A stretch of 64,000 nt of DNA from Patescibacteria group bacterium. GTDB taxonomy: Bacteria > Patescibacteriota > Patescibacteriia > Patescibacteriales > GWC2-42-12. The notes below the pieces were generated by a model. That model was not told the origin of the DNA. It saw nothing but the letters and a program-made list of their open reading frames with translations, and made no database searches. The stretch covers positions 121 to 64,120 of the forward strand of contig JAQTVB010000002.1 of the NCBI GenBank assembly GCA_028707005.1. The letters are read 5' to 3'. Both the position numbers and the translations under genes were made by a program. Shown piece after piece: positions 1 through 64,000 of the stretch. Each line of letters opens with the position of its first letter. The stretch's first letter is position 1.

Positions 1-171
1 CTTTATGCCAAGGCTGATATTTCCCGAGGAGAGATGATAAAAAATGAAAGTTTGATAGAATTGCGTCCGGCGTTGGGGATTTTACCTAAATTTAAACCCG
101 AGATTATCGGTAAAAAATCCAAGCGCGACATCGCGGCCGGCGAAGTCATCAAATGGGAAGATATTGAATAA
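1..171 (+). CDS. 3' fragment of a NeuB/PseI/LegI-type nonulosonic-acid synthase (C-terminal SAF-like domain only; the gene starts left of the window)
   Basis: Frame 1 is open from base 1 to TAA at 169-171 (...RGEMIKNESLIELRPALGI...KRDIAAGEVIKWEDIE*). The tail resembles the SAF domain that ends NeuB-family enzymes. It is absent from the ORF track because it has no start. Confidence 0.5.
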   Translation, partial: LYAKADISRGEMIKNESLIELRPALGILPKFKPEIIGKKSKRDIAAGEVIKWEDIE

Positions 172-751
172 TCTTATGACCGATCAAGAAAAATTTATAG
201 CGCTATTGGGCAAAGAAGAATTAAAAAAATCCGATGCCATTGTTATGCTGGAGGGCGATGGGTATTTTCGCTGTAAACATGCCGCTGCGCTATATAAACA
301 GCGTTGGGCGAAAATCATTGTGATATCCGGAGGCATAACTAACCATCATTACGGCAGTTATCCGGCAAAAAAGCTTTGGCCGGAGCTGGCTAAATTAGGA
401 GTAAAAAGAAGCGACATGCTGTTGGATGAGGAGTCGATGAATACCAGAGAACAGGCGGTAAATATAATAAAACTGGCAACGGAAAAAAAATGGAAAAAAA
501 TTATTTTAGTCGCGTCCCATTATCATCAATATCGGGCTTTTTTAACTTTTTTGCAGGTACTCCGCGCCACCGGAGCGAAGCTTAGAATAATAAATTCGCC
601 GGCTAATGACCTGCCTTGGTTTCAAAATAATAAATGGGGCAGAAGGATAGATCTGCTAGAATCAGAATTTGAACAAATCAATATCTACAGAAAGAAAAAT
701 CATGTCGCATCTTACGCGGAGGCGTTGGCTTATTTTAAATCAAATGAATAG
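164..751 (+). CDS. DUF218/YdcF-like (ElyC/SanA family) protein
   Basis: 195-aa ORF overlapping the upstream stop by 8 nt. The IVISGG...NTREQA...LVASHYHQYRA layout is typical of DUF218 proteins. Confidence 0.55.
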   Translation: MNNLMTDQEKFIALLGKEELKKSDAIVMLEGDGYFRCKHAAALYKQRWAKIIVISGGITNHHYGSYPAKKLWPELAKLGVKRSDMLLDEESMNTREQAVNIIKLATEKKWKKIILVASHYHQYRAFLTFLQVLRATGAKLRIINSPANDLPWFQNNKWGRRIDLLESEFEQINIYRKKNHVASYAEALAYFKSNE

Positions 752-757
752 TTACTT

Positions 758-1387
758 ATGGAAATTAAAGAAGCGAAAAAAATATTTAAAGAAAATTTCA
801 TCGGGCCGGATGAACTTGATAAGATTGCCGATAAATTAAATTTTGCTCCCGCAATATCTTATGGAAAAATTCCCAAGATAAATTTTAACGATGAGCAATT
901 GAAAAAAGCAGCCAAAGATTATATTTTGATTTTGGGAATACCCAAAGCCGCCAACGGGGACAATCTAACCTTGAATTTGATGCGCGATTTTTTAGGCACC
1001 GACCCGGATGAAAAAGAGCCATGTTTTTACCACCAAGACTGGTATTTAAAAGAAAAATTCGCGGCGGAAACGAGCCTGAAATTCAACTGGCATTTAATCA
1101 AAAAAGAAGTGGAAAAAAAGACGCGAGGCCAGAATCCGGAGACAATGATAGGCGCGGCTTTCCCCTCGGCGATTTTAACCGCTTTTACCTTTTTTGCCTA
1201 TTATTATACAGCCGGCCAAATTTTATGGCGGCATGATTTTATCTGGTGCGCGGATAAAGATCATAACGGCGACAGGATTTATACCGGCAGATATGTTGAC
1301 CCTTACGGAATAAATAAAAAAGGTTTTAATATCCACAGGCATTTGTCCATACGGCCCTGTTACGGGCTTATCCCGGAAATTAAATGA
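758..1387 (+). CDS. hypothetical protein
   Basis: 209-aa ORF, 6 nt after the previous stop, same operon. No motif recognised. Confidence 0.45.
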   Translation: MEIKEAKKIFKENFIGPDELDKIADKLNFAPAISYGKIPKINFNDEQLKKAAKDYILILGIPKAANGDNLTLNLMRDFLGTDPDEKEPCFYHQDWYLKEKFAAETSLKFNWHLIKKEVEKKTRGQNPETMIGAAFPSAILTAFTFFAYYYTAGQILWRHDFIWCADKDHNGDRIYTGRYVDPYGINKKGFNIHRHLSIRPCYGLIPEIK

Positions 1388-1493
1388 TAGCGGCAATCGC
1401 TTATTCAAATTTAATATTTTTTTCGCGCCGGACAGCGGACGGAAAACGCGATTTAAGATTGATTGGAGAAGTTTATTCAAGAGCTAAAAAATT

Positions 1494-3323
1494 ATGAATA
1501 AACAGATTAAAAAAATATTAGGATTAAGCATCGGCGAATTATCAACCGCTTGTCTCATGATAGATGGAAAAATTATCGCTTGCGTGTCCGAGGAGAGGTA
1601 TACCCGACATAAGAATGATATGGCTTATCCAAAAAACGCGATTGAATATTGCCTTAAAACCGGGGGTATCAAAGGGGAGGAATTGGATATCGTCGCTATC
1701 GGGACTTTTAATGAGGGTGGTTACGCCCAGGTAACTAAAAAATTTTCAAATTTTTCCATTGAAGATTATGTGAGATCGCAAAGGGAATATTGGTATCCGA
1801 AAATTTATGAAAATAAAAAAGTTAGCTGGCTGGAAGTTTTTAAAGATAAACTTGATTACGATCAATATCCGGGCGGATGGGATAAGATAGATTTTACAAA
1901 CGAAGAAACCGAATGCCGAACCTACAAAGAATTTATCCGCGATATAATATCAAATCACATCGGGGTGGATAAAAGTAAAATAATTCGCCTGGACCACCAC
2001 ACCGCGCATGCGTTTTACGCTTATTTTGGCAGTCCGTTTAGAAATGAAGATTGTTTAATCTTCACGGCCGATGCTTATGGCGATGGATTAAGCGCCACCA
2101 TCAGCACCGTAAAAAACGGTGAAATAAGAAGAATAACCGAGAGTAAAACATTCAATCTCGCCAGGCTTTATCGGTATATAACGCTTTTGCTGGGCATGAA
2201 GCCAAACGAGCATGAGTATAAAGTTATGGGTTTGGCTCCTTATGCCAAGCCATATTACGCGAAGAAACCCTACGAAGTTTTTAAAGAGACCCTTTATGTT
2301 GACGGCCTGGAATTTAAGTATAAGGAAAAGCCGAAAGATCATTACTATTATTTTAAAGAAAAGTTAGAAGGCTGCAGATTCGATGGCATTGCCGGCGGAT
2401 TGCAAAAATATATTGAAGAGATTTTAACCCGATGGGTGAAGAATGCCGTTGGAAAAACAGGAATAAGAAAAGCGGTGTTCAGCGGCGGCATAGCGATGAA
2501 TATCAAGGCAATGAAAAAAATCGCCGAACTTCCGGAAGTGGAAAATTTTTTTGTTTGTCCAAGCGGAAGCGACGAATCTTTGGCGATCGGAGTTTGTTAT
2601 AAAGCAATGTACGATGCCTTGAAAGGAAATAACGGCCGAATTGACGCGACTTCAATAAAGCCCTTGGCTACGGTTTATCTAGGGCCGGAATTTTCCGATC
2701 AATGCGTTAAAAGCATGATTAAAGAGAAGGGTTTGGCCGGGAAATATAAAATTGATGTGGATATTTCGGCTAAAGAAGTGGCGCGCATGCTGGCTGATGG
2801 AAAAATTATCGGCCGGTGCGTCGGCAGAATGGAATTTGGAGCCAGGGCCCTAGGCAATAGATCGATTCTGGCTAACCCTAAATTTCCGAATATAGTTCAA
2901 AAGATTAACGAGAAAATAAAAAACAGAGATTTTTGGATGCCGTTTACCCCCAGTATTCTTTTTGAAAGAGCCAACGATTATCTCGTTAATCCAAAAAATA
3001 TTTTATCACCGTTTATGACCCTGGGGTTTGAAACTACGGGAAAAGCGCGCGAGGATCTGCTCGGGGCTTTGCATCCGGCGGATTTTACCGCTCGTCCCCA
3101 GCTTGTTAAAAAAGAAGACAACCCTGAATATTATCAGCTGATTAAAGAATTTGAAAATATTACCGGCGTGGGAGCGATTTTAAACACCTCGTTTAATTTG
3201 CACGGATTTCCTATCATTATGTCCCCGGCAGACGCCTGGCAGGTATTTGAGAATTCTGGCATAGATTCTGTTTTGTTAAATAAAATTTTGATAACCAAAA
3301 AGCATTATGAAAAAAATTATTAA
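1494..3323 (+). CDS. carbamoyltransferase (NodU/CmcH family)
   Basis: 609 aa. N-terminal ASKHA-like half with LDHHTAHA and a C-terminal NodU-type half (ILNTSFNLHGFPI). Length and order fit O-carbamoyltransferases. Confidence 0.85.
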   Translation: MNKQIKKILGLSIGELSTACLMIDGKIIACVSEERYTRHKNDMAYPKNAIEYCLKTGGIKGEELDIVAIGTFNEGGYAQVTKKFSNFSIEDYVRSQREYWYPKIYENKKVSWLEVFKDKLDYDQYPGGWDKIDFTNEETECRTYKEFIRDIISNHIGVDKSKIIRLDHHTAHAFYAYFGSPFRNEDCLIFTADAYGDGLSATISTVKNGEIRRITESKTFNLARLYRYITLLLGMKPNEHEYKVMGLAPYAKPYYAKKPYEVFKETLYVDGLEFKYKEKPKDHYYYFKEKLEGCRFDGIAGGLQKYIEEILTRWVKNAVGKTGIRKAVFSGGIAMNIKAMKKIAELPEVENFFVCPSGSDESLAIGVCYKAMYDALKGNNGRIDATSIKPLATVYLGPEFSDQCVKSMIKEKGLAGKYKIDVDISAKEVARMLADGKIIGRCVGRMEFGARALGNRSILANPKFPNIVQKINEKIKNRDFWMPFTPSILFERANDYLVNPKNILSPFMTLGFETTGKAREDLLGALHPADFTARPQLVKKEDNPEYYQLIKEFENITGVGAILNTSFNLHGFPIIMSPADAWQVFENSGIDSVLLNKILITKKHYEKNY

Positions 3324-4521
3324 ACGCGTCGGCAACAAAGAGTTGCAATATGTAAAAGAAGTATTGGCTACGAATTTTCGCACTTCGGCCGGATGCAATA
3401 TGATCGGTAGATTTGAAGAAGCTTTTGCTAAAAAATTCGGCGCGAAGTTCGCCGTCGCTCACGTTAACGGAACTTGTACTTTGCATTCCGCTTTATATGC
3501 GGCTGGCGTAAAACCGGGAGACGAAGTGATTGTCCCGCCTTTAACCATGGCTTCAACCACCATGGCCGTTCTCCAGCAGGACGCGATACCGATTTTTGCC
3601 GATGTGATTGAAGATACCTTCGTCATCAATCCGGCCTCGATTGAAAAGTTAATCACGCCGAGAACTAAGGCGATTATAACAGTCGCCTTATACGGCCTTG
3701 CGCCAGACCTGGATGCGATAATGAAAATTGCGCGCAAGCATAATCTCCTTGTGATTGAAGATAACGCTCAATGCTTTTTGGGAAAATATAAAAATCAGCT
3801 GGTCGGAAACATTGGCGATTTTGCCAGTTTTAGTTTTCAAAATAGCAAACACATGTCTTCGGGAGAGGGCGGAGTGGTGCTTACAGACAGGCGGGAATTT
3901 GCTGAAAAATTAAGAAAATTTTCAGTTTTAGGCTATGCCGCGGTGAGCGCCAAAAAAGGAAAAATCGCAAAAAATGATATTCAAAATCCAAATTATGATC
4001 GCCATGTCTCTTTGGGGTATAATTACCGTATGCCCGAATTATGCGCCGCTGTGGCGCTGGGCCAGCTAGAGCATCTTGAAGAATTAGTACAGCGCCGGAT
4101 TGACGCGGCTAACTTATTTTTAAAGCCAATGAAAGGGATAAGCTGGCTGAAGCCGCAGCAAACCCCCGCCGGATGTAGAAATTCCTATTGGTCGCTGGCG
4201 GTGCGGTTGGTTCATCCGCGAATAAAGTGGGCTGATTTCAGGAAAAAATTTATGGAGTTCGGCGGCGACGGGATTTACGCCGCCTGGAAATTGACTTATT
4301 TGGAGCCGATGTTCCAACGTTTGGATTTTTCCGGCAAAGAAATTGTCATCAATAAGTTGTATCAGGGCCAATTGCAGGAATATAAGCGCGGCTTATGTCC
4401 GGTAGCGGAAAAAGTTCAGCCGCAGATTCTAGCCTTCAAAACCAATTATTGGGATTGGCGAAAGGCCTTAAAACAAGCCGAGATATTAAAAAAAACCATC
4501 AAATTTTATGATCAACGGTAA
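3307..4521 (+). CDS. DegT/DnrJ/EryC1/StrS-family PLP-dependent sugar aminotransferase
   Basis: 404 aa. Contains VIEDNAQCF and SFSFQNSKHMSSGEGG (PLP lysine context). Overlaps the upstream gene by 17 nt. Confidence 0.85.
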   Translation: MKKIIKRVGNKELQYVKEVLATNFRTSAGCNMIGRFEEAFAKKFGAKFAVAHVNGTCTLHSALYAAGVKPGDEVIVPPLTMASTTMAVLQQDAIPIFADVIEDTFVINPASIEKLITPRTKAIITVALYGLAPDLDAIMKIARKHNLLVIEDNAQCFLGKYKNQLVGNIGDFASFSFQNSKHMSSGEGGVVLTDRREFAEKLRKFSVLGYAAVSAKKGKIAKNDIQNPNYDRHVSLGYNYRMPELCAAVALGQLEHLEELVQRRIDAANLFLKPMKGISWLKPQQTPAGCRNSYWSLAVRLVHPRIKWADFRKKFMEFGGDGIYAAWKLTYLEPMFQRLDFSGKEIVINKLYQGQLQEYKRGLCPVAEKVQPQILAFKTNYWDWRKALKQAEILKKTIKFYDQR

Positions 4522-5281
4522 AAAGGTGGTAGCCACGATTGAAGCCAGAATGAGCGCTACCCGCTTGCCAGGGAAAGTTTTACTGCCTTTGGCCGGCGCA
4601 CCGGTTTTAACCAGAATAATCGAAAGATTAAATCGAAGCAAATATATTGATGAAATTTGCGTTGCCACCACCGTTAACCCGGCTGATGATGCCATTATAA
4701 AACTCTGCGAAGAAAAAAAGTATGAATATTTCAGAGGCAGTGAAGATGACGTGCTGGCAAGAGTTTTACGAACAGCTGAAATGTGCCGAGCGGAAATTAT
4801 TGTTGAAGGCATGGCCGATAGTCCGCTGGTTGACTGGCGGCAGGTTGATTATTTGCTTAATATGCTGGTAGACGGCAAATATGACTATGTCTCAAATGAA
4901 ATCGGTGAGACTTTTTCTCTAGGCTTTGACATGAGAGTCTTCCCTTACTCGGTTCTTAAAGAAACGGAAAGCCTGGTTACTGATCCGGAGCATCATGAGC
5001 ATGTTGCTTTGTATATTTATACCCACCCGGAAAAATATAAAATTGGGATTTGGAACGCGGCCGGGAAAATGCGCTGGCCGGAACTGCGCTTGACGCTGGA
5101 CACGCCAAAGGACTATGAATTGATCCGTAGAGTTTATGATAATTTTTATCCGCATAATCCCGATTTTTCGGCTGAAGACGTGGTTGACTACTTAAAGGGC
5201 AAGCCCGAATTATACAATCTTAATGCCGATATAAAGCAAAAAAAACCTTATGCCGGTAATATTGAAAAAAATAAAATATAA
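4508..5281 (+). CDS. SpsF-like cytidylyl/glycosyl transferase (CMP-NeuAc-synthetase fold)
   Basis: 257 aa. The N-terminal VVATIEARMSATRLPGKVL motif is typical of SpsF-type nucleotidyltransferases. Overlaps the upstream stop. Confidence 0.65.
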   Translation: MINGKKVVATIEARMSATRLPGKVLLPLAGAPVLTRIIERLNRSKYIDEICVATTVNPADDAIIKLCEEKKYEYFRGSEDDVLARVLRTAEMCRAEIIVEGMADSPLVDWRQVDYLLNMLVDGKYDYVSNEIGETFSLGFDMRVFPYSVLKETESLVTDPEHHEHVALYIYTHPEKYKIGIWNAAGKMRWPELRLTLDTPKDYELIRRVYDNFYPHNPDFSAEDVVDYLKGKPELYNLNADIKQKKPYAGNIEKNKI

Positions 5282-6569
5282 AATAAAAGATGTTTCCGTC
5301 CGGTTTTTAATTAAGCTTAGCTTATTTTTGAATTGGCCCGATCTTGCCGCCCTGGCCCTTTGGCTGGCTGCTAAAACGATGAACCCGAAATGCCGCGGCA
5401 ACTATACGGTTTTAGGCATGGGTAGAAGCGTTTTTATTGACGATATCAGGGCGATGATGACTTACAGCGGGCGCATAAAATATATTGTCATTTGGCGGAC
5501 GTATTTTCAAATAATTTTTTATTATTTTATTAAAGGTTCGGAGGCGGAAAAATTAACGGAGGAAAATTATCACACTCATGATTTCTGTAAACAGGGAAAA
5601 AAAAATTATTATTTATTTTTGAAGAAAATGTTTCCCCGGCTGCGTAAATTAATTAATTTTGACGCGATCTTGTGCGGTAATTTCGGCTACCCCGACCAGC
5701 AGGAAGTTGAAAAAGTGTGCGAGGAAGATAGCATTCCTTACATCGTTTTACACAAAGAGGGGCTGCTGCCCGGCGACGCCCAGGCCACGCGAGCGGATAG
5801 AAACTTAGCCAGTTATAAATTCAGAGGAACCGCGATGCTGGTTTACAGCCAAAAAGTAAAAGACGAACTGCTGAAGAGCGATTTTTCCAATTTTTCCGAT
5901 CTGGCCGAAAATCGATTAATAGTAGTTGGCATGCCCAGATTGGATGAGTATTTTGCCTTAGCGAAAGACAATAAAGATTTAAAAAAGCAAGTCTTGTTTT
6001 TTTCCTTTCATCCGGACGAGAAATTTGTATATTTGATAGATGATAAGGAAAAGATGAAGCGGGCGTATGAACGGACCGCCGCTTTCCATAAATGGGTTAT
6101 TAATTTTGCTTTTAAACATCCCGAAATTGACGTGAAAATCAAAGTAAAAATGGCTCCCCACTATACTGAATATTTGAAGAAAATTTTTAACGATAATTTT
6201 AAAGGCGATATTAAAAATTTAGAGATTATACATTTTAGAGACGCGTTTGATTTAATAAAAAATTCTACCGTAGTGATTTCCCATCTTTCCACTACCTGCC
6301 TGATGGCGATAGCGGCTAATAAACCGCTGATTACGCCTTATTTCGGCGATTTAATTACTGACAGAGAGTGGGATTATTTTACTGATTATCCGGAGTTGGC
6401 GAATTACGCGAAAACAGAGGAGGATCTGGAAAAGCATCTCTTGAATTCTGATAAATACCAGGTTGCCGATTTAGCCGGTAAAAATGAATTCCTGGAGGAT
6501 TTTTTAGGAAATTGCGACGGGCGGTCCAGCCTTAGAGCCGAAAACGCAATAATAAATATAATCAAATAA
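5250..6569 (+). CDS. hypothetical protein, possibly a GT-B/capsule-type transferase
   Basis: 439-aa ORF. The C-terminal half (VVISHLSTTCLMAIAANKPLITPYFGD) resembles Rossmann-type polysaccharide transferases. The start is uncertain (32-nt overlap with the upstream gene). Confidence 0.35.
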   Translation: MPVILKKIKYKIKDVSVRFLIKLSLFLNWPDLAALALWLAAKTMNPKCRGNYTVLGMGRSVFIDDIRAMMTYSGRIKYIVIWRTYFQIIFYYFIKGSEAEKLTEENYHTHDFCKQGKKNYYLFLKKMFPRLRKLINFDAILCGNFGYPDQQEVEKVCEEDSIPYIVLHKEGLLPGDAQATRADRNLASYKFRGTAMLVYSQKVKDELLKSDFSNFSDLAENRLIVVGMPRLDEYFALAKDNKDLKKQVLFFSFHPDEKFVYLIDDKEKMKRAYERTAAFHKWVINFAFKHPEIDVKIKVKMAPHYTEYLKKIFNDNFKGDIKNLEIIHFRDAFDLIKNSTVVISHLSTTCLMAIAANKPLITPYFGDLITDREWDYFTDYPELANYAKTEEDLEKHLLNSDKYQVADLAGKNEFLEDFLGNCDGRSSLRAENAIINIIK

Positions 6570-6617
6570 TTCAACTGGCGCTTGGCCGTTAAGGCTTATG
6601 GCGGTAAAATATAAAAT

Positions 6618-8093
6618 ATGCCAAACTATGACGCGAAAAAAAAGGGCAGCATACTTTTTATAGTGCCAGACACTTATCAGGATGACAATTATTTTCCTCT
6701 TGGACCGGCTTATCTGGCTTCGGTTTTAAGGTTGGCCGGCCATAAAGTGGAAATATATTCTCAAGATATTTTTCACCAGCCTAACGAAGAATTAGCCGAT
6801 TATTTAGACAACAATAATTTTGATGCAGTAGGCGTTGGTTTTCTGGCCGCCAGATACGTAGAAACAATGCGCCCGTTGGCAAGCATTGTTAATGGGCATA
6901 AAAAGAAGGCCAAATTTATTTTAGGCGGACACGGGCCAACGGCTATTCCGGAATATATTCTAAAGGATACGGCGGCGGACATCATAGTGCTTGGCGAGGG
7001 CGAGAAGGTTATCGCCCCGCTGGTCGACGACATACTTAACCGGAAAGATTTAAGAAAAAGAGACGGCATCGCTTTTAGGGTGGGTAACAAGGTAATCGTC
7101 AACAAGAGCGTAGCTCCCATAGCAAATTTAGACGAGATTCCTTTTCCGGCCTGGGATTTATTTCCCATAGAAAAATATTTCGACCGTTCCTTGTTCATCG
7201 GCAGCGAACCCGATGATAAAGTTTTTCCCATCGCCACCTCAAGAGGGTGCGTTGGCCGGTGCAGTTTTTGCTATCGCATGGAAAAAGGGATAAGATTAAG
7301 AAGTTTGGATAATATATTCAAGGAAATGAAATTGCTTAATTCCAGGTATGGCATAACTTATTTCCGTTTCAGCGATGAAATGCTGCTGCCTAGCCTAAGC
7401 CGAATAAAAGAGTTTGTTTTAATGCTTAAAAAATTAAAAATACCGGTAAAATATTCTTGCAACGCGCGGGTAGAGTTGGCTAAAAATAAAGAAATTTTAA
7501 AGATGCTTAAAGCCTCCGGTTGTAAATTTTTAAATTTAGGCTTAGAGTCGCTCAATCAAAACGTTTTAAATTTAATGGGCAAGCGCACTACGGTTGAAGA
7601 TAATTATCGGGCGGTTGAAAATACCATAGCAGCGGGGATACACCCGGGATTAAATTTTATTTGGGCAAATCCCGGCGATACCAGAAAAAGTTTACGGGAT
7701 ATTGTGAAATTTTTGATTAAGTATGATACTCTGGGGCAATTAAGAACCGTCAGGCCGCCGACGCCTTTTCCCGGCAGTCCGTTATATTATCAGGCCATCC
7801 AGGATAAAAAATTAGCCGGTCCGGCGGATTTTTTTGACAAATTTAAGAATTCGGAAAGATTGACTGTCAATTTTACCGATTTGCCCGATGATGAAGTTTA
7901 CTCGGCGCTCTTCGCGGCAAATTCCTTTTTGATTAAGAATCATTTTAATAAGCGAGTAAAGCTATTTAAAGAAAACAAGAAAGCCTGCAGCCTAAAAGCC
8001 GAAGCGATGATAGATTCTTTTAAAAGGGTTTATTTTCCCAAAACAGAGGCAGATCTGAAGTTCAGGGGCAGCCGACATTATTTAAAGAAATAG
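6618..8093 (+). CDS. B12-binding-domain radical SAM enzyme (class B, likely C-methyltransferase-type)
   Basis: 491 aa. N-terminal cobalamin-binding-like region followed by a CVGRCSFC (CX3CX2C) radical SAM cluster motif. Confidence 0.85.
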   Translation: MPNYDAKKKGSILFIVPDTYQDDNYFPLGPAYLASVLRLAGHKVEIYSQDIFHQPNEELADYLDNNNFDAVGVGFLAARYVETMRPLASIVNGHKKKAKFILGGHGPTAIPEYILKDTAADIIVLGEGEKVIAPLVDDILNRKDLRKRDGIAFRVGNKVIVNKSVAPIANLDEIPFPAWDLFPIEKYFDRSLFIGSEPDDKVFPIATSRGCVGRCSFCYRMEKGIRLRSLDNIFKEMKLLNSRYGITYFRFSDEMLLPSLSRIKEFVLMLKKLKIPVKYSCNARVELAKNKEILKMLKASGCKFLNLGLESLNQNVLNLMGKRTTVEDNYRAVENTIAAGIHPGLNFIWANPGDTRKSLRDIVKFLIKYDTLGQLRTVRPPTPFPGSPLYYQAIQDKKLAGPADFFDKFKNSERLTVNFTDLPDDEVYSALFAANSFLIKNHFNKRVKLFKENKKACSLKAEAMIDSFKRVYFPKTEADLKFRGSRHYLKK

Positions 8094-8135
8094 CTTCAAG
8101 GAAAGCAGAAATCATTTAGTCATAACTAATCAAAT

Positions 8136-9023
8136 ATGAAGACGAAAAATAAAATCAAAGATTTGTTGATTGAATTGGGGATTTGCAGCAGTGAAACGAT
8201 AGCGCCTTATTTTCCAAAAGTTCGCGACCGCGACGATGTGGCTGTTTTAAAATGCGGAAAATCAGGCGTAATATTTTTGTCACGCTCAGACCATATGGAT
8301 ATTTCGCATTATTCAGAAAAGCCAGGCTTCAGCTATCAAGGCGCGCCGGACAGAAAAACAGCTTTAGTTTCCAAAATGGAAGATACCCAACGCCGGTATG
8401 ATCAATTTAAAATGCTGATTTCCAATAAAAAATGGCTGGATATAGGAACGGGTGTTGGCGGAATACTAGATTTATTGTCGCCGGTTGCCTTAGAAACCGA
8501 GGCCGTGGAACCTCAAGACGTCGCGCGCAAATGTTTATCCGATTTAGGATATAAAGTTTATTCGTCAATAGAAGATGCCCGGGATGACAACTATGAGGTT
8601 ATTACGCTGTTTCATGTCTTAGAACATTTTACCGACCCCATAGATACGTTGATTACTATAAGAAAAAAGATGGTCAAGGGGGCTAAAATCATTATTGAAA
8701 TACCGCATGCGCGTGATTTTTTAATTTCTTTCTTCGAGCATGAAGCTTTTAAGTCTTTTACATTTTGGAGCGAACACTTGATACTCCATACCAGAGAAAG
8801 CATAGCGAAGTTTTTAGCCAAAGCCGGTTTTTCCAATATAATAGTCAATGGTTATCAGAGATATCCGTTGGCCAATCATCTTTATTGGTTATCGAAAAAT
8901 AAGCCCGGCGGTCATATCTCTTGGCCTTACTTAAGGACGGCCGCGCTGGATCGCGAGTACGCCAATATGTTAGCCGCGATTGATAAAACGGATACCTTAA
9001 TAGTAACCGCGGAAAAATTATGA
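8136..9023 (+). CDS. class I SAM-dependent methyltransferase
   Basis: 295 aa. Contains a WLDIGTGVGG glycine-rich SAM motif and FHVLEHF. Confidence 0.75.
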   Translation: MKTKNKIKDLLIELGICSSETIAPYFPKVRDRDDVAVLKCGKSGVIFLSRSDHMDISHYSEKPGFSYQGAPDRKTALVSKMEDTQRRYDQFKMLISNKKWLDIGTGVGGILDLLSPVALETEAVEPQDVARKCLSDLGYKVYSSIEDARDDNYEVITLFHVLEHFTDPIDTLITIRKKMVKGAKIIIEIPHARDFLISFFEHEAFKSFTFWSEHLILHTRESIAKFLAKAGFSNIIVNGYQRYPLANHLYWLSKNKPGGHISWPYLRTAALDREYANMLAAIDKTDTLIVTAEKL

Positions 9024-9823
9024 ATAACAACCGACAATTTGAACAAAAATGGGCCGAAGCAAAAAAGAAAAAGGCGGGCGAGGAATCCGATGTCTATGTG
9101 CCGGTCGGACGGAAACCCGCAACCCAGCGGCAATTCAATCTTTATCATTTTTTTGAATATATCGGCCGCCAGGCGGAAAAATACGGTTCTAAGAATTCTT
9201 TAGAGGTAGGTTGCGGCCGAGGAACAATATCGTTGTATTTAAATAAATATTTGAATTTGCGGGTAACGGCCACGGATATTTCCGATAAGTCGGTGGCTTT
9301 GGCGCGAGAGAATTTCGCCAATCACCATGGCCTGGGCGAAATCATTAAAGCGGATGCTGAAAAATTGCCTTTTGCCGACAACAGTTTTGATTTAGCCGTT
9401 TCTATTGGTTTGGCTGAACATTTTAAAGATTATAGCCGGGTTTACGCCGAACAATATCGGGTATTAAGGCCGGGCGGAGTGATGATTTCTTTAAATGTTC
9501 CCAAAAAGAAATCAATTCAAATTTTCAATGATATTTTTCGGTATTTCAAAAAAATTTCCGGTTCAAAATTGAAAGAAGATTATTTTCGCAACGCGGATAA
9601 GCCAAAAGATTATAGCAAAGCGGCGGAAAAAGTCGGTTTTCAAAAAGTAGATACTTTTTACGTAAGTTCTTTTCCGCTGTTTACGCCGGTTGGCCAAAAA
9701 GCAGAAAAAGTTTTGGCTGATTTTTATAATTTTGTTTATAAATTGCGCGGCCTGGTCATGCCCTATCCTTTTAAAGGTTCAAAATTGTTGGCGCAGGCGC
9801 ATTTTTTAACAGCGAAAAAATAA
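9020..9823 (+). CDS. class I SAM-dependent methyltransferase
   Basis: 267 aa. Contains LEVGCGRGT motif I and LRPGG. 4-nt start/stop overlap with the upstream gene. Confidence 0.8.
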   Translation: MNNNRQFEQKWAEAKKKKAGEESDVYVPVGRKPATQRQFNLYHFFEYIGRQAEKYGSKNSLEVGCGRGTISLYLNKYLNLRVTATDISDKSVALARENFANHHGLGEIIKADAEKLPFADNSFDLAVSIGLAEHFKDYSRVYAEQYRVLRPGGVMISLNVPKKKSIQIFNDIFRYFKKISGSKLKEDYFRNADKPKDYSKAAEKVGFQKVDTFYVSSFPLFTPVGQKAEKVLADFYNFVYKLRGLVMPYPFKGSKLLAQAHFLTAKK

Positions 9824-9841
9824 TTATTAATCGCAAAAAAT

Positions 9842-11548
9842 ATGAAAGACAGAGCGAAAGCGTCTTTGATAAAATCCAATATGTCCATCAAACGGGTGAT
9901 GGAAATAATTGAGAATTCAAAACGGATAGCCCCAGAGACTCCGGGGGGCATCGCCTTGGCCGTTGACAAAAAAAATAAATTGATTGGTTTGGTGACGGAT
10001 GGCGACATCCGCCGGGCATTGCTGGCCGGCGCCGATGTTAATTCCGAAATTAATGATATTATTAATCGGCAGCCGATTGTATTTGACAATGATTTGACTT
10101 ATAGCGAGATGCTTAATCAGACAATCGAGGGGATCAACCGGGGACACACCAAAACCAAGAGATTGGAAGTGCTGGTTACCGTGGATAAAAAGGGCAGGCC
10201 GTATGATATCTTTTCTTTTTTTGAGCTGTGGTGCAACTCGGAGGTGCGGACCAGGATCGTTTCTATCGTCGGACTTGGCTATGTCGGACTTACTCTCGGC
10301 TTTGTTTTGGCTGACTGCGGATTTAAAATAATCGGGGTGGACGAGAACAAGCAGATAGTGGAAAATCTTAGAAAAAAAAAGATTCATATTCATGAAGAAG
10401 GCATTGAAAATTATTTGGACAGGTATTTGAATAAGAGATTTTATGTTAAGCATAATTTTGACAGCAACGAGAGCGATGTTTATATAATCTGCGTCGGCAC
10501 CCCGATTGATAAATACGGCAAAGTTGACGATCGGCCGCTCAAGAAAGCCCTGTCTTATATCTCCGGTCTTTTAAAAAAGAATGATTTGATAATATTGCGT
10601 TCCACCGTGGCGATAGGAACTTGCCGTAATTTAGTGGTCAAAACCATAGAGAAGGAAACCAAGTTAAAAGCCGGTGAAGATTTTTTTGTCGCTTTCGCTC
10701 CCGAGAGAACGATTGAAGGCGACGCCTTGAATGAATTAAGAAGCTTGCCGCAAGTAATCGGCGGGTATGATAAAAAAAGCGCAGATTTAACCGTTAAGCT
10801 GTTTAATAATTTAACCAGTTCCGTTGTTCTGGTTGACAGTCTTGAGGGCGCCGAGATAGTTAAGCTGTTGAATAACACTTACCGCGACTTAACCTTTTCT
10901 TTCGCCAACGAAGTGGCTCTGATTTGCGATAAGTTCGGTTTAAACAGCTATGATATTATTCAGGCGGCCAATTACGGTTATGAACGCTCTTTAATTCCCA
11001 AACCAAGTCCGGGGGTAGGAGGTTATTGCCTTACCAAAGATCCTTATATTTTGTCCGAATCGGCCAGGAGCCACGGCTATAGACCTAAACTGCCGATCAT
11101 CTCCAGGGCGGTAAACGACGGTATGATAGATTATGTGGCGGACATTGTGGAACGGTTTGCCAAAAGCAACGGTAAAAAGAAAAATATGAAAATATTCGTG
11201 GCCGGGCTGGCTTTTAAAGGCGAGCCGGAAACCGACGATATGAGATATTCAACTTCAGTGGAGATCATTAAAAAACTTAAAAAACGGTATAAAAATATTT
11301 TTGTTCATGATCCCGTCGTGAGCGAAAGGAATATTAGAAGGGCCGGATTTAAATATTCCAGCGTAAGAGACGGTTTTAGATCGGCTGATTGCGTATTGAT
11401 TTTGAATAATCACAATTCATATTTAGATTTTAATATTTATCAATTGGCCAATACCATGAAGAAGCCCGGCTTGCTTTTTGACGCCTGGCATATTTTTGGA
11501 AAAATCGTCTCTAAGCCCATTGATCGCGTTTATTATCGCGGCGTATAA
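9842..11548 (+). CDS. CBS-pair domain fused to a nucleotide-sugar dehydrogenase (UDP-glucose/GDP-mannose dehydrogenase family)
   Basis: 568 aa. The N-terminal ~130 aa look like a CBS pair (GLVTDGDIRRAL). These are followed by a GLGYVGL NAD fold and a GGYCLTKDP catalytic Cys motif. Confidence 0.8.
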   Translation: MKDRAKASLIKSNMSIKRVMEIIENSKRIAPETPGGIALAVDKKNKLIGLVTDGDIRRALLAGADVNSEINDIINRQPIVFDNDLTYSEMLNQTIEGINRGHTKTKRLEVLVTVDKKGRPYDIFSFFELWCNSEVRTRIVSIVGLGYVGLTLGFVLADCGFKIIGVDENKQIVENLRKKKIHIHEEGIENYLDRYLNKRFYVKHNFDSNESDVYIICVGTPIDKYGKVDDRPLKKALSYISGLLKKNDLIILRSTVAIGTCRNLVVKTIEKETKLKAGEDFFVAFAPERTIEGDALNELRSLPQVIGGYDKKSADLTVKLFNNLTSSVVLVDSLEGAEIVKLLNNTYRDLTFSFANEVALICDKFGLNSYDIIQAANYGYERSLIPKPSPGVGGYCLTKDPYILSESARSHGYRPKLPIISRAVNDGMIDYVADIVERFAKSNGKKKNMKIFVAGLAFKGEPETDDMRYSTSVEIIKKLKKRYKNIFVHDPVVSERNIRRAGFKYSSVRDGFRSADCVLILNNHNSYLDFNIYQLANTMKKPGLLFDAWHIFGKIVSKPIDRVYYRGV

Positions 11549-11576
11549 ATATTGCCAAGTAATTAACTCAATCCGC

Positions 11577-12734
11577 ATGAAATACATTATTTTGAATTTC
11601 GCTTATGGTTTTGGCCCGTTTTTGCGAACGACTGAATTGGCTTTAGCGGTTAACGATTTGCTTGAGGAAAAAACCGGTACGCGGTTTGGAATTATCGTCC
11701 CCTGGGTCTACGGAGAAAAACAGAAAAAGATTATGATTGAGGAATTCGGCAAAATAATCGCCGAGCGCTCGGAAGAGATTTTACTTGACGAAACTTTGGG
11801 CGGTTATTTGAAGTCGGTTTTTTACGGAGAGAAAAGCTATGAAGAATCGCTTAAATTTCATTTGGAAAATTATAAAAAAATACAGAAAAAGATAGACGAG
11901 TATTTTAAAGAAAACCTTAAGGTCGAAACTTTCTCCGGCAAGAAAATAATACTCGCCCGCCGGGAGATAGCTTTGACCATAACGCGCGCGCCCAGAATCA
12001 ATTTTCCGGTTAAGCCCGCTTATTTGGCCAGTTTTGCCTATATTTCAGAAATTTTGGAACGCGGCCTGGCAGTTAAAGAAATTACGGCCGGAAAAAAATT
12101 GTTTGAAAAGATGATTCCGATTTATAAAAAAATTGAAGCCGGCCATGATCTTCATTTTATCGCCGAGCCGTCAACTTTTTCATATTTGCAAGACCGCCGG
12201 CCGCGTTTTAAAACAGAAATTTTGACGCCGCCGAACGCCGCCTTGCCGGCGCGGACGGAATATCAGGGGTTAAAGCAGGGGATTTATGTTACGATTACCG
12301 GCATTCCGGGACAGGAGCGGCTTTTCCAAGAGGCGCGGCAGATAGGGTTGAAACTGTATGCCAACCAGCCGGAAAAAATTGCCGGCAGCGAAAAAGCTCT
12401 GCCCAATATTATTTATAGCTCGGAAATTCTTTTGCATTTTGCCCGTAGCGGCTGGGGTTCGGTCTGGCTGTCTTTATTCACCGGGGTTCCCTTGATCGCG
12501 CCTGATTATGATAAAAACGACGATCCGGAAATATATTTTAATAATTTATGTTTGGAAAAAATCGGCTTGGGAAAAATTTATCGCGGACAGCCGTTGGAGG
12601 AATTGTTGGATTTTAAGGCGGAGTACCGAAAGAATGTTAAAAAAATGAATCAGTATTTGATGGATAAATATAAAACAACCGACGGCGTTAAATATACCGC
12701 CGAAAAGATCATTAATGATTATTTAAAAATATGA
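11577..12734 (+). CDS. hypothetical protein, possibly GT-B fold (MurG/PseG-like)
   Basis: The ORF-track frame starts at 11478 but overlaps the upstream gene. The ATG at 11577 (MKYIILNFAYGFGP) lies just after the upstream stop. The C-terminal SGWGSVWLSLFTGVPLI resembles the GT28 C-terminal region. Confidence 0.4.
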   Translation: MKYIILNFAYGFGPFLRTTELALAVNDLLEEKTGTRFGIIVPWVYGEKQKKIMIEEFGKIIAERSEEILLDETLGGYLKSVFYGEKSYEESLKFHLENYKKIQKKIDEYFKENLKVETFSGKKIILARREIALTITRAPRINFPVKPAYLASFAYISEILERGLAVKEITAGKKLFEKMIPIYKKIEAGHDLHFIAEPSTFSYLQDRRPRFKTEILTPPNAALPARTEYQGLKQGIYVTITGIPGQERLFQEARQIGLKLYANQPEKIAGSEKALPNIIYSSEILLHFARSGWGSVWLSLFTGVPLIAPDYDKNDDPEIYFNNLCLEKIGLGKIYRGQPLEELLDFKAEYRKNVKKMNQYLMDKYKTTDGVKYTAEKIINDYLKI

Positions 12735-12807
12735 CGACAACAAACGCGATAAAAAATTTAGATTACAAAAAATATTGCCTAGACAATAAAATAAATGAAC
12801 TTTTTTT

Positions 12808-13776
12808 ATGACAAAAATTATCGCCGAAGTTTGCCAAAACCACTTGGGCGACCGGGAGATACTCGGCCGGATGATTAAGGAGGCGGCCGTGGCCGGCGCC
12901 GATTATGTTAAAGGGCAAATAATTTTTGCCGAAGATTTGACTAATCGGGAAAGGTTTGATGATGGTTATATTAAAAACAATGGAGTAGTTAAGACCATTA
13001 AGCGGCCTTATGCGCAGGAGTATGAAAGACTCGCCAAACTTGATTTGGCTGAAGATGATTATAAGTGGTTTATTGATGAAGCGGTAAAAAATAAAATCGT
13101 ACCTTTAATGACGATATTTTCCCGAAAAAGAATTGAATTTGCCGCTAAGCTTCCTTGGCCGGAAAAAATTGTTAAAGTTGCCAGCTATGACTGTGCCAGC
13201 CACGCGATGATAAAAGAATTATGCGATGTTTTTGATCATTTGATTGTTTCTACGGGCGCGACTACTGACGAGGAAATAATTGAAACCGTGAAAATCATAA
13301 AAGACAAGGGCAAAAAAGCCACCTTTTTGCATTGCGTGACCAGCTATCCCAACACGCTTGAGATGTGTAATTTCGCCCGGTTAAAATGGTTAAAAAATTA
13401 CAGCGATCAGGTTGGCTGGTCGGATCATACCAAGGTTGAAAACGACGGCCTTAAAGCCTCGATGATCGCCGCGATGTTCGGCGCCGATTACATTGAAAGG
13501 CATTTTACGTCTTTAAACAAAAGTGAAACCAAGGATGGACCGATTTCCTTGAACGTGGAAGAGTTAAGGAGATTGGTGGATTTTTGCCGGTTGCCTCGAG
13601 CGGAACAGAGCCAGAGAGTTGAGGCGGAAATGCCGGAATGGCGGATTGCCGTCGGCCAGGAAAAGAGAAAATTAACGCATGAAGAAATGCTAAATCGCGA
13701 TTATTATCGCGGACGCTTCGCCTCCCGCGTTGGCGATAAATGGATATATAACTGGGAAGATAAAGCAATTAACTAA
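12808..13776 (+). CDS. NeuB-family (sialic/nonulosonic acid synthase-like) TIM-barrel protein lacking an obvious SAF domain
   Basis: 322 aa. The N-terminal IIAEVCQNHLGD...AGADYVKGQ pattern is typical of NeuB/SpsE. The C-terminus differs from the SAF tail seen at 1-171. Confidence 0.7.
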   Translation: MTKIIAEVCQNHLGDREILGRMIKEAAVAGADYVKGQIIFAEDLTNRERFDDGYIKNNGVVKTIKRPYAQEYERLAKLDLAEDDYKWFIDEAVKNKIVPLMTIFSRKRIEFAAKLPWPEKIVKVASYDCASHAMIKELCDVFDHLIVSTGATTDEEIIETVKIIKDKGKKATFLHCVTSYPNTLEMCNFARLKWLKNYSDQVGWSDHTKVENDGLKASMIAAMFGADYIERHFTSLNKSETKDGPISLNVEELRRLVDFCRLPRAEQSQRVEAEMPEWRIAVGQEKRKLTHEEMLNRDYYRGRFASRVGDKWIYNWEDKAIN

Positions 13777-13789
13777 TTTTAAAATATTT

Positions 13790-14515
13790 ATGTATCAGGG
13801 AAAAAAAATATTAGGCATTACCATGGCTCGAGGCGGTTCAAAGAGCATATCAAGAAAGAATATCAAGCCGCTGGGCGGTAAGCCGTTAATCGCTTATGCC
13901 ATCAAGGCGGCGCTCAACAGCAAATACCTGACGAAATACATTGTTTCTTCCGATGACGCGGAAATTATTGAAGTGGCTAAAAGCCTTGGCGCTGAAGCGC
14001 CGTTTGTCCGGCCGGTTTCATTAGCGCAAGATGACACTCCGGATATTCCGGTGCTGCAGCACGCTGTTAATTGGCTTAAAGAAAATTTGAACGAAGAATA
14101 TGATTATATTATGATGCTTCATCCGACCGCGCCTCTGCGGCTCGGCTCCCATCTTGACGATTGCATTAAAAAAATCGTTGACAGCGGCGCGGATTCGGTA
14201 ATGGCCATGAAAGAATTGCCGGATTTTTCCTTAAAAAAATTGAAAAAAATTGAAGACGATTTAATACTGCCCCTACTGGAAGAAGAAGGCGCCTTTACCG
14301 CCCGGCGCCAAGACGCGCCAGCTAAAGTTTACAAGAGGAATTGCGCCATTTATTTAACGAGAAGAGATTTGATAATGGCCGGCAATTTGTTCGGCCGAAT
14401 TTCCCGGCCGTACATCATGAGCGAGGAGTGGAGCGTTGACATAAACGGTTTGGTTGATTTTGAAATCGCCGAGTTCAAGATTAAAAAATTAAGAGCCAAA
14501 GGTTATGACATATAA
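13790..14515 (+). CDS. acylneuraminate cytidylyltransferase (CMP-nonulosonic acid synthetase, NeuA-like)
   Basis: An internal ATG at 13790 avoids overlap with the upstream gene. Motifs: ITMARGGSKSISRKNIKPLGGKPLI and HPTAPLR. Confidence 0.8.
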   Translation: MYQGKKILGITMARGGSKSISRKNIKPLGGKPLIAYAIKAALNSKYLTKYIVSSDDAEIIEVAKSLGAEAPFVRPVSLAQDDTPDIPVLQHAVNWLKENLNEEYDYIMMLHPTAPLRLGSHLDDCIKKIVDSGADSVMAMKELPDFSLKKLKKIEDDLILPLLEEEGAFTARRQDAPAKVYKRNCAIYLTRRDLIMAGNLFGRISRPYIMSEEWSVDINGLVDFEIAEFKIKKLRAKGYDI

Positions 14516-15467
14516 ATTGCTTAATACCACGGGTAAAAATTTAGCGGCTGGAGCGAGAAAGATTTTAAAAAAATATTGCGCGATTGACGATATTGAGACT
14601 GACCAGAAATTACTTTTGAAAAAAATTTCTGATTATGAAATATTATTTGTCCAACTTGGTTTGCATATCAATCGGGCGGTAATGGCTAGGGGAGCCAAAC
14701 TGAAAATTATCGCTTCGCCAACCACGGGCTTGGACCATATTGATTTGGCTTACGCGGCCAAGCGGGGCATAAAAATTTTAAGCTTGCGCGGGGAAACGGA
14801 ATTTTTGAGTACGATTACCGGCACGGCTGAACTGGCGTTTGGCTTGATGATTGATTTAATGCGGCTGAACCCTTTTGCTTTTGATGCGGTAAAGAATTAT
14901 GAATGGGACAAAGTAAAATTCAAAGGGCATAATTTATATGGCCAGACCCTAGGGATCGTTGGCTTGGGCCGGCTGGGCAAGTGGCTGGCCAGATACGGCA
15001 ATGCTTTTAACATGAGAGTGATAGCTTGCGATCCGCTGGTAAGCGACGATGTTTTTAAAAAATTTAACGCGACCAAGGTTGATTTTGATACTCTGGTTAA
15101 AAATAGCGATGTAATTTCTCTTCATGTCCATTTAAGCCCGGCAACGGAGAAGATGTTTAATAAACAAGTATTCGCCAAAATGAAACCGAGCGCCTATTTA
15201 ATTAATACCGCTCGCGGTAAAATTGTGGACGAGCAAGATCTGCTCATGGCGTTGAAAAATAAAATGATTGCCGGCTATGCCGCGGACGGCTTGGCCGGAG
15301 AAGTGGAATTCGCCTCCGGTTTTAGCAATTATCCCTTAGTGGAATACGCCAAGAAAAATAACAATTGTATTATCGTTCCGCATACCGGCGGTATGACTTA
15401 TGAATCTCGGGAGGCCACGGATATTTTTATCGCCAACAAAATTGTTAATTATTTAAAAAATAAATAA
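14505..15467 (+). CDS. D-isomer-specific 2-hydroxyacid dehydrogenase (PGDH-like)
   Basis: 320 aa. Contains a GIVGLGRLG NAD motif, NTARG and a catalytic PHTGG context. Confidence 0.8.
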   Translation: MTYKLLNTTGKNLAAGARKILKKYCAIDDIETDQKLLLKKISDYEILFVQLGLHINRAVMARGAKLKIIASPTTGLDHIDLAYAAKRGIKILSLRGETEFLSTITGTAELAFGLMIDLMRLNPFAFDAVKNYEWDKVKFKGHNLYGQTLGIVGLGRLGKWLARYGNAFNMRVIACDPLVSDDVFKKFNATKVDFDTLVKNSDVISLHVHLSPATEKMFNKQVFAKMKPSAYLINTARGKIVDEQDLLMALKNKMIAGYAADGLAGEVEFASGFSNYPLVEYAKKNNNCIIVPHTGGMTYESREATDIFIANKIVNYLKNK

Positions 15468-15637
15468 CTAATTTAAAGTTAAGATAGGCGAAAAACCGAT
15501 CGCCGTATAATCTTATCGCGCATGCTTGATTTATTTTTAAAGTTATGTTTAAATATAATGTCAAACTTAATGTTTGGCCAAAACAAATTTGTTCCTTGGC
15601 AACAGAAAATTCAAAATAACAGAAAGGAGGTACGAAT

Positions 15638-16579
15638 ATGAATTTAAATGTGGGTGAAAAGTGGATGAAATGGACGCTTTATGAGGCGGGCACGAAAACT
15701 GCGGTTAAGATTTTGCAGAAAGTGGTGGGCAACATTAGCGCCAGTTTGGCGCATGTTTTTTTAGCCACTATGATTATTGGGTTAGTGCAGGTTATTACCG
15801 GATACGCGGCGGTGCGAATAAAAGGCATAAAGCTTATCGGAGACCGGGTGGACATTCTCGGTTCTTGTTTATCCGGTTTTTTCGCGGTGTTTGCTGTTGT
15901 TTTAGGTTGCGGCGTTTTTTACTACGACGGCGATATAGGAGTGAGTACTTTTATCATCGCTATATCAATTGTCCCGGGCGCTCTGATTGACAGGTTTTTT
16001 TTCAACCACCGGCTCAACCGGCGGGAGTGGTTAGGAGTAGCTGTTGCCATTCTTGCCGGTTACGCCATTCTTGGTTGGCCGTCGCTTAGCGAGTTTGCCA
16101 AACTGCCGCTTTGGGTCTGGCTATCATTTGGTGTAATGCTCTCCACCGCCATCAACCAGGGCATCACGCAGAAAGTCAAGAAGATTGATCCCTTTGTCAA
16201 GAACTTTTGGGGTGGACTAATCACCTTTTTACTTTGTGTGGTTATTCTTCTAGCGATTGGCAAAAGTTCCATCATCTTTGACTTCTCCGGTTCGACGCCA
16301 AAGCTTTGGGCGGTGTCCGCTCTCATCGGCCTGATCGTCGTGGGCATGTGGGCGTTTAACCTTTTAAGCTACAAGGGAGGCGCCAGCATCGCCATTAAGA
16401 AGCTGGTAATGTTTGGCACTTATCTTATTTCGACGATGATCTGCGGCATTCTTTTTTTTGGAGAGCCGGCCAGCGCCGACAAGGGAGTCGGAGTGATTCT
16501 GTACTTCGCCGCTTTTGCCCTTATGGACAAAGGAACTTGGGAATACATTTCCAGGTTATGGAACGGCATCAAGAATTAA
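15638..16579 (+). CDS. polytopic membrane protein (transporter-like, about 9-10 TM)
   Basis: 313 aa and very hydrophobic. A strong AAAGGAGG Shine-Dalgarno lies 7 nt upstream of the ATG. Confidence 0.6.
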   Translation: MNLNVGEKWMKWTLYEAGTKTAVKILQKVVGNISASLAHVFLATMIIGLVQVITGYAAVRIKGIKLIGDRVDILGSCLSGFFAVFAVVLGCGVFYYDGDIGVSTFIIAISIVPGALIDRFFFNHRLNRREWLGVAVAILAGYAILGWPSLSEFAKLPLWVWLSFGVMLSTAINQGITQKVKKIDPFVKNFWGGLITFLLCVVILLAIGKSSIIFDFSGSTPKLWAVSALIGLIVVGMWAFNLLSYKGGASIAIKKLVMFGTYLISTMICGILFFGEPASADKGVGVILYFAAFALMDKGTWEYISRLWNGIKN

Positions 16580-16580
16580 C

Positions 16581-16611
16581 GGGGTATCCTAAGGGGTACC
16601 CCCATTTTTTT
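16581..16611. terminator. hairpin plus T-run terminator between convergent genes
   Basis: GGGGTA...TACCCC stem followed by a T7 run, directly after the TAA at 16577-16579. Confidence 0.55.
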
Positions 16612-17959
16612 ACATGCCTTTGCTGGAGAGTACCGTGGCCACGGTTTTAAGTAAAATTGACAGATCCAAATAGACGGACCTGTTTTTTATATAGAAGAGA
16701 TCATATTGCAGTTTTTTTAAGCTATCGGCCTCGGACGGCGAATGATATTCGCCGGAAATTTGGTCAGAGCCGGTTAGGCCGGGTTTTACCAAAGTTCTTT
16801 GGCCGTAGAAGGGGATTTGCTTTTCCAGGGTCTCGGATAACTCCGGCCGTTCGGGCCGGGGGCCGACAAAACTCATTTCGCCGCGCAAAATATTTATCAC
16901 TTGCGGCAGTTCGTCAATCCGAGTTTTTCTTAAAAATCGTCCGAATTTGGTAATGCGCGAATCCCGGGCGCGGGTGGGCGAGCGGTCATTGCCTTCTTCT
17001 CTCATGGTGCGAAATTTTATTAATCTGAAGATTTTATTATTATGCCCCGCTCTGTCCATTATAAAGAAGATCGGTCCGCGGCTTTCCAGTTTTATTGCTA
17101 TGGCGATTATCAGCCAAAAGGGCAGAGTGATAATTAAGATAATTAAGGCAAAAATAAAATCATAAATTATTTTCAGGCGATCAAACCAGATTTTTTTATT
17201 TTCATTTAAATTCTCCAAAAACCACATTTGGTTGATGTTGTCCAGAGGAACTTTGCCGGTGATGGTTTCATAGAAATCAGGCAGGCTTACATAATTAACT
17301 CTATGGCGCAGGCAATTAAACAGCGCGATTCTTAAATTTTCCGATTGGTGGGGATCTTGAGATAAAATAATCGCATCCAAGCCGCCTCGGCTGATTAAAT
17401 TTTCCAATTCGGAGATCAGCTTGATCTCCGGGCCGTTTTTTGGATTTTTGTCGTCAACGATAAAATTGATATTAAAACCGAGATGAGGTTTTTGCTTAAA
17501 CTCTTTGATAATTTCCGCGACTAAATTATTGTAGCCGACAATGCCGATATTGTTTTTCGGCAGATACGATTTCAGCGACCAGTTATAAAAATTCCGCCAA
17601 AGATAAAAAAGAGCGGCGAAGACGATGATGAAAATGAACAAGTTTCTTTTTGGCGCGATGCCGATTTGCGGCAGTAAGTAAAAAAAAGCGGCTGAAATCA
17701 GGCCGGAGATAAGAATGGCTCGGCCGGCGGATTGATAAAATTTTAAATTATTAACCGCCAAATTCAGGCTGTACAAATTAGAGATATAAAAAACAATCAG
17801 CCATAAAATGAAAATCGCGGTAAACGGCCAGAAATGGTTTGACCAGATTTTTTCCGAATATCCCCCCCAGTATCTTGCCATTAAAGTAAGATACAAAGAA
17901 AAATAAAGGATGGCGACATCGCCTATAAGCAAGGCGATTTTTTTGAAATTATTATTCAT
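16610..17959 (-). CDS. polyprenyl-phosphate sugar phosphotransferase (WbaP/EpsB 'bacterial sugar transferase' family)
   Basis: 449 aa. N-terminal TM segments plus the conserved C-terminal KFRTM...DELPQ...GEMSFVGPRP domain. Confidence 0.85.
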   Translation of the reverse strand: MNNNFKKIALLIGDVAILYFSLYLTLMARYWGGYSEKIWSNHFWPFTAIFILWLIVFYISNLYSLNLAVNNLKFYQSAGRAILISGLISAAFFYLLPQIGIAPKRNLFIFIIVFAALFYLWRNFYNWSLKSYLPKNNIGIVGYNNLVAEIIKEFKQKPHLGFNINFIVDDKNPKNGPEIKLISELENLISRGGLDAIILSQDPHQSENLRIALFNCLRHRVNYVSLPDFYETITGKVPLDNINQMWFLENLNENKKIWFDRLKIIYDFIFALIILIITLPFWLIIAIAIKLESRGPIFFIMDRAGHNNKIFRLIKFRTMREEGNDRSPTRARDSRITKFGRFLRKTRIDELPQVINILRGEMSFVGPRPERPELSETLEKQIPFYGQRTLVKPGLTGSDQISGEYHSPSEADSLKKLQYDLFYIKNRSVYLDLSILLKTVATVLSSKGM

Positions 17960-17998
17960 GCCGTTATAATACTAATTTTAGAGAAAAAAGTCAACCCG

Positions 17999-18027
17999 TT
18001 GATAAAGGCAATTAATTTTGTTATAAT
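17999..18027 (+). promoter_or_regulatory. near-consensus sigma-70-type promoter of holB
   Basis: TTGATA (17999-18004), a 17-nt spacer, then TATAAT (18022-18027). The ATG at 18034 lies 7 nt after the -10 element. Confidence 0.5.
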
Positions 18028-18033
18028 GTGTTC

Positions 18034-19053
18034 ATGAAAACCAGCGGTATTAAATTAAACTGGCCTTTGATCGGTAATGACCATATTTTTGAGTTTTTAG
18101 CCAAAAGTTTAGCTAAAAAAAATGTTTCCGGCAGCTTTATTTTTAGCGGACCGGCCAATATCGGAAAAACCACGGCCGCTTATTACTTTGCCCAAAGCTT
18201 GGTTTGCGAAGCCAAAGATTCCCCGGTTTTACCTTGCGGTCAGTGTCCGTCATGCCAGCAAGCGGTTAAAGGCATTCATGGCGATATTTATTTAATCAAA
18301 AAGCCGGCCGACAAAAAAAATATTTCCATTGAACAGGTAAGGGATTTCATCAGAAGTTTAAGTTTGAGTTCATTTTTAAATTCCTATAAAATCGGCATTA
18401 TTAAGGGCGCGGAACATCTGAGCGAAAGCGCGGTTAACGCTTTGCTGAAAACTCTGGAAGAGCCAAAGGCCAAGGTAGTGGTAATTTTAACCGTAACTGA
18501 TTTTGAAGTTTTGCCGGAAACCATTATTTCCCGCAGCCAAATTTTAAGGTTTAGGCCCGCGACCGGCGACGCCATTTATGACGATTTGGTAAAGAATCAC
18601 CGGGCTTCACGAAGCCAGGCGAAAAATTTTTCTCGCCTGGCGGCCGGCCGGCCGGCTCTGGCTTTAAAATTTTTGCAGGACGAGAGCTATTACCAAGATT
18701 ATGAAGCCGATGTGCGATCGTTTATGGATTTTTTGAATCCTGACCTGAATCAGCGCTTCAAAGCAATTGAAAATATCATGGGAGAAAAGCCTGGCGGCCA
18801 GGAGTCGGTCAAGTCGGCCGGAAAAATAATTGACATTTGGCAGAATTTAGCCAGAGATTTGGTGCTGTTGGAGCTGGACCTGGTTGATTTGGTTCAGCAT
18901 CAAGCTTTCAGCAAAGAATTGGCGGCTTCAAAGAACAAACTGAGCTTGAAATCACTGTTAAATTTAATCAGCGCTTTAAAGCAAGCCAAGGGGTATATCG
19001 GCGCTAACGTCAATCCGAAATTAGCGCTAGAGAATGTGGCGGTAAGCGTGTAG
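18034..19053 (+). CDS. holB: DNA polymerase III delta-prime subunit
   Basis: Contains GPANIGKTT (P-loop-like), a CGQCPSCQQ zinc module and the SRSQILRF sensor motif. I chose the ATG at 18034 over the GTG at 18028. Confidence 0.75.
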   Translation: MKTSGIKLNWPLIGNDHIFEFLAKSLAKKNVSGSFIFSGPANIGKTTAAYYFAQSLVCEAKDSPVLPCGQCPSCQQAVKGIHGDIYLIKKPADKKNISIEQVRDFIRSLSLSSFLNSYKIGIIKGAEHLSESAVNALLKTLEEPKAKVVVILTVTDFEVLPETIISRSQILRFRPATGDAIYDDLVKNHRASRSQAKNFSRLAAGRPALALKFLQDESYYQDYEADVRSFMDFLNPDLNQRFKAIENIMGEKPGGQESVKSAGKIIDIWQNLARDLVLLELDLVDLVQHQAFSKELAASKNKLSLKSLLNLISALKQAKGYIGANVNPKLALENVAVSV

Positions 19054-19131
19054 AATTTTTAATTAAATAATATAACAGGAACTGCCAAATTTTAAAATTT
19101 TGGCGCTGATTTAAAAATTAAGTTCAAGTTT

Positions 19132-20205
19132 ATGAAAAAGATTTCCTTATTAAAATTTGCATTTCTAGCTGTCGCGGCGGCCTTAACTCTGTCCGGCTGT
19201 TCGCTAAGTTTTAACACGGGCGCCGGCAAAAATAGCGCCGCCACTGACGGAGGGATTTATAAGTCTTCCAACAAAGGCGCTAATTGGCAGCAGAAAGCGT
19301 CTATTTTGACGGTTGGATCAAAAAAGAGCATGGCCGCGGTCGATACCGTTGCCTTGGCTTCAGATCCCCAGGATAACCTGGCGATTTACGCCGGGAGCGT
19401 CGCTAACGGCTTATTTTTCACTTATAACGGCGGAGAAGGCTGGCAACAGGCCGCGAACTCCGGCCAAGTAACCGTTACTAATATCGCGGTTGATCCGGCC
19501 AACAAGTGCGTTATCTACGCTACGGGAACTAATAAAGTTTATAAATCAATGGATTGCAGCCGCACCTTCGGGGTGATATATTTTGATAATGACTTAAAAG
19601 TAAGCGTTACCGCGCTGGCGATAGATTACACGAACAGTAGCAACGTCTTTATCGGCACTTCGCGCGGGGAAATCATCATGAGCTCCGATCAGGGCGCGAC
19701 CTGGAGAACGTTAAATAGATTTAAGAATCAAGTTGATAAAATAGTGTTTAATCCGGTAAACGTGAAAAATATTTTTGTCGGCACCGCCAACGGAGTCTTC
19801 CGCTCCATTGATTCCGGCCTTACTTGGAAGAGCCTGGAGGAGGTGCTTAAAGCATATAATAGCAACAGGCCTTTCCGCGACCTGATTATGATCAAGGCGG
19901 ACAAGCCTACCTTATTTTTAGCCACCAGCTACGGCTTATTAAAATCAACCGATAACGGCAGCAGCTGGTCAAAAATCGAGTTAATCACTCCGGTGTCCGG
20001 CGCCACCATTAACTCAATCGCGGCCAACCCGGTTGACGCCAACGAGATCTATTATGTCACTAATACCACTTTCTATCGCTCCCTGGACGGCGGCAAGAAT
20101 TGGCTGTCAAAGCAGCTGCCCACCACCAGGGCGGGCCGAAAGCTCTTAGTGGATCAGAAGAATCCCAGCGTCATTTACCTGGCGGTAAGGCAGATAAGCA
20201 AATAA
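19132..20205 (+). CDS. lipoprotein with BNR/Ycf48-like beta-propeller repeats
   Basis: Signal peptide with lipobox LTLSGC. Repeated S-x-D-x-G-x-x-W motifs (SSDQGATW, SIDSGLTW, STDNGSSW, SLDGGKNW). Confidence 0.65.
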   Translation: MKKISLLKFAFLAVAAALTLSGCSLSFNTGAGKNSAATDGGIYKSSNKGANWQQKASILTVGSKKSMAAVDTVALASDPQDNLAIYAGSVANGLFFTYNGGEGWQQAANSGQVTVTNIAVDPANKCVIYATGTNKVYKSMDCSRTFGVIYFDNDLKVSVTALAIDYTNSSNVFIGTSRGEIIMSSDQGATWRTLNRFKNQVDKIVFNPVNVKNIFVGTANGVFRSIDSGLTWKSLEEVLKAYNSNRPFRDLIMIKADKPTLFLATSYGLLKSTDNGSSWSKIELITPVSGATINSIAANPVDANEIYYVTNTTFYRSLDGGKNWLSKQLPTTRAGRKLLVDQKNPSVIYLAVRQISK

Positions 20206-20224
20206 TAATTTTAAATTTTATATT

Positions 20225-20779
20225 ATGAACCAATACATCCAAGCCAAGCAGAATGATTTGACGAAAACAATTGATTTTTTTAAGAAAGACATTTCCGCCC
20301 TAAGAACCGGGCGGGCCAATCCGGCTATTTTAGACGGCGTTTTAGTTGAAGCCTATGGCGCTAAAACGCCAATTCTGGGGCTGGCCAGCGTGAGCGTGCC
20401 GGAAGCGCGCAGCATCGTGATTTCTCCTTGGGATAAAAGCATTATTAAAGACGTTGAAAGAGCGATCGTGGCCGCTGATTTGGGCATCAATCCGGTCAAT
20501 GAAGGCGATAAAATCAGGCTGGTTGTGCCGCAGTTGACCGAAGAAAACCGCCACGAACTGGTGAAGAAGTTGAGTGAAAAAATGGAGGTTTCCAGAATTT
20601 CTTTAAGGCAGACGAGAGATGAAATCAAAGAACTGATTGAAGCGGCTTTCAAGAATAAAGCCATTAACGAAGATGATAAATTTCGTTTCTTCAAAGAATT
20701 GGACGAAGAGATTTCCCGCAAGAATGATGAGCTGAAAAAAATTAAAGACAAAAAAGAAGAAGAAATTATGACGATCTAG
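20225..20779 (+). CDS. frr: ribosome recycling factor
   Basis: 184 aa. LRTGRANPAILD and LTEERR-like motifs are typical of RRF. Confidence 0.95.
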   Translation: MNQYIQAKQNDLTKTIDFFKKDISALRTGRANPAILDGVLVEAYGAKTPILGLASVSVPEARSIVISPWDKSIIKDVERAIVAADLGINPVNEGDKIRLVVPQLTEENRHELVKKLSEKMEVSRISLRQTRDEIKELIEAAFKNKAINEDDKFRFFKELDEEISRKNDELKKIKDKKEEEIMTI

Positions 20780-20786
20780 GCTGACT

Positions 20787-20969
20787 GTCATTGCGAGCGA
20801 AGCGAAGCAATCTCTGGTAAGAAAGACTAACCAATTAAATTCAAAATCTCTTTAAGTACAATCAAACATCTTAATTAGGCATTTCATTTATTATCGTTTT
20901 TCTTTCTGACCAGAGATTGCCACGCCGCCTTGTCCGCCTGTCAGCGGAACAAGGGCGGCTCGCAATGAC
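20787..20969. repeat. GTCATTGCGAG...CTCGCAATGAC palindromic element (copy a)
   Basis: The terminal arm gtcattgcgagcgaagcgaagcaatctctggt pairs with accagagattgc...ctcgcaatgac. The loop is AT-rich and the right arm holds an extra GCCGCCTTGT/ACAAGGGCGGC hairpin. Confidence 0.8.
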
Positions 20970-20988
20970 ATTTTAAAATTATTATTTT

Positions 20989-22299
20989 ATGTTTCTAACC
21001 ATAATCATTTTCATTATAGTTCTCTCTGTCCTAGTGTTCGCCCATGAGCTAGGGCATTTTATGATGGCCAGAAAATTCGGCGTTAAAGCCGAAGAATTCG
21101 GCTTGGGCTTTCCGCCCAGAGCTTTCGGCCTGCAGGTTTGGCGCGAGCGGAAATTAGAAAAAGTTTCCGAGGAAGAAGCGGTGGCGGTAAAACTTGAGGA
21201 CGCATCGCCGATGGGCGGAGCAACGATAATCAAAGAAACGATTATTGACGAGAAAAGAGAGATTGACATCTTGGGCTGGGTGAGAAAATTTAATTTCATC
21301 AAAGGCTCGCGGGAGATCAGCCCGGCGGAGCAAAGATACGGCACGGTTTATTCCATAAATTGGCTGCCTTTGGGCGGATTTGTGAAAATTAAAGGCGAGA
21401 ATGGCGAAGGCGAGAATGAAGCGGATAGCTTTGCCAGCCGTCCGATTTGGCAAAGGGCGTTGATGCTATCGGCCGGCGTGGTGATGAATGTGGCGCTGGC
21501 CATGATTTTAATCATTGTCGGCTTCATGGTCGGCTTGCCGCAGTCTCTGGATGGCTCTTCACTGGACGCGCGCGCGCAGGTGAGCGACCGCAAGATTCAG
21601 ATCGTTCAGGTGGTTAAGGGTTCGCCGGCCGAATCAGCCGCTTTGATTATCGGCGATACGATTATCAGCATAGATAACACGCAGTTTTCCGATTTTTCCG
21701 AATTGCAGAATTATGTGAATAATAAAATCGGGCAGCAGCTGGACTATAAAATAAAACGCGGCCAGGAGTTGATTGATGTAAAAATCGCGCCAATCATGAT
21801 GAGCGAGACCGGCCGGGGCGGCATCGGCGTCGCTTTAAGCGAGACCGGCATAGTAAGCTACCCTTGGTATTTGGCGATTCTTGAGGGCGTCAAGGCCACT
21901 TTCATTTTAGTTTGGGTGATTATCGCGGCGTTTTACGAACTGCTCAAAAGTTTGATTATGGGTCAGGGCGTAAGCGCGGATTTGGCCGGACCGGTGGGCA
22001 TCGCCACTTTGACCGGGGAAGTGGCGCGGATGGGTTTTGTTTACCTCATGCAATTTACGGCTTTATTATCCATTAATTTGGCGGTAATTAATTTTTTGCC
22101 TTTCCCGGCCCTGGACGGCGGGCGGGTGCTGTTTTTAATTATTGAGAAGATTAAAAGAAAGCCGGTTAAAAGGGAGGTGGAAGCGGTGATACATAATGTC
22201 GGCTTTATCCTGTTGATGGTGCTGGTGGTTTTGGTAACTTTCCGCGACGTGGCCAGATTCGGCGGAGTCTTTAAAGGGATTTGGGAGAAGATATTTTAA
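20989..22299 (+). CDS. rseP: RIP site-2 metalloprotease
   Basis: 436 aa. Contains the HELGH zinc motif, a central PDZ-like region and the NLLPFPALDGG motif. Confidence 0.9.
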   Translation: MFLTIIIFIIVLSVLVFAHELGHFMMARKFGVKAEEFGLGFPPRAFGLQVWRERKLEKVSEEEAVAVKLEDASPMGGATIIKETIIDEKREIDILGWVRKFNFIKGSREISPAEQRYGTVYSINWLPLGGFVKIKGENGEGENEADSFASRPIWQRALMLSAGVVMNVALAMILIIVGFMVGLPQSLDGSSLDARAQVSDRKIQIVQVVKGSPAESAALIIGDTIISIDNTQFSDFSELQNYVNNKIGQQLDYKIKRGQELIDVKIAPIMMSETGRGGIGVALSETGIVSYPWYLAILEGVKATFILVWVIIAAFYELLKSLIMGQGVSADLAGPVGIATLTGEVARMGFVYLMQFTALLSINLAVINFLPFPALDGGRVLFLIIEKIKRKPVKREVEAVIHNVGFILLMVLVVLVTFRDVARFGGVFKGIWEKIF

Positions 22300-22308
22300 T
22301 CACATAAT

Positions 22309-22484
22309 GTCATTGCGAGGAGCGTAGCGACGAAGCAATCTCTGGTAAGAAAAAAGACAATAAAAAGAAAATGCCGTAGATTGATGAATTAAATTTTGTT
22401 TAAAGAGATTAATTATTAAAATTAATTAGTATTTCTAACCAGAGATTGCTTCGTCGCCTTGAGTACAAGGCTTCTCGCAATGAC
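22309..22484. repeat. GTCATTGCGAG...CTCGCAATGAC palindromic element (copy b, loop inverted relative to copy a)
   Basis: The arm gtcattgcgaggagcgtagcgacgaagcaatctctggt pairs with accagagattgcttcgtcgcc...ctcgcaatgac. The reverse complement of its loop shares aatctctttaa and ggcatttc with the loop of copy a. Confidence 0.8.
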
Positions 22485-22500
22485 AATAACAATTTATTTT

Positions 22501-22845
22501 ATGATCTTAAACATCAAAGCCACGAATTTGGAATTGACGCCAAGACTTAAGGATTATGTGCAGCTAAAAATGGACATGCTGGAAAAATTTTTGGGCAATT
22601 TAAAAATTATTAGCGCGCATTTTGAAGTGGAGCGGACCACCAAGCATCATCTAAAGGGAGAAATTTACCGCGCTGAAGCCAATTTGGTGATAAACGGCGA
22701 TTTATTGCGCGTGGAAAAAACCGAAAAAGATGTCTTTAAGGCCGTGGACAAAGTAAAGGATCATCTGGATCTGGTGATAAAAAAATACAAGGATAAAATA
22801 ATCGGGCGTAAAAAGAAAAAAGAAAAGTTGGGGGCGATGATGTAA
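22501..22845 (+). CDS. hpf: ribosome hibernation promoting factor / RaiA family
   Basis: MILNIKATNLELTPRLKDYV... is a typical HPF N-terminus. The ORF-track start at 22459 runs through the repeat element, so I preferred the ATG at 22501. Confidence 0.85.
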   Translation: MILNIKATNLELTPRLKDYVQLKMDMLEKFLGNLKIISAHFEVERTTKHHLKGEIYRAEANLVINGDLLRVEKTEKDVFKAVDKVKDHLDLVIKKYKDKIIGRKKKKEKLGAMM

Positions 22846-22850
22846 AAAAA

Positions 22851-23118
22851 GAGCCTCTTTCAGCAGTGTTTGCTGATTGAGGCTTGAGTTTGGGTGTTTC
22901 GCCCTTCTTTACCGGCAGTAGACGCCGGTATGCGTTTTGGGGGTTAATAAGGTAACCCGTACCTTTCTTTGCAGGAGCGCCACACCGCTCCGGGAAACCA
23001 CTCGGGAGTCAGGACGGTCCAACCGTCACAGTAGTCTTCCATGAGCGACCCATAACGAGCAATGGCGCATGCATACTTGAGAACCGTAGTAAGTTTTCGC
23101 ATAGCATAGTTCGAAGGA
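22851..23118 (-). ncRNA. candidate structured RNA of unknown class (alternatively a 52-codon ORF at 22944-23102) in the G+C-rich hpf-secA spacer
   Basis: The region is visibly more G+C-rich than its flanks. It has several perfect local hairpins (GGAGCG/CGCTCC, GACGG/CCGTC, ACCGGC/GCCGGT). On the minus strand there is a TCGACT-17-TACAAT promoter-like pair near 23125-23155 and a T7-tailed terminator at 22852-22884. Confidence 0.3.
22852..22884. terminator. bidirectional hairpin terminator (strong T7 run on the minus strand)
   Basis: AGCCTC...GAGGCT outer stem with a CAGCA/TGCTG inner stem. An A7 run at 22844-22850 gives a U-tail for a minus-strand transcript. Confidence 0.6.
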
Positions 23119-23243
23119 ACCAGTAATATTGTATCATGTTTATTAGCATTAGTCGATATTCTTGAACTTGATTTTTTACCCGATTAATTATATGATTAAT
23201 CTGTTTTTATAATTATTCAGCACGCTCTTGCGTGTCTTTTAAT

Positions 23244-26200
23244 ATGAGTCTATTAGATAAAATTTTTGGCGATCCCAATGAAAAGATGGTAAAAATTTTG
23301 CGTCCGGTAGTGGAGCAAATCAATGCTTTGGAAAAAAAGTACCAGGTCATGAGCGACGAAGAGTTAAGGGTGCAGACCGCGGAGTTTAGAAAGAGATTGG
23401 GAGTGGAAAATACAATCCCCCAAACCCCCTTTATCAAGGGGGCAAATTTCGATGAAATTGAGAAAAAGTTAAAAGAAATTTTGCCGGAAGCGTTTGCCGT
23501 GGTGCGGGAAGCGGCTAAAAGAGTTTTAGGGCAAAGGCATTATGACGTCCAGCTAATGGGCGGCATGGTACTGCATCATGGGCAGATCGCGGAAATGAGA
23601 ACCGGCGAAGGAAAAACTTTAGTGGCGACTTTGCCGGCTTATTTGAACGCTTTGCCCGGCCGGGGCGTGCATGTGATTACGGTTAACGATTATCTGGCCA
23701 AGCGCGACGCCGAGTGGATGGGGCGCGTATACAGTTTTCTTGGATTGAGCGTTGGATGTATAACCCACGAGCAGGCGTTTAAATATAATTCTGTCCGGAA
23801 TGACCAAATCCCAATAACCAATAACCAAACAAATCCCAATGACCAAAATTCAAATGACCAAAATAACCTCCTTAATCCCTCCGCCTCGGCAAGCCGAAGG
23901 CGAGACGGGCCTTTGCAAGGAGGACAAGACGGTAAAATCCCCCTTACCCCCTTTGTCAAGGGGGAACTAACAGAAGTGCCGCGCAAAGAAGCCTATAATT
24001 GCGACGTGCTTTATGGCACGAACAATGAGTACGGTTTTGATTATCTAAGGGATAATATGGCGCCGGATCTTAAATCAATGGTGCAACGGAGCCTGAATTA
24101 TGCCATCGTTGATGAAGTTGACTCAATTTTGATTGATGAAGCGCGCACGCCTTTGATTATCAGTTCGCCGGCCGAGGAATCAACCGATAAATATTTTAAA
24201 TTTGCCGAATTGGTACAACGGCTGGTGGAGAATGAAGATTATAATGTTGACGAGAAAATGCGCGCCGCCACTTTAAGCGAAACCGGCATCGCCAAGATGG
24301 AAAAAATGATGGGCGTGGATAATATTTATACGAGCGGCGGCATTGCCGAAGTGCACCATATTGAGCAGGCTTTAAAAGCGCGGGTGCTTTTCAAGCGCGA
24401 TCGCGATTACGTGGTGAAGGACGGCGAAATTATCATCGTTGACGAATTCACCGGCCGGTTGATGTATGGCCGGCGCTATAGCGAGGGCCTGCATCAGGCG
24501 ATTGAAGCCAAGGAGCGAGTGGAGGTTCAGCGCGAATCGCTTACTTTAGCCACCATCACTTTCCAAAATTATTTCAGAATTTATAAAAAACTCGCGGGCA
24601 TGACCGGAACGGCCGTGACCGAAGCCGAAGAATTTTCCAAAATCTACAAATTGGAAACTGTGGTGATTCCCACAAATCGGCCGATGGCGAGAGAAGATTT
24701 GAATGACTTGATTTATCGGACCGAGATGGGAAAATTCAAAGCCGTAGTGGCCGAAGTCAAGCGCCGCCATGCTATCGGCCAGCCGGTTTTGACAGGCACG
24801 ATTTCCATAGAAAAGAATGAAACATTAGCGGAAATGCTTGCTAGAGAGGGAATTGTGCCGCAGGTTCTGAACGCCAAGCATCATGAGCAAGAAGCGCAAA
24901 TTATTTCTCAAGCCGGCAAGTTGGGAGCGGTGACGATCGCCACTAACATGGCCGGCCGCGGCGTAGATATTATGCTCGGGGGAGTGCCGCCAGATAAATT
25001 TCCGCCCAAGGCGGATCAGCCTCGGGCTGAAAAAATTAGCGAGGCTGAAAAGACAAAAGGTGAGGAATACGAAAAGTGGCGCAAGGAGTATGAAAAAGTC
25101 AAATCTTTGGGCGGTTTGCATATTATCGGCACGGAGCGGCATGAAGCCAGGCGCATTGATAATCAGCTTCGCGGCCGCGCCGGCCGCCAGGGCGATCCGG
25201 GGTCGTCCCAGTTTTATGTTTCCATGGAAGACGACTTGATGCGTATTTTCGGCGGCGACAGAATGAAAAATTTAATGGTTACCTTAAGAGTGCCTGAAGA
25301 TATGCCGATTGAAAATGGCCTGGTTTCGCGTTCCATTGAATCGGCGCAGACCAAGGTGGAAGGCAATAACTTTGATATCAGAAAGCACTTGGTGGAATAT
25401 GACGACGTGATCAATAAGCATCGAGAAACGATTTATCGGAAGCGGCGGGAAATTTTGGAACTGGCGGAAACTTCTGTCATCCCGGGCTTGACCCGGGATC
25501 CAGGTGTGCGTGACACGGAGATGGATTCCGGCTCGGAGGCCGGAATGACAAATAAGGGCGCGTCGGTGGAGGGTAAGAAAACTCTGTCTACCATAATCTT
25601 AGAAATGATCTTGAATGAAATTGAACAGGCGGTGATTTTTCATACGGCCGCCGATAGTTCTAAGGACTGGAATGTTAACGAGATTTTTCAGGTCATGTCC
25701 ACGATTTTTGTGGCGGATCAAAAATTAAAAGAAGAGCTCGCGGCTTTTGTTAAAGACGGCGACCCTTCGGCTGGCTCGGGGCAGGTCAAGCTGGATAAAG
25801 TAAAAGTAAGGACAAAAATCATTGAACACCTGGAAAAATTAATAAGAATCAATTATGAAAAAATCACCAAGCTGGCCGGCGAGGCTGGCATAAATTGGCG
25901 GCAGGTGGAAAAGGCGGTTTTGATCAGATCGATTGATATGCTCTGGATAGAGCATCTGGAAGCCATGGACCACATGCGCCACGGCATCGGCTTAAGAGGC
26001 TATGGCCAGCGCGATCCATTGATTGAGTATAAAAAAGAAGCCTATATTCTGTTTAATGAATTGAATAATTTAATTCAAAAACAAGTGGCATATTCAATTT
26101 TCAAGGTGGCTGATTTGGGCAATTTCGCCGTGCCGACCCTGAAGACGCGGCCGCAGAATTATATCGCGCCGGCAAAAACCATGGAAAAAAATAGCGGTTC

Positions 26201-26360
26201 GTTCGCCGCCTTCAAGCAAGCGGATAATGGAAAAAATAAAAATGACACCGTTGATTTGGTTCATGAAAAAGTGAAAGACGCCAGCGGCCAAAAAGTCGGC
26301 CGCAATGATCCCTGCCCCTGCGGCAGCGGAAAAAAGTTTAAGAAATGCCATGGGGCGTAA
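23244..26360 (+). CDS. secA: preprotein translocase ATPase SecA (long form with several in-frame repeat-derived insertions)
   Basis: Contains MRTGEGKTL Walker A, DEVDSILIDEARTPLIIS, TNMAGRGVDI and C-terminal GRNDPCPCGSGKKFKKCHG zinc finger. I preferred the ATG at 23244 (MSLLDKIFGD). Confidence 0.95.
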   Translation: MSLLDKIFGDPNEKMVKILRPVVEQINALEKKYQVMSDEELRVQTAEFRKRLGVENTIPQTPFIKGANFDEIEKKLKEILPEAFAVVREAAKRVLGQRHYDVQLMGGMVLHHGQIAEMRTGEGKTLVATLPAYLNALPGRGVHVITVNDYLAKRDAEWMGRVYSFLGLSVGCITHEQAFKYNSVRNDQIPITNNQTNPNDQNSNDQNNLLNPSASASRRRDGPLQGGQDGKIPLTPFVKGELTEVPRKEAYNCDVLYGTNNEYGFDYLRDNMAPDLKSMVQRSLNYAIVDEVDSILIDEARTPLIISSPAEESTDKYFKFAELVQRLVENEDYNVDEKMRAATLSETGIAKMEKMMGVDNIYTSGGIAEVHHIEQALKARVLFKRDRDYVVKDGEIIIVDEFTGRLMYGRRYSEGLHQAIEAKERVEVQRESLTLATITFQNYFRIYKKLAGMTGTAVTEAEEFSKIYKLETVVIPTNRPMAREDLNDLIYRTEMGKFKAVVAEVKRRHAIGQPVLTGTISIEKNETLAEMLAREGIVPQVLNAKHHEQEAQIISQAGKLGAVTIATNMAGRGVDIMLGGVPPDKFPPKADQPRAEKISEAEKTKGEEYEKWRKEYEKVKSLGGLHIIGTERHEARRIDNQLRGRAGRQGDPGSSQFYVSMEDDLMRIFGGDRMKNLMVTLRVPEDMPIENGLVSRSIESAQTKVEGNNFDIRKHLVEYDDVINKHRETIYRKRREILELAETSVIPGLTRDPGVRDTEMDSGSEAGMTNKGASVEGKKTLSTIILEMILNEIEQAVIFHTAADSSKDWNVNEIFQVMSTIFVADQKLKEELAAFVKDGDPSAGSGQVKLDKVKVRTKIIEHLEKLIRINYEKITKLAGEAGINWRQVEKAVLIRSIDMLWIEHLEAMDHMRHGIGLRGYGQRDPLIEYKKEAYILFNELNNLIQKQVAYSIFKVADLGNFAVPTLKTRPQNYIAPAKTMEKNSGSFAAFKQADNGKNKNDTVDLVHEKVKDASGQKVGRNDPCPCGSGKKFKKCHGA
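23414..23442. repeat. 29-nt repeat with CCCCCTT/AAGGGGG hairpin inside secA (copy 1)
   Basis: aatcccccaaaccccctttatcaaggggg, translated IPQTPFIKG. Confidence 0.7.
23798..23880. repeat. low-complexity aatgaccaaatcccaat-type repeat tract inside secA
   Basis: Encodes NDQIPITNNQTNPNDQNSNDQNN. The 16-mer aatgaccaaatcccaa (23799-23814) is identical to 41535-41550 in an intergenic palindrome. Confidence 0.7.
23936..23964. repeat. 29-nt repeat with CCCCCTT/AAGGGGG hairpin inside secA (copy 2)
   Basis: aatcccccttaccccctttgtcaaggggg, translated IPLTPFVKG. It is a direct repeat of 23414-23442. Confidence 0.7.
25476..25549. repeat. GTCAT...ATGAC palindromic element inserted in-frame in secA
   Basis: gtcatcccgggcttgacccgggatcc...ggattccggctcggaggccggaatgac has the same architecture as the intergenic element at 31013-31089. 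It is translated as VIPGLTRDPGVRDTEMDSGSEAGMT. Confidence 0.7.
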
Positions 26361-26390
26361 TGGTGAATTATGAATAATGAATTATGAATT

Positions 26391-26579
26391 ATGGAAAAAG
26401 AAATTTTTGAAAAAGAAATTGCGATGTGCAAAAAATTATCAAAAAAGAACGGCGGCCAATGCAATTGGGGTGAATGCGAAAAATGCGGCGTTATACCCTT
26501 ATTGCATAAGTTGTTTTACGGTAAAGTTTATGAAAAGATAGATGAAACAAAGGAACTAAAGCGAACCACGTTACAATAA
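26391..26579 (+). CDS. small Cys-containing hypothetical protein
   Basis: 62-aa ORF (…CKKLSKKNGGQCNWGECEKCG…) between secA and a NUDIX gene. No family recognised. Confidence 0.4.
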   Translation: MEKEIFEKEIAMCKKLSKKNGGQCNWGECEKCGVIPLLHKLFYGKVYEKIDETKELKRTTLQ

Positions 26580-26631
26580 ATACTGTTGGACGTAGGGAGA
26601 GTGTAAATTATGAATTAAGAATTAAGTCATT

Positions 26632-27096
26632 ATGTCTAAAGAATATTATAAAAATTTGCCAAAGAAAAGAATGGGCGCGGGGGCGTTAATTTTGAATGAA
26701 AAAGGCGAAATACTTATCGTGAAGCCGAACTATAAAGATCATTGGACCCTGGCTGGCGGAGTCGTAGGCGAGAATGAATCGCCAAAAGAGGCCTGTTTAA
26801 GAGAGATAAAAGAGGAAATCGGCCTAAAATTCAAAGATGTAAAATTTTTGTGCGTAGATTATACGCGCGATAAAGGCGATAAAGGCGAAAGTTTACAGTT
26901 TATATTTTATGGCGGAGTTATAAGCAAAAGCGCAGTTAAAAACATAAAGCTGGACGGCGAGGAAATCGTTGAATATAGATTTGTAAAAATTGGCGACGCC
27001 TTGCCGATGCTTAACGAGAAATTAAGAATAAGATTACCAAAGTGTTTAGACGCATTAAAAAATAATACAGCGATTTATCTTGAAAATGGCAAATAA
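26632..27096 (+). CDS. NUDIX hydrolase
   Basis: 154 aa. Nudix box GGVVGENESPKEACLREIKEEIGL. Confidence 0.85.
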   Translation: MSKEYYKNLPKKRMGAGALILNEKGEILIVKPNYKDHWTLAGGVVGENESPKEACLREIKEEIGLKFKDVKFLCVDYTRDKGDKGESLQFIFYGGVISKSAVKNIKLDGEEIVEYRFVKIGDALPMLNEKLRIRLPKCLDALKNNTAIYLENGK

Positions 27097-27107
27097 TCTT
27101 GTTGGTC

Positions 27108-27155
27108 AAGTTCGCAATGACGGAGAAATCTGGATTCCCGCCTACGCGGGAATGA
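27108..27155. repeat. fragmentary right arms of the GTCAT/ATGAC palindromic element families
   Basis: ttcgcaatgac followed by ggattcccgcctacgcgggaatgac. No matching left arms are nearby. Confidence 0.5.
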
Positions 27156-27253
27156 CAATCACCTGCCTCTTGATTTAATTTTCAATTTAAATTAAAATGT
27201 AATATAAGAGAAGTAATTACTTATACGCCCGGTTTCGGGCGCTATCTTAATTT

Positions 27254-29452
27254 ATGTCCGATAACATTCTACAGAATTTATTCAACCCCAGCCCCCGCGG
27301 CAAAATAAAGTGGATTTTTGTTTTAATAATTATTTTGGCCATCACCGCCTCGCTGATTGATTTTGGCGATTATTATAATAAGGCGGTGGATAAATTTAAA
27401 ATTCCTTTCCCCAAAGTCAAGGAAATTCCTTTTAGGCTGGGCCTGGATTTATTGGGCGGCACGCAGCTCACTTATCAGGCCGATGTTTCGGCGATCGCGG
27501 CCGCAGACAAGGGGAGCGCGGTGGAAGGCGTTAGAGATGTGATTGAAAGAAGGGTTAATACGTTCGGCGTTAGCGAACCCAATGTGCAGATCAATCGAAC
27601 GACTTCGGGCGATTACCGCATCATCGTGGAATTAGCCGGCATTAAAGATATCAAGCAGGCCATTACCATGATCGGCGAAACTCCGCTTCTGGAATTTAAA
27701 GAGCAGAATACGGAAATCAGAAAAATAACAGATGAGGAAACCAAGCAATTAAATGATTATAATAAAGCGGCGGAAAAGCGCGCTACCGAAGTTTTAGGCA
27801 AAGTAATTTCCGGCGGCGATTTCAGCGCCCTGGCGAAAACTTACAGCGAAGACGCGGCGACAAAAGATCGGGGCGGCGATTTGGGCTGGATTACGGAGCA
27901 GAGTAATTCCGCGATATACAATTTAGCGAGTAAAATCGCGGTGGGAAAAACCAGCGCTGATTTGGAAAAAGTAAGCGGCGGCTATGAAATTATAAAAGTT
28001 GAAGATAAACAGGCAAAAACCGATGCTTTTACCAAGGCGGAAGAAACCCAGGTGAAAGCCTCGCATTTGTTGATTTGCTGGACCGGCATTAGCAATTGCG
28101 AAAGCGGTTTGACTAAAGAGCAGGCTTTGGAAAAAATTACCAGACTGAAGGAGCAGGCGACGACGGCCAATTTTAAGGATTTGGTCAAGCAGAATTCCAC
28201 CGAGCCTAACGCGCGCGATACGGGCGGCGATTTGGGCTGGTTTGCGAAAGATATGATGGTTAAAGCGTTCGCGGACGCGGTTTTCGCGCAGAAAGTAGGC
28301 GCGATTTCCGGTCCGGTGGAAACCGAATTCGGCTATCATCTGATTTATAAGCAAGATGAGAAGAAAATAGAAGAATTGAAAGTAAGCCATATTTTTATAA
28401 AAATCAAAACCGAAGAAGATATCATCGGCAAGCAGAGCGAATGGAAGAATACCGAACTTACCGGTAAGAACTTGAAATCAGCGGCCGTGGAATTTGATTC
28501 CAATAGCGGTTCGCCGGAAGTAGCTTTAACCTTTGATGATGAAGGCGCAAAATTATTTGAGACTATTACCGAACGCAACATAAATAAGCCGGTGGCGATT
28601 TATCTTGACGGCTACGCCATCAGCGTGCCCACGGTCAATGAAAAAATTACCGGCGGCAAAGCGGTGATTTCCGGAAAGTTTAATATTACCGAAGCTAAAT
28701 TGCTGGCGCAAAGGCTGAACGCCGGAGCTTTACCGGTGCCGATTAACCTGGTTAATCAGCAAACCGTGGGCGCGAGCCTGGGGCAACAATCGGTGGCAGA
28801 CAGCCTTAAGGCCGGCTTAATCGGTTTTATAATCATCGCCTTATTTATGATTGTTATTTATAGATTGCCCGGGTTGATGGCGGTTCTGGCCTTAGCGGTT
28901 TATAGCTTGCTGGTTTTTGCCTTATTTAAGATCGGTTTTTCCATGGCGGCCTTGGTTTTGGTCGGGGCTTTTCTGATTATCGGCATCACGGTGAATGGTT
29001 GGTTTCTGGTATTTGCCTTTTTGAGTTATATCGTTTTGTATTTTATCGGCGGTTTGGCGCCGGTTACTTTAACTTTAGCCGGCTTGGCCGGAGCCATCGT
29101 TTCAGTGGGCATGGCCGTGGATGCCAATATTTTGATTTTTGCCCGTTTACGCGAAGAAATTATCAATGGCAAACCGCTATCTTCAGCCTTGGACGACGCT
29201 TTTAAGCGCGCCTGGCCGTCAATCAGGGACAGTAATTTCAACACGCTGATCACTTGCTTGATTTTGATCATGTTCACTACCAGCGCGGTCAAAGGTTTTG
29301 CCGTGACCTTGGGCTTGGGCGTTATTATTTCCATGTTCACCGCGATTTTCATCACCAGAAATTTCTTGAGCTTGATTCCGCCGACTTGGCTGGAAAAGCG
29401 GCACGCTTTGATCACGTCGGTGAAAGCGCCGAAGCCTTCGGATAATGAATAG
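27254..29452 (+). CDS. secD: protein-export membrane protein SecD carrying two parvulin-type PPIase domains in its periplasmic head
   Basis: 732 aa. SecD N-terminal TM, LGLDLLGG and C-terminal 6-TM core. Residues ~155-395 contain two copies of the parvulin signature (GGDLGWI... and GGDLGWF...FGYHLI). Confidence 0.85.
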   Translation: MSDNILQNLFNPSPRGKIKWIFVLIIILAITASLIDFGDYYNKAVDKFKIPFPKVKEIPFRLGLDLLGGTQLTYQADVSAIAAADKGSAVEGVRDVIERRVNTFGVSEPNVQINRTTSGDYRIIVELAGIKDIKQAITMIGETPLLEFKEQNTEIRKITDEETKQLNDYNKAAEKRATEVLGKVISGGDFSALAKTYSEDAATKDRGGDLGWITEQSNSAIYNLASKIAVGKTSADLEKVSGGYEIIKVEDKQAKTDAFTKAEETQVKASHLLICWTGISNCESGLTKEQALEKITRLKEQATTANFKDLVKQNSTEPNARDTGGDLGWFAKDMMVKAFADAVFAQKVGAISGPVETEFGYHLIYKQDEKKIEELKVSHIFIKIKTEEDIIGKQSEWKNTELTGKNLKSAAVEFDSNSGSPEVALTFDDEGAKLFETITERNINKPVAIYLDGYAISVPTVNEKITGGKAVISGKFNITEAKLLAQRLNAGALPVPINLVNQQTVGASLGQQSVADSLKAGLIGFIIIALFMIVIYRLPGLMAVLALAVYSLLVFALFKIGFSMAALVLVGAFLIIGITVNGWFLVFAFLSYIVLYFIGGLAPVTLTLAGLAGAIVSVGMAVDANILIFARLREEIINGKPLSSALDDAFKRAWPSIRDSNFNTLITCLILIMFTTSAVKGFAVTLGLGVIISMFTAIFITRNFLSLIPPTWLEKRHALITSVKAPKPSDNE

Positions 29453-29475
29453 TTTAATTATTAATTAATAAAGTT

Positions 29476-29694
29476 ATGAAATCACCAGAAATTGGCACAT
29501 CAGCCACTGAAAAGTTAGTGGTTGGATCAAGGGTCGAAGGCTTTCATAATCAAGTGATTGCCAGGGGGAAAATAATTGATGAAAAACTTGCAGAAACTGG
29601 AGGCCGTCAATTTAGAGTTCGGTGGGATAATCCTAGTCATGGCGAAGCTGATTGGTTTAATGAAAGCGAATTAAAGGATGTCAGCAATCAATAA
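29476..29694 (+). CDS. small hypothetical protein between secD and secF
   Basis: 72-aa ORF. It may have an SH3/Tudor-like beta fold by composition. No motif recognised. Confidence 0.35.
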   Translation: MKSPEIGTSATEKLVVGSRVEGFHNQVIARGKIIDEKLAETGGRQFRVRWDNPSHGEADWFNESELKDVSNQ

Positions 29695-29701
29695 TCAATT
29701 T

Positions 29702-30604
29702 ATGACTAACTTCAAAATAATTCAAAAACGCAACATTTGGCTAACGATTTCCGGAATTTTATTCGCAGTATTCGTGGCAGCCCTATTTTTATGGGGTTTT
29801 AAGTACGGCATTGATTTTACCGGCGGCAGTTTATTGGAATTAACCTACGAGGGCCAGCGGCCGACAGTAGAGCAGGTTGAATCAAGCTTGGCGGATTTGA
29901 AATTAAGCAGTTTCATTATTCAGCCGGTCGGCGAGCAGGATATGCTTTTGAAGTTTCAGGAAACCATGGAGGAAACTCATCAAGCAATTTTAAGCAGATT
30001 GGCCAATTTGGCGAAGCAAGATAATACCACTTTTCTAGAGCAGAGATTTGATTCGGTCGGCCCGTCAATTGGCGCCGAGCTAAAAGTAAAATCTCTCTGG
30101 GCCATATTTTTCGCGTTGATAGCCATGCTGATTTACATCACTTACGCTTTTAGAAAAGTTTCTCGGCCGGTAGCTTCCTGGAAATACGGTCTGTCCGCGA
30201 TTTTGGCCATGTTCCATGATGCGGTCATTACTATGGGCGTATTCGCCTTTTTAGGGCATTTCTACGGCGTGGAAATCAATACGCCCTTTGTGGCCGCGCT
30301 GTTAACCGTTATTGGCTATTCAATACATGATACGATCGTGGTCTTTGACCGCATCCGCGAGAATTTGCCAAAAAGCGATTTGGATTTTGAGGGAACGGTA
30401 AATGTAAGCTTGAACCAAACCATCGGGCGTTCGCTCAATACTTCCATGACCGTACTGTTGGTGTTGCTGTCTATTATTATTTTCGGCGGCGCCAGCATCA
30501 GAACTTTTGCCCTGGCTTTGGCAGTCGGAATTTTCATCGGCACTTATTCGTCTATTTTCGTAGCGCCGCCGCTGCTCGTCATCTGGGAAAAGTGGAAAAA
30601 GTAG
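29702..30604 (+). CDS. secF: protein-export membrane protein SecF
   Basis: Contains GIDFTGG, a 6-TM core and HDTIVVFDRIREN. The ATG at 29702 avoids overlap with the upstream small ORF. Confidence 0.9.
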   Translation: MTNFKIIQKRNIWLTISGILFAVFVAALFLWGFKYGIDFTGGSLLELTYEGQRPTVEQVESSLADLKLSSFIIQPVGEQDMLLKFQETMEETHQAILSRLANLAKQDNTTFLEQRFDSVGPSIGAELKVKSLWAIFFALIAMLIYITYAFRKVSRPVASWKYGLSAILAMFHDAVITMGVFAFLGHFYGVEINTPFVAALLTVIGYSIHDTIVVFDRIRENLPKSDLDFEGTVNVSLNQTIGRSLNTSMTVLLVLLSIIIFGGASIRTFALALAVGIFIGTYSSIFVAPPLLVIWEKWKK

Positions 30605-30674
30605 CCCGATATTGTTTCAATTCTATTTAAATGATATTATTGTTAATATGCGATAGGGCAAATATAATAAATTT

Positions 30675-30893
30675 ATGACATTAAGTCCGGAACAATTCAA
30701 TAAGCTAGTTACTAAAGACGAATTCAATGAATTAAAGACAGAGATTAAAGAAATGGGTGCCAATGTTAAGAGAATTCTGACGGGCGTTGATGGTATCGCT
30801 AAAAAGCATCAAACCTTTGAGGTTGAATTGACCGCTAATCAAGCGGCTCACGATCGTTTTGAAGAAAGAATAAAAGTGCTTGAAGAAAAATAA
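30675..30893 (+). CDS. small coiled-coil hypothetical protein
   Basis: 72-aa ORF, followed by a terminator. Confidence 0.4.
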   Translation: MTLSPEQFNKLVTKDEFNELKTEIKEMGANVKRILTGVDGIAKKHQTFEVELTANQAAHDRFEERIKVLEEK

Positions 30894-30901
30894 AATCAGA
30901 T

Positions 30902-30936
30902 AAAAAACAACGTCAGTTTTAGAGGTTGTTTTTTAT
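30902..30936 (+). terminator. rho-independent terminator
   Basis: AAAAAACAAC/GTTGTTTTTT 10-bp stem ending in a T-run. Confidence 0.6.
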
Positions 30937-31012
30937 TGAAAAAAATTTTGACAAAGCAGGCGATTTTAAGGTAAACTAAAGGAGTGATTTGCCATTGCGA
31001 ACGACTTTTTTT

Positions 31013-31089
31013 GTCATTCCCGCGAAAGCGGGAATCCAGAGTTGTATGCTCTAGCCATGTTTCTGGATCCCCGCTTTCGCGGGGATGAC
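31013..31089. repeat. GTCATTCCCGCGAAAGCGGGAATCC...GGATCCCCGCTTTCGCGGGGATGAC palindromic element in the mreB leader
   Basis: Each arm is itself a hairpin (CCCGCgaaaGCGGG). A TTGACA-18-TAAACT promoter-like pair lies upstream at 30948-30977. Confidence 0.75.
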
Positions 31090-31101
31090 AATACAACTTT
31101 A

Positions 31102-32145
31102 ATGTTTAATAAATTTTTTGGAAAATTTTCTAAAGATTTGGGCATTGACTTGGGTACGGCTAATACTTTGGTTTATACGCCGGACAAGGGGATTGTAATA
31201 AACGAACCGTCGGTGGTGGCGGTTAATTTGCGCACCGACGAGATTTTATGCGTGGGCACGGAAGCGAAAAAAATGCTCGGGAAAACCCCGCCCCATATTC
31301 AGGCGATTAAACCGCTGGTGGACGGCGTGATTTCGGATTTTGAAGTGACGGAAAAAATGCTTAAATATTTCATTGACAAAGTACACTCGGAATATTTTAC
31401 TTTAGTGCCGCGTCCCAGGGTGATAATCGGCATACCGCTGGACATCACCGAAGTGGAGAAAAAAGCGGTTGAAGACGCGGCCAAATCCGCCGGCGCGCGT
31501 GAAGTTTTTTTAATTGAGCAATCCATGGCCGCGGCCATCGGCAGCCGCCTGGATGTGACCGGAGCCCTGGCCACGATGATCGTTGATATCGGCGGCGGCA
31601 CGACCGAAATCGCGGTGATTTCCTTGGGCGGGGTGGTGACCTGGAAAACTTTGCGCCTGGCCGGCAACGCCATTGATAATGACATTATCCAGTACGTGCG
31701 CGAGGAATTTAATATTTTAATTGGCGAACAAGTGGCGGAAAATATAAAGATTAAAATCGGCTCGGCCGCGCCGTTAAAAGAATCAATGGAAATGCCTCTT
31801 CGGGGCCGCGATTTGATTAATGGCTTGCCCAAAGAAGTAATCATCACCGACAGCCAGGTGAGGGAAGCGATGCAGAGAATTATCCGCCAGATTATAGAGA
31901 ATATCAAAATCACTTTGGAAACCACGCCGCCGGAGCTGGTTTCTGATATTTATGGCCATGGCATAGTTTTGACCGGCGGCAGCGCGTTGCTTAGAGGATT
32001 GGACAAGGAGATCGCCCAAGCCACGAAAATTCCGGTAAGAGTGGCCGAAGATCCGCTTACTTGCGTGGTAAGGGGAACCGGCATTTTGCTTAGCGACCCC
32101 GAGCTCTTAGCCAAGGTTCTATCGCCGGCGACGGAAGAATATTAG
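31102..32145 (+). CDS. mreB: rod-shape-determining actin homologue MreB
   Basis: DLGIDLGTANTLVY, DIGGGTTEIAV and GIVLTGGSALLRGL. The ORF-track start at 31042 reads through the repeat, so I preferred the ATG at 31102. Confidence 0.95.
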   Translation: MFNKFFGKFSKDLGIDLGTANTLVYTPDKGIVINEPSVVAVNLRTDEILCVGTEAKKMLGKTPPHIQAIKPLVDGVISDFEVTEKMLKYFIDKVHSEYFTLVPRPRVIIGIPLDITEVEKKAVEDAAKSAGAREVFLIEQSMAAAIGSRLDVTGALATMIVDIGGGTTEIAVISLGGVVTWKTLRLAGNAIDNDIIQYVREEFNILIGEQVAENIKIKIGSAAPLKESMEMPLRGRDLINGLPKEVIITDSQVREAMQRIIRQIIENIKITLETTPPELVSDIYGHGIVLTGGSALLRGLDKEIAQATKIPVRVAEDPLTCVVRGTGILLSDPELLAKVLSPATEEY

Positions 32146-32147
32146 AT

Positions 32148-32262
32148 TAATTTTTAATTTTCAAATACCAATTTTCAATGAATTTTTAATGTTATAATTT
32201 TCAATTGAAAATTAGATAATTGGTCATTCATTAAAAATTGAAAATTGTAAATTGAAAATTAG
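32148..32262. repeat. AT-rich intergenic palindrome (aattttcaat family)
   Basis: The centre taattttcaattgaaaatta is a perfect palindrome, flanked by imperfect inverted arms. Confidence 0.6.
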
Positions 32263-32288
32263 GCATAAGGCAATAAAACTAAGCTGTT

Positions 32289-33119
32289 ATGGTAAAATTG
32301 AACGTGAAAAAATATACAACCATTATCGCTGTCATTGCGCTGCTTATTTTTTTGCATTATGCCAAAATATTATCTCCCCTGGAATTATACTTAAATCAAG
32401 GGCTAAGGCCAATTTATAAAATATTCTATTCAGTGAGCTCCAACATAAAACAAACATATCAAAGTCAGACTGATAAAACCGATCTGGCTTCAGAATTGAA
32501 TCAGGCTCGCGAAACCATCAACCGCTTGATGGCCGAGAACGTTGAATTGAGGTTTTTGGAAAAAGAAAATCAGGTTCTCCGCGAACAATTGAATTTTTTA
32601 TCAAAAAATAATCGGCGTTATGTAATGGCTAACATTATCTCTCGCGGCGATTTGGAGAATGGTGCGAAAAACAGCCAGGCGGTGGTAATTGACAAGGGAC
32701 TAAAAGACGGTTTATCGCCAGGCCTGGCGGTAGTAAGCGCGTCAAGCCTAGCCACTTCCAGCCGGGGAGTAATTATCGGAAAAATTTCCAATGTTAAGGA
32801 TGATATTTCCGAGATTCGCCTGGTGACTGACGAAAAATGTAAATTAGCCGCCGCTATTTTAGGAGATAATAAGACCATCGGCGTTACCAGTGGGGAGCTG
32901 GGATTAACGATAAAAATGGATTTTATTCCGCAGACGGAAAATATCAAAGCCGGGGATTTGGCGGCCACTTCCGGCCTGGAGCAGAATATACCGCGCGGCT
33001 TGCTTATTGGCCGGGTAGTAAAAGTTGATAAGGAAAATAATCAAGTTTGGCAAAGCGCGATTATCGAGCCGCAAATCGGTTTGGATTCTTTGTCGGTAGT
33101 TTCGGTTTTATTGCCATAA
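32289..33119 (+). CDS. mreC: rod-shape-determining protein MreC
   Basis: 276 aa. N-terminal TM, coiled coil (ENVELRFLEKENQVLREQL) and a C-terminal beta-rich domain. It lies directly after mreB. Confidence 0.8.
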   Translation: MVKLNVKKYTTIIAVIALLIFLHYAKILSPLELYLNQGLRPIYKIFYSVSSNIKQTYQSQTDKTDLASELNQARETINRLMAENVELRFLEKENQVLREQLNFLSKNNRRYVMANIISRGDLENGAKNSQAVVIDKGLKDGLSPGLAVVSASSLATSSRGVIIGKISNVKDDISEIRLVTDEKCKLAAAILGDNKTIGVTSGELGLTIKMDFIPQTENIKAGDLAATSGLEQNIPRGLLIGRVVKVDKENNQVWQSAIIEPQIGLDSLSVVSVLLP

Positions 33120-33120
33120 T

Positions 33121-33296
33121 AAATATAATCCGAATACTACAAATAAATATAATCCGAATATTACGAATTAATATGCGAATACTACAAAAGAATGCAAAAT
33201 GCGAAAAAGATAAATGCCGCAATTGTTAGATATTTGTAGTATTCGGATAATTTTTGTAGTATTTGAATTATATTTATTTGTAGTATTCGGATTCCA
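33121..33296. repeat. long AT-rich intergenic palindrome (aatccgaatactacaaa / tttgtagtattcggatt family)
   Basis: The left arm has three ccgaata(c/t)tac motifs. The right arm has three inverted copies. Confidence 0.7.
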
Positions 33297-33299
33297 TTT

Positions 33300-34244
33300 A
33301 TGCTTATAGAGAAAATAATCAAAAAGAATTACGATTTGACGTCTTTAACAACTTTCCGCATTGGCGGCAGGGCTGAATTTTTTGTGGCCATAAAAAACAA
33401 GCGGGAATTAACACAAGCCATCAACTGGGCGAGAGCGAAAAAATTACCAACATCATTTTTGGGCGGTGGCAGCAATATTTTAATTACTAGCCGTAAAATT
33501 CGCGGTTTGGTTATAAAAATCGGCGGAGAAAATTATTCCATAACGGGAAATATAGTATCAAGCTGGTCCGGTACCGGTTTAACCAGACTGGCAAAGATTA
33601 CCTACAATCATGGTTTATCCGGCTTGGAATGGGCGCTGGGAATTCCGGGAAGTATCGGCGGGGCCGTGCGCGGCAACGCCGGAGCTTACGGCAGCGATAT
33701 CTCCAGAAATGTCGCCCAAGTGGAAGCGTATGACATAGCTAAGAACAGGCTGATAACATTAAAATTACGAGCCTGTGATTTTGCTTACCGGGATTCTGTT
33801 TTTAAGCAAAATAATAATTTAATAATCGTTAATGTTAAATTAGCCTTAACTAAAGGCAATACGGAGGAAATAAAACGCCAGGCCAAAAATAATTTCCACC
33901 AGAGGCTGGCGAATCACCCCAAAGAGCCAAGCGCTGGCTGTGTTTTTAAAAATTTGGAATACGCGAAAATCGCGGAGCAAAATAAGAAATTGGCCGAAAA
34001 ACTGCTGGCCGAAGGCTTGTTTAGAGGCAATAAAATCGGCGCAGCTTATTTTATAGATCAGCTGGGGCTTAAGAGTGAAGTGAGGGGCGGCGCTAGAATT
34101 AGTGAGAAACATGCTAATTTTATAATCAATGCCGGCGGAGCTAAGGCAAGAGATGTAATTAGCCTGATAAGTTTTATTAGAAAAAAAGTTAAAGAAAAAT
34201 ACAAAATTAATTTAGAGGAGGAAGTCCAATATTTTGGAAATTAG
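33300..34244 (+). CDS. murB: UDP-N-acetylenolpyruvoylglucosamine reductase
   Basis: 314 aa. FAD-binding domain (FLGGGSNIL) and C-terminal GGARISEKHANFIIN. Confidence 0.9.
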   Translation: MLIEKIIKKNYDLTSLTTFRIGGRAEFFVAIKNKRELTQAINWARAKKLPTSFLGGGSNILITSRKIRGLVIKIGGENYSITGNIVSSWSGTGLTRLAKITYNHGLSGLEWALGIPGSIGGAVRGNAGAYGSDISRNVAQVEAYDIAKNRLITLKLRACDFAYRDSVFKQNNNLIIVNVKLALTKGNTEEIKRQAKNNFHQRLANHPKEPSAGCVFKNLEYAKIAEQNKKLAEKLLAEGLFRGNKIGAAYFIDQLGLKSEVRGGARISEKHANFIINAGGAKARDVISLISFIRKKVKEKYKINLEEEVQYFGN

Positions 34245-34483
34245 GTGATATTTTTTAAATTAATTCAGTTTAATTTAAAGGCTAAATTTAGCCTTTTTTT
34301 AAATATTAACGCTTTTTTTCCTTGACTTATAAAAAAAAATGTGTTAATATTATTCCAATAAAACGTATAGACAAAAAATTAATAGTCTTGTTTAATAATT
34401 TTTTAATAACCGAAATATTAGATAAACTATGTTTACTCCTTAAAATTCAAGTTTTAACGGAGCGGAGGAAAGAATAAAATTAT

Positions 34484-35740
34484 ATGGGCATAAAAGAAAA
34501 CGATAAAATTAATGTCGGAGCGGAGAACAAATCCATTTTAGACCAGATTATCAACAATAATCAAGCCGAAGAAGTCGCCAAGCTTGACGCTATTGAAATA
34601 ATTAACGATTTATTTGGCAAGCTCAATGAGAGAGAGCGCGACGTTTTAGTAAGGCGTTTTGGCTTGCATGGACATGAACGCGAAACCTTGGAAGAAATCG
34701 GCAAAATTCACAGTTTAACAAGGGAGCGCATCAGGCAGATAGAGACTTCGGGCATTAAGCGGCTGAGACAGATAGAAGATTTAGATAATCACCTTTTAAG
34801 CTTGAAAAATATCATCACTCATTTGCTTGAAGAACACGGCGGACTCATGGAAAAAGAATATTTATTCAATAATCTGGTAAGTTTTTCCCTGGGCGCGGAC
34901 AAAAAAGACGAAAGTGAAATAAAACACAAACGCCATTTTGATTTTTTGATTTCCAAATTATTGCATGAAGAGTTTGAAGAAATAAAAAATTCCGAACTTT
35001 TTAAAGAGTCATTTAAATTAAAATACCACTCGCTTGAGCATCTGGAAGCTTTAGCGGAAGAGCTGTTGGCTAAAATAAAGGATACCAAAAAATTATTCAT
35101 GACCGAAGATTTAATCAATTTATCCAAAGAGCTTGGCGCTTATAAAGCCAATTTGGAAAAATTCAACTTAAATAATAGTTTGGATGTTTCCGGCATCTCA
35201 ACGAGCGATTTATTTCAGGAGCCGGTTGACTCTATCAATAAAAATAAAGCCATTTATACTATTTTGCAGGCTGCCAAAAAATTGGAGCAAAATAAATTTG
35301 GCCATTGGGGCATTAGCGAATGGCGCGAAATCAAGCCAAAAACGATTAATGACAAGATTTATTTAATTTTAAAAAATAACGGCAAGCCCATGCATTTCGC
35401 GGCAATTGCCGATAAAATAAATAAAATCGGTTTTGACAAAAAGAAAGCCAACGCGGCCACGGTCCATAATGAATTAATTTTGGATGAAAAGTACATTTTA
35501 GTCGGCCGCGGCCTTTATGGTCTGAAAGAATGGGGTTATAAAAAGGGCACGGTGGTCGAGGTGATCGAAAGCGTGATTATCAATTCCGGCGTGCCGTTAA
35601 GCCGAGAAGAAGTCGTCAATAAAGTCTTGGAGCAAAGGATGGTTAAAAAAGCTACGATTAATTTAGCTTTGATGAATAAGAATAGATTTGAACTTACTCC
35701 TGACGGAAAATATGGTGTGAAGCGGGGGAGCGACAAATAA
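34484..35740 (+). CDS. sigma-70 region-4 HTH fused to a C-terminal HARE-HTH-like domain
   Basis: ERERDVLVRRFGL...ETLEEIGKIHSLTRERIRQIE is a region-4-type HTH. The C-terminal part (IYLILKNNGKPMHFAAIADKI...GRGLYGLKEWGY) resembles the HARE-HTH of RNAP delta. Confidence 0.6.
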   Translation: MGIKENDKINVGAENKSILDQIINNNQAEEVAKLDAIEIINDLFGKLNERERDVLVRRFGLHGHERETLEEIGKIHSLTRERIRQIETSGIKRLRQIEDLDNHLLSLKNIITHLLEEHGGLMEKEYLFNNLVSFSLGADKKDESEIKHKRHFDFLISKLLHEEFEEIKNSELFKESFKLKYHSLEHLEALAEELLAKIKDTKKLFMTEDLINLSKELGAYKANLEKFNLNNSLDVSGISTSDLFQEPVDSINKNKAIYTILQAAKKLEQNKFGHWGISEWREIKPKTINDKIYLILKNNGKPMHFAAIADKINKIGFDKKKANAATVHNELILDEKYILVGRGLYGLKEWGYKKGTVVEVIESVIINSGVPLSREEVVNKVLEQRMVKKATINLALMNKNRFELTPDGKYGVKRGSDK

Positions 35741-35765
35741 AAAATCAATTTTTTAAGCATATATA

Positions 35766-35794
35766 AAAGCCGCCTATGAGTAAGGGCGGCTTTT
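35766..35794 (+). terminator. rho-independent terminator
   Basis: AAAAGCCGCC...GGCGGCTTTT stem with a T-run. Confidence 0.65.
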
Positions 35795-35929
35795 ATGTTA
35801 GGCCGTGGCGCTATTTTGCAAAATAAGGTGAAATATGGTAGAATAATAACAATATAATCGTTTTTAAAATGCGAAAAAAATACTTTCGCGTTTTCGTAGT
35901 TTCACATCAATAATCTTCGTATTATTACT

Positions 35930-37396
35930 ATGGATATAGTCATAGATTTACAACCAATTACGGATTTTTTAAACTTGCCTCCGGAACAAATTTTTTTAAC
36001 TCTATTTCTATATATAGGCTGGATTCCGATTGCCATCACTTTTCTTTATGGGGTAATTCAAGTCTGGTTAAGATATGTAAGGTTGGCCTATGGAGCCAGC
36101 GAAAAAGTCATTCTCTTGGCCATAGATATTCCCCGCGGTAATGCGCAGACGCCAAAGGCCGTGGAAAACATTTTTTCTTATTTGGCCGGCGCTCATAGCA
36201 CTAAGGATTTGTATGAAAAATGGTGGCTGGGCGAATGGCAATTGTATTTCAGCTTTGAGATTGTGAGCATTGAAGGCTATGTCCAGTTTTTAATCTGGAC
36301 CCCGGAAAAATACCGCCACTTGGTGGACGCGGCGATTTATTCCCAGTATCCTGACGCGGAAATTACCGAGGTAAATGACTATACCGAAGGCATACCCACC
36401 AAATACCCCGACGAACAATATGATATTTTCGGCGGCGAATTCATCTTGGTGGAGAACTCGGTTTATCCGATTAAAACCTATGAGCATTTTGAGCATATGA
36501 TGGGAGAGCCGGAAACCCAGTATAAGGATAGTATGGCGACTTTAATGGATTTAATGAGCAGTTTAAAAAAGGGAGAACAGTTGTGGTATCAAATTTTGGT
36601 AATTCCGACATCCAGCAGCTGGAACGAGGAAGGGGAGGAAGAAATTAAGAAGATCATCGGAGAAAAAAGCGGTGATAAAAATTTTGTTGATAATGTTCTT
36701 GATTTTATCTTAAAAATGCTGGCTGATTTCAGCGAGTTCGTCTACAGCCTTTGGGGCGATATTGAAGATAATAAAAAAGAAGACAAAGACTCTCAATTTA
36801 AGATGATGAATCTAAAGCCCAGGCAGAAAAAGCAGGTGGAAGAAATTCAGGAAAAAGTTGGGAAATTGGGTTTTGAAGTTAAGATTAGATATGTTTACGT
36901 TGCCAGAAAAGAGGTAATGAACAAGAATAAAGTGACTTACGGCATGACCGGCTATATGAAGCAGTTTAATTTCAATGATTTGAATTCGTATAAGCCGGAC
37001 GTCGGCGACGGAGGAACGGTAACTAAGGTTAGGTATGATAAAATTTTTGGTAAATCTCGCGTTAATTGGAGAAAAACAAAAATAATCAACGCTTACAAAT
37101 TTAGAAGCGATGTCCGGGGCCGGATGACCCATATTCTCAATACCGAAGAGCTGGCCACGCTTTGGCATTTTCCTGTCGAGGCCTCGGTTAAAGCTCCTCT
37201 GATTCAGAAAGCTCCGGGCAGAAAAGCCGAACCGCCGGCGGAATTGCCTGTCGCGAAAGAAAACGCGGCCAGGGAATTAGCGTTTGGCGATGGGATGAAG
37301 CCGGCGGATATATTTACTTTGGAAGGAACGGCGAGCGAAGTAAAACCGGAAGTTAAAGCTCCGCACGAACCGCCGAGCAATTTGCCAGTAGTGTAA
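35930..37396 (+). CDS. membrane-anchored hypothetical protein (partner of the downstream P-loop ATPase)
   Basis: 488 aa. N-terminal TM segments and a Pro-rich tail. Tightly linked to the next gene. Confidence 0.5.
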   Translation: MDIVIDLQPITDFLNLPPEQIFLTLFLYIGWIPIAITFLYGVIQVWLRYVRLAYGASEKVILLAIDIPRGNAQTPKAVENIFSYLAGAHSTKDLYEKWWLGEWQLYFSFEIVSIEGYVQFLIWTPEKYRHLVDAAIYSQYPDAEITEVNDYTEGIPTKYPDEQYDIFGGEFILVENSVYPIKTYEHFEHMMGEPETQYKDSMATLMDLMSSLKKGEQLWYQILVIPTSSSWNEEGEEEIKKIIGEKSGDKNFVDNVLDFILKMLADFSEFVYSLWGDIEDNKKEDKDSQFKMMNLKPRQKKQVEEIQEKVGKLGFEVKIRYVYVARKEVMNKNKVTYGMTGYMKQFNFNDLNSYKPDVGDGGTVTKVRYDKIFGKSRVNWRKTKIINAYKFRSDVRGRMTHILNTEELATLWHFPVEASVKAPLIQKAPGRKAEPPAELPVAKENAARELAFGDGMKPADIFTLEGTASEVKPEVKAPHEPPSNLPVV

Positions 37397-37402
37397 AAGA
37401 AA

Positions 37403-37470
37403 GAATTATGAATAATAAATCAAGTATCAGGGAAATTACCATAATTCATTATTTATAATTCATAATTCAT
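37403..37470. repeat. AT-rich palindrome (attatgaat / attcataat family)
   Basis: gaattatgaataataaat...ataattcattatttataattcataattcat. Confidence 0.55.
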
Positions 37471-37474
37471 ATTT

Positions 37475-39103
37475 ATGCCAGACAATATAACCGTCTTCGC
37501 GGAAACGAATTTTCGCAATCAACATAGAAAATTCGGCATTAAAACCGACGATCGCCGCCGGCACATGTATTTAGTGGGAAAAACCGGCATGGGCAAATCC
37601 ACTATTTTGGAGAATATGATTATTGATGATATCAGGGCGGGCAATGGCGTAATGGTGGTGGACCCGCACGGCGATTTGGCGGAAAAAATTATTGAATATA
37701 TACCGAATAATCGGGTAAATGACGTAATTTATTTCAACCCGGCGGATATTGAATATCCGATCGCCTTTAACGTGGTGGAGCAGGTAGAACCGCATCTAAG
37801 GCATTTGGTCGCTTCCGGCCTGATCGGAGTTTTTAAAAAGCTTTGGGCCGATTCTTGGGGGCCGCGCTTGGAATATATTTTGCGCAATGCCATTTTGGCG
37901 ATTTTAGATTATCCCGGTTCAACTTTGCTGGCGGTTATCAGAATGCTGTCGGATAAAAATTTTCGGAAAAAAGTTATTGAAAAAATTCAGGACCCGGTGG
38001 TTAAATCTTTTTGGGTTAATGAGTTCGCCGGCTATGCCAATAATTTCGCTTCCGAAGCGGTTTCGCCGATTCAGAATAAGGTCGGGCAGTTTTTGTCAAG
38101 CGCCTTGATTAGGAATATCGTCGGTCAGGTGAAATCGACCATTGATTTAAGGGAAGTCATGGATAGCGGCAAAATTTTGATTTTAAATTTGAGTAAAGGC
38201 CGAATCGGTGAAGACAATTCTTCTCTGCTTGGCGCCATGATGATCACTAAAGTCCAGCTGGCGGCCATGAGCCGGGTTGATGTTTTAGAGAAAAAACGCC
38301 AGGATTTTTATCTTTACATCGATGAATTCCAGAATTTTACCACCGAAAGTTTCGCCAATATTTTATCCGAAGCCAGGAAATATAGGCTGAATTTAATAAT
38401 GGCCCATCAGTATATTGAACAGCTTGGGGAAATCGTAAAACCGGCGGTTTTCGGCAATGTGGGCACCATAATAGTTTTCCGAGTAGGCGCGGCTGACGCG
38501 GAGGAATTAGTCAAAGAATTTACGCCTGTTTTTTTAGAGGAAGATCTGGTTAACCTGTCTAAGTATGAATTTTACATCAAACTCATGATTGACGGTGTTT
38601 CCTCCGATCCTTTTTCCGCCCGTGGTCTGCCGCCTTTAACCGAAGCGGAAAAAACCAGTAATAAAGACAAGGTTATAAAAGTATCGCGCGAGAGGTACGC
38701 CAAGCAACGGGCGGTAGTTGAAGAGAAAATTTTTCGCTGGCACGAAAATAAAGATGAACCGGCCGGCGATAAAAGGGAACCGGAGAGAAATCAGCATGCG
38801 GAAAGAAATCAGCGCCGCGAGGATCAGCCGCGTCCGGAGCGGCGGGGAAGCGCGCGGCAAAATGCCGCCCCAATCGCGCGTAAAGAAAATACGACTAAAA
38901 CTCCTCTTGGCGGCGGCCAATCAGATGCGAAAAAATATGAAGCGGTTTGCAGCCGTTGCGGCCAGACCACCGAAGTATCTTTTACGCCCGACGGCATCAG
39001 GCCGATTTTCTGCAAAGATTGCTTGATTTTAATTAAAGATGAGAAAAAGAAGGACATAGAAGCCAGATTGGCGGCTAAAAAACAGGAGTTGTCTAAATTG
39101 TAA
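37475..39103 (+). CDS. TraD/TraG/VirD4-like (type IV coupling-protein-like) P-loop ATPase with a basic tail and C-terminal zinc ribbon
   Basis: Walker A GKTGMGKS, Walker B-like FYLYIDEFQNF and C-terminal CSRCG...FCKDC. Confidence 0.65.
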   Translation: MPDNITVFAETNFRNQHRKFGIKTDDRRRHMYLVGKTGMGKSTILENMIIDDIRAGNGVMVVDPHGDLAEKIIEYIPNNRVNDVIYFNPADIEYPIAFNVVEQVEPHLRHLVASGLIGVFKKLWADSWGPRLEYILRNAILAILDYPGSTLLAVIRMLSDKNFRKKVIEKIQDPVVKSFWVNEFAGYANNFASEAVSPIQNKVGQFLSSALIRNIVGQVKSTIDLREVMDSGKILILNLSKGRIGEDNSSLLGAMMITKVQLAAMSRVDVLEKKRQDFYLYIDEFQNFTTESFANILSEARKYRLNLIMAHQYIEQLGEIVKPAVFGNVGTIIVFRVGAADAEELVKEFTPVFLEEDLVNLSKYEFYIKLMIDGVSSDPFSARGLPPLTEAEKTSNKDKVIKVSRERYAKQRAVVEEKIFRWHENKDEPAGDKREPERNQHAERNQRREDQPRPERRGSARQNAAPIARKENTTKTPLGGGQSDAKKYEAVCSRCGQTTEVSFTPDGIRPIFCKDCLILIKDEKKKDIEARLAAKKQELSKL

Positions 39104-39134
39104 TGTCAACGCAGTATGCGCATTATATCTATTT

Positions 39135-39887
39135 ATGATGGTAAAAACTAGTTTGCATATCCATACTTTTGAGGATAAGGTTGAAGGCTACATGATTAAG
39201 TATAATATTTACGATTTGATAGATTGGGCCGGCCAGCTGGGTTTTAAAGTTTTAGGTTTGACATGCCATAAAAAATTTATTTACCAAGACGATTATGCCG
39301 TTTACGCGGCCAAGAAAGGCATTTTATTGCTGTTCGGCATTGAATTGCAGATGAAAAAAAGGGCTAAACGCAATGATTTAATAATTTTAAATATTAACCC
39401 CAAAGACGCGGCCGCCGTTGAAAAGATAAATAGCTTTGAAAAATTAGCGGAATTCAGGGAAGAGCATCAAGAAATATTTGTTTTAGCTCCCCATCCTTTG
39501 GCCGCCCGACTTTTTTCCATGGGCAAGAAGAAACTGATTAGGAATATGCACTTATTTGATGGCGTGGAACATTGCTGGTGCTATTCGCGGCGATTTCTGA
39601 ACTTCAATAAGAAAACAAAAAAAATCACTGAAAAATTCAACAAACCTTTCATGGCGACGTCCGACGCCCATTTTTTAAGATATTTCAATACCGACTATAT
39701 CTTAGTTGAATCGGACAAGCTTGAGCCGGCTAGCATTTTCGCTGCGATTAAACAGGGCGCTTTCACTAACGTGACTAGGCCGAAAAAAATTCATCAGATA
39801 TTTTGGTGCTTGGCCAACCTTCAGCTCAAAAAATATATTTTCTTCATTTTTAAATTTAAACAGGTGATCAGGCATAAGCGCGGTTGA
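39135..39887 (+). CDS. PHP-domain-like metal-dependent phosphoesterase
   Basis: 250 aa. N-terminal LHIHT and later SDAH are consistent with the PHP fold. Confidence 0.5.
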   Translation: MMVKTSLHIHTFEDKVEGYMIKYNIYDLIDWAGQLGFKVLGLTCHKKFIYQDDYAVYAAKKGILLLFGIELQMKKRAKRNDLIILNINPKDAAAVEKINSFEKLAEFREEHQEIFVLAPHPLAARLFSMGKKKLIRNMHLFDGVEHCWCYSRRFLNFNKKTKKITEKFNKPFMATSDAHFLRYFNTDYILVESDKLEPASIFAAIKQGAFTNVTRPKKIHQIFWCLANLQLKKYIFFIFKFKQVIRHKRG

Positions 39888-39964
39888 TGGTTTTAGTGAA
39901 TTGAATAAATTTACGTGAATATGGCCAATATTCGCTTGAATTAACGCGGATTCGCCACTATATT

Positions 39965-41500
39965 ATGGATTATTTTAAGGTAAGCAAAGCGGCAGATTTA
40001 CCAGCCCGCAGAGATCGCAGGCTTTACCGCTGGTTAGAAATTTTACCCGGATTTCTGTCCTGGGCGACTTTGCTTATTCTATTATTTTTGTCATGGCTGA
40101 AGCCGATTTGGGTGGCTTATTTTATCATCGCTTTTGACGTTTATTGGTTGCTCTTAGTGATTTATCTGGGCATCAATCTCTTTAGCGCCTATGTAAGCAT
40201 GAAAAAGAATCTGCGCGTGGCTTGGCGGGAAAGATGCGAAAAAGCGCCGGGCCGTTTTGCCTGGTCGGAAGTTGTGCATTTGGTAATTTTTCCCACTTAT
40301 GACGAGAGCCTTGAGGTAGTAAGGCCAAGTTTTGAGGCGCTTTTAAAAGATGGCTATCCGACCGATAAAATGATTATGGTTTTTGCCATTGAAGAAAGAG
40401 CGGGTGAGGCGGGCCGGGAAAAAGCGCGCGCCATTAAGCAGGAGTTTGGCGGAAAATTTAAACATTTTCTCGTGACCACCCACCCCGACGGCTTGGCCGG
40501 AGAAATAAAAGGCAAAGGAGCTAATCAGGCCTGGGCGGCCCAGCAGGCCAAAATTTTAGTGATTGACAAGTTCAATTATGATTATGATAAAATCCTGGTT
40601 AGCGTTTTTGACATGGACACCGTGGTGATGCCGGGATATTTTTATTGCTTGACCTATAAGTTTTTGACTGTTGATAATCCCTATCGAGCAAGCTATCAGC
40701 CGATTCCGGTTTATCATAACAATATTTGGCAAGCGCCTTTTTTCGCCAGAGTGGCGGCCGCTTCCAATACCTTTTGGCAGATGATGCAGCAGATCAGGCA
40801 GGAAAAGCTAGCGACTTACTCTTCGCATTCAATGACTTGGCGGGCGCTGGTTGATATTAACTTTTGGTCAACCAACATGGTAAGTGAAGATTCGCGCATT
40901 TTTTGGCACTGTTTTTTATATTATCGGGGGGATTATCGCGTTGAGCCTTTATACTTTCCCGTCTCTATGGACGTAGTGATGGACCAGACAGCTTGGCAGA
41001 CGATGAAAAATTTATACAAGCAGCAAAGGCGTTGGGGTTGGGGTATAGAAAATTTGCCGTATTTGATGTTTAACACGATTCGCGGCAGAAAGGAGCTGCC
41101 CGTTGGCAAAATGGTCAATAAAATTTTAATTCAACTATACGGTTTTCATTCTTGGGCGACCAACGCTTTGATTATCGGCGTGATCGGCTGGATGCCGATG
41201 ATCCTCGGCGGCCGGCAATTCAATATCACGGTGCTGTCTAATAATCTTCCGCTGGTAGCGCGTACCTTAATGACCGTGGCCATGATCGGTATGGTTTTTT
41301 CGGCCATTATTTCCACCCTGTTATTGCCAAAGCGGCCGCGCCAATACGGCCTTTTAAAAAGCGTTGCCATGATATTGCAGTGGCTGGTTTTGCCGGTAAG
41401 TATTATAATTTTCGGCGCTATTCCCGGCCTGGAAGCGCAAACCCGGCTGATGCTGGGAAAATACATGGGATTTTGGGTAACGCCCAAAGTAAGGAAATAA
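39965..41500 (+). CDS. membrane-embedded processive family-2 glycosyltransferase (cellulose/chitin-synthase-like)
   Basis: 511 aa. TM-flanked GT2 domain with FPTYDES, FDMDT and the QQRRWGWG (QxxRW) motif. Confidence 0.8.
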   Translation: MDYFKVSKAADLPARRDRRLYRWLEILPGFLSWATLLILLFLSWLKPIWVAYFIIAFDVYWLLLVIYLGINLFSAYVSMKKNLRVAWRERCEKAPGRFAWSEVVHLVIFPTYDESLEVVRPSFEALLKDGYPTDKMIMVFAIEERAGEAGREKARAIKQEFGGKFKHFLVTTHPDGLAGEIKGKGANQAWAAQQAKILVIDKFNYDYDKILVSVFDMDTVVMPGYFYCLTYKFLTVDNPYRASYQPIPVYHNNIWQAPFFARVAAASNTFWQMMQQIRQEKLATYSSHSMTWRALVDINFWSTNMVSEDSRIFWHCFLYYRGDYRVEPLYFPVSMDVVMDQTAWQTMKNLYKQQRRWGWGIENLPYLMFNTIRGRKELPVGKMVNKILIQLYGFHSWATNALIIGVIGWMPMILGGRQFNITVLSNNLPLVARTLMTVAMIGMVFSAIISTLLLPKRPRQYGLLKSVAMILQWLVLPVSIIIFGAIPGLEAQTRLMLGKYMGFWVTPKVRK

Positions 41501-41509
41501 ATTTTTTAA

Positions 41510-41675
41510 TTTTTAATTAACCTAATTTCTAATAAATGACCAAATCCCAACCTCCAAATCCTAATTTATTTCTGGGGTTAAAGATTGGGAGTTTATTGGT
41601 CATCGGACATTGGGATTTGGTATTTAGGCATTGGGATTTAGTTAGGTTAATTAGGAATTAGAGCAATTAGAAATT
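41510..41675. repeat. intergenic palindrome carrying aatgaccaaatcccaa / ttgggatttggt motifs
   Basis: The left arm ttaattaacctaatttctaataaatgaccaaatcccaa pairs with the right arm ...cattgggatttagttaggttaattagg. Confidence 0.7.
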
Positions 41676-41705
41676 TTAGATTTTAGTGTTATAATATAAC
41701 CAACT

Positions 41706-42158
41706 ATGATAGATGGCGTCATTATTAAAAAAATAGCTAAGAATACGGATTCCCGAGGCTGGCTAGCCGAGATTTATCGACAGGATGAGCAGGACTATAA
41801 GCCGGCCATGAGTTATGTAAGCCTAACCAAGCCTGGCGTGATCCGCGGACCGCATGAGCATAAACAACAGAGCGACTGCTTTGTTTTTATTGGTCCGGGA
41901 GATTTTGCGCTACACTTATGGGATCGGCGGAAACATAGTGCGACTAACGGTAAACATCTTAGCATTAAGGTTGGAGAAAAAAAACCCACTCTAGTTATCG
42001 TCCCCCCAGGAATCGTGCATGGTTATAAGTGCGTCGGCCAAGCGGGCGGCTGGTGCATTAATTTGCCTAATCAGTTGTATCGGGGCAAAGGCAAGCGAGG
42101 TAAAATCGATGAGATCAGATGGGAGATTGACCCAGCGTCGCCGTATAAAATCGAGTAA
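41706..42158 (+). CDS. dTDP-4-dehydrorhamnose 3,5-epimerase-like cupin (RmlC/WxcM-like)
   Basis: 150 aa. DSRGWLAEIYR and IRGPHEH motifs. Confidence 0.65.
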   Translation: MIDGVIIKKIAKNTDSRGWLAEIYRQDEQDYKPAMSYVSLTKPGVIRGPHEHKQQSDCFVFIGPGDFALHLWDRRKHSATNGKHLSIKVGEKKPTLVIVPPGIVHGYKCVGQAGGWCINLPNQLYRGKGKRGKIDEIRWEIDPASPYKIE

Positions 42159-42243
42159 ATTTTTAATAAATAAGAAATCCACCGGCGTAGCCGGTCGTCC
42201 ACGGTTTCCTCTTGCGGACGAAGTCAGTTTATTCTTTCTTTTT

Positions 42244-42351
42244 GTCATCTTGAGTGGAGCGCCAGCGGAACGAAAGATCTATAATACGACGATCAAGGAA
42301 CGTATAACGTATTATAGATTCTTCACTCCACTTCGTTCCGTTCAGAATGAC
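42244..42351. repeat. GTCAT...ATGAC palindromic element (third sequence variant)
   Basis: gtcatcttgagtggagcgccagcggaacgaaagatctataatacg pairs with cgtattatagattcttcactccacttcgttccgttcagaatgac. Confidence 0.7.
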
Positions 42352-42439
42352 AAAAATGGGGAGAATGCAGAATAGCCATGTTTAGCTAAAGGACATAGTC
42401 CGTGCCGGATTTAATTCCACCGACAGGGTCGGTGGTAGT

Positions 42440-42546
42440 TTAATTTTTAATTTTATAATTTTGTAAATAATTTTTAATATCTTAATATTTTAATATTAAA
42501 AATTAGGGTATTGTTTAAAAATTAAAAATTACAAAATTAAAAATTT
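42440..42546. repeat. AT-rich intergenic palindrome (aaaattaaaaatt family)
   Basis: Inverted arms lie around the centre ttaatattttaatattaa. A CCACCGA/TCGGTGG hairpin precedes it at 42415-42435. Confidence 0.55.
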
Positions 42547-42553
42547 CTGTTCT

Positions 42554-42955
42554 ATGTCTTGTATTTTTTGTAAAATTATCAGTGGCGAATTGCCAAGTCA
42601 TAAAGTGTATGAAGATGAAAATGTTCTGGCCTTTTTGGACATTAGCCCGGTAAATCCCGGACACACTTTAGTAGTGCCAAAAAAACACTTTGTCGATTTA
42701 GAAGATGCGGACGAGGCCACTTTATGCGCGGTCATCAAGGCGGTTAAAAGGGTTGGCTTAAGCATAAAAAATAATCTGGGAGCGGCGGGTTATAACCTAG
42801 GAATGAACAACGGCGCTGTCGCCGGCCAAGTTGTGCCGCATTTGCATTTTCATCTCATGCCGCGCCAGGCTGGCGACGGCTTAAAACTTTGGCCGCAACA
42901 AGCCTATGGACCGGGCGAGGCCGAGGAAATTTTACAAAAAATTAAAATATTTTAA
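42554..42955 (+). CDS. HIT-family (histidine triad) nucleotide hydrolase/transferase
   Basis: 133 aa. Contains the HLHFHLMP triad motif. Confidence 0.9.
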   Translation: MSCIFCKIISGELPSHKVYEDENVLAFLDISPVNPGHTLVVPKKHFVDLEDADEATLCAVIKAVKRVGLSIKNNLGAAGYNLGMNNGAVAGQVVPHLHFHLMPRQAGDGLKLWPQQAYGPGEAEEILQKIKIF

Positions 42956-42996
42956 TTTTTTAGACGAAGCGGTGCTTGTTGCCATAATTTATTTTC

Positions 42997-43596
42997 ATGT
43001 CATTAATTAATTTTTCGACAATTTTATCCTGGGTTATAGCCAGTGGTTACACCATGGTTTTTATCGCCATGATTATTGGCGGGCCGATTTTTATTTCCGC
43101 GGCCGCTTTCGCCGCGGCTTTGGGTTATTTTAATGTTTATGTTATTTTCGCCTTGACGCTTTTCGGAGAGATGGCGGTAGACATAGTTTTATTTTTGATT
43201 GGCAGTTTGAGCCGGGAGACTATCGTAGAAAGATTCGGCCATTACTTTGGCTTAACGACTAAAAGGATTTTAAAGTTAGAAGAATTGGTGGTTAAGCATA
43301 CTTGGAAAACGTTATTTATTATTAAATATTCGCCAATTATTCCCATGCCCGGCTTTGTCGCGGCCGGCGCGGCCAAATTGCCCTTTAAGAAATTCTTTTA
43401 TGTTTTACTGGTTTTAAGTTTGCCTAAAGCGATTTTTTTCACTTTGATGGGATATTATTTCGGTATGGCTTATAATGTTTTTTCCAAATATTTTTATTAC
43501 GGCCAATACGGCATTGTTTTGGTTGTCATTATTTTTATTGCTGTTAATTATTTATTTGTCCGTTTATCCAGAAAAATTTCTCGAAATGAAATATGA
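42997..43596 (+). CDS. DedA/SNARE-associated family membrane protein
   Basis: 199 aa, multi-TM. The loop pattern is typical of the DedA family. Confidence 0.7.
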   Translation: MSLINFSTILSWVIASGYTMVFIAMIIGGPIFISAAAFAAALGYFNVYVIFALTLFGEMAVDIVLFLIGSLSRETIVERFGHYFGLTTKRILKLEELVVKHTWKTLFIIKYSPIIPMPGFVAAGAAKLPFKKFFYVLLVLSLPKAIFFTLMGYYFGMAYNVFSKYFYYGQYGIVLVVIIFIAVNYLFVRLSRKISRNEI

Positions 43597-44780
43597 AGAT
43601 TGCTATTTTTTCCGACAATTTTTATCCCGAGCTAAGTGGAATTTCCGATTCCATTGTTTTGTTGGCCAAAGAATTGGCGAAGTTGAATCATCAGGTAAAT
43701 TTTTATGTCCCGCGATATAGCGCTAAAAATTATCGGGTTGTGAATTTGCCGGTCAAGGAATTGGCGCTGGGCGATAAAATTAAAATCAACCGCTTGGCCG
43801 CTTGGCCCGCGCTGTTCGCCGGCTTGCAGGCTAGAGCGGTTTTGCCGCTTTTATCAGGCAGACTTTTTAGGGACGGCCGGCCGGATATTATCCATTCGCA
43901 ACTTTTTTTTGGCGCCGGCCTAGAAGCCATGTTGAGCGCGCATTTTAGTAAAATACCTTTTATCGGCACCAACCATACGGCCATCTCGGAGTTTATAAAA
44001 TTCGTTCCTTTTAATTCTCATATCCTTAAAACGTTAAGTTTGCGTTACGCGGTTTGGTATTACAATCATTGCCATTTCGTCACTGCGCCGTCCCAATCGG
44101 TATTTAAGGAAATGAACCAATACGGTTTTAACCGGCCGCATCAGGTCATTTCCAACCCGATTGATATGACCGTCTTTTCCGCCAGCGAGAATAAAGCCGA
44201 GTTGAAAAAACGGTTTAAGCTCTCCGAGCAGACTATTGTTTATGCCGGCCGGCTGGCCTCGGAAAAAAATATTGATATAGTAATCAGGGCGGTTGCTTCA
44301 GCCAGGAGAAAAATAAAAAATATTAATTTGGCCATTGCCGGCTCCGGTAAATTTGAGCCGGAACTCAAGCAATTAATCCAAGAGTTGAATTTGCAGCCGG
44401 CGGTAAAATTCTTCGGCACTTTGCCGCAAAAAGACCTGGCTAAATTATATGGAGCCGCTGACGTTTTCGCCATCGCCTCAACTTCCGATACCCAGAGCCT
44501 TACCTTGATGCAAGCCATGGCCTGCGCCTTGCCGGCAGTGGTGGTTGACGCCCGAGCTTTGCCAGAATATGTCAACGACAAGAACGGCTACGTGGTAAAA
44601 GCCGGCGATTATCAGGCCATGGCGGAAAAGTTTGTTTTGCTTTTGGGAAACCCGGAGCTAAACCGGAAGCTAAGCCAAGGCGCTTATGATTTTGTTCAGC
44701 GGTTTTCGGCGGCTAATATTGCCAAAGAATGGGAAAAGCTGTATAACAAAGTAATTGGAGATTGTAAAAATAATTTATAA
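43593..44780 (+). CDS. family-4 glycosyltransferase (GT-B)
   Basis: 395 aa. The N-terminal MKIAIFSDNFYPELSGIS and C-terminal E-x7-E region are typical of GT4. 4-nt overlap with the upstream gene. Confidence 0.85.
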   Translation: MKIAIFSDNFYPELSGISDSIVLLAKELAKLNHQVNFYVPRYSAKNYRVVNLPVKELALGDKIKINRLAAWPALFAGLQARAVLPLLSGRLFRDGRPDIIHSQLFFGAGLEAMLSAHFSKIPFIGTNHTAISEFIKFVPFNSHILKTLSLRYAVWYYNHCHFVTAPSQSVFKEMNQYGFNRPHQVISNPIDMTVFSASENKAELKKRFKLSEQTIVYAGRLASEKNIDIVIRAVASARRKIKNINLAIAGSGKFEPELKQLIQELNLQPAVKFFGTLPQKDLAKLYGAADVFAIASTSDTQSLTLMQAMACALPAVVVDARALPEYVNDKNGYVVKAGDYQAMAEKFVLLLGNPELNRKLSQGAYDFVQRFSAANIAKEWEKLYNKVIGDCKNNL

Positions 44781-44784
44781 TTTT

Positions 44785-46035
44785 ATGAGAGAAATCATGC
44801 CTAACATGCCGGCAGCGCCGGAACAGAGGCAGAACGAGAACAGGCTTGAGCAAGAGCCTGGCTTTGACCTGGAAGTTTATGTTACCGATCATAGCCCGGA
44901 CAATCTTGATACTGGCGATCCGGAAAAATTAAGAGAATTATATCAAGATGTTGCTAGCGACGGCGTAGCCAGAGTGCGCTACGATTTTCATTGGGGTAAG
45001 CTGGAGGGCCAACCAGGAAAATTTGATCAGCAACTTTTTGGGCGCTATAAAAGCGCCAAAACCATCCAGGAAGAAGTGGGTTTGAAGGCCCCGATTATTA
45101 TTTTATCCAATCCGCCCGCCTGGGCGATAAAATTATATAAAGAAGGGAAAAAGGATGAATTTTTTCAAGCCTTTAAGAGCTACGCTGAAACAGTTAAGCA
45201 AGCGTTGGATCAAGCTGGCGGCAAAAAAATTACTACCATTCAAATTTTGAATGAATTGAATAATACGCAATACACGCCGGTGGCGGTTGATGATATTCCC
45301 GAGATCTGCCGGATAACCAGGGAAGTTTTCCATGAATATAATCCCGATTTAAAATTAATGGTGACCATCAATGCCAATAGTATGGCAAAAATGGTTGGCA
45401 GCGACGCTGGTGAATATTTGCATAAGCTCAAGAATTTTAAAGGCAGCTTTGATAGGATTGCCATTGATAATTATCCGGGAACTTGGCATTTTCCGCAAAA
45501 GATTGCCGAATTGATTAAAAGCCTTAATTTCTCCAGTTGGCCGCCGACCAAGGAAGTTTTTAAAACTTTGGTTAAACAGTTTGATTATTTAGAAAAAATG
45601 TTGAGAGAGGTGGCAAATTGGGGCATAGAATATGAAGTGGGCGAAGTTGGCATACCGTCAAAGTTGCCCTGGGGAGGCGAAAAAAGCCAGCGTTATTTTT
45701 ATGACATTTTGTTTCGTTTTTTAAAACATTTGCTAATGGAGTTTAGGCAAGAGGGGATCAAGCTGCCGTCTTCCCTGGGCCTCTATGAAGCAATTGATGA
45801 GCCGCCAAAAACTTTCATGGGAAAGGTGGCGGACATGACGCCTTGGCCAGAATATGAATTTGGCATGCGCCGATCCGATGGAGGCAGAAAAGAAATTCTG
45901 CGAGGGCGCAAGCACTTTCCTCAATCTGAAGAAGTGCGACTAACAAATTTGGCCAGAGTAAATCGTTCACAACTAAGAGCTAACATAGATTATTTGCGCC
46001 AGCCCATGAAAATTGCCAAAAATCAGGCAAAATAA
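44785..46035 (+). CDS. hypothetical protein, possibly a TIM-barrel glycoside-hydrolase-like enzyme
   Basis: Long ORF. I chose the ATG at 44785 to avoid overlapping the upstream gene. The GH-like assignment is only a weak impression (NELN and EVG acid-residue contexts). Confidence 0.4.
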   Translation: MREIMPNMPAAPEQRQNENRLEQEPGFDLEVYVTDHSPDNLDTGDPEKLRELYQDVASDGVARVRYDFHWGKLEGQPGKFDQQLFGRYKSAKTIQEEVGLKAPIIILSNPPAWAIKLYKEGKKDEFFQAFKSYAETVKQALDQAGGKKITTIQILNELNNTQYTPVAVDDIPEICRITREVFHEYNPDLKLMVTINANSMAKMVGSDAGEYLHKLKNFKGSFDRIAIDNYPGTWHFPQKIAELIKSLNFSSWPPTKEVFKTLVKQFDYLEKMLREVANWGIEYEVGEVGIPSKLPWGGEKSQRYFYDILFRFLKHLLMEFRQEGIKLPSSLGLYEAIDEPPKTFMGKVADMTPWPEYEFGMRRSDGGRKEILRGRKHFPQSEEVRLTNLARVNRSQLRANIDYLRQPMKIAKNQAK

Positions 46036-46049
46036 TTTATTCTAAATTC

Positions 46050-46820
46050 ATGAAATTATCTATCGTCATCCCTGCTTTTAATGAAGAGAAATACATCGGT
46101 GATTGCTTAGAAGCCACTATTAAGGCGATGGCCGGCTTTCCAGAAGAAGTGGAAATTATTGTGATTAATAATGCCAGTACTGACAGAACGCACGACGTTG
46201 CCGCCGGCTACAGCCAGGTTAAAGTTTTTGACGAGCCGAAAAAAGGCACTAACAGCGCTCGCCAGCTGGGGTTAGTTAAGTCCAGCGGCGACTTAATCGC
46301 CAATATTGACGCCGACAATAAAATTAATGTAGAGTGGTTAAAAACTGTCTTTCAGGAGTTTAGCGCCAATCCTCGGCTGGTGGCCCTAAGCGGGCCGTAT
46401 TTATTTTATGATTTGACGCCGCTCTCCCGTTTTTTTGCCAAATTATATTATTGGTTGGCTTATCCGGTTTATGTGATCAGCAATAAATTTTTCAAAAGAG
46501 GCGGAGCGGTGATGGGCGGGAACGTGGTGATCCGCAAGTCGGCTTTGGAGGCGATCGGCGGTTATAACACCGCCTTAACCTTCTATGGCGACGATACGGA
46601 TACGGCAGTCCGCTTGAGTAAAGTCGGCTTGGTAAAATTTAATTATCATTTTACCGTTCAATCCTCTGGACGCAGGCTGGCCAACGAAGGACTGATGAGA
46701 GCCGGTTGGCGCTATGTCACCAATCATTTTTCCACGATTTTTTTCAAAAAGCCTTATGATACGGTCAAACATGATCTTAAAGATAAGTGCGCGGAAGTTT
46801 TGGCGAAGATAAAAGAATAA
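46050..46820 (+). CDS. family-2 glycosyltransferase
   Basis: 256 aa. LSIVIPAFNEE and DAD motifs. Confidence 0.85.
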   Translation: MKLSIVIPAFNEEKYIGDCLEATIKAMAGFPEEVEIIVINNASTDRTHDVAAGYSQVKVFDEPKKGTNSARQLGLVKSSGDLIANIDADNKINVEWLKTVFQEFSANPRLVALSGPYLFYDLTPLSRFFAKLYYWLAYPVYVISNKFFKRGGAVMGGNVVIRKSALEAIGGYNTALTFYGDDTDTAVRLSKVGLVKFNYHFTVQSSGRRLANEGLMRAGWRYVTNHFSTIFFKKPYDTVKHDLKDKCAEVLAKIKE

Positions 46821-46942
46821 TACGAATTACGAATTTAATACGAATTTACGAATAACTTATTAAGTAGAACAAGCTCTTTACTCGATATATCTCGTAATAA
46901 CCGTATTCGTATATTCGTATTAAATTCGTAATTCGTATTACT
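46818..46942. repeat. AT-rich palindrome (aatacgaattacgaat family)
   Basis: aatacgaattacgaatttaatacgaatttacgaata pairs with tattcgtatattcgtattaaattcgtaattcgtatt (about 36-bp arms). Confidence 0.75.
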
Positions 46943-46959
46943 GTGAAAATAAAAAATCT

Positions 46960-47970
46960 ATGAAAATCTTAATAACCGGCGGCGCCGGTTTCATCGGTTC
47001 AAACTTTATCCGTTATTGGCTGAATAAATATCCCAATGACCAGATCATCAACCTGGACGTTTTAACTTACGCGGGCAATCTGGAAAATTTACGGGATCTG
47101 GAGAGTAATAAGAATTATCAGTTCATCAAAGGAGATATCGGCGATGCCGAGTTGGTGAATGAAGTGGTGCAAAAAGGCATGGATCTAATAGTACATTTCG
47201 CCGCTGAAAGCCACGTTGACCGTTCGATAATGGATAGCAGTGATTTTATAAAAACCAATGTGCTGGGCACCATGGTCTTACTGGACGCGGCGAAGAATAA
47301 CGGCAAGATCAGATTTCATCATATTTCCACTGATGAAGTTTTTGGCGCTCTTACGCCTAAAGACAAGCCGTTCAACGAAAGCACGCCTTATGCTCCAAGA
47401 AGCCCCTATAGCGCTTCCAAAGCGGCCTCGGATCATCTGGTGCGCGCTTATTTCCATACTCACAAACTGCCGATTACCATCTCCAATTGTTCCAATAACT
47501 ATGGGCCGTATCAGTTTCCGGAAAAGATCATTCCTTTGTTCATCACTAATTTGTTGGAAAGAAAAAAGGTGCCGGTTTATGGCCGGGGAAAGAACGTCCG
47601 CGACTGGATTTATGTTGATGATCATAATGCCGGCATTGACGCCGTTATTAAAAAAGGTAAAATCGGCGAGACTTATTGCCTGGGCGGCGGCCAGGAAATT
47701 ACCAACTTGGAGCTTACCGGAAGAATCATAAAATTAATGGGCCAGGACCGAACCATGATCGAGTATGTGGCTGACCGGCCGGGCCATGATTTGCGCTATG
47801 CCATGGATTATACTAAAGCCAAGAAAGAATTAGGCTGGGAACCGGCCATGAGCTTTGACCGGGGCCTGAAACAAACGATTGATTGGTATAAAGCCCATGA
47901 AGCTTGGTGGCGCAAGATTAAGAGCGGCGAGTACTTGGAGTATTATAAAAAGAATTACTTGAAACGATAA
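46960..47970 (+). CDS. rfbB: dTDP-glucose 4,6-dehydratase
   Basis: 336 aa. GGAGFIGSN, a YSASKA catalytic triad context and DYTK. Confidence 0.93.
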   Translation: MKILITGGAGFIGSNFIRYWLNKYPNDQIINLDVLTYAGNLENLRDLESNKNYQFIKGDIGDAELVNEVVQKGMDLIVHFAAESHVDRSIMDSSDFIKTNVLGTMVLLDAAKNNGKIRFHHISTDEVFGALTPKDKPFNESTPYAPRSPYSASKAASDHLVRAYFHTHKLPITISNCSNNYGPYQFPEKIIPLFITNLLERKKVPVYGRGKNVRDWIYVDDHNAGIDAVIKKGKIGETYCLGGGQEITNLELTGRIIKLMGQDRTMIEYVADRPGHDLRYAMDYTKAKKELGWEPAMSFDRGLKQTIDWYKAHEAWWRKIKSGEYLEYYKKNYLKR

Positions 47971-47976
47971 TACCAT

Positions 47977-48837
47977 ATGTCAAAAGTTTTAATTTTGGGC
48001 GCTCAAGGAGGCTTGGGCCAGCAATTGGTAAAAGTTTTTACCGTCGATCATGAAGTAATCGCCTGGGATAAGGGCGAGGTTGACATTACCGACAGGGAAT
48101 TAATTTTGAAAAAAGTTAGCGATGTTAAACCGGAGCTGGTCATCAACGCCGCGGCTTATAACGCTGTTGATCGGTGCGAAGAGTCGGAAGAAGAATATGA
48201 CTTGGCCAAGAAAATCAATATCGACGGCCCAAAATTCTTGGCCGAAGCCTGTTTGCCTATCGGCGCTTTGTTGGTTCATTATTCTTCCAACTATGTTTTC
48301 GCCGGCGACAAGGCGGCCGGTTATTTTGAAAATGATGAGCCTAAGCCGGTTAATCGTTACGGCAAAACCAAGCTCCACGGCGAGAAAAGGATTTTAGAAT
48401 TGAGCGGCCGAGGCTTGAAGTGGTATATTATCAGAACTTCAAAGCTGTTCGGTCCTGCCGGCGCCAGCGCTATGGCTAAACCGGATTTTTTTAGTTTAAT
48501 GCTTGGGCAGGCGGCGGAGAAAAAAATAATCAAAGTGGTTGATAGCGAAGCCAGCTGTTTTACTTATACTCCCGATTTGGCCAAAGCTACCAAAGAATTG
48601 ATTCAGGCCGGCAAGAATTATGGCATTTATCATCTGGTGAACAGCGGGGCTTGCACTTGGTATGAGAGCGCGCTAGAATTGTTTAAGGTAGCTAATCTTA
48701 ATGTAAAAGTAATCTCTATTGCCGCCGATCAGCTGATTCGGCCGGCAAAAAGGCCGAAATACGCCGTATTGCTTAATACAAAATTGCCGCAGTTAAGAGA
48801 TTATCGGCAAGCGCTCGGGGAATATTTAAGAAGGTAA
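47977..48837 (+). CDS. rfbD: dTDP-4-dehydrorhamnose reductase
   Basis: 286 aa. ILGAQGGLG, NAAAYNAVD and YGKTKLHGE. Confidence 0.88.
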   Translation: MSKVLILGAQGGLGQQLVKVFTVDHEVIAWDKGEVDITDRELILKKVSDVKPELVINAAAYNAVDRCEESEEEYDLAKKINIDGPKFLAEACLPIGALLVHYSSNYVFAGDKAAGYFENDEPKPVNRYGKTKLHGEKRILELSGRGLKWYIIRTSKLFGPAGASAMAKPDFFSLMLGQAAEKKIIKVVDSEASCFTYTPDLAKATKELIQAGKNYGIYHLVNSGACTWYESALELFKVANLNVKVISIAADQLIRPAKRPKYAVLLNTKLPQLRDYRQALGEYLRR

Positions 48838-48922
48838 ATAATGAAATATGAATCATGAATAATGGCAAGCTGGGCGGTGAATTGAACCATAATTCGTAAT
48901 TCATAATTCGTAATTCATAATT
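48838..48922. repeat. AT-rich palindrome (atgaat / attcat family)
   Basis: aaataatgaaatatgaatcatgaataatgg pairs with ccataattcgtaattcataattcgtaattcataatt. Confidence 0.55.
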
Positions 48923-48925
48923 TTT

Positions 48926-49720
48926 ATGAAGGGCATAATTTTATCGGGCGGCAGCGCGACGCGCTTGTTTCCGCTCACGGCAACCACGTCAAAACAGCTT
49001 TTGCCCATTTATGATCGGCAAATGATTTTTTATCCGTTAAATGTTTTAGTTAAAGCCGGCATCAAGGATATTCTAATTATCGTTGCGCCGGAGCAATCGG
49101 GCAATTTTCTTAATCTATTAGGTTCAATCTTTGATAAAACCGGCGTTCGCTTGGAATTCAAGGTGCAGAAAATGCCGCGTGGCTTGGCCGACGCCTTTGT
49201 CGTCGGAGAAAATTTTATCGGCAAAGATAATGTTACCATGATACTCGGGGATAATATTTTTGAAGATGATTTTTCCAAAGAAATTAAAAGTTTTAAAAGC
49301 GGCGGCAAGGTCTTCGCCGTCAAAGTGCCTGATCCGGAGCGGTCCGGCGTGGTAGTCTTTGATAAGAAGATGAAAGCGGTGAAAATCGTGGAGAAGCCCA
49401 AGAAATGGCTAAGCGATTATATTATTCCCGGGCTATATATCTACGATAACCGCGTTATTGAAGTGGCTAAGCAGGTCAAGCCGAGCGCCCGCGGCGAAAT
49501 TGAAATCGTGGATTTGCATAATTGGTATTTACAGCGCGGCGAACTTACAGTCGGCTTGGTTAAGGGTAAATGGCTTGATGCCGGCACGTTTGATTCTTTA
49601 TTGGAGGCCGGCGTTTATGTCAAAGATAAAAAGCTTCATGAAAAATTCCACCCGGTCATTAATAAAGCGATCGTGGAATTCAATGAAGAATTAAAGAAAA
49701 TAGCCAAGAAAAAATTATAA
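48926..49720 (+). CDS. sugar-1-phosphate nucleotidyltransferase (short RmlA-like glucose-1-phosphate thymidylyltransferase)
   Basis: 264 aa. MKGIILSGGSATRLFPLT and LGDNIF. Confidence 0.8.
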   Translation: MKGIILSGGSATRLFPLTATTSKQLLPIYDRQMIFYPLNVLVKAGIKDILIIVAPEQSGNFLNLLGSIFDKTGVRLEFKVQKMPRGLADAFVVGENFIGKDNVTMILGDNIFEDDFSKEIKSFKSGGKVFAVKVPDPERSGVVVFDKKMKAVKIVEKPKKWLSDYIIPGLYIYDNRVIEVAKQVKPSARGEIEIVDLHNWYLQRGELTVGLVKGKWLDAGTFDSLLEAGVYVKDKKLHEKFHPVINKAIVEFNEELKKIAKKKL

Positions 49721-49766
49721 TTTGGCGCATAACCAGGAGGCTACGGCGCGTTATGCTACTCGGTTT

Positions 49767-50783
49767 ATGAAATTATCCGTCGGCTTTATAACTTATGGCG
49801 AATCAACGGCAAAATATTTGCCGTATTTTTTACCCAGCCTGCAAGCGCAGACTGATCATAACTTTCGTCTTTTAGCAGTTGACAACAGCCAAGAGAAAGA
49901 TAATAAAAATTCTCAATATATACGAAGTAATTTTCCGTACATTAAGTTAATCTGGCCGGGAGAGAATCTGGGTTTTGCCAAGGCTTTTAACATCATGATT
50001 GGGCAGGCATTAGCCCAAGGAGCGGAATATTTTTTGGTCCTCAATCCAGACATGATTTTAGAGGCGGATTTCATTGAAAAAATGGTTGAGGCGGCTCAAG
50101 CAGACGGGAAAATCGGCGCGGTGGCGCCGAAAATTTTAAAATGGGATTTTGAAAATAACGTGAAGACCGGGCAAATTGACAGCCTGGGTTTAACGGTAAC
50201 TAAAGAACATCGTTTTTTTGACGCTCATCAGGGCGCAACAGATGATCTTTCGGCCGATGCGGCGCAAGAAGTTTTCGGTTTTACCGGAGCGGCCGCGTTG
50301 CTGAATTTAAAAGCTTTGGCAGATGTCGCTTTTAACAACGGAAACCATGAAGAATATTTTGATGAGCTGATGTTTATGTATAAAGAAGATTGCGATTTGT
50401 CTTATCGTTTAAGATTGGCCGGTTGGAAAATTATTTTAGCGCCCGAAGCCGTGGCTTATCACAACCGCACAGTGGCTGGCGTAGGCCGCAATGATCTTGC
50501 CATTGCCCTAAATCGCAAGAATAAGAGCAAATTGGTAAAAGAGTGGTCGTTTTTAAATCAATGGATTCTACTTGGGAAATTTAAAAATTTGCCGTTTTCC
50601 TTAAAAATTAGATTGGCTTCACTGCTGTGTTCAGCGAAGGTGCTGGTATTTGTTTCACTTTTTGAGCCTTACCTGCTTAAAGCGTTGACTCATCTTTGGG
50701 CGATAAAGGGTGAAATAAAAAAGAGAAGGGAACAGCTGAAAATCAGGATTGGCATAGAAAAAATTGAAAAATTTATGGATTGA
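49767..50783 (+). CDS. family-2 glycosyltransferase (rhamnosyltransferase-like)
   Basis: I preferred the ATG at 49767 (MKLSVGFITYG) over the TTG at 49722. Contains DNS, NLGFA and DCDLSYR motifs. Confidence 0.8.
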   Translation: MKLSVGFITYGESTAKYLPYFLPSLQAQTDHNFRLLAVDNSQEKDNKNSQYIRSNFPYIKLIWPGENLGFAKAFNIMIGQALAQGAEYFLVLNPDMILEADFIEKMVEAAQADGKIGAVAPKILKWDFENNVKTGQIDSLGLTVTKEHRFFDAHQGATDDLSADAAQEVFGFTGAAALLNLKALADVAFNNGNHEEYFDELMFMYKEDCDLSYRLRLAGWKIILAPEAVAYHNRTVAGVGRNDLAIALNRKNKSKLVKEWSFLNQWILLGKFKNLPFSLKIRLASLLCSAKVLVFVSLFEPYLLKALTHLWAIKGEIKKRREQLKIRIGIEKIEKFMD

Positions 50784-50786
50784 TTT

Positions 50787-52382
50787 ATGGACAAGGATAC
50801 TTTTTATAACAATTCAGACGCTTATTTTACAGTTTTGAAGAATGAGCCGGAAGAGTATTACCGAGAATTTATAAAATTCGTTATGCATTATTTAGGCCGC
50901 GGGAATATTCTTGACTTAGGTTGCGGCACTGGACAATCCTCTTATTATTTAGCTCAAGCAGGTTTTGACGTGACCGGTTTTGATTTAAGTTCCAGATTTA
51001 TCAGCTATGCCAGAGAAAAATATCAAGATATCAAATTCAAGCAGGGTGATGTTGAAAAGAGCGGGTTTTTGGATAATAGTTTTGACGCTGTAGTTGCGTA
51101 TAATACCTTAGAACATTTTGCTGATCCAGAAAAAAGTCTCATAGAGATGGCTAGAATTGTAAAGGGAGGCGGTTTAGTGATTATACAATCGCCTAATCTG
51201 TTAAGTCCTAAATTGCCGCTTAGTGCCATGAAAAATGGCGGTATGACATTTGAAGGTAAGAAAAATTTTTTCAATTTAGTTCAGATGGCCCTCATTAATA
51301 CAGCGAAACTTTTGAGCAAATCAATTTTTAAGCAAGGAAAAATCGAGCCGAGAAAACCGAATTATAATTATTCTTTTCCGGATAATGATGCCAATAATTA
51401 TGCTAATCCGATTGATCTCAAAGTAATTTTAGAAAAAATAGGCATGCGAATTATTTTGTATCAGAAATTTGACTATTTAAGCGATGAAAAAAGTATTTGG
51501 CAAAAAATAATGGCTAAGTTATGCCCAAGCGCAATGGGCATCATCAGAATCATTGCCCAAAAAAATAATACGGCAAAAATATCGGCATGCCTCGTTGTGC
51601 ACAATGAAGAGAAATATATTGCAAGATGCCTGGAAAGCATATATGGCGCGGTTGACGAAATAATTGTCGTACATGACGGGGAGTGCGCCGACAAAACATT
51701 GGCAATATGCAAAAAATATACGGATAAAATATTCATAAGAAATCATGCTGGCGTGGCTGAACCGCACCGCCCCTTCAGTTTTCGGCAAGCGTCGGGGGAA
51801 TGGATATTAAGGATTGATGCTGATGAATTTTTATCAGCCGAGCTGAAAGAGCATATAAAAAATTTAGTTTCAGACAACAGTATTGGTGCTTATGAATTCT
51901 TATGGCCGATTTGGGACGGTAAGAAATATCTTACAAAACAATGGCCGCGCAAGAAGTGTTTATTCAGAAAAGATCAAGCTTCCTTTCTAGGCATGCCTCA
52001 CTATGTGGCCAATATCCACGGTAAAGTTGAAAAATGTGATTTTATTCTGGAGCATAGGCCGGATTACAACAATTTAGCCTGGACGGTGTTTAAAATTAAA
52101 TGGATTGGTTTGTCAAAAATTCAGGCCAGGATTTATTGCAAAAAATTTAGTGATATTCAAAAATATAACTATAGCGGCGATTCTTGGCCCAGAATAATAA
52201 AATTAAGAAAAAGGGTTCCACTTATCTTAATACCCTTTGAATTTATTGTTACTTTATTTAATAATTTGGTAAGCGGAGCTTGGCGAGGGGGTTATGCCGG
52301 TTTTTTATATTCGCTGTATTGCGCTATCTATCGGGTTATGGTTAATTATTATATTTTTTTATATAAAAGAGTTAAAAATTAA
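50787..52382 (+). CDS. fusion protein: N-terminal class I SAM methyltransferase plus C-terminal GT2 glycosyltransferase
   Basis: 531 aa. ILDLGCGTGQ in the N-half, and ISACLVVHNEE...DAD in the C-half. Confidence 0.75.
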   Translation: MDKDTFYNNSDAYFTVLKNEPEEYYREFIKFVMHYLGRGNILDLGCGTGQSSYYLAQAGFDVTGFDLSSRFISYAREKYQDIKFKQGDVEKSGFLDNSFDAVVAYNTLEHFADPEKSLIEMARIVKGGGLVIIQSPNLLSPKLPLSAMKNGGMTFEGKKNFFNLVQMALINTAKLLSKSIFKQGKIEPRKPNYNYSFPDNDANNYANPIDLKVILEKIGMRIILYQKFDYLSDEKSIWQKIMAKLCPSAMGIIRIIAQKNNTAKISACLVVHNEEKYIARCLESIYGAVDEIIVVHDGECADKTLAICKKYTDKIFIRNHAGVAEPHRPFSFRQASGEWILRIDADEFLSAELKEHIKNLVSDNSIGAYEFLWPIWDGKKYLTKQWPRKKCLFRKDQASFLGMPHYVANIHGKVEKCDFILEHRPDYNNLAWTVFKIKWIGLSKIQARIYCKKFSDIQKYNYSGDSWPRIIKLRKRVPLILIPFEFIVTLFNNLVSGAWRGGYAGFLYSLYCAIYRVMVNYYIFLYKRVKN

Positions 52383-52416
52383 TGATTTGCCAGCTTTAAA
52401 GCTAATTTTTTAAATT

Positions 52417-52932
52417 ATGAGCGCAAAAAAATTAAATCTTGGCTGCGGCAATGTAAGAATTTCGGGCTTTCTTGGCGTTGATCGGCTTAAAACGCCAGCC
52501 GTAGATTTAGTGCATGACTTAAATATTATACCTTACCCATTCGCCGACAACAGCGTGGAGGAGATAATCGCGGATAATGCTTTAGAGCATCTGAACGATA
52601 TCATTGCTGTCGCGGAAGAGCTTTACCGCATCTGCCAGAATGGCGCTATTATTAAAATTAGCCTGCCTTATTATAAATCGAGCGGAGCATTTACCGATCC
52701 GACGCATAAGCATTTTTTTACGGAGAATAGTTTTCAGTATTTCAGCCCGGAGCATGAATATAATTTTTATACTAAAGCCAAATTTAAGGTTATAAAAACT
52801 AAATTGCTGGCAAAAAACTTTGGCGACCGCCGGCATAAATTGAGAAACCTTTTGCCATTTAAGCAATTTTTTAATTTTTTTCTATTTAATATTTACGACG
52901 AGATTTATTTTGAATTGAAATGCATAAAATAA
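52417..52932 (+). CDS. small SAM-dependent methyltransferase (type 11-like)
   Basis: 171 aa. LNLGCG and NALEHL. Confidence 0.65.
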   Translation: MSAKKLNLGCGNVRISGFLGVDRLKTPAVDLVHDLNIIPYPFADNSVEEIIADNALEHLNDIIAVAEELYRICQNGAIIKISLPYYKSSGAFTDPTHKHFFTENSFQYFSPEHEYNFYTKAKFKVIKTKLLAKNFGDRRHKLRNLLPFKQFFNFFLFNIYDEIYFELKCIK

Positions 52933-52933
52933 T

Positions 52934-53791
52934 ATGGACCTCTCAATCATCATCGTTTCCTGGAACGTCAAGGACAGATTAAAAGAAAATTTACGGGCGT
53001 TGTTTGACAGCAAGCACGTCAGTTTTGAGGTGATTGTCGTTGATAATAATTCCGCCGACCGGACAGCCGAAATGGTAAAGAAAGAATATCCCAATATTAA
53101 GCTGATTGCTAACGCGGCCAATTTGGGTTTTGCCCGAGCCAACAATCAGGGCATAAAATTGGCGCAAGGAAAATACGTTTTGCTTCTTAATCCGGACATG
53201 AGGGTGTTTGACGACACGCTGTCAAATATGATTTCTTGGATGAATTGCCATGAGCAGGCCGCGGTTGCCGGCTGCAAGTTAATCGGGGAAGATGGAGTGA
53301 TTATTAGACATGTCCGCCGTTTTCCGAAGTTTTTAGATCAACTGGCGATTATTTTAAAGCTGCCGCATTTCCTGCCCAAAGTGACTAATCATTATTTAAT
53401 TAATGATTTTGACTACAAAAAATCAGCTAAAGTTGATTCTATCAGGGGCGGTTTTTTTCTGATACGCGCCCAGACAATTAAGCAAATCGGCTTATTGGAT
53501 GAGCAATATTTTTTATGGTTTGAAGAGGTGGACTATTGCCAGAGAGTGAGCCGCGCCGGCCTGGAAGTCTGGTACTCAAGCGCGGCCGAGTGCATTGATT
53601 TGGTGGGCCAGAGTTTTCGGCAAGTTAATTTATCTCTTAAGCAAAAGTATTTTCGCGATTCCATGCTCAAATATTTTAAAAAATGGCATGCGCCTATAGA
53701 GTATTGGCTTTTAAAATCAGCCTGGCCGTTGGGCCGGCTCTTGGCTTGGGCTGGGGAGAAACTGAAATTGAAGAGTCGGGCCAGGACGTAG
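52934..53791 (+). CDS. family-2 glycosyltransferase
   Basis: 285 aa. LSIIIVSWN, VDNNSAD, NLGFARANN and EEVDYCQR. Confidence 0.85.
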   Translation: MDLSIIIVSWNVKDRLKENLRALFDSKHVSFEVIVVDNNSADRTAEMVKKEYPNIKLIANAANLGFARANNQGIKLAQGKYVLLLNPDMRVFDDTLSNMISWMNCHEQAAVAGCKLIGEDGVIIRHVRRFPKFLDQLAIILKLPHFLPKVTNHYLINDFDYKKSAKVDSIRGGFFLIRAQTIKQIGLLDEQYFLWFEEVDYCQRVSRAGLEVWYSSAAECIDLVGQSFRQVNLSLKQKYFRDSMLKYFKKWHAPIEYWLLKSAWPLGRLLAWAGEKLKLKSRART

Positions 53792-53811
53792 AACATTAAA
53801 TGTTCATCATT

Positions 53812-53840
53812 AAAAAAGAGCCATCCCGGCTCTTTTGTTT
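53812..53840. terminator. bidirectional rho-independent terminator closing the glycan operon
   Basis: An A-run, an AGAGCC/GGCTCT stem, then a T-run. Confidence 0.65.
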
Positions 53841-53876
53841 ATAATAGTAGTATTATTTTTATTAATTTTAGCTAAA

Positions 53877-54200
53877 TTATATAATCCGGCTGCCGGGCGG
53901 CACTTCTTTTTCCGGCTGTAAGAGCACGGGATAGCCGTCCACGTCCGCGGCCATAATCATGCCCTGGCTAAGGTAACCGCGGAAAGTGCGCGGCTCCAGA
54001 TTGGTCAGGACCGGAATTTCTCTGCCCACGAGCACCGCCGGATCAGGGTAGTATTCAGCGATCGCGGACATGACTTGCAGTTCTTGGTCGCCAAAATCAA
54101 AAATCAACTTTAACAGTTTGTCGGTGCCTTCAGCCTTCTCAGCTGATTTAATTTTGCCAATTCTGATTTCCAACTTTTTAAAGTCTTCGTAGGTGATCAT
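53877..54200 (-). CDS. stand-alone tRNA-binding domain protein (Trbp111/EMAP-II-like OB fold)
   Basis: 107 aa. LEIRIGKI...AEKL and NLEPRTFRG...SQGMIMAA are typical of the MetRS-C/Trbp111 tRNA-binding domain. Confidence 0.8.
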   Translation of the reverse strand: MITYEDFKKLEIRIGKIKSAEKAEGTDKLLKLIFDFGDQELQVMSAIAEYYPDPAVLVGREIPVLTNLEPRTFRGYLSQGMIMAADVDGYPVLLQPEKEVPPGSRII

Positions 54201-54221
54201 AATTTTATGGGGTGATTTATT

Positions 54222-54806
54222 TTAAGTCACGGCCTTGGCCTCGTGCCTATTTTTGTAATAAGCGATGATTAACAACAGGTCAGCGATGATAATATAAATA
54301 GGGAAGGCCAACTCGGAAAAACTGAACGTTTGCAGAGCGAAAAAGCTGGTTAAGGCGCTAAAGACGCCGGAAACATAAGGCGCGACCGATTCGGTTTCCG
54401 CGTGTTTCCAGGTTTTGATCAACGTGGGCGCTTCGGCAAAGCTATCGCTCACAATAGATAAGATTATGGCCAGTAGCGGCTCCTTAGTAATCCACCAAAG
54501 CACTAGCGACAAAATTGAAATAGCGCCGCAGAGATAGTCAAATTTTTCCAACTTCCAATAAGCCCGGGGATTGATGAAAGAAGCGATGAAGACCAAGAGC
54601 GGGCCAAAGCCGGCCATGAAAACCGGCAATACGGCCCAGCGCACGCCGTCGGCCAAGCCGGCGGCCGTGGCGATCAGGGGAACGACCGACCAGAGCAGCC
54701 AAGTGACGCGGTTCGGCTTGGTTCGGCCGTGAACGGTGTCCCTGATGTAGCAAGAGATGCCGATTAGCTGCACTATGGCGCCGACTATAACAAGATATTG
54801 GAGCAT
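54222..54806 (-). CDS. polytopic membrane protein, unknown function
   Basis: 194 aa, hydrophobic and noticeably G+C-richer than its neighbours. Confidence 0.5.
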   Translation of the reverse strand: MLQYLVIVGAIVQLIGISCYIRDTVHGRTKPNRVTWLLWSVVPLIATAAGLADGVRWAVLPVFMAGFGPLLVFIASFINPRAYWKLEKFDYLCGAISILSLVLWWITKEPLLAIILSIVSDSFAEAPTLIKTWKHAETESVAPYVSGVFSALTSFFALQTFSFSELAFPIYIIIADLLLIIAYYKNRHEAKAVT

Positions 54807-54896
54807 AAATTAAGTTGATTATTTGATGTTTTATTTTCAGATTATTGGAATAATATAACTCTCGTAAGACGTAGCTATTTATACCTTAAAGCGTTT

Positions 54897-54955
54897 CGTC
54901 CTAACGTATCTGCGATAGGCGCGACGTTTCAATATTGCTTATCGCGTGTTAGACG
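54897..54955. repeat. attC-like site 1
   Basis: cgtcCTAACgtatctGCGATAGg...cTTATCGCgtGTTAGACg. A degenerate extra GTAAGAC core lies at 54863. Confidence 0.55.
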
Positions 54956-54971
54956 ATGTAGCTAAATTAAT

Positions 54972-55310
54972 TTATCCTAATTTACTACCATTAGGCACGT
55001 CTTTATCAGGAACTGCTAACACGACAGAACCATCATCTCTATAAAAACCGGAACACAAAAATTCAGATATTAAAGGGCCGATTTGTTTGGGCGGAAAATT
55101 AACTACTCCAATAATTTTTCTATTTAACAGATCTGCCTTTGAATATAAATCGGTTATTCTTGCGCTAGATTTTTTAATACCAATTTCTGGCCCAAAGTCC
55201 ACTTTTATTTTATAAGCAGGAATTTTTGCTTGAGGGAAATCTTCTACTTTAATAATAGTTCCGACTCGCAATTCTACTTTTTCAAATTCATTCCAATTTA
55301 TTTGTTCCAT
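54972..55310 (-). CDS. csaA: CsaA/YgjH-type tRNA-binding protein
   Basis: The 113-aa form starts at [19 protein letters not shown] (ATG at 55310). The longer ORF-track start runs through an attC-like site. Confidence 0.75.
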
Positions 55311-55339
55311 ATTGATAAAAGATAAATTTATTTGGCTAT

Positions 55340-55404
55340 GTCGCCTAACGTATCGGGATATCCGTAGTTTTTGCGACCGACGGAAGCAAAAATTAGGGCG
55401 GAGC
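55340..55404. repeat. attC-like site 2, left half (AAC core plus inner box) with a local degenerate closing stem
   Basis: gtcgCCTAACgtatCGGGATATCCG. The matching inner box CGGATATCCCG lies 310 bp away at 55677-55687. Confidence 0.5.
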
Positions 55405-55420
55405 AAAAAATATTTTAAAT

Positions 55421-64000: not shown

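Follow-up and report, generated by a model that had tools for sequence, protein, structure and literature searches.

A strain-specific insertion in a variable slot between hpf and secA of a Falkowbacteria-like genome

Results

The hpf-secA locus

The DNA studied here is a 64-kb stretch (hereafter the window) from a Falkowbacteria-like member of the Patescibacteria (CPR); the closest relatives of its hpf gene are from Falkowbacteria and Parcubacteria MAGs. The gene order around the region of interest is frr, rseP, hpf, island, secA, with hpf and secA both on the plus strand (Table 1). The island, which occupies the spacer between hpf and secA, has a G+C content of 0.545 (positions 22900-23099), compared to 0.29-0.40 in the flanking intergenic DNA and in hpf. 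An earlier description of this DNA, made without database searches and referred to below as the sequence-only reading, had called the spacer G+C-richer than everything around it; this is correct for hpf and the intergenic flanks; the nearby genes, however, reach a G+C content of 0.55-0.575. A further G+C-rich patch of about 160 nt is located at 63400-63560 of the window, inside A/T-rich intergenic DNA.

The Logan assembly of run SRR22315508 contains 1,110 nt that are identical to the window and cover both junctions of the island. Because this independent assembly is identical across both junctions, the sequence is not an assembly chimera.

Table 1. Features of the hpf-secA region. Positions are those of the window.
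Feature	Position	Strand	Remarks
hpf, raiA-family ribosome hibernation factor	22501-22845	+	PF02482; protein identical to NCBI MDD4900574.1
Whole insertion, ~315 bp relative to empty spacers	22848-23164		Single gap in global alignment to L002 and L004
Putative intrinsic terminator	22844-22884	-	Two-tier hairpin 22851-22884, then U7 (22850-22844)
Small hairpin GGGUG-UUU-CGCCC, then UUCUUUAC	22892-22904	+	G-U pair on plus strand only; terminator-like for hpf
Perfect 7-bp hairpin TACCGGC/GCCGGTA, then UGCGUUUUGG (plus strand)	22910-22930	+	Terminator-like for hpf
Perfect 6-bp hairpin GGGTTA/TAACCC	22941-22958		Spans the ORF52 stop codon; overlapping alternative hairpin 22949-22965
Perfect 6-bp hairpin GGAGCG/CGCTCC	22974-22991		Inside ORF52
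Perfect 6-bp hairpin GACGGT/ACCGTC	23013-23027		Inside ORF52
ORF52, 52 codons + stop: MRKLTTVLKYACAIARYGSLMEDYCDGWTVLTPEWFPGAVWRSCKERYGLPY	22944-23102	-	From the list of open reading frames
Predicted transcript, ~276 nt	22846-23121	-	From ~7 nt past the -10 to the U-tract
Promoter-like site	23128-23156	-	-35 TCGACT (23156-23151), 17-nt spacer, -10 TACAAT (23133-23128)
secA promoter and leader, conserved	23168-23243	+	TTGATT-17-TATGAT; secA ATG at 23244
ACACGC/GCGTGT hairpin in secA leader	23220-23235	+	Just before the start codon

Two sets of palindromic elements were observed next to the island. On the secA side, a 7-bp palindrome (GATTAAT/ATTAATC) lies over the secA -10 element (23182-23201); the stem in the secA leader is invariant, its loop is variable, and a T-run lies ahead of the start codon. 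Equivalents of this promoter and leader are present in loci L002-L004, L022, L025, L036, and L068-L072. Together, these elements are a candidate operator and leader attenuator for secA. On the other side of hpf, a MITE-like nested inverted repeat is located between rseP and hpf (22305-22488), with arms at 22305-22323/22470-22488 and 22327-22352/22432-22457. The motif GTCATTGCGAGGAGC occurs in three copies in the window, compared to an expected 0.07, and palindromic motifs related to the rseP-hpf repeat were found in spacers of L002, L005, and L030.

The island is a discrete insertion in a variable slot

We compared the island to about 75 related hpf loci (from 16 species-representative genomes, 48 metagenome contigs, and 9 contigs retrieved via near-identical hpf proteins). 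Searches with blastn, nhmmer, and tblastx found the island in none of these loci. The nearest sampled relative shares 85% identity in hpf, and its contig ends at hpf; exact and near-exact look-ups of hpf found nothing closer than this, apart from the identical Logan contig.

In L002 and L004 the hpf stop codon is followed directly by the conserved secA promoter and leader. The flanks of these two loci align well with the window, and the gap has the hpf stop (TAAAA) on one side and ACTTGATTTTTT, in the conserved secA promoter, on the other. The inserted segment includes the minus-strand promoter-like site, the body, and the terminator. On its right, the variable slot is bounded in every close relative by the secA promoter and leader.

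The slot is empty in L002, L004, L025, L026/28, L068, and L073; the other loci contain different cargos. On the minus strand, L003/L024 carry a 72-aa ORF with two TM segments, L071 a 97-aa ORF, and L027 a 90-aa ORF with a Shine-Dalgarno sequence. Plus-strand ORFs of 109 aa and 75 aa are found in L022/L065 and L072, respectively. A glyoxalase (PF00903, 6.7e-13) occupies the slot in L036, L069, and L074, and an ORF of 279 aa occupies it in L023/29/31. The cargo of L030 includes an apparent, rve-like transposase reading frame, recognized by eye only, and that of L005 consists of palindromic repeats.

The island DNA had no match in the rest of the 64-kb window, in phages, or in plasmids. Metagenome and viral contigs gave no match in peptide-pattern scans, which catch close or frame-preserving relatives only, and three exact 20-mers of the island had no match in viral contigs. 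The alignment scores between the interior of the insert and the cargos of L003, L005, L022, L027, and L030 were at the level of shuffled sequences; the cargo of L071 was compared by blastn and tblastx only, and did not match the cargo of the window. The island is a discrete, strain-specific insertion in a hypervariable cargo slot between hpf and secA, and it is known from one CPR genome.

These properties are shared with the strain-specific orphan small genes and sRNAs that occupy intergenic hot spots. Like them, the island is a discrete indel with conserved core genes on both sides; its cargo differs from one relative to the next, lacks homologs, and comes with its own putative promoter and terminator, and its composition is atypical (G+C 0.53-0.55 versus 0.41). 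The slot differs from such hot spots in that parts of the unit are homologous while the cargo is not: the terminator is homologous in the window, L071, and L003, and promoter and terminator are both homologous around differing cargo in L027, L030, and L005. Homologous ends around differing cargo point to something more ordered than random insertion.

The latter three loci constitute a second type of slot, located on the minus strand at L027:2400-2850, L030:3120-3350, and L005:3020-3160. They have in common a minus-strand promoter (TTGACA-17-TATGGT) and a terminator (AAACCGCCAGG..CTGGCGGTTTTTC), with different cargo between the two. The unit in L027 carries its 90-aa ORF, that in L005 contains nothing and retains half a terminator only, and that in L030 contains a G+C-rich segment of about 130 nt with no ORF; the 173-nt unit in L030 folds with a z-score of -3.55. 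Given this group of loci, the slot may swap its cargo in an ordered way.

A mobile element or integron cassette is a very unlikely source of the insert

In favour of a mobile element or its scar, the island is a discrete indel, and its slot takes up foreign DNA, for instance the apparent transposase frame in L030. Under this explanation the island would be a MITE, the end of an IS element, or an integron-like cassette with an attC-like hairpin, and its hairpins would be recombination signals acting as DNA. The stems are indeed perfect palindromes, MITE-like palindromic repeats are present in L005 and L002, and the conserved hairpin at the 3' end of different cargos recalls attC. However, the hallmarks of a MITE or IS element (terminal inverted repeats, a target-site duplication, and multiple copies) were not found within the 64-kb window: the best pair of inverted repeats is 78% identical over 18 nt and is not convincing, neither junction shows a target duplication, and the island is single-copy. 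No recombinase ORF is located within about 5 kb, the phage, plasmid, and viral searches described above found no match, and the shared hairpin has a U7 tail and behaves as an ordinary terminator.

Integron cassettes offer a formal parallel, since there, too, different small cargos at a single chromosomal position each have a homologous, imperfect hairpin behind them. The hpf-secA slot differs from an integron in that there is no integrase nearby (within about 5 kb), no R/L core-site consensus recognizable by eye, and no cassette array. Furthermore, each slot unit has its own putative promoter, and the hairpin carries a U7 tail of the terminator type. We assign the mobile-element explanation only a slim probability.

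A probable terminator cluster with one conserved hairpin at the hpf end

The sequence-only reading had placed hairpins at the minus-strand 3' end of the island, with the last one followed by U7. These hairpins are present, and the last is strong: the segment 22844-22884 folds at -18.4 kcal/mol (z -4.5). Its outer stem, GAGCCUC/GAGGCUC (about 6-7 bp), is separated by a 2x2 internal loop from an inner stem of 6 bp, UCAGCA/UGCUGA, and the U7 tract overlaps the hpf stop codon.

A homologous hairpin with the same architecture, followed by U7, is located directly after hpf in the window, in L071, and in L003/L024. The hairpins of the window, L071, and L003 all fold at about -18 kcal/mol, with z-scores of -3.1 to -4.9. 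Between the window and L071 there are two compensatory changes of inner-stem pairs (A-U to G-C and C-G to A-U), in a comparison of three sequences. The element thus combines the G+C-rich stem-loop and U-run of an intrinsic terminator with a structure that was kept in evolution. In L071 and L003/L024 the homologous hairpin ends different small minus-strand genes; for this reason we regard it as the probable working terminator of a unit that is convergent on hpf. Judged by these comparisons, the putative terminator is the sole conserved part of the insert, and the sole part whose function has evolutionary support.

Two additional hairpins, at 22892-22904 and 22910-22930, are followed by T-rich tails when read on the plus strand, where they most plausibly serve as terminators for hpf. 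Read on the minus strand, the second of these would be part of the 3' untranslated portion of the unit. If both hairpins terminate hpf, a cluster of convergent terminators makes up the left third of the island. The segment 22844-22930 resembles other intrinsic terminators at convergent gene ends, in that it consists of G+C-rich stem-loops with U-rich tails on either strand, and the main hairpin with its U7 is conserved with compensatory changes. In contrast to such terminators, which would account for about 90 of the 270 nt, the island includes a body of about 190 nt that has no terminator function.

A plausible minus-strand promoter

The promoter-like site lies back to back with the secA promoter. 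A TG at -15/-14 (23136-23135) makes it an extended -10 promoter, and it matches the consensus at 9 of 12 positions. The TCGACT-17-TACAAT pair had been pointed out before and is there, TG included; however, such matches are no more common in the region than in shuffled sequences (3 found versus 2.5 expected), a frequency that chance accounts for. We consider a minus-strand promoter at 23156-23128 plausible. The earlier description of the anatomy was correct in that a promoter-like site and a terminator frame a minus-strand unit, and in that this unit converges on hpf and is not located upstream of it. From these elements we infer that the promoter fires and that the transcript ends at the U-tract.

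No known RNA family matches the island

In an Rfam 15 cmscan search of the whole window, no family matched the island or any other segment at the gathering threshold. With the cut-off relaxed to E<=10, both strands of the 601-nt segment 22700-23300 gave chance-level matches to snoRNA and sRNA models only, and none to the raiA motif, whose model we take to be part of Rfam. The same search against 20 sister loci found nothing. ARAGORN detected no tmRNA, and neither the covariance models nor ARAGORN, where applicable, gave a match for SRP RNA, RNase P RNA, 6S RNA, or tmRNA, in agreement with the failure to recognize hallmarks of these RNAs by eye.

A tRNA-like gene elsewhere in the window provides a check on the search. 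At 62556-62643, ARAGORN predicts an 87-nt tRNA-Ile (GAT); the best Rfam model for 62556-62641 is tRNA-Sec, with 44.1 bits against a gathering score of 47. The variable arm of this RNA is long, an unusual property for a tRNA with an Ile anticodon. That Rfam lists no tRNA at the gathering threshold is due to clan competition, and the detection of this gene just under the threshold indicates that the Rfam search works on the window.

The raiA motif deserves separate consideration, as it had been proposed as a lead on account of the adjacent hpf/raiA-family gene. This RNA class reportedly goes back to Weinberg in 2017. It comprises about 200 nt with stems P1-P6(8), two pseudoknots, and 51 highly conserved positions, it is found in Bacillota and Actinomycetota, and it is typically located upstream of raiA and downstream of comFC (PMC10861870). 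These RNAs often adjoin raiA; their neighbours also include secA and prfB (PMC10861870). The island likewise lies next to an hpf/raiA-family gene with secA nearby, measures 200-280 nt, is rich in hairpins, and could be an independent transcript. It differs from the raiA motif in having no covariance-model match, in its host, which belongs to the Patescibacteria, in being downstream of and convergent on hpf (with rseP, not comFC, upstream of hpf), and in not being conserved even among the close relatives represented by the approximately 75 hpf loci.

The possibility of a raiA-motif RNA, or of a different known RNA with a housekeeping or regulatory role (SRP RNA, RNase P RNA, 6S RNA, tmRNA, or a riboswitch) that diverged in CPR, thus has only the neighbourhood in its favour, namely the proximity of raiA and secA (PMC10861870). 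Against it stand the Rfam and ARAGORN results, the size, structure, taxonomic range, and position of the raiA motif (PMC10861870), none of which the island shares in full, and the consideration that an essential RNA would not vanish from its position without a trace in relatives. We give this possibility next to no credence. The raiA motif and the known structured-RNA families were rejected as candidates because of the missing Rfam match and the lack of conservation in relatives. The broader suggestion of a structured RNA of a new kind also lost ground: as far as the data allow, the approximately 75 hpf loci show neither conservation nor covariation of the island, the terminator being the only exception. 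The sequence-only reading had itself named this pattern as one that would refute its proposal; among the relatives sampled here, the nearest has an hpf identity of 85%.

Hairpin density and folding

The impression of a hairpin-dense island was borne out by counting. In 280 nt we found six perfect stems of at least 6 bp (loop 3-9), compared to 0.33 in dinucleotide shuffles, and none of 2000 shuffles reached six. No 280-nt window slid along the 64 kb has a higher count, and 0.2% of these windows reach six; among windows with a G+C content of at least 0.5, the density of perfect hairpins is the maximum of the 64 kb. The whole segment folds with z-scores of -3.3 on the minus strand and -3.0 on the plus strand, while the body alone (22935-23122, 188 nt) has a z-score of -1.13 on both strands. 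Since the signal drops to this value for the body, its source is the group of three hairpins next to hpf. Even so, the body by itself keeps four perfect hairpins, versus 0.22 expected (P<0.002). In the minus-strand MFE structure, the GGAGCG/CGCTCC hairpin competes with long-range pairing to 23047-23068. The six counted hairpins are strand-symmetric Watson-Crick stems, and the sole hairpin with a G-U pair (22892-22904) favours the plus strand.

A promoter-like site and a strong, conserved terminator that together frame a transcript of sRNA size would suit a functional small RNA. The unit might encode a new, lineage-restricted RNA of about 276 nt, possibly with a dual function that includes ORF52, and the short hairpins would then be its functional structure. 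The exceptional hairpin density is consistent with this explanation, as is the unit in the same slot of L030, which has no ORF, is rich in G+C, measures about 173 nt, and is more stable than shuffled sequences. However, the body of the window's unit is no more stable than its shuffles, the counted stems do not distinguish the strands, and the only one that does points to the plus strand. In addition, the sequence is conserved in none of the approximately 75 relatives and has no similarity to Rfam families, and no target or partner can be proposed for it. A functional small RNA is an unlikely explanation in our estimation.

The 52-codon reading frame

The spacer contains no ORF of 60 codons or more, and the shorter ORF52 had been recognized from the sequence as a possible gene. 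The ORF begins about 19 nt past the predicted transcription start and occupies 159 of the approximately 276 nt of the predicted transcript, and gene callers called it on the Logan contig. A lineage-specific gene for a protein of 52 aa with many Cys, Trp, and Tyr residues would thus be in a suitable position; with its own promoter and a conserved terminator, it would be comparable to the small minus-strand genes of relatives. The loci that share the terminator contain minus-strand ORFs of 72 aa and 97 aa, and the G+C content of their codon positions is coding-like. The ORF had also been described as having no visible Shine-Dalgarno sequence. None is present, but the observation is uninformative: the absence of this motif means nothing for ORF52 because only 2 of the 38 gene starts in the window carry one, and it is no objection to translation in this genome. 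The 20 nt before these starts are 77% A+T.

The searches for homologs had no success. A word-indexed search of 5.8 billion proteins returned ORF52 itself only, and Pfam, PHROGs, and PADLOC contained nothing. A phmmer search against 1.84 billion representatives gave five extra matches (P0002-P0006, E-values down to 5e-14), all of them tandem-repeat proteins. Each contains 5-16 matching stretches; since the E-values sum many such stretches of about 27 bits, we consider the matches artefacts, and no credible homolog was found in this database. As ORF52 has no homolog, a dN/dS analysis is impossible.

We trained a codon model on 40 genes of the window and used its log-odds score. The score of ORF52, -0.034, falls in the lowest 2.8% of 52-codon chunks of real genes and lies inside the distribution of out-of-frame ORFs, 17% of which score as high or higher; the corresponding likelihood ratio is about 0.3. 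It is the lowest score of all cargo ORFs (the cargo ORF of L071 scores 0.27). The G+C contents of the three codon positions are 0.50, 0.52, and 0.58; the signature of GC1 exceeding GC2 is missing, although it is present in every sister cargo ORF. The start context (-7.9) is below those of all 33 native starts and at the median of random ATGs, but two of the sister ORFs have start contexts of comparably low quality. The AlphaFold2 model, built from the single sequence, reached a pLDDT of 52 and is uninformative. These codon, G+C, and start-context data lean against the translation of ORF52. They do not settle the question, since a native codon model would give a low score to a foreign gene, and the cargo has a foreign look.

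Three further considerations weigh against a protein: W, C, and Y account for 21% of the residues; the perfect hairpins are enriched in the body, most of which is ORF52; and by our estimate, chance could plausibly yield an ORF of 52 codons in 280 nt with a G+C content of 50%. Homology, codon usage, codon-position G+C content, and structure prediction lend no support to a 52-codon gene. We regard a genuine protein gene as possible but doubtful.

We also considered the decay of a longer gene. One minus-strand frame has a single stop in 93 codons; by our estimate, such a frame is not significant when all six are considered, and it would extend across the terminator. This candidate was rejected.

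Discussion

The reading that we favour, and hold with about equal measures of confidence and doubt, is that a strain-specific segment of about 315 bp was inserted in a hypervariable slot, where it forms a self-contained minus-strand unit. The body of about 190 nt would be an orphan that is more probably non-coding or decaying than translated, and the unit would not belong to a conserved structured-RNA family. Transcription would begin at the extended -10 promoter, which is divergent from the secA promoter, and would yield an RNA of about 276 nt that ends at the two-tier hairpin and U7 abutting the hpf stop codon. The terminator would keep antisense transcription out of hpf, while the hairpins at 22892-22930 would stop plus-strand transcription arriving from hpf. 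The remaining 190 nt or so would be orphan cargo of foreign-looking composition, present as a non-coding or decaying transcript.

Some observations fit this favoured reading less well. The enrichment of hairpins in the body (4 versus 0.22) is not explained by plain decaying DNA, and could reflect selection on RNA or DNA structure. ORF52 could be translated after all, by analogy with the sister units, which end in the same terminator and contain plausible protein genes.

A more far-reaching explanation connects the variable cargos with their conserved ends. Falkowbacteria-like CPR genomes would contain an ordered expression slot, defined by a conserved terminator (in the window, L071, and L003) or by a conserved promoter and terminator (in L027, L030, and L005), in which recombination of some kind swaps one small foreign cargo for another. 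The cargo of the window would then be a new lineage-specific RNA, structured or with a dual function, and its enrichment in hairpins would be the result of selection. As a whole we judge this explanation to be quite improbable.

The island is neither a raiA-motif RNA nor a conserved structured RNA; it is one more strain-specific orphan insert. If the slot were ordered, there would be a cargo-swapping expression slot beside a ribosome-hibernation gene in reduced CPR genomes, and this slot would provide a modest yet tangible starting point for understanding how such genomes gain and lose accessory small genes and RNAs.

Follow-up and report, generated by a model that had tools for sequence, protein, structure and literature searches.

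How does a palindromic DNA repeat come to be translated as part of an essential protein? The question is raised by the secA gene in the window, the whole 64-kb stretch of DNA analysed here, in which a near-palindromic element interrupts the coding sequence while leaving its reading frame open. The initial annotation of this locus likened the element to the palindromic repeats of Rickettsia (RPEs), which survive in frame within essential genes. In our reading, a non-autonomous repeat of the NTS/SRM kind, palindromic in structure, has inserted into secA without breaking the frame, and we assign this reading a probability of about 0.8.

A palindromic doublet in the secA frame

The host gene of the element is an ORF on the plus strand (23232..26360), the annotated start of which is probably the ATG at 23244. 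Pfam matches to SecA_DEAD (4.6e-124), P-loop_SecA, SecA_SW, PP_bind, and SEC-C identify its product as SecA, and the protein is 100% identical to the NCBI entry 'MAG: SecA [Patescibacteria group bacterium]'. The element spans 74 nt (25476..25549, no strand assigned) and corresponds to SecA residues V745-T769, numbered according to P0001, the annotated 1038-aa protein starting at ATG 23244. It is a near-palindrome in which two inverted 28-nt hairpin units flank an 18-nt spacer, with GTCAT (25476-25480) and ATGAC (25545-25549) at its termini. The make-up of the units, GTC / AT-stem-loop-stem-AT / C, is orientation-specific. The left unit, GTCAT-CCCGGG-cttga-CCCGGG-ATCCAG (25476..25503, plus strand), fits the published SRM consensus. 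The spacer GTGTGCGTGACACGGAGA (25504..25521, no strand assigned) contains a small stem of its own, GTGT...ACAC, and the right unit, GTCAT-TCCGGC-ctccga-GCCGGA-ATCCA, occupies 25522..25549 on the minus strand. Read on the plus strand, the arms are CCCGGG-cttga-CCCGGG on the left and CCGGC-tcggag-GCCGG on the right; they represent different subtypes, with 15 of the 24 terminal positions complementary.

When translated in frame, the element supplies 25 additional SecA residues, VIPGLTRDPGVRDTEMDSGSEAGMT, and the ORF runs through it uninterrupted (...ETSVIPGLTRDPGVRDTEMDSGSEAGMTNKG...). Sequence, coordinates, and hairpin arms are as the initial annotation described them. The G+C content of the element is 64.9%, compared with 47.2% for the remaining part of secA. 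Since its length is not a multiple of 3, either an extra base was acquired at insertion or the linker was remodelled later. The predicted tryptic peptides covering the insert are DTEMDSGSEAGMTNK and EILELAETSVIPGLTR.

Repeat units in the window and in other organisms

Related units occur elsewhere in the window. The pattern GTCATN{0,1}CCSGSN{5,12}GGRATCCA, which was built from the same five window units that it retrieves, gives 5 matches (25476+, 25549-, 27156-, 31013+, and 31089-), in comparison with 0.00 in 100 dinucleotide shuffles. The SRM consensus, HGTCWYN(0-2)YYVSBRHN(0-5)WNVSBRGN(0-2)RNCYNB, was published independently; used as a regular expression, it matches four of the five units, where 0.07 matches are expected by simulation. 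These are located at 25475-25503 (the secA left arm), 27130-27157, 31012-31039, and 31063-31090. The secA right arm (25522-25549) misses the strict expression, yet the GTC-AT...AT-C grammar is present, and a scan for this general grammar returned 12 occurrences against 0.79 simulated.

Two of these loci are doublets, in secA (25476-25549) and at 31013-31089, while the third is a singlet. The second doublet is a 77-nt intergenic element upstream of mreB (31013..31089, no strand assigned), whose left unit, GTCATTCCCGCGAAAGCGGGAATCCAG, equals the Neisseria NTS consensus except for the base before GTCAT. The singlet lies on the minus strand between a NUDIX gene and secD (27131..27156) and abuts a fragment of another repeat family, GTTCGCAATGAC, at 27110-27121. 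The architecture of the secA element had been claimed for both intergenic sites; this is correct for 31013-31089, a full doublet, and incorrect for 27121-27155, which contains only the single unit. By both motif counts, the secA element is significantly similar in nucleotide sequence to the intergenic copies, a point on which the initial annotation depended.

Further families with similar termini are also present. Two copies of a sister-family palindromic element, GTCATTGCGAG...CTCGCAATGAC, are found in intergenic regions between frr and rseP (20787..20969) and between rseP and hpf (22309..22484), neither with an assigned strand, and this family is the occupant of the secA site in many relatives. 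A third GTCAT...ATGAC family, GTCATCTTGAG..., is located at 42244..42351 (no strand assigned) and is related to the insert in secA of L003; its position is probably intergenic, between ORFs 41706-42158 and 42554-42955, yet it falls within a mechanical 118-aa ORF (42019-42375). A contig search with the 21-mer common to both GTCATTGCGAG copies matched a relative, Parcubacteria GW2011_GWC2_42_12, in which the same families are present. This match and the identical NCBI protein bear out the assignment to the Candidate Phyla Radiation (CPR), which had been made conditionally. No Rfam family was detected in the entire window at the gathering threshold. Target-site duplications were absent around the 5 full window elements, 4 orthologous secA inserts, and the copies in ileS and rbbA described below, the flanks being only T-rich at the left and A-rich at the right.

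The NTS, with the consensus CGTCATTCCCGCGMAVGCGGGAATCYRG (PMC11893778), belongs to the Ssn-related motifs (SRM), which include the Neisseria dRS3 core (PMC11893778, Nat Commun 2025). In that work, the bases 5' of the palindrome and the C located 3' of it were found to be important (PMC11893778). Like the secA element, NTS/SRM are oriented hairpins with GTC upstream, an ATTCCC...GGGAAT-type palindrome, and C downstream, and both secA arms read GTC-AT...AT-C. Like the window family, they are multi-copy and spread across phyla. The repeat family is the NTS/SRM hairpin family and is not private to the Patescibacteria lineage. There are also differences from the published description. The window units form tight inverted doublets with spacers of 18-23 nt, the host is a Patescibacteria MAG with no ssn gene in the DNA examined, and the secA doublet is translated within an essential gene, while coding insertions were not reported in PMC11893778. 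Such insertions are not confined to this lineage, as NTS doublets of 79-83 nt lie within uninterrupted CDSs of ileS (Sphingopyxis indica pMC4), where the encoded peptide is RHPRESGDPERASANPTLDSRFRGND, and rbbA (Azospirillum lipoferum). In-frame NTS doublets are thereby shown to occur also in essential genes of Alphaproteobacteria.

These counts, together with a secA left arm identical at 26/26 positions to copies on Sphingobium/Novosphingobium plasmids, led us to reject a chance palindrome. The broader proposal, that the segment is an ancestral SecA linker resembling repeats by chance or else an artefact of metagenome assembly, we regard as highly improbable. The motif statistics rule out chance. 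An artefact would be suggested by the fact that the element is known from one MAG only and that repeats can cause mis-assembly; against this, the secA frame continues on both flanks, gene order around secA is conserved with relatives, and analogous in-frame elements appear in the relatives' independent assemblies. A typical short read is also longer than the 74-nt element, though the read length of the source assembly may differ.

The insertion site in orthologous SecA proteins

Aligned with HMMER to SecA of E. coli and M. tuberculosis, the query protein loses its match at residues 739-746 and regains it at 801/884; the solved SecA structures contain no counterpart to the insert peptide. Moreover, in the orthologue alignment, nothing but a short linker occupies this position in 23 of the 97 close relatives parsed. 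A conserved SecA loop was rejected on these grounds, and the earlier statement that SecA lacks counterpart residues here is confirmed. The site corresponds to the boundary between the scaffold helix (HSD) and the helical wing domain (HWD), at about E. coli residues 664-667. AlphaFold2 modelled a helix at 712-745, a coil with pLDDT <50 at 745-776, and a helix at 781-800. The insert is therefore predicted to form a disordered loop that leads from the end of the long scaffold helix at 745 to the start of the first wing-domain helix at 781, in agreement with the loop location expected beforehand.

Among 120 relatives, an NTS-type insert at this junction is found only in P0001 and P0035, and that of P0035 measures 130 nt and is structurally unlike the one in the window. 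In at least 45 other orthologues, this junction has inserts that belong to different palindromic-repeat families. At the level of orthologous DNA, L001, L002, L003, and L133 have different GTCAT...ATGAC elements at the insert codon, while L134 and L135 are empty. The secA site has been hit by several repeat families and is not a one-off; the HSD/HWD junction is a permissive hot spot. As close relatives have other GTCAT...ATGAC families there, or nothing, gain, loss, or replacement must be frequent. Filled and empty alleles coexist at core identities of 94.7% (P0044/P0045) and 95.2% (P0016/P0022), and P0039 and P0040, which are 99.8% identical, nevertheless differ in a 19-residue repeat segment. 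The closest orthologue at hand shows only 76% full-length identity to the window's SecA (about 84% over aligned columns), and consequently there is no nucleotide-level empty site for its insertion event. In the filled/empty pair L133/L134, the flanking linker differs too, so that the comparison reveals neither a clean insertion boundary nor a target-site duplication.

This variability also suits a different origin, in which the insert came by recombination as a hypervariable cassette swapped between alleles or repeat copies, either through gene conversion or template switching at the common GTCAT/ATGAC ends or with a relative's allele acquired by natural transformation. Different families occur at an identical position and frame (GTC ATx, i.e., Val-Ile) in the window, L002, L003, and L133; the 43-residue linkers of P0016 and P0025 are identical while their cores are only 91.9% identical; and the linker beside the insert differs between the L133 and L134 alleles. 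Neisseria NTS repeats are also reported to modulate the recombination of transforming DNA (PMC11893778). We nonetheless judge this route unlikely as the main explanation: it leaves the origin of the first copy at the site unexplained, and no donor allele is visible, since none of the 120 relatives sampled shares the window's type of insert, apart from P0035 with its structurally differing one. It is, in addition, compatible with insertion of an NTS/SRM repeat and not exclusive of it.

Alternatively, the loop or the mRNA/DNA hairpin may be functional and kept by selection, whether as a SecA surface loop specific to the lineage, as a site where translation pauses, or as one where ssDNA cleavage is regulated. 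An 86-nt stretch folds strongly (-41.9 kcal/mol, z = -4.0), and both arms have perfect 6-bp stems whose sequences, unlike the canonical unit, look compensatory. These stems are accounted for by source copies, namely the identical sphingomonad 26-mer and the GGGCTTGACCC core present in Parcubacteria L125. Furthermore, relatives do well without the insert or with unrelated inserts, the region is predicted to be disordered, and inserted peptides change more quickly than the core does, as in P0021/P0026, where 7 of 45 linker-plus-insert positions differ while the core is 97.9% identical. Selected function is for these reasons a very unlikely explanation, less probable than recombination.

Proposed mobilisation, known systems, and significance

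The preferred reading, insertion of an NTS/SRM-type repeat, calls for a means of spread. Copies would move via single-stranded DNA hairpin intermediates, with a hairpin-specific enzyme acting in trans, most plausibly a GIY-YIG ssDNA nuclease of the Ssn type whose gene lies elsewhere in the genome or was there in the past. Selection would then retain only in-frame insertions in which the TGA of ATGAC is not read as a stop, and the surviving ones would sit in loops tolerating about 25 extra residues. The insert peptide itself would be a passenger with no required function. SsnA binds and cleaves the NTS as ssDNA only (PMC11893778), and mobilisation of NTS/SRM by Ssn was raised as a hypothesis in the Discussion of the same paper (PMC11893778).

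Genes of this kind do accompany the repeats elsewhere. In the IMG/VR loci L038, L091, L094, and L106, GIY-YIG ORFs (Pfam PF01541, 1.4e-15) have NTS units on their flanks, and homologues with 45-47% identity in Bacteroidota, Thermodesulfovibrio, and Melioribacteraceae have GTCATTGCGAG- or GTCATTCCGAG-type units within a few bases. In the 64-kb window, which covers about 6% of the genome if a size of ~1 Mb is assumed, no Ssn/GIY-YIG gene was found by regular expression, small-ORF inventory, Pfam, or an HMM built from the NTS-flanked Ssn ORFs. A genome of ~1 Mb is typical of CPR bacteria. None of the 21 Pfam-scanned ORFs (secA, 20225-32145, and 54222-63243) is of transposase type. Neither Ssn/GIY-YIG nor RAYT nor another transposase was detected in ~80 kb from relatives, the same HMM had no match in L001-L003 or L125/127/131, and Ssn was not found within 24 kb of Parcubacteria GW2011_GWC2_42_12. 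A search with an AT-rich probe composed from conserved columns retrieved 8000 GIY-YIG proteins, and none of the best 120 was labelled CPR; an Ssn profile scan of viral contigs returned near relatives only. A set of 120 IMG/VR loci with GTCATTGCGAG units consisted of ordinary phage contigs, in which neither a GIY-YIG ORF nor any recurrent nuclease or transposase occurred.

The arrangement recalls REP/REPIN elements, which are mobilised by RAYT (Y1/HUH) transposases (PMC3337134). In both, a short imperfect palindrome occurs singly and as inverted doublets, the whole doublet folding into a long hairpin; both lack target-site duplications; and both have a single-copy enzyme gene flanked by units, here the Ssn-like genes of other phyla. 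In contrast, the conserved head is GTCAT instead of GTAG, the associated enzyme is a GIY-YIG nuclease instead of a Y1 transposase, and the secA copy is intragenic, whereas REPs are extragenic by definition. Classical MITEs (Correia, ERIC, RUP, and Nezha) are likewise small and non-autonomous, with inverted termini, and are occasionally intragenic with an open frame; the copies examined here differ in having no target-site duplication and in that no parent element with a DDE transposase was detected.

As far as RPEs are described in the summary of Ogata et al. 2000/2002 given in PMC10969869, the likeness lies in a palindromic repeat that is intergenic in some copies and lies in the frame of unrelated or essential genes in others, in a surface-loop position that makes the insertion tolerable, and in a reduced-genome host. 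According to the same summary, RPEs measure about 100-150 nt, in comparison with 74 nt for the secA element; another difference is that several families compete for one site at the secA junction. The RPE-like reading, i.e., in-frame survival in an essential gene, is supported by the orthologue, similarity, and structure checks. A link between the secA repeat family and RPEs is possible, because Rickettsia is listed among the SRM-rich genomes (PMC11893778), and the secA copy may therefore not be the independent example that the initial annotation proposed. No RPE model matched the insert peptide in NCBIfam at E<=10, a search of weak power with a 39-aa query in a library that may or may not include RPE models; a TraO match obtained there was dismissed as chance. 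A literature search on CPR combined with MITE, REP, or palindromic elements, or on repeat-derived peptides (RGNDG, FAGMT, and others), returned nothing relevant.

The phenomenon is already known, and the coding copy in Patescibacteria (CPR) is a new example of it, one that adds the Candidate Phyla Radiation to Rickettsia as a host of selfish DNA within genes for essential proteins. More tentatively, GTCAT-headed repeats (NTS/SRM and their sisters) might constitute pan-bacterial coding palindromes, with RPE-like behaviour general to Ssn-associated repeats; in Patescibacteria they might constantly rewrite a few surface loops of essential proteins (5-6 sites in SecA), the HSD/HWD junction reflecting a target preference beyond tolerance. 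The cognate enzyme of the repeat family to which coding-palindrome behaviour is here tied, the Ssn ssDNA nuclease, was not characterised until 2025; with it in hand, the mechanism can be tested. The filled and empty allele pairs, 95-99.8% identical, are a natural setting in which to measure how repeats come and go in uncultivated bacteria. SecA is one of the CPR proteins that hold repeat-derived, disordered segments with fast turnover, which inflate protein length, break alignments and phylogenies, and seed spurious ORF families, so that masking them is advisable.

The palindromic doublet in secA and its family

The ORF at 23232-26360 of the window (1042 codons) is assigned to SecA by every Pfam domain, and its product is identical to an annotated protein of an NCBI Patescibacteria MAG. 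All 120 of its best 120 relatives are SecA proteins, and those with a named source come almost entirely from Patescibacteria/Parcubacteria or unclassified 'bacterium' MAGs. The gene order frr-rseP-hpf-secA-...-secD-secF-mreB is kept in the relatives examined. Upstream of secA lies a 386-nt non-coding gap (22846-23231), in which neither an Rfam match nor a convincing ORF was found. SecD (27254-29452) carries PpiC-type rotamase (PPIase) domains between the N-terminal P1 segment and the P1 head, an architecture common to all relatives examined (loci L001, L003, and L133-L135).

The initial annotation described a 74-nt palindrome inserted in frame in secA (25476-25549), and this is confirmed. The element consists of a 28-nt plus-strand unit, an 18-nt spacer, and a 28-nt minus-strand unit (GTCATCCCGGGCTTGACCCGGGATCCAG-GTGTGCGTGACACGGAGA-TGGATTCCGGCTCGGAGGCCGGAATGAC), and the ORF reads through it as ...ELAETS-VIPGLTRDPGVRDTEMDSGSEAGMT-NKGASVEG.... 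Each unit forms a perfect 6-bp G+C hairpin between an outer GTCAT and an inner ATCCA. Together with its flanks, the element folds into a single long hairpin (-41.9 kcal/mol, z = -4.0), and its G+C content is 64.9% vs 47.2% in the rest of the gene.

A unit pattern written from the units themselves has five matches in the window vs 0.00 in 100 shuffles, namely both secA arms, both arms of the intergenic doublet 31013-31089, and the single unit 27131-27156. The architecture that had been proposed as shared is found in full at 31013-31089, but not at 27121-27155, which holds only a half element. Since this pattern was derived from the data, the independent consensus of the Ssn-related motif (SRM; PMC11893778, Nat Commun 2025) was also used; it matched four units in the window, the secA left arm among them, vs 0.07 expected. 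The intergenic unit GTCATTCCCGCGAAAGCGGGAATCCAG reproduces the consensus of the Neisseria hairpin repeat (NTS) from that paper letter for letter, except for the base before GTCAT, and plasmids of Novosphingobium and Sphingobium have copies that match the secA left arm in 26/26 bases. By its sequence grammar and copy number, the secA element belongs to the NTS/SRM group. The grammar GTC + AT-palindrome-AT + C is common to the NTS-type, GTCATTGCGAG, and GTCATTCCGAG families (12 occurrences in the window vs 0.79 simulated), so that these plausibly represent one superfamily, with a cognate nuclease for each family.

The SecA junction as an insertion hot spot

The suggestion that SecA lacks counterpart residues at this position is borne out. 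Alignments to the solved Escherichia coli and Mycobacterium tuberculosis proteins are continuous to query residues 739-746, break at the insert, and do not restart until the wing or scaffold domain. When the 60 closest relatives are aligned with MAFFT, a segment of highly variable length separates the conserved blocks ...RKRREILELAE and ...LSxIILEMIENEIEQ; among 97 parsable relatives, 23 have a short linker only, and a single other one (P0035) has an NTS-type insert. By alignment, the insert falls at about residues 664-667 of E. coli SecA, which is the boundary between the scaffold helix and helical wing domains (HSD/HWD). An AlphaFold2 model built with 74 orthologues puts it after the long scaffold helix (712-745) and before the first helix of the wing domain (781-800), with residues 745-776 predicted as coil (pLDDT <50).

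At exactly this junction, at least 45 relatives have peptides recognisably derived from other repeats, of the types VIARSE...ARND, VILEPKAIES...MT, NPKSQIPNPKQ, and PPLNLPLNKGE. When secA DNA of six relatives was compared, the position held a GTCAT...ATGAC palindrome in L001, L002, L003, and L133, different in each, and was empty in L134 and L135. Filled and empty states occur in pairs with core identities of 94.7% (P0044/P0045) and 95.2% (P0016/P0022), P0008 and P0011 (93%) bear different repeat families, and P0039 and P0040 are 99.8% identical, yet a 19-residue repeat segment sets them apart. Because such close relatives differ in insert state, turnover at the junction is rapid in comparison with protein divergence.

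Elsewhere in the window's SecA are more segments of low occupancy and low pLDDT with a repeat-derived appearance (23418-23447, 23799-23965, 24996-25079, and 25764-25787), which are in frame, absent from most orthologues, and predicted to be disordered. They include hairpins CCCCCTTTATCAAGGGGG and CCCCCTTTGTCAAGGGGG, encoding PQTPFIKGA and PLTPFVKGE, a run of AATGACCAAA repeats encoding an NDQ-rich peptide, an insert in the NBD2 variable region, and a PSAGSGQV segment. The protein resembles a mosaic built from repeat-derived loops. In L002, the NBD2 variable region of SecA contains a second unit in frame. Tolerance of insertions by a few loops is the simplest explanation, while a true target preference may operate.

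Other repeats in the window

Palindromic GTCATTGCGAG...CTCGCAATGAC elements with AT-rich cores (176-183 nt) lie on either side of rseP (20787-20969 and 22309-22484). This sister family, with two copies in the window, also occupies the secA hot spot of many relatives and flanks Ssn-like GIY-YIG genes in other phyla (L262, L264). A fragment of it (27110-27121) adjoins the NTS singlet 27131-27156, which suggests nesting or a chimera. A third GTCAT...ATGAC family (GTCATCTTGAGTGGAGCG...) is represented by a 108-nt element (42244-42351), probably intergenic although within a predicted 118-aa ORF (42019-42375), and related to the VILEPKAIES insert in L003 secA.

Distinct from these G+C-rich GTCAT families are intergenic AT-rich repeats of the GAATTATGAATAATGAA and TACGAATT types, which are long imperfect palindromes (26365-26417, 37403-37479, 48836-48922; 32148-32261; 33119-33301; 46818-46940). 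A motif of ~43 nt with the core AACGTATC...ATA..CG.AG.T occurs at 55338-55380, 57825-57867, 58856-58898, 61829-61871, and 63394-63436. Four of the five copies lie just upstream of a minus-strand gene (a small HNH-like ORF, NUDIX, NAPRTase, and one unknown), and the motif may act as a common promoter or operator; the copy at 55338 falls within the opening codons of a tRNA-binding-domain gene, taking its longest ORF. The tRNA-Ile(GAT) at 62557-62643 was called at 87 nt, ~10 nt above the usual length, in a region (62.3-64.0 kb) with no convincing ORFs.

Ssn nucleases, mobility, and coding insertions

Small GIY-YIG nucleases (Ssn, cd10448) bind and cut NTS/SRM hairpins solely in single-stranded form, and the motif often flanks ssn genes 'like an IS'; Rickettsia, Wolbachia, Neisseria, and sphingomonads are among the SRM-rich genomes (PMC11893778). 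Among the IMG/VR loci matched by the NTS-type pattern were four GIY-YIG ORFs (Pfam 1.4e-15) abutted by units, as judged from repeat-derived N-terminal peptides and match positions in L038. Homologues with 45-47% identity from Bacteroidota, Thermodesulfovibrio, and Melioribacteraceae have GTCATTGCGAG- or GTCATTCCGAG-type units on their flanks, a few bases away. The published gene-repeat association is reproduced here in other phyla. In Thermodesulfovibrio sp. CP144373.1 (L263 1000-2350), an Ssn-like gene sits amid ~14 alternating GTCATTCCGAG...GAGGAATC units in a dense BIME-like cluster. In the protein database, contigs <2 kb carry many of the Ssn-like homologues, as expected if repeat-flanked genes break assemblies.

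No target-site duplication was found at any copy examined, so a mechanism based on ssDNA hairpins, as in REPIN or IS200-IS605 systems, fits better than that of DDE-type MITEs. Neither an Ssn nor a transposase gene was found in the 64-kb window or in ~80 kb of relatives' DNA, and none of the top 120 GIY-YIG proteins of a protein-database search bore a CPR label; mobilisation by an Ssn-type enzyme in this lineage is therefore a step that we infer.

A BLAST search of plasmids with the intergenic doublet 31013-31089 returned doublets of the same design (79-83 nt) within uninterrupted PGAP-annotated CDSs of Alphaproteobacteria: in the isoleucyl-tRNA synthetase gene ileS of Sphingopyxis indica pMC4 (L256 3501-3579; ...NYL-RHPRESGDPERASANPTLDSRFRGND-KDW...) and in rbbA of Azospirillum lipoferum (L257 3501-3583). 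Coding-palindrome behaviour extends beyond CPR and Rickettsia. Coding insertions go unmentioned in PMC11893778, where the term 'in-frame' has 0 occurrences, and an incomplete literature search returned no description of these repeat-derived peptides or of such elements in CPR, which is absence of evidence only.

As a doublet of NTS/SRM units, the secA element is structurally similar to a REPIN, whereas Rickettsia palindromic element (RPE) families, REP/RAYT, and classical MITEs each differ from it in at least one defining feature. The proposed RPE-like behaviour is supported, the element acting in the manner of an RPE, a selfish palindrome that is translated and tolerated. The kind of repeat was already known; what is new is the host lineage and the coding context, and most worth pursuing are the multi-family SecA hot spot and the in-frame NTS doublets of other phyla.

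Follow-up and report, generated by a model that had tools for sequence, protein, structure and literature searches.

The extra sequence in the first nucleotide-binding domain of a Patescibacteria SecA consists, with a probability that we put at about 0.8, of short, non-autonomous repeat modules, copies of which have built up in-frame in two surface loops that permit insertion. The gene hosting all inserts, secA, lies at 23244-26360 on the forward strand of the window (the whole stretch of 64,000 nucleotides that was analyzed) and encodes 1038 amino acids from the ATG at 23244. Its product was 100% identical to the NCBI entry 'MAG: preprotein translocase subunit SecA [Patescibacteria group bacterium]', matched PDB SecAs with E = 1e-232, and gave domain matches to SecA_DEAD, SecA_PP_bind, P-loop_SecA, SecA_SW and SEC-C; the motor motifs MRTGEGKT, DEVDSILIDEARTPLIIS and RGRAGRQGDPG were kept. 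An earlier note, made from this DNA alone, had proposed that an intact essential ATPase tolerates in-frame, repeat-derived insertions. The sequence features that it described were all found at their coordinates, and all tests run agreed with this proposal.

Between FLGLSVGC and PRKEAY, the window SecA contains 73 residues, compared with 8 in E. coli SecA, and the alignment of the two proteins stops at query residue 172 (chain residue 160) and picks up again at 246 (169). The earlier figure of ~65 inserted codons is therefore correct relative to classical SecAs. As a measure of the repeat-derived share, however, it is too high, because the nearest secA orthologs are already extended, with 16-27 residues at this position, hereafter site 2 (e.g. 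ITHEQAFKFDAS-QAESKLVLVSRREAY in P0006). Approximately 20 of the 73 residues are a clade-wide β-hairpin extension, and the repeat-derived part comprises ~55 codons (aa 186-241), which are three DNA modules.

The most upstream of these, module D (23799-23867, forward strand, as are all modules in secA), is an A+T-rich, NDQ-type stretch of 23 codons, NDQIPITNNQTNPNDQNSNDQNN, with AATGACCAAA and AATCCCAAT motifs and a GC content of 0.32; being of low complexity, it could in part have grown by slippage rather than insertion. It is followed by a 57-nt composite hairpin (23867-23923; GC 0.65), read as (N)LLNPSASASRRRDGPLQGG, in which an outer stem, CCTCCTT/AAGGAGG, forms an A-like hairpin enclosing the B core, a bulged 30-nt hairpin at the apex (TCCGCCTCGGCAAGCCGAAGGCGAGACGGG, 23880-23909) that has a single copy in the window. 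A paired change from C-G to T-A separates this stem from the consensus, and the arrangement AACCCCCTTAATCC-core-GGGCCCTTTNNAAGGGGGAC recurs in ~9 metagenome contigs and at site 1 of another secA gene (L001). The first of the two hairpins described earlier, GCCTCGGCAAGCCGAAGGC, was located within the core at 23883-23901, in one copy. The third module, at the 3' end of site 2, is copy 2 of unit A (23935-23964, AAATCCCCCTTACCCCCTTTGTCAAGGGGG, peptide IPLTPFVKG); the L001 gene also carries unit A at site 2. Copy 1 (23413-23442, AAATCCCCCAAACCCCCTTTATCAAGGGGG, peptide IPQTPFIKG) occupies site 1 (aa 57-66), where orthologs have other repeat peptides or no insert. The 29-nt unit had been described as having a near-identical in-frame copy upstream, and the two copies are indeed identical at 26 of 29 positions and encode, in the SecA frame, IPQTPFIKGA and IPLTPFVKGE. 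Their hairpin, CCCCCTTTNTCAAGGGGG, which is the second of those described, occurs in the window at 23425-23442 and 23947-23964 only, with 0.03 copies expected. The region 23866-23972 folded into two hairpins at -40.8 kcal/mol (z = -2.9 compared with shuffles), and the GC content of modules A and B is 0.57-0.65, compared with 0.41 for the window.

Two further inserts lie downstream. At site 4, a 76-nt palindromic element (25475-25550), read in-frame as VIPGLTRDPG...SGSEAGMT, has the ends TGTCAT/ATGACA, folds together with its flanks at -52.7 kcal/mol, and has the same architecture as a spacer element at 31009-31095 and a half copy at 27126-27158. At site 5, an 8-codon insert, PSAGSGQV (25764-25787), is absent in 58 of 59 orthologs, P0043 being the only one with an insert there; PSAGSG-type peptides were found again at site 6 of other orthologs. 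Together with site 1 and the three-module site 2, these account for the at least four separate insertions that had been claimed. The reading frame is intact, as had also been stated: units A, B and D and the site-4 element are all in-frame, and the secA ORF is unbroken. Peptides predicted from the inserts and junctions of the window SecA include IPLTPFVKGELTEVPR, NNLLNPSASASR, DGPLQGGQDGK and IPLTPFVK.

Outside secA, the only spacer copy of a site-2 module in the window is an imperfect palindrome at 41498-41669 (not assigned to a strand), whose arms carry the NDQ-type motif; the spacer that holds it is flanked by an ORF with its end at 41500 and another with its start at 41706. The 16-mer AATGACCAAATCCCAA was confirmed to be exact at 23799-23814 and in the left arm of this palindrome (41535-41550), and an inverted copy with two mismatches was present at 41610-41625; shuffles gave 0.05 matches. 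The statement that the repeat families also occur in intergenic DNA thus held within the window for the A+T-rich type, whereas the two G+C-rich modules are intergenic only in other genomes. No copy of units A and B was found outside secA in the 64-kb window or in the 20 kb around the L001 secA, and the copy number of these units in the window's genome may therefore be low. The concentration of modules in secA is not explained by tolerance alone. The gene contains 6 of the 22 perfect G+C-rich hairpins of the window in 4.9% of the window's DNA (binomial P ~5e-4), and among ~14 syntenic genes, indels were observed only in SecA (7-10 gap openings) and RseP. The neighbouring RseP contains a 45-residue window-specific insert; it has no hairpin or repeat, and we therefore rejected it as an instance of this phenomenon.

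The modules are DNA families dispersed through the spacers and genes of many Patescibacteria. A unit A pattern with 25 specified bases matched at least 117 stretches in species-representative genomes, compared with ~0.001 expected by chance; conservation was limited to ~29-31 nt, and the flanking DNA was unrelated. According to record titles, the hosts among the matches listed were Gracilibacteria, Peregrinibacteria/Peribacteria, Falkowbacteria, Komeilibacteria, Parcubacteria and one MAG labelled Myxococcota. The taxonomic labels of some MAGs are unreliable, as the L001 contig is labelled Gammaproteobacteria yet has a Patescibacteria-like SecA and gene order, and the spread of unit A across phyla therefore depends mainly on the one Myxococcota-labelled MAG. 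Approximately a quarter of the unit A matches listed (30/128) had at least 60 open codons on each side, and 36 copies among the matches listed lay in ORFs of at least 200 aa; the host genes include those for IleRS, UvrA, RecJ, RarA/MgsA, MnmA, MurG, PanC and a HypF-like protein. The B core, of which only ~30 nt are conserved, was found as exact 27-mers in 48 metagenome contigs, in spacers and in genes for NadE, a 5'-3' exonuclease, glycosyltransferases and penicillin amidase. Taken together, A and B have in-frame copies in no fewer than 15 identified housekeeping genes besides secA. As a check for phage vectors, units A and B were compared with 2.9 million viral contigs, without an exact match, and Rfam searches of 23200-24200 and of the Myxococcota-labelled repeat gave nothing above noise, introns included.

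We compared 60 secA orthologs, which were 12-28% divergent over 888 core columns, and found approximately six common variable sites, or hot spots, filled by different repeat-peptide families. From one secA ortholog to another, a given module can be found in a different loop: window positions 23872-23915 (the site-2 composite) matched the site-1 insert of the L001 gene at 42 of 44 nt (95.5%), the site-1 unit A of the window matched the L001 site-2 unit at 30 of 31 nt, and positions 23798-23839 (the NDQ stretch) matched a site-4 insert of another ortholog (L002) at 41 of 42 nt. The SecA proteins hosting these shared modules are only ~76% identical. The L002 gene also has a homologous 23-codon NDQ stretch at the same site as module D.

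The hot-spot loops turn over much faster than the rest of SecA. Two alleles with 99.4% identity (L173 and L174) are distinguished by a 57-nt in-frame indel that falls in a site-4 unit A; of the 18 substitutions between them, 9 are found within ~110 nt of this indel. Its borders are exact and coincide with a direct repeat, CCCCCTT(T)AT, that two tandem units share. The indel may thus have arisen by deletion, through recombination between these units, as readily as by insertion. In L170, L171 and L172, the presence of an insert goes together with locally divergent flanks, which indicates that the alleles are mosaic. MITEs are characterized by terminal inverted repeats together with a target-site duplication; the site-4 element of the window has the ends TGTCAT/ATGACA, and no target-site duplication was definable for units A and B, since the filled and empty pairs were either too divergent to define a duplication or borders (L170-L172) or bounded by unit-unit direct repeats (L173/L174). 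All secA indels observed were multiples of three (54, 57 and 108 nt).

The flanks of the B core pair with a mean energy of -10.1 kcal/mol, compared with -6.3 kcal/mol for permuted flanks, and 0 of 2000 permutations were as strong. The core thus typically lies within the loop of another palindrome, and composites build up by nesting. The same permutation comparison gave no excess complementarity for the flanks of unit A (P = 0.13). Five of the six frames of unit A and all six of the B core are free of stop codons. Among the matches listed, the stop-containing frame was used by 0 of 30 intragenic unit A copies, where ~5 were expected ((5/6)^30, ~0.004); together with the intact ORFs, these frame statistics suggest that the units are probably translated. 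Up to five frames of unit A are used across proteins, with different peptides. An AF2 model of the window SecA, of moderate quality (mean pLDDT 67), predicts that every inserted stretch is low-confidence coil: pLDDT was below 50 at aa 57-66, 185-239, 586-595 and 745-776, with confident strands or helices flanking each stretch, and site 2 (aa 185-239) is placed between strands 178-181 and 242-245.

The inserts might alternatively be adaptive features of the protein, that is, flexible linkers or interaction motifs favoured by selection in the SecA of candidate-phyla-radiation bacteria, the DNA likeness being a by-product of a recruited building block. Extra length is kept at sites 1, 2 and 4 in nearly all orthologs, more distant relatives have a conserved 27-residue site-2 extension (DDSQYDERLKHF), and the CCTCCTT/AAGGAGG stem pairing has been kept through a double change, all of which would be in agreement with this idea. 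We nevertheless consider it unlikely. The segments are not conserved as SecA protein: orthologs with 84-88% identity over the core columns lack them or have other sequence in their place, and several orthologs (P0006, P0010, P0044 and P0045) have minimal sites. Moreover, the NDQ peptides of the window and L002 are only ~61% identical, compared with ~86% for the core, and the segments are predicted by AF2 to be disordered; other proteins use five different frames of these units, which yields unrelated peptides, and many copies lie in spacers.

A metagenome-assembled contig also raises the question of whether the assembler stitched foreign repeat copies, or the sequence of another strain, into secA. 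Unit A is found at many contig ends of the MAG MO_167.B37, where repeats have broken the assembly, and the related alleles have a mosaic structure. Yet the units (30-60 nt) are shorter than the reads and the final assembler k-mers, SecA is collinear and in-frame on either side of the inserts, and independent assemblies from other samples and pipelines (L001, L002 and L170-L174) contain the same kinds of in-frame units in the same loops, which makes such an artefact highly improbable. Action or removal at the RNA level, in an intron-like manner, by bypass as in mitochondrial byp elements or T4 gene 60, or through regulatory or pausing hairpins, would leave the mature SecA without the segments or tune its expression. 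Hairpins of this stability (-40.8 kcal/mol, z = -2.9), and the bypassing by the ribosome of related GC clusters in Magnusiomyces mitochondria (PMC8811140), are compatible with such a process. It is very unlikely, however, given that all intragenic copies examined were in-frame and stop-free (0/30 in the stop frame), that the indels of 54, 57 and 108 nt preserve the frame, and that neither an Rfam match, introns included, nor a terminator-like site coinciding with the hairpins was found in the scans. The hairpins may nevertheless pause the ribosome or regulate expression. An intein is at least ~130 aa long and has splice-junction residues, and an intron is marked by a catalytic RNA fold; given the size of the individual segments (10-23 codons each), the missing motifs and the lack of a matching variation pattern, we rejected an intein, an intron and a DGR as explanations.

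If, as we favour, the span consists of accumulated in-frame repeat modules, translation would turn these modules into Pro/Gly/Asn/Gln-rich disordered loops. The loops would extend from the tip of the clade-specific β-hairpin and from an N-terminal linker between two helices, pointing away from the ATPase motifs, which would keep SecA functional. Selection would purge copies in structured regions or in the stop-containing frame, and this removal would leave a few crowded hot spots. The spread of the modules would be a DNA-level process acting on the hairpins: an enzyme acting in trans might carry out single-strand transposition, or template switching or recombination might take place at the hairpins. 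Homologous recombination, between alleles and between tandem units, would afterwards add and delete copies. As a more tentative extension, Patescibacteria, and possibly other phyla, might have a common pool of ~30-nt 'codon-neutral' hairpin modules (approximately ten codons, almost stop-free) that move via hairpin-loop or single-stranded-DNA targeting, nest into composites, and are a main source of lineage-specific loop insertions in essential proteins. A few SecA loops would then be crowded because integration is targeted to them or because they are hot spots of recombination, and not solely because they tolerate inserts; the modules would also drive the formation of mosaic alleles.

Proteins and rRNAs of the candidate phyla radiation are known for unexplained lineage-specific insertions. 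Here, at least some of this added sequence in proteins comes from recognizable DNA repeat modules, which are common to several classes and yet are gained or lost between 99.4%-identical alleles. The pattern of inserts provides a natural map of where an essential motor protein tolerates added sequence, and repeat-derived segments need to be masked in alignments, phylogenies and structure predictions for these organisms. Full-text literature searches found reviews of Rickettsia palindromic elements (RPEs), REPs and GC clusters, and no description of in-frame repeats in Patescibacteria.

The REP/BIME elements of proteobacteria are extragenic by definition, are usually arranged as inverted doublets (REPINs) and depend on an associated RAYT transposase gene. 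The modules resemble them as short (20-40 nt) imperfect palindromes in many copies, in particular the G+C-rich hairpins of ~30-40 nt, and REPs can likewise be targets of other insertions. In contrast, many copies here are intragenic (30 of the 128 unit A matches listed are in open frames), and unit A has no partner in its flanks (P = 0.13). Ribosomes skip the byp elements of Magnusiomyces mitochondria, which disrupt the reading frame or contain stop codons. As in these elements and T4 gene 60, short hairpin-forming inserts lie in coding regions and the gene survives, but the present units always preserve the frame and have no stop in the frame in which they are read.

Closer parallels are offered by two other systems. 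RPEs are described as ten families of ~105-146 bp, limited to Rickettsia, in spacers and in-frame in unrelated housekeeping genes (Ogata et al. 2000, 2002, summarized in PMC10969869 and PMC3184786). Both systems are found in the small genomes of host-dependent bacteria, and in both, palindromic repeats lie in spacers and in-frame in housekeeping genes, the ORF being unbroken and the element being translated, here probably, into an extra peptide that fits the fold. Compared by description only, the units here are shorter, at ~30 nt (57-108 nt as composites), and come from several unrelated families that occur side by side, with one unit nested inside the loop of another and with many crowded into a small number of hot spots in a single gene. 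Moreover, one of the units is common to many Patescibacteria classes, whereas RPEs are Rickettsia-restricted, and there is no family-specific conserved peptide, the same unit being read in up to five frames. For the GC clusters of yeast mitochondria, in-frame insertions in var1 and proposed terminal AG/TAG target duplications are described (Wu and Hao 2015, reviewed in PMC8811140). The likeness, which is one of mode of action and not of descent, lies in short G+C-rich palindromes in an A+T-rich genome (here GC 0.57-0.65 versus 0.41), mostly in spacers but also as in-frame size polymorphism (the 57-nt indel), in insertion into the loops of other clusters (the B-core nesting), in merging and shuffling to composites, and in a tie to recombination. 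The present case differs in its bacterial host, in that a terminal duplication was not found, and in the involvement of an A+T-rich family. By analogy, therefore, the modules can be regarded as a bacterial counterpart of both RPEs and yeast mitochondrial GC clusters: another, more modular bacterial case of the 'selfish DNA in genes' of Rickettsia, with a close parallel in the mitochondrial GC clusters.

The open reading frame at 23244-26360 (forward strand) is a complete secA; all five Pfam domains of SecA are present in its product, which matches solved structures of the protein at E = 1e-232 and is identical to a protein already on record as SecA ('MAG: Patescibacteria group bacterium'). As assembled, the reading frame is intact through the insertions, as the earlier note had stated. 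The HMMER alignment to E. coli SecA ends at FLGLSVGC (residue 172, chain position 160) and restarts at PRKEAY (residue 246, chain position 169), and the gap between these blocks comprises 73 residues, compared with 8 in E. coli SecA. We aligned the 60 closest SecAs (59–76% identity overall, 72–88% over 888 core columns) and found that 16–27 residues at this position, hereafter site 2, are already normal for the clade (e.g. the ortholog P0006); farther relatives have a conserved 27-residue version with DDSQYDERLKHF. AlphaFold2, run with a 66-sequence alignment, placed confident strands at residues 178-181 and 242-245 and a coil with pLDDT below 50 at 185-239. Because of the clade-wide 16–27 residues and the strands flanking the low-confidence coil, the base of the extension is predicted to be a clade-specific β-hairpin, with about 55 repeat-derived codons at its tip. 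The previously proposed insertion of ~65 codons therefore stands relative to E. coli SecA, whereas only ~55 of its codons appear to be repeat-derived.

The tip of site 2 consists of module D (23799-23867, forward strand; 23 codons, NDQIPITNNQTNPNDQNSNDQNN, GC 0.32), a composite hairpin (23867-23923, forward strand) with the outer stem CCTCCTT/AAGGAGG around the 30-nt B core (23880-23909, forward strand), a linker of three codons, and unit A (23935-23964, forward strand), which is read as IPLTPFVKG. An upstream copy of unit A (23413-23442, forward strand) lies in a second loop, site 1 (aa 57-66), modeled by AlphaFold2 as a low-confidence coil between two helices. The repeats described in the earlier note were all recovered: the 16-mer at 23799-23814 is identical to 41535-41550, which is part of the left arm of an extended imperfect palindrome within spacer 41501-41705; at 23883-23901 there is the bulged hairpin GCCTCGGC-AA-GCCGAAGGC; the CCCCCTTTNTCAAGGGGG unit has two copies in the window, at 23425-23442 and 23947-23964, and no other; and the two near-identical 29-nt units agree at 26 of 29 nt, both in the SecA frame. 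Folding of the segment 23866-23972 gave both of the hairpins expected there (–40.8 kcal/mol, z = –2.9). No Rfam family matched the module region, and no terminator-like site coincided with its hairpins. The composite belongs to a recurrent composite, AACCCCCTTAATCC-core-GGGCCCTTTNNAAGGGGGAC, and its outer stem still pairs despite a double change from C-G to T-A.

We compared the window with three orthologous loci, L001, L002 and L003, in which the gene order RRF, RseP, S30AE, SecA, SecDF, MreB is kept. The composite of site 2 recurs at site 1 of the L001 secA (42/44 nt identical), unit A of site 1 recurs at site 2 of the same gene (30/31 nt), and module D recurs at site 4 of the L002 secA, in the scaffold/wing region (41/42 nt). 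The SecA proteins carrying these matches are only ~76% identical, so the modules are far more alike than their carrier genes; since they occupy different SecA positions, movement or exchange at the DNA level is required. The modules are DNA repeats rather than SecA sequence. Sequence of the D type also occurs in spacers (window 41535; L002 1746 and 3294). Neither in the 64-kb window nor in the 20 kb surrounding secA of L001 do units A and B have copies beyond secA, a concentration that tolerance by itself does not explain. L001/L049 (CAZLKB010000002.1) and another locus, L028, are titled 'uncultured Gammaproteobacteria'; for L001 this label looks wrong, because its SecA is of the Patescibacteria type (76% identical to that of the window) and its gene order matches.

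Across the 60 orthologs, about six sites vary (aa ~57-70, 183-241, 583-600, 745-785, 841-848 and ~995-1000), and each is either empty or filled with recognizable repeat peptides that differ by lineage, among them PLxPxxKGG; PSASAS/PSAGSGQ; VIARSE...IASLPPVARND; NDQ/NFQFPISN; VIPGLTRDPG...AGMT; and VILEPKAIESH. In the window, site 4 holds an in-frame 76-nt palindromic element (25475-25550, VIPGLTRDPG...SGSEAGMT) of the same architecture as a spacer element at 31009-31095, upstream of mreB. Such elements share the plan TGTCATyCC-hairpin-GGrATCCAG ... CTGGATTCC-hairpin-GGAATGACAA, and their inner stems vary yet keep pairing. With site 1, the site-2 modules and an 8-codon insert at 25764-25787, the gene indeed contains the at least four repeat-derived insertions that had been counted. 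The GCGACGAAGCAATCTCTGG family is in-frame at site 4 in many orthologs, where it reads TVIARSE..EAIS..IASLPPVARND (e.g. a 108-nt insert in the related locus L172). Against L001-L003, the SecA alignment requires 7–10 gap openings and 54–109 gapped positions; among ~14 syntenic genes, sizeable indels occur only in SecA and RseP, whereas SecD (732 aa), SecF, MreB, MreC, MurB and others show 0–4 gapped positions. Moreover, 6 of the window's 22 perfect G+C-rich hairpins fall within secA, which is 4.9% of the sequence (binomial P ~ 5e-4).

Several other features of the window were recorded. The RseP/M50 protease (20989-22299) has 436 aa, compared with 386-387 aa in four orthologs, and carries a window-specific insert of ~45 residues near aa 52-100 (about 21140-21290), in which neither a hairpin nor repeat similarity was found; spacer palindromes of the GCGACGAAGCAATCTCTGG family (20802-20925 and 22327-22457) lie on both sides of this gene. 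A half copy of the site-4 element follows the NUDIX gene (27126-27158). Long A+T-rich imperfect palindromes in many spacers (26354-26417, 32148-32261, 33119-33301, 37436-37479, 46818-46940 and 48897-48922) are made of the short iterated motifs AATTATGAAT, AATACGAATT and TTTCAAT, in the style of module D and the palindrome at 41498-41669. Six irregularly spaced copies of a 27-nt direct repeat, ATAACGTATCCGAATATACGGAGTTTT, occur in the last 9 kb (55345-63427). Compared with its orthologs, the longest mreB frame (31042-32145) begins 20 codons earlier, and it overlaps the hairpin at 31067-31086; the true start is probably downstream, in which case this palindrome would be wholly intergenic.

To determine dispersal, we scanned 596 Gb (one genome per prokaryotic species) for an exact unit A pattern of 25 specified bases and found at least 117 stretches, compared with a calculated chance expectation of ~0.001. 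By record title, the matches listed include Gracilibacteria, Peregrinibacteria/Peribacteria, Falkowbacteria, Komeilibacteria, Parcubacteria and unclassified Patescibacteria, as well as one MAG labeled Myxococcota, some MAG labels being unreliable. In this MAG (MO_167.B37), many contigs terminate in a ~190-nt repeat with unit A at either end, spaced by 147 nt (L041 1-200, L063 1-200 and about 45 other loci among the matches listed), which suggests a high-copy MITE-like element whose 28-nt unit is shared with the Patescibacteria copies. Among 95 distinct aligned copies from the matches listed, only ~29–31 nt, (A)AATCCCCCYNACCCCCTTTNTCAAGGGGG, are conserved, and the flanks are unrelated to one another. 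Thirty-six copies among the matches listed lie inside ORFs of at least 200 aa, with Pfam hosts including IleRS, UvrA, RecJ, RarA/MgsA, MnmA, MurG, PanC, a TPP enzyme, a HypF-like protein and a glycosyltransferase; many host proteins visibly hold additional repeat peptides. The B core pattern (26 specified bases) was found in 48 metagenome contigs, again with only ~30 nt conserved, in spacers and in NadE, 5΄-3΄ exonuclease, glycosyltransferase and penicillin amidase genes. Neither unit was found in the viral collection scanned.

Five of the six frames of unit A are open and the other one reads CCC CCT TGA, whereas the B core, read directly from the sequence, is open in all six. Among the matches listed, 30 intragenic copies of unit A are flanked on either side by 60 or more open codons; all five open frames are in use and none of the 30 is in the stop frame, compared with ~5 expected if translation were irrelevant ((5/6)^30 ~ 0.004). 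Mainly for this reason, we infer that the units are translated and not removed, and the modules are probably tolerated as disordered loops, as the predicted coils also suggest. The flanks of the B core pair with each other (mean –10.1 versus –6.3 kcal/mol when permuted; 0/2000 permutations as low), and the outer stems come from unrelated families (among them CCCCCTT/AAGGGGG, ATTCCGGA/TCCGGAAT and A+T-rich types), so that the B core typically sits in the loop of another palindrome. Unit A flanks showed no comparable mutual pairing (P = 0.13).

Turnover is also recent. Over 2913 nt, the secA genes of two related loci, L173 (448-3417) and L174 (1501-4413), share 99.4% identity; an indel of 57 nt, in-frame and inside a unit A at site 4, distinguishes them, and 9 of their 18 substitutions fall within ~110 nt of it. 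Because two tandem units supply the direct repeat, CCCCCTT(T)AT, that borders the indel, it may reflect either deletion between units or gain by duplication. The secA genes of L170, L171 and L172 are mosaics (90–95% identical) whose 54- and 108-nt inserts accompany flanks that diverge locally, a sign that alleles have recombined with one another. No target-site duplication could be defined for the modules in these five alleles.

The best-supported reading is that several short non-autonomous hairpin-repeat families colonize permissive SecA loops in-frame. The modules are dispersed, nested, exchanged between sites, and rapidly gained and lost. The interpretation of in-frame repeat-derived insertions is thus supported by the modules at other sites and in other genes, and by the predicted coil. 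The modules might move by single-strand transposition directed by hairpins, by template switching at such structures, or by homologous recombination, whether between units or between alleles, and selection would limit the surviving copies to a few loops. Frame statistics, size and the absence of motifs rule out byp bypass elements, introns and inteins. REP elements, the short extragenic palindromes of proteobacteria, are doublets tied to RAYT transposases; they resemble the modules in size and hairpin form, and the modules were examined for extragenic-doublet features and lack them.

In a literature search of incomplete coverage, we found no account of in-frame repeat modules in Patescibacteria. 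Two analogies would be evident to a specialist; unexpected and testable are the modular 30-nt units common to several classes, their nesting, the crowding of hot spots in an essential motor protein and the very recent turnover. The closest bacterial precedent is the Rickettsia palindromic elements (RPEs), 105-146-bp repeats that many housekeeping genes carry in-frame and that the fold of the protein accommodates (PMC10969869; PMC3184786). However, the modules are not members of this class, because they are three to five times shorter, form several unrelated families, are read in several frames, nest in each other and crowd a few hot spots. The closest behavioral parallel is the GC clusters of yeast mitochondria, short G+C-rich palindromes in a genome rich in A+T; they make var1 polymorphic in size while keeping its frame, enter the loops of other clusters, merge, shuffle and promote recombination (PMC8811140).

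Follow-up and report, generated by a model that had tools for sequence, protein, structure and literature searches.

The secD gene at positions 27254..29452 of the window (the whole 64 kb stretch of DNA that was analysed) encodes a protein of 732 residues in one uninterrupted ORF, and two parvulin domains are built into the extracytoplasmic P1 region of this protein, in the connector between P1 base and P1 head. The fusion of SecD with parvulins is real and widespread within the bacteria of the candidate phyla radiation (CPR), to which the present bacterium belongs, and it is apparently undescribed. All features given below lie on the + strand, with positions counted in the window.

The 732-residue protein is a genuine SecD subunit

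The identity of the protein as a SecD subunit of the Sec translocon is firmly established. It scored 337.2 bits with TIGR01129 (secD; cutoff 244.4), in two stretches with the insert between them, and its structural model matched the SecDF structures 5xan, 5yhf, and 3aqp in Foldseek with E values of 1e-15 to 1e-18. Pfam detected SecD_1st (aa 91-152), SecDF_P1_head (aa 398-495), and SecD_SecF_C (aa 604-706) in the whole protein, together with two Rotamase/Rotamase_3 stretches (E 3.6e-39). By Pfam and Foldseek, a P1 base and a P1 head are thus placed between TM1 and the TM2-6 bundle in a SecDF fold. TM1 (about aa 18-36; 27305..27361) was recognized as a hydropathy peak and modelled by AlphaFold2 (AF2) as a helix of residues 14-34. 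From homology to the SecDF structures, the P1 region that follows TM1 should be located outside the cytoplasm. The N-terminal part of the P1 base (SecD_1st; 27524..27709; PF21760, E 1.9e-17) ends with the strand PLLEFKE (aa 144-150; AF2 strand E146-151), and the P1 head subdomain (28445..28738; PF22599, E 2.2e-30) was matched from profile position 17 onward.

TM4-TM6 (29063..29371) were assigned by PF02355 and by invariant columns, and they include the motif GMAVDAN in TM4, whose Asp623 was invariant in 66 sequences. Presumably, this aspartate has a role in proton conduction, which we take over from the work on T. thermophilus SecDF. A clade-specific hydrophobic insertion of about 41 residues (aa 562-603; 28937..29062), which is not part of the alignment consensus, lies between TM3 and TM4, and the motif spacing is 83 in this SecD versus the canonical 42. 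AF2 modelled the insertion as two helices with low pLDDT, and it probably forms an extra transmembrane hairpin.

The gene for the partner subunit, secF (308 aa; 29678..30604; TIGR00966, 289 bits, cutoff 160), follows secD, and this gene order was also found in relatives. A small ORF between secD and secF is not conserved. Upstream of secD, an ORF of 1042 aa (23232..26360) corresponds to secA, as the syntenic gene in a relative (L001) has SecA Pfam domains, which gives the secD locus a Sec context.

The insert is located in the connector between P1 base and P1 head

The insert comprises aa 155-395 (27716-28438), and the two parvulin domains sit after the last strand of the P1 base and before the P1 head, which begins at aa 398. 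The initial annotation had described two PPIase domains of the parvulin type in the periplasmic head of SecD. Both domains passed the Pfam thresholds on their own when they were scanned separately, and an insertion into P1 is correct; the exact site is the connector of the last P1-base strand and the head. The two SecD anchor motifs are 250 aa apart in this protein, compared with a median distance of 41 aa among SecD representatives that lack an insert, which makes the earlier estimate of about 240 extra residues roughly right. In fusions, this distance is about 126-186 aa with a single parvulin domain and about 231-270 aa with two. All peptides that had been quoted were found in the ORF; besides PLLEFKE, these are FSALAKTY...GWI (aa 190-213), GGYEIIKV (242-249), FKDLVK...AVF (307-344), GPVETEFGYHLI (353-364), VSHIFIKI (377-384), and ELTGKNLKSAAVEFD (401-415).

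AF2 predicted the whole insert with a pLDDT of 85-95, whereas the pTM of 0.38 means that the placement of the parvulin domains relative to the head is unreliable in the model. Conservation is somewhat lower in the insert than in the core of SecD, with mean identities of 62-68% and 78-81%, respectively. The first domain, D1, and the second domain, D2, recognized each other only at an i-E of about 3e-4, and a recent tandem duplication is therefore unsupported. We also considered whether the long SecDF family NF009585 (993-aa model), with which the whole protein aligned over aa 257-587, is a known family that has this insert; the insert alone gave no match to it at E <= 0.001, and we therefore discarded this possibility.

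D2 is a canonical parvulin domain with a complete active site

Domain D2 (aa 265-371; 28046..28366; Rotamase_3, E 3.6e-26) has the parvulin fold of a four-stranded sheet and four helices in the canonical order β1-α1-α2-α3-β2-α4-β3-β4. Scanned separately, it reached 92.4 and 75.7 bits, far above the gathering cutoffs of 22.5 and 21.7, and Foldseek aligned it over its full length with Pin1 and SurA-P2 (TM 0.80-0.82, rmsd 2.3-2.6 Å, 111-112 columns). With the Pin1 active site as the reference (H59, C113, L122, M130, F134, and H157), the alignment assigned the complete set H271, E317, L327, M335, F339, and H362 to D2. Five of these residues (H271, L327, M335, F339, and H362) were invariant and E317 was present in 64 of the 66 sequences; at the latter position, D2 has a glutamate where Pin1 has a cysteine and most bacterial parvulins have an aspartate. 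Cys275 and Cys282 in D2 co-varied perfectly, as both were present in 92 sequences, neither in 19, and a single one in none, a pattern that would be expected for an extracytoplasmic disulfide. Judged from its residues and its predicted fold, D2 is probably an active, canonical peptidyl-prolyl isomerase.

D1 lacks an N-terminal β1, and a matching strand follows D2

Domain D1 (aa 155-254; 27716..28015; Rotamase_3, E 4.8e-15, from profile position 16) extends from α1 to β4, and its order of elements is non-canonical. Its separate scan gave 56.6 and 54.1 bits with PF00639 and PF13616, also above the gathering cutoffs (22.5 and 21.7). The profile matches begin only at position 10-16, as β1 is absent at the N-terminus, and the AF2 pLDDT of the domain is about 88-93. 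Mapping against Pin1 and SurA indicated that only a part of the active site is kept in D1: D200, L210, and, in a strand that trails D2, H379 are present, the position of the second histidine (Pin1 H157) is occupied by Glu245, and Ser or Asn stands in place of M130. D1 is also poorly conserved in distant double forms. By analogy with SurA P1 and the PpiD parvulin domain, the main task of D1 is probably to bind substrates or to serve as a scaffold, and it may have no more than a structural role.

The trailing strand (aa 373-384; 28370..28405; ELKVSHIFIKIK, with His379; AF2 strand E373-383) includes VSHIFIKI, which had initially been taken for a possible remnant of a third parvulin domain. This assignment did not hold, as only 12-14 residues are parvulin-like, these match profile positions 1-10 and thus β1, and the SecDF_P1_head match begins about 14 residues further on. 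Instead, the segment is a conserved canonical β1 strand after β4, with His379 in 62 of the 66 sequences. The Pfam profile positions 1-10 were covered only when we moved the trailing strand in silico to the front of D1. In agreement with such a displacement, all single-parvulin SecDs that were examined show the order α1...β4 followed by a β1-type strand "VKASHILIK", and the AF2 strand lengths fit the pairings 265-274/359-368 and 243-254/370-381. On the basis of these alignments and of the model, the trailing strand is most likely the displaced β1 that completes D1. If VSHIFIKI is the missing β1, D1 would be circularly permuted with β1 in the last position, and D2, as the inner domain, would be nested in the β4/β1 hairpin of the outer domain D1.

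The fusion is widespread within CPR bacteria

The same architecture was found in all of the 120 nearest database homologues, which come from many assemblies. Among the 150 nearest cluster representatives at 50% identity, 77 carry the fusion and 73 have no insert. Many CPR SecDs are thus insert-free, and SecD function does not depend on the fusion. In addition, 24 loci from genomes of different GTDB species have the fusion, all with CPR-type SecD cores that share 60-66% identity with named CPR loci. An occurrence outside CPR was considered for five fusion loci labelled Gammaproteobacteria, one labelled Binatia, and one labelled Lysobacteraceae; their cores are 60-66% identical to those of named Parcubacteria and Magasanikbacteria loci, and we therefore treat the three labels as probable taxonomy-label problems. 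One fusion carrier, locus L007, has a GC content of 64%.

The initial annotation had suggested that the fusion could be economical for a reduced genome without separate chaperones, an idea that we regard as speculative. No stand-alone parvulin was present among the 618 six-frame ORFs of the window. PrsA annotations have been reported in members of all CPR classes in a comparative study (PMC9166423). Close homologues of the SecD described here are named "peptidylprolyl isomerase" at NCBI, a name that hides the SecD in those genomes and might lead to too many "PrsA present" calls when the metabolism of CPR bacteria is reconstructed. In the literature that is accessible without subscription, our search found no description of a SecD-parvulin fusion.

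Folding coupled to translocation as the proposed function

Taken together, we consider it fairly probable that the protein is a SecD with a SurA-like tandem parvulin module, in which D2 is catalytic, D1 is permuted and encloses D2, and folding is coupled to translocation. The colinearity of the insert with SurA P1-P2, together with the published contacts of SurA and PrsA-like proteins with the translocon, makes folding coupled to translocation the likely function of the module; the PPIase activity and the chaperone function are inferred from residues and fold. An unfolded secretory protein would exit SecYEG and be caught by the P1 head of SecD, whose proton-driven swing would draw the chain out. 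The fused parvulins beside the head would bind the emerging chain and isomerise prolyl bonds during its release. In this way, translocation and folding could be coupled at a fixed 1:1 stoichiometry at the surface of a cell that lacks an outer-membrane-bounded periplasm.

A more far-reaching version of this proposal, which we put forward only tentatively, is that motor and foldase are one machine, in which the head delivers chains to a holding D1 and a catalytic D2, that the fusion replaces a free PrsA, and that it marks an ancient hand-off site. If this were true, pulling, holding, and prolyl isomerisation would be mechanically coupled in several large CPR lineages. The fusion would then also be "Rosetta-stone" evidence that the contact between SecDF head and parvulins, as proposed for E. 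coli SurA and seen with the PrsA-like dome of Mycoplasma, is an ancient and general hand-off site, and the insert would contain the first circularly permuted, domain-in-domain parvulin.

The module could alternatively be a non-catalytic holdase or docking scaffold, comparable to the PpiD parvulin domain or SurA P1, with prolyl isomerisation being irrelevant. The properties of D1 would suit this explanation, as Glu245 takes the place of the His157 equivalent, the pocket residue that corresponds to Met130 is lost, and the domain is strongly degenerate in distant double forms. Furthermore, the chaperone function of SurA is not known to require its PPIase activity. However, the full active-site set of D2 is conserved in the 66 sequences and a D2-type domain is kept in all double forms, a pattern that would hardly be expected if the catalytic site were not under selection. 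We therefore regard a purely holding or docking module as unlikely.

With respect to topology, a tandem of two permuted parvulins would be an alternative to the nested arrangement, with strand 265-274 belonging to D1 and strand 373-383 to D2. Single-parvulin SecDs are exactly such permuted units, which would make a tandem duplication the simplest evolutionary route, and the β4-to-β1 loop lengths of both units resemble those of the single forms. Nevertheless, we judge this arrangement to be quite unlikely. The full-length Foldseek alignments of Pin1 and SurA-P2 with D2 include β1, which places strand 265-274 in D2 in the model. Furthermore, DSSP assigned the strands E360-371 and E373-383 with one non-strand residue between them, which cannot be a hairpin turn. 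Finally, the histidine of the internal β1 was kept in 16 of 16 double forms, whereas that of the trailing strand was lost in 14 of the 16 although the other catalytic residues of D2 were invariant; the two double forms that kept it also have a still recognizable D1. These observations argue for the nested arrangement.

It is very unlikely that the insert has no action on substrates and instead regulates SecD itself, for example by gating the I/F transition of the P1 head, or ties SecD to the envelope, for example by binding components of the cell wall or S-layer. The insertion site would be in line with such a role, as it is the base-head connector near the region that we take, from SecDF structures, to be the hinge of SecD, and the uncertain domain placement (pTM 0.38) leaves room for it. 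On the other side, every characterised extracytoplasmic parvulin is a peptide-binding folding factor, the active site is conserved, and other bacteria have free SurA/PrsA-like proteins in association with SecDF. An artefact, in which a frameshift, mis-assembly, or chimeric contig had joined a prsA-like gene to secD, a danger that the initial annotation had pointed out, has practically no chance of being correct, as the ORF is continuous, the SecD halves on both sides of the insert belong to one domain, and the recurrence of the identical architecture in independent assemblies (more than 120 proteins in assemblies from NCBI, JGI, ENA, and Logan plus the 24 species genomes) refutes it.

The hand-off of secretory proteins between the Sec channel and extracytoplasmic chaperones is a matter of current research. 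Across many CPR lineages, a pair of SurA-like parvulins is covalently fused to SecD next to its head, and this natural fusion is independent evolutionary support for an interaction of parvulins with the SecD head. The fused SecD offers a single-polypeptide target with fixed stoichiometry, in which coupled translocation and folding can be studied by structural biology and biochemistry, and the topology of its parvulin module is unusual, as it appears to be permuted and nested.

Comparison with known systems

With the SecDF proteins of Thermus thermophilus and Deinococcus radiodurans (3AQP, 5XAN, 5YHF), the SecD described here shares TM1, the P1 base and head, the RND-like transmembrane bundle, the TM4 aspartate, and the adjacency to secF. 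What sets it apart are about 210-240 extra residues in the base-head connector, which form the two parvulin domains, and, between TM3 and TM4, the probable hydrophobic hairpin of about 41 aa.

The insert is colinear with P1-P2 of E. coli SurA (1M5Y; residues 169-368, E 2e-18), and the comparison with PrsA/SurA-type foldases that had been drawn at the outset was thus apt. As in SurA, two parvulin domains are present in tandem, an atypical one followed by a canonical one whose active site is intact. In contrast to SurA, there is no N-terminal chaperone domain and no C-terminal tail: the SurA model NF008038 reached 91 bits (cutoff 394) and aligned only over P1-P2 (profile 192-388 of 431), and a SurA_N match was absent from the Pfam scan. 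Further differences are that the parvulins are a covalent part of SecD, that D1 is without an N-terminal β1 and appears permuted, and that the CPR host reportedly has no outer membrane. In E. coli, free SurA is a binding partner of the SecYEG-SecDF-YidC holotranslocon, and its P1/P2 domains are placed by AlphaFold on the P1 head of SecDF (PMC9987972).

Bacillus PrsA and Mpn444 are likewise extracytoplasmic parvulin foldases at the Sec exit of cells without an outer membrane, and by analogy the fused module may have a comparable role. In Mycoplasma pneumoniae, the PrsA-like Mdp/Mpn444 forms a "dome" over the Sec translocon; Mpn444 can be crosslinked to SecD, and its active PPIC domain is in contact with substrate density. 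D2 is PrsA-like in sequence, and PrsA models were the top NCBIfam matches for the insert. However, NF002827 (PrsA) covered the parvulin part only, with 93.8 bits (cutoff 343). Whereas PrsA and the Mdps exist as separate lipoproteins that include a trigger-factor/SurA-type chaperone domain, the protein described here has neither a lipoprotein anchor nor such a domain; its N-terminus is TM1 of SecD and not a lipobox signal, and the parvulins are located inside SecD.

The PpiD/YfgM system of E. coli also includes a membrane-tethered parvulin protein at the translocon exit (PMC9643414). D1 weakly matched the PpiD model and the structure of the PpiD parvulin domain (2kgj), and the PpiD family model NF008054 reached 66 bits (cutoff 493), in the parvulin region only. 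Whereas PpiD is anchored by a transmembrane segment of its own and has large chaperone domains besides its only parvulin domain, which is inactive, the tether of the present module is SecD itself, and one of its two parvulin domains keeps the catalytic residues.

The secD locus and its domain architecture

The secD gene (27254-29452, plus strand) is a single unbroken ORF of 732 aa, and its product reaches 337 bits with the NCBIfam secD model TIGR01129 (cutoff 244). It lies downstream of secA (23232-26360), with two small ORFs in between, and is followed by secF (29678-30604) and mreB; the same order is found in L001, the closest relative found. Pfam places SecD_1st at aa 91-152, SecDF_P1_head at aa 398-495, and SecD_SecF_C at aa 604-706, and assigns two stretches between SecD_1st and the P1 head to Rotamase/Rotamase_3. 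Scanned alone, the first (D1) and the second (D2) of these parvulin domains both scored above the Pfam gathering score, with E-values of 4.8e-15 and 3.6e-26. As a gauge of insert length, we used the spacing from the PLLEFKE strand to the head motif T.L.G..L, which is 250 aa in this SecD versus a median of 41 aa in insert-free representatives, about 126-186 aa in single-parvulin forms, and about 231-270 aa in double-parvulin forms. The initial annotation had described a SecD with two parvulin domains inserted at 27716-28438, which corresponds to aa 155-395, and every peptide quoted there was located in the ORF translation. The single ORF, the Pfam SecD and Rotamase matches, and the spacing confirm this architecture, which is a SecD with a built-in foldase module.

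Further along SecD, TM3 and TM4 are separated by a hydrophobic insertion of about 41 aa (28937-29062, aa 562-603). The AlphaFold2 model shows two low-confidence helices there, and the segment probably forms an additional TM hairpin, which would leave the topology unchanged. The YR.PG-to-GMAVDAN spacing of 83 in this SecD is shared by 54 of 120 close homologues; 47 show the canonical 42, and another 9 have 89 with a sequence that is unrelated. A 72-aa ORF at 29476-29694 (plus strand), between secD and secF and overlapping the secF start, is probably not a conserved gene: it has a weak Chromo-like Pfam match (E 1.5e-3), no similarity to the equally placed 81-aa ORF of L001, and no tblastn match in 83 related loci.

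A short palindromic repeat of the GTCATTCCCGCGAAAGCGGGAATCCAG type, which resembles a REP-like element, lies some 100 bp before secD (27129-27158), and an inverted pair of it precedes mreB (31011-31040 and 31062-31091). Within secA (25479-25550), two hairpin-like palindromes of similar sequence lie in frame, encode IPGLTRDPGVRDTEMDSGSEAGMT (SecA aa 750-773), and are possibly an in-frame REP-like insertion in an essential gene. SecA comprises 1042 aa here and 997 aa in L001, has a low-complexity N/Q-rich stretch, NNQTNPNDQNSNDQNN (23820-23966, aa ~197-245), and carries the motif IP.TPF.KG twice (aa 62 and aa 236).

A canonical parvulin and a probably permuted one

The AlphaFold2 model of SecD was built from an alignment of 66 sequences. 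As the pLDDT was about 85-95 over aa 160-390 and only moderate over the SecD core, with a pTM of 0.38, the predicted domain folds can be trusted, but not their mutual arrangement. Foldseek matched the model to SecDF structures, SurA, and parvulin domains. The catalytic domains of Pin1, SurA-P2, and Ess1 aligned with D2 (aa 265-371) over essentially full length (111-114 columns, rmsd 2.3-2.6 Å, TM 0.80-0.82), and D2 is a canonical parvulin. Using a Pin1 sequence verified as residues 51-163 of 1pin, we could equate D2 residues H271, E317, L327, M335, F339, and H362 with Pin1 H59, C113, L122, M130, F134, and H157, respectively. All are invariant among the 66 sequences except E317, which is found in 64. 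In the β1-α1 loop of D2, Cys275 and Cys282 are both present in 92 sequences, both absent from 19, and never found singly; this joint occurrence suggests a disulfide, which would fit an extracytoplasmic location.

The parvulin profile match of D1 (aa 155-254) begins only at position 10-16, and D1 therefore lacks the N-terminal β1. It retains the Ser-x-Asp motif (S198, D200) and L210, has lost the Met130 equivalent, and carries Glu245 at the second-His position in 65 of 66 sequences. D2 is directly followed by ELKVSHIFIKIK (aa 373-384), whose His379 is shared by 62 of 66 sequences. The initial annotation had considered this segment a possible remnant of a third parvulin domain, but profile re-ordering, the order in single forms, and the modelled strands indicate that it is most likely a genuine, displaced parvulin β1 strand that completes D1. 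In all single-parvulin SecDs examined, LEFKE is followed by α1 to β4 (FG[FYW]HII), a short loop, 'V[KR]ASHILIK', and the head; as the classical β1 motif with the catalytic His thus comes after β4, the domain is circularly permuted. When the trailing strand was moved to the front in silico, the PF00639 match began at profile position 1 instead of 8-11 and scored higher, by 3.8 bits in D1, 9.7 bits in D2, and 5.6 bits in the single-parvulin homologue P0139, whose Rotamase_3 score also rose by 10 bits. No comparable profile extension was obtained with the native preceding SecD strand in front.

Two topologies were considered for the double form. Most likely, judging from model and alignment, D1 is circularly permuted and its β4/β1 hairpin encloses a canonical D2; the alternative is a tandem of two permuted parvulin units. 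In the model, strand 265-274 occupies the β1 position of D2, since Foldseek aligns canonical parvulins full-length at low rmsd. If H271 is paired with H362 and E245 with H379, 265-274 would pair with 359-368 and 243-254 with 370-381. This nested pairing agrees with the predicted strands, a long one at 360-371 that runs into a second at 373-383; the single break between them leaves no room for a hairpin turn. The internal β1 keeps its His in 16/16 double forms; the trailing strand keeps it in 4/4 single forms and in 2/16 double forms, namely the two with a recognisable D1. In a MAFFT alignment, single forms correspond to D1 α1, D2 α2-β4, and the trailing strand, and the two forms are therefore one parvulin unit apart.

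Membership of the SurA, PrsA, or PpiD families was excluded, as the insert scored far under the cutoffs of the PrsA, SurA, PpiD, and PpiC NCBIfam models, matching the parvulin parts only, and lacks the chaperone domains of SurA, PrsA, and PpiD. Both parvulin domains of SurA are colinear with the insert (1m5y residues 169-368, E 2e-18), which by sequence is a SurA-like P1-P2 module.

Distribution of the fusion

A homologue search over 5.8 billion proteins (E <= 1e-10) gave 7560 matches. The best 120 (59-84% identity; NCBI, JGI, ENA, and Logan assemblies) all combine SecD and Rotamase Pfam domains and, where named, derive from Candidatus Falkowbacteria, Patescibacteria, or Parcubacteria. Clade HMMs found at least one parvulin in 77 of the 150 best 50%-identity cluster representatives, and Pfam agreed for ten diverse examples; many CPR SecDs among these 150 have no parvulin insert. 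Variants include SecDs of about 560-620 aa with one parvulin and parvulin-bearing SecD-SecF fusions of about 1015-1119 aa (Peregrinibacteria or Peribacterales where named); in Magasanikbacteria MFQZ01000010.1 (L011), ORF 2485-5574 encodes such a polypeptide of ~1030 aa.

Scanning one genome per GTDB species with the alignment of insert plus flanks, we kept 80 loci, of which 21 were fused, bringing the loci with parvulin and SecD in one ORF to 24 together with L001-L003 fetched earlier. The other 59 encode free SurA/PpiD/PrsA-type proteins from Bacteroidota, Ignavibacteria, Proteobacteria, and other phyla. Named fused loci belong to Patescibacteria, Parcubacteria, Magasanikbacteria, Uhrbacteria, Buchananbacteria, Komeilibacteria, and Gracilibacteria. 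Seven carry non-CPR labels (L007, L008, L015-L018, L021): L007 (DATJFD010000021.1, 64% GC) is titled Candidatus Binatia, the others uncultured Gammaproteobacteria and Lysobacteraceae (30% GC). As the insert-free SecD cores of these seven share 60-66% identity with those of named CPR loci, a range also seen among CPR lineages, they are probably mislabelled MAGs or mis-binned contigs. At the sampling available, the fusion thus appears CPR-specific yet spread across several CPR classes. An assembly artefact was ruled out by the recurrence in NCBI, JGI, ENA, and Logan assemblies and in 24 loci. On a 190-kb contig labelled as a DPANN archaeon, Candidatus Woesearchaeota archaeon (L062, JACRKF010000033.1), a free parvulin protein strongly matches D2.

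The 64-kb window contains no other parvulin. A comparative study (PMC9166423) reports that every CPR class has members with PrsA annotations, some of which may be SecD-parvulin fusions. Compensation for missing stand-alone chaperones is not supported as an explanation of the fusion.

Many close homologues are named 'peptidylprolyl isomerase' rather than SecD at NCBI (P0016, P0017, P0022, P0024, P0025, and others). The architecture is already visible in automatic annotations under wrong names, and automated reconstructions of these genomes may show SecD missing and a PrsA-like foldase present. Neither a SecD-parvulin fusion nor a circularly permuted parvulin is described in the full-text literature searched, which covers few subscription papers.

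A proposed foldase at the translocon exit

The P1 head of SecDF binds the emerging preprotein and moves between an I and an F form, powered by proton flow (3AQP and 5XAN work). The connector that joins the last base strand to this head carries the insert. SurA binds to the E. coli holotranslocon, with its P1/P2 parvulins placed on the P1 head of SecDF in all AlphaFold models (PMC9987972); PpiD/YfgM is located at SecYEG (PMC9643414). The dome above SecYEG-SecDF in Mycoplasma pneumoniae consists of PrsA-like parvulin lipoproteins; these were crosslinked to SecD, and putative substrate density touches the catalytically intact PPIC domain. By analogy with these translocon-associated foldases, a foldase at the base-head connector is plausible.

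Domain fusions are common in general; this one bears directly on the current question of Sec-to-chaperone hand-off and is a convenient experimental object. From sequence, model, and analogy, we infer PPIase activity and its coupling to translocation: on the surface of this CPR bacterium, reported to be monoderm, translocation would be coupled with prolyl isomerisation and chain holding. We propose this because the CPR SecD-parvulin appears to be a covalent version of the contacts that SurA, PpiD/YfgM, and the Mycoplasma dome make with the translocon.
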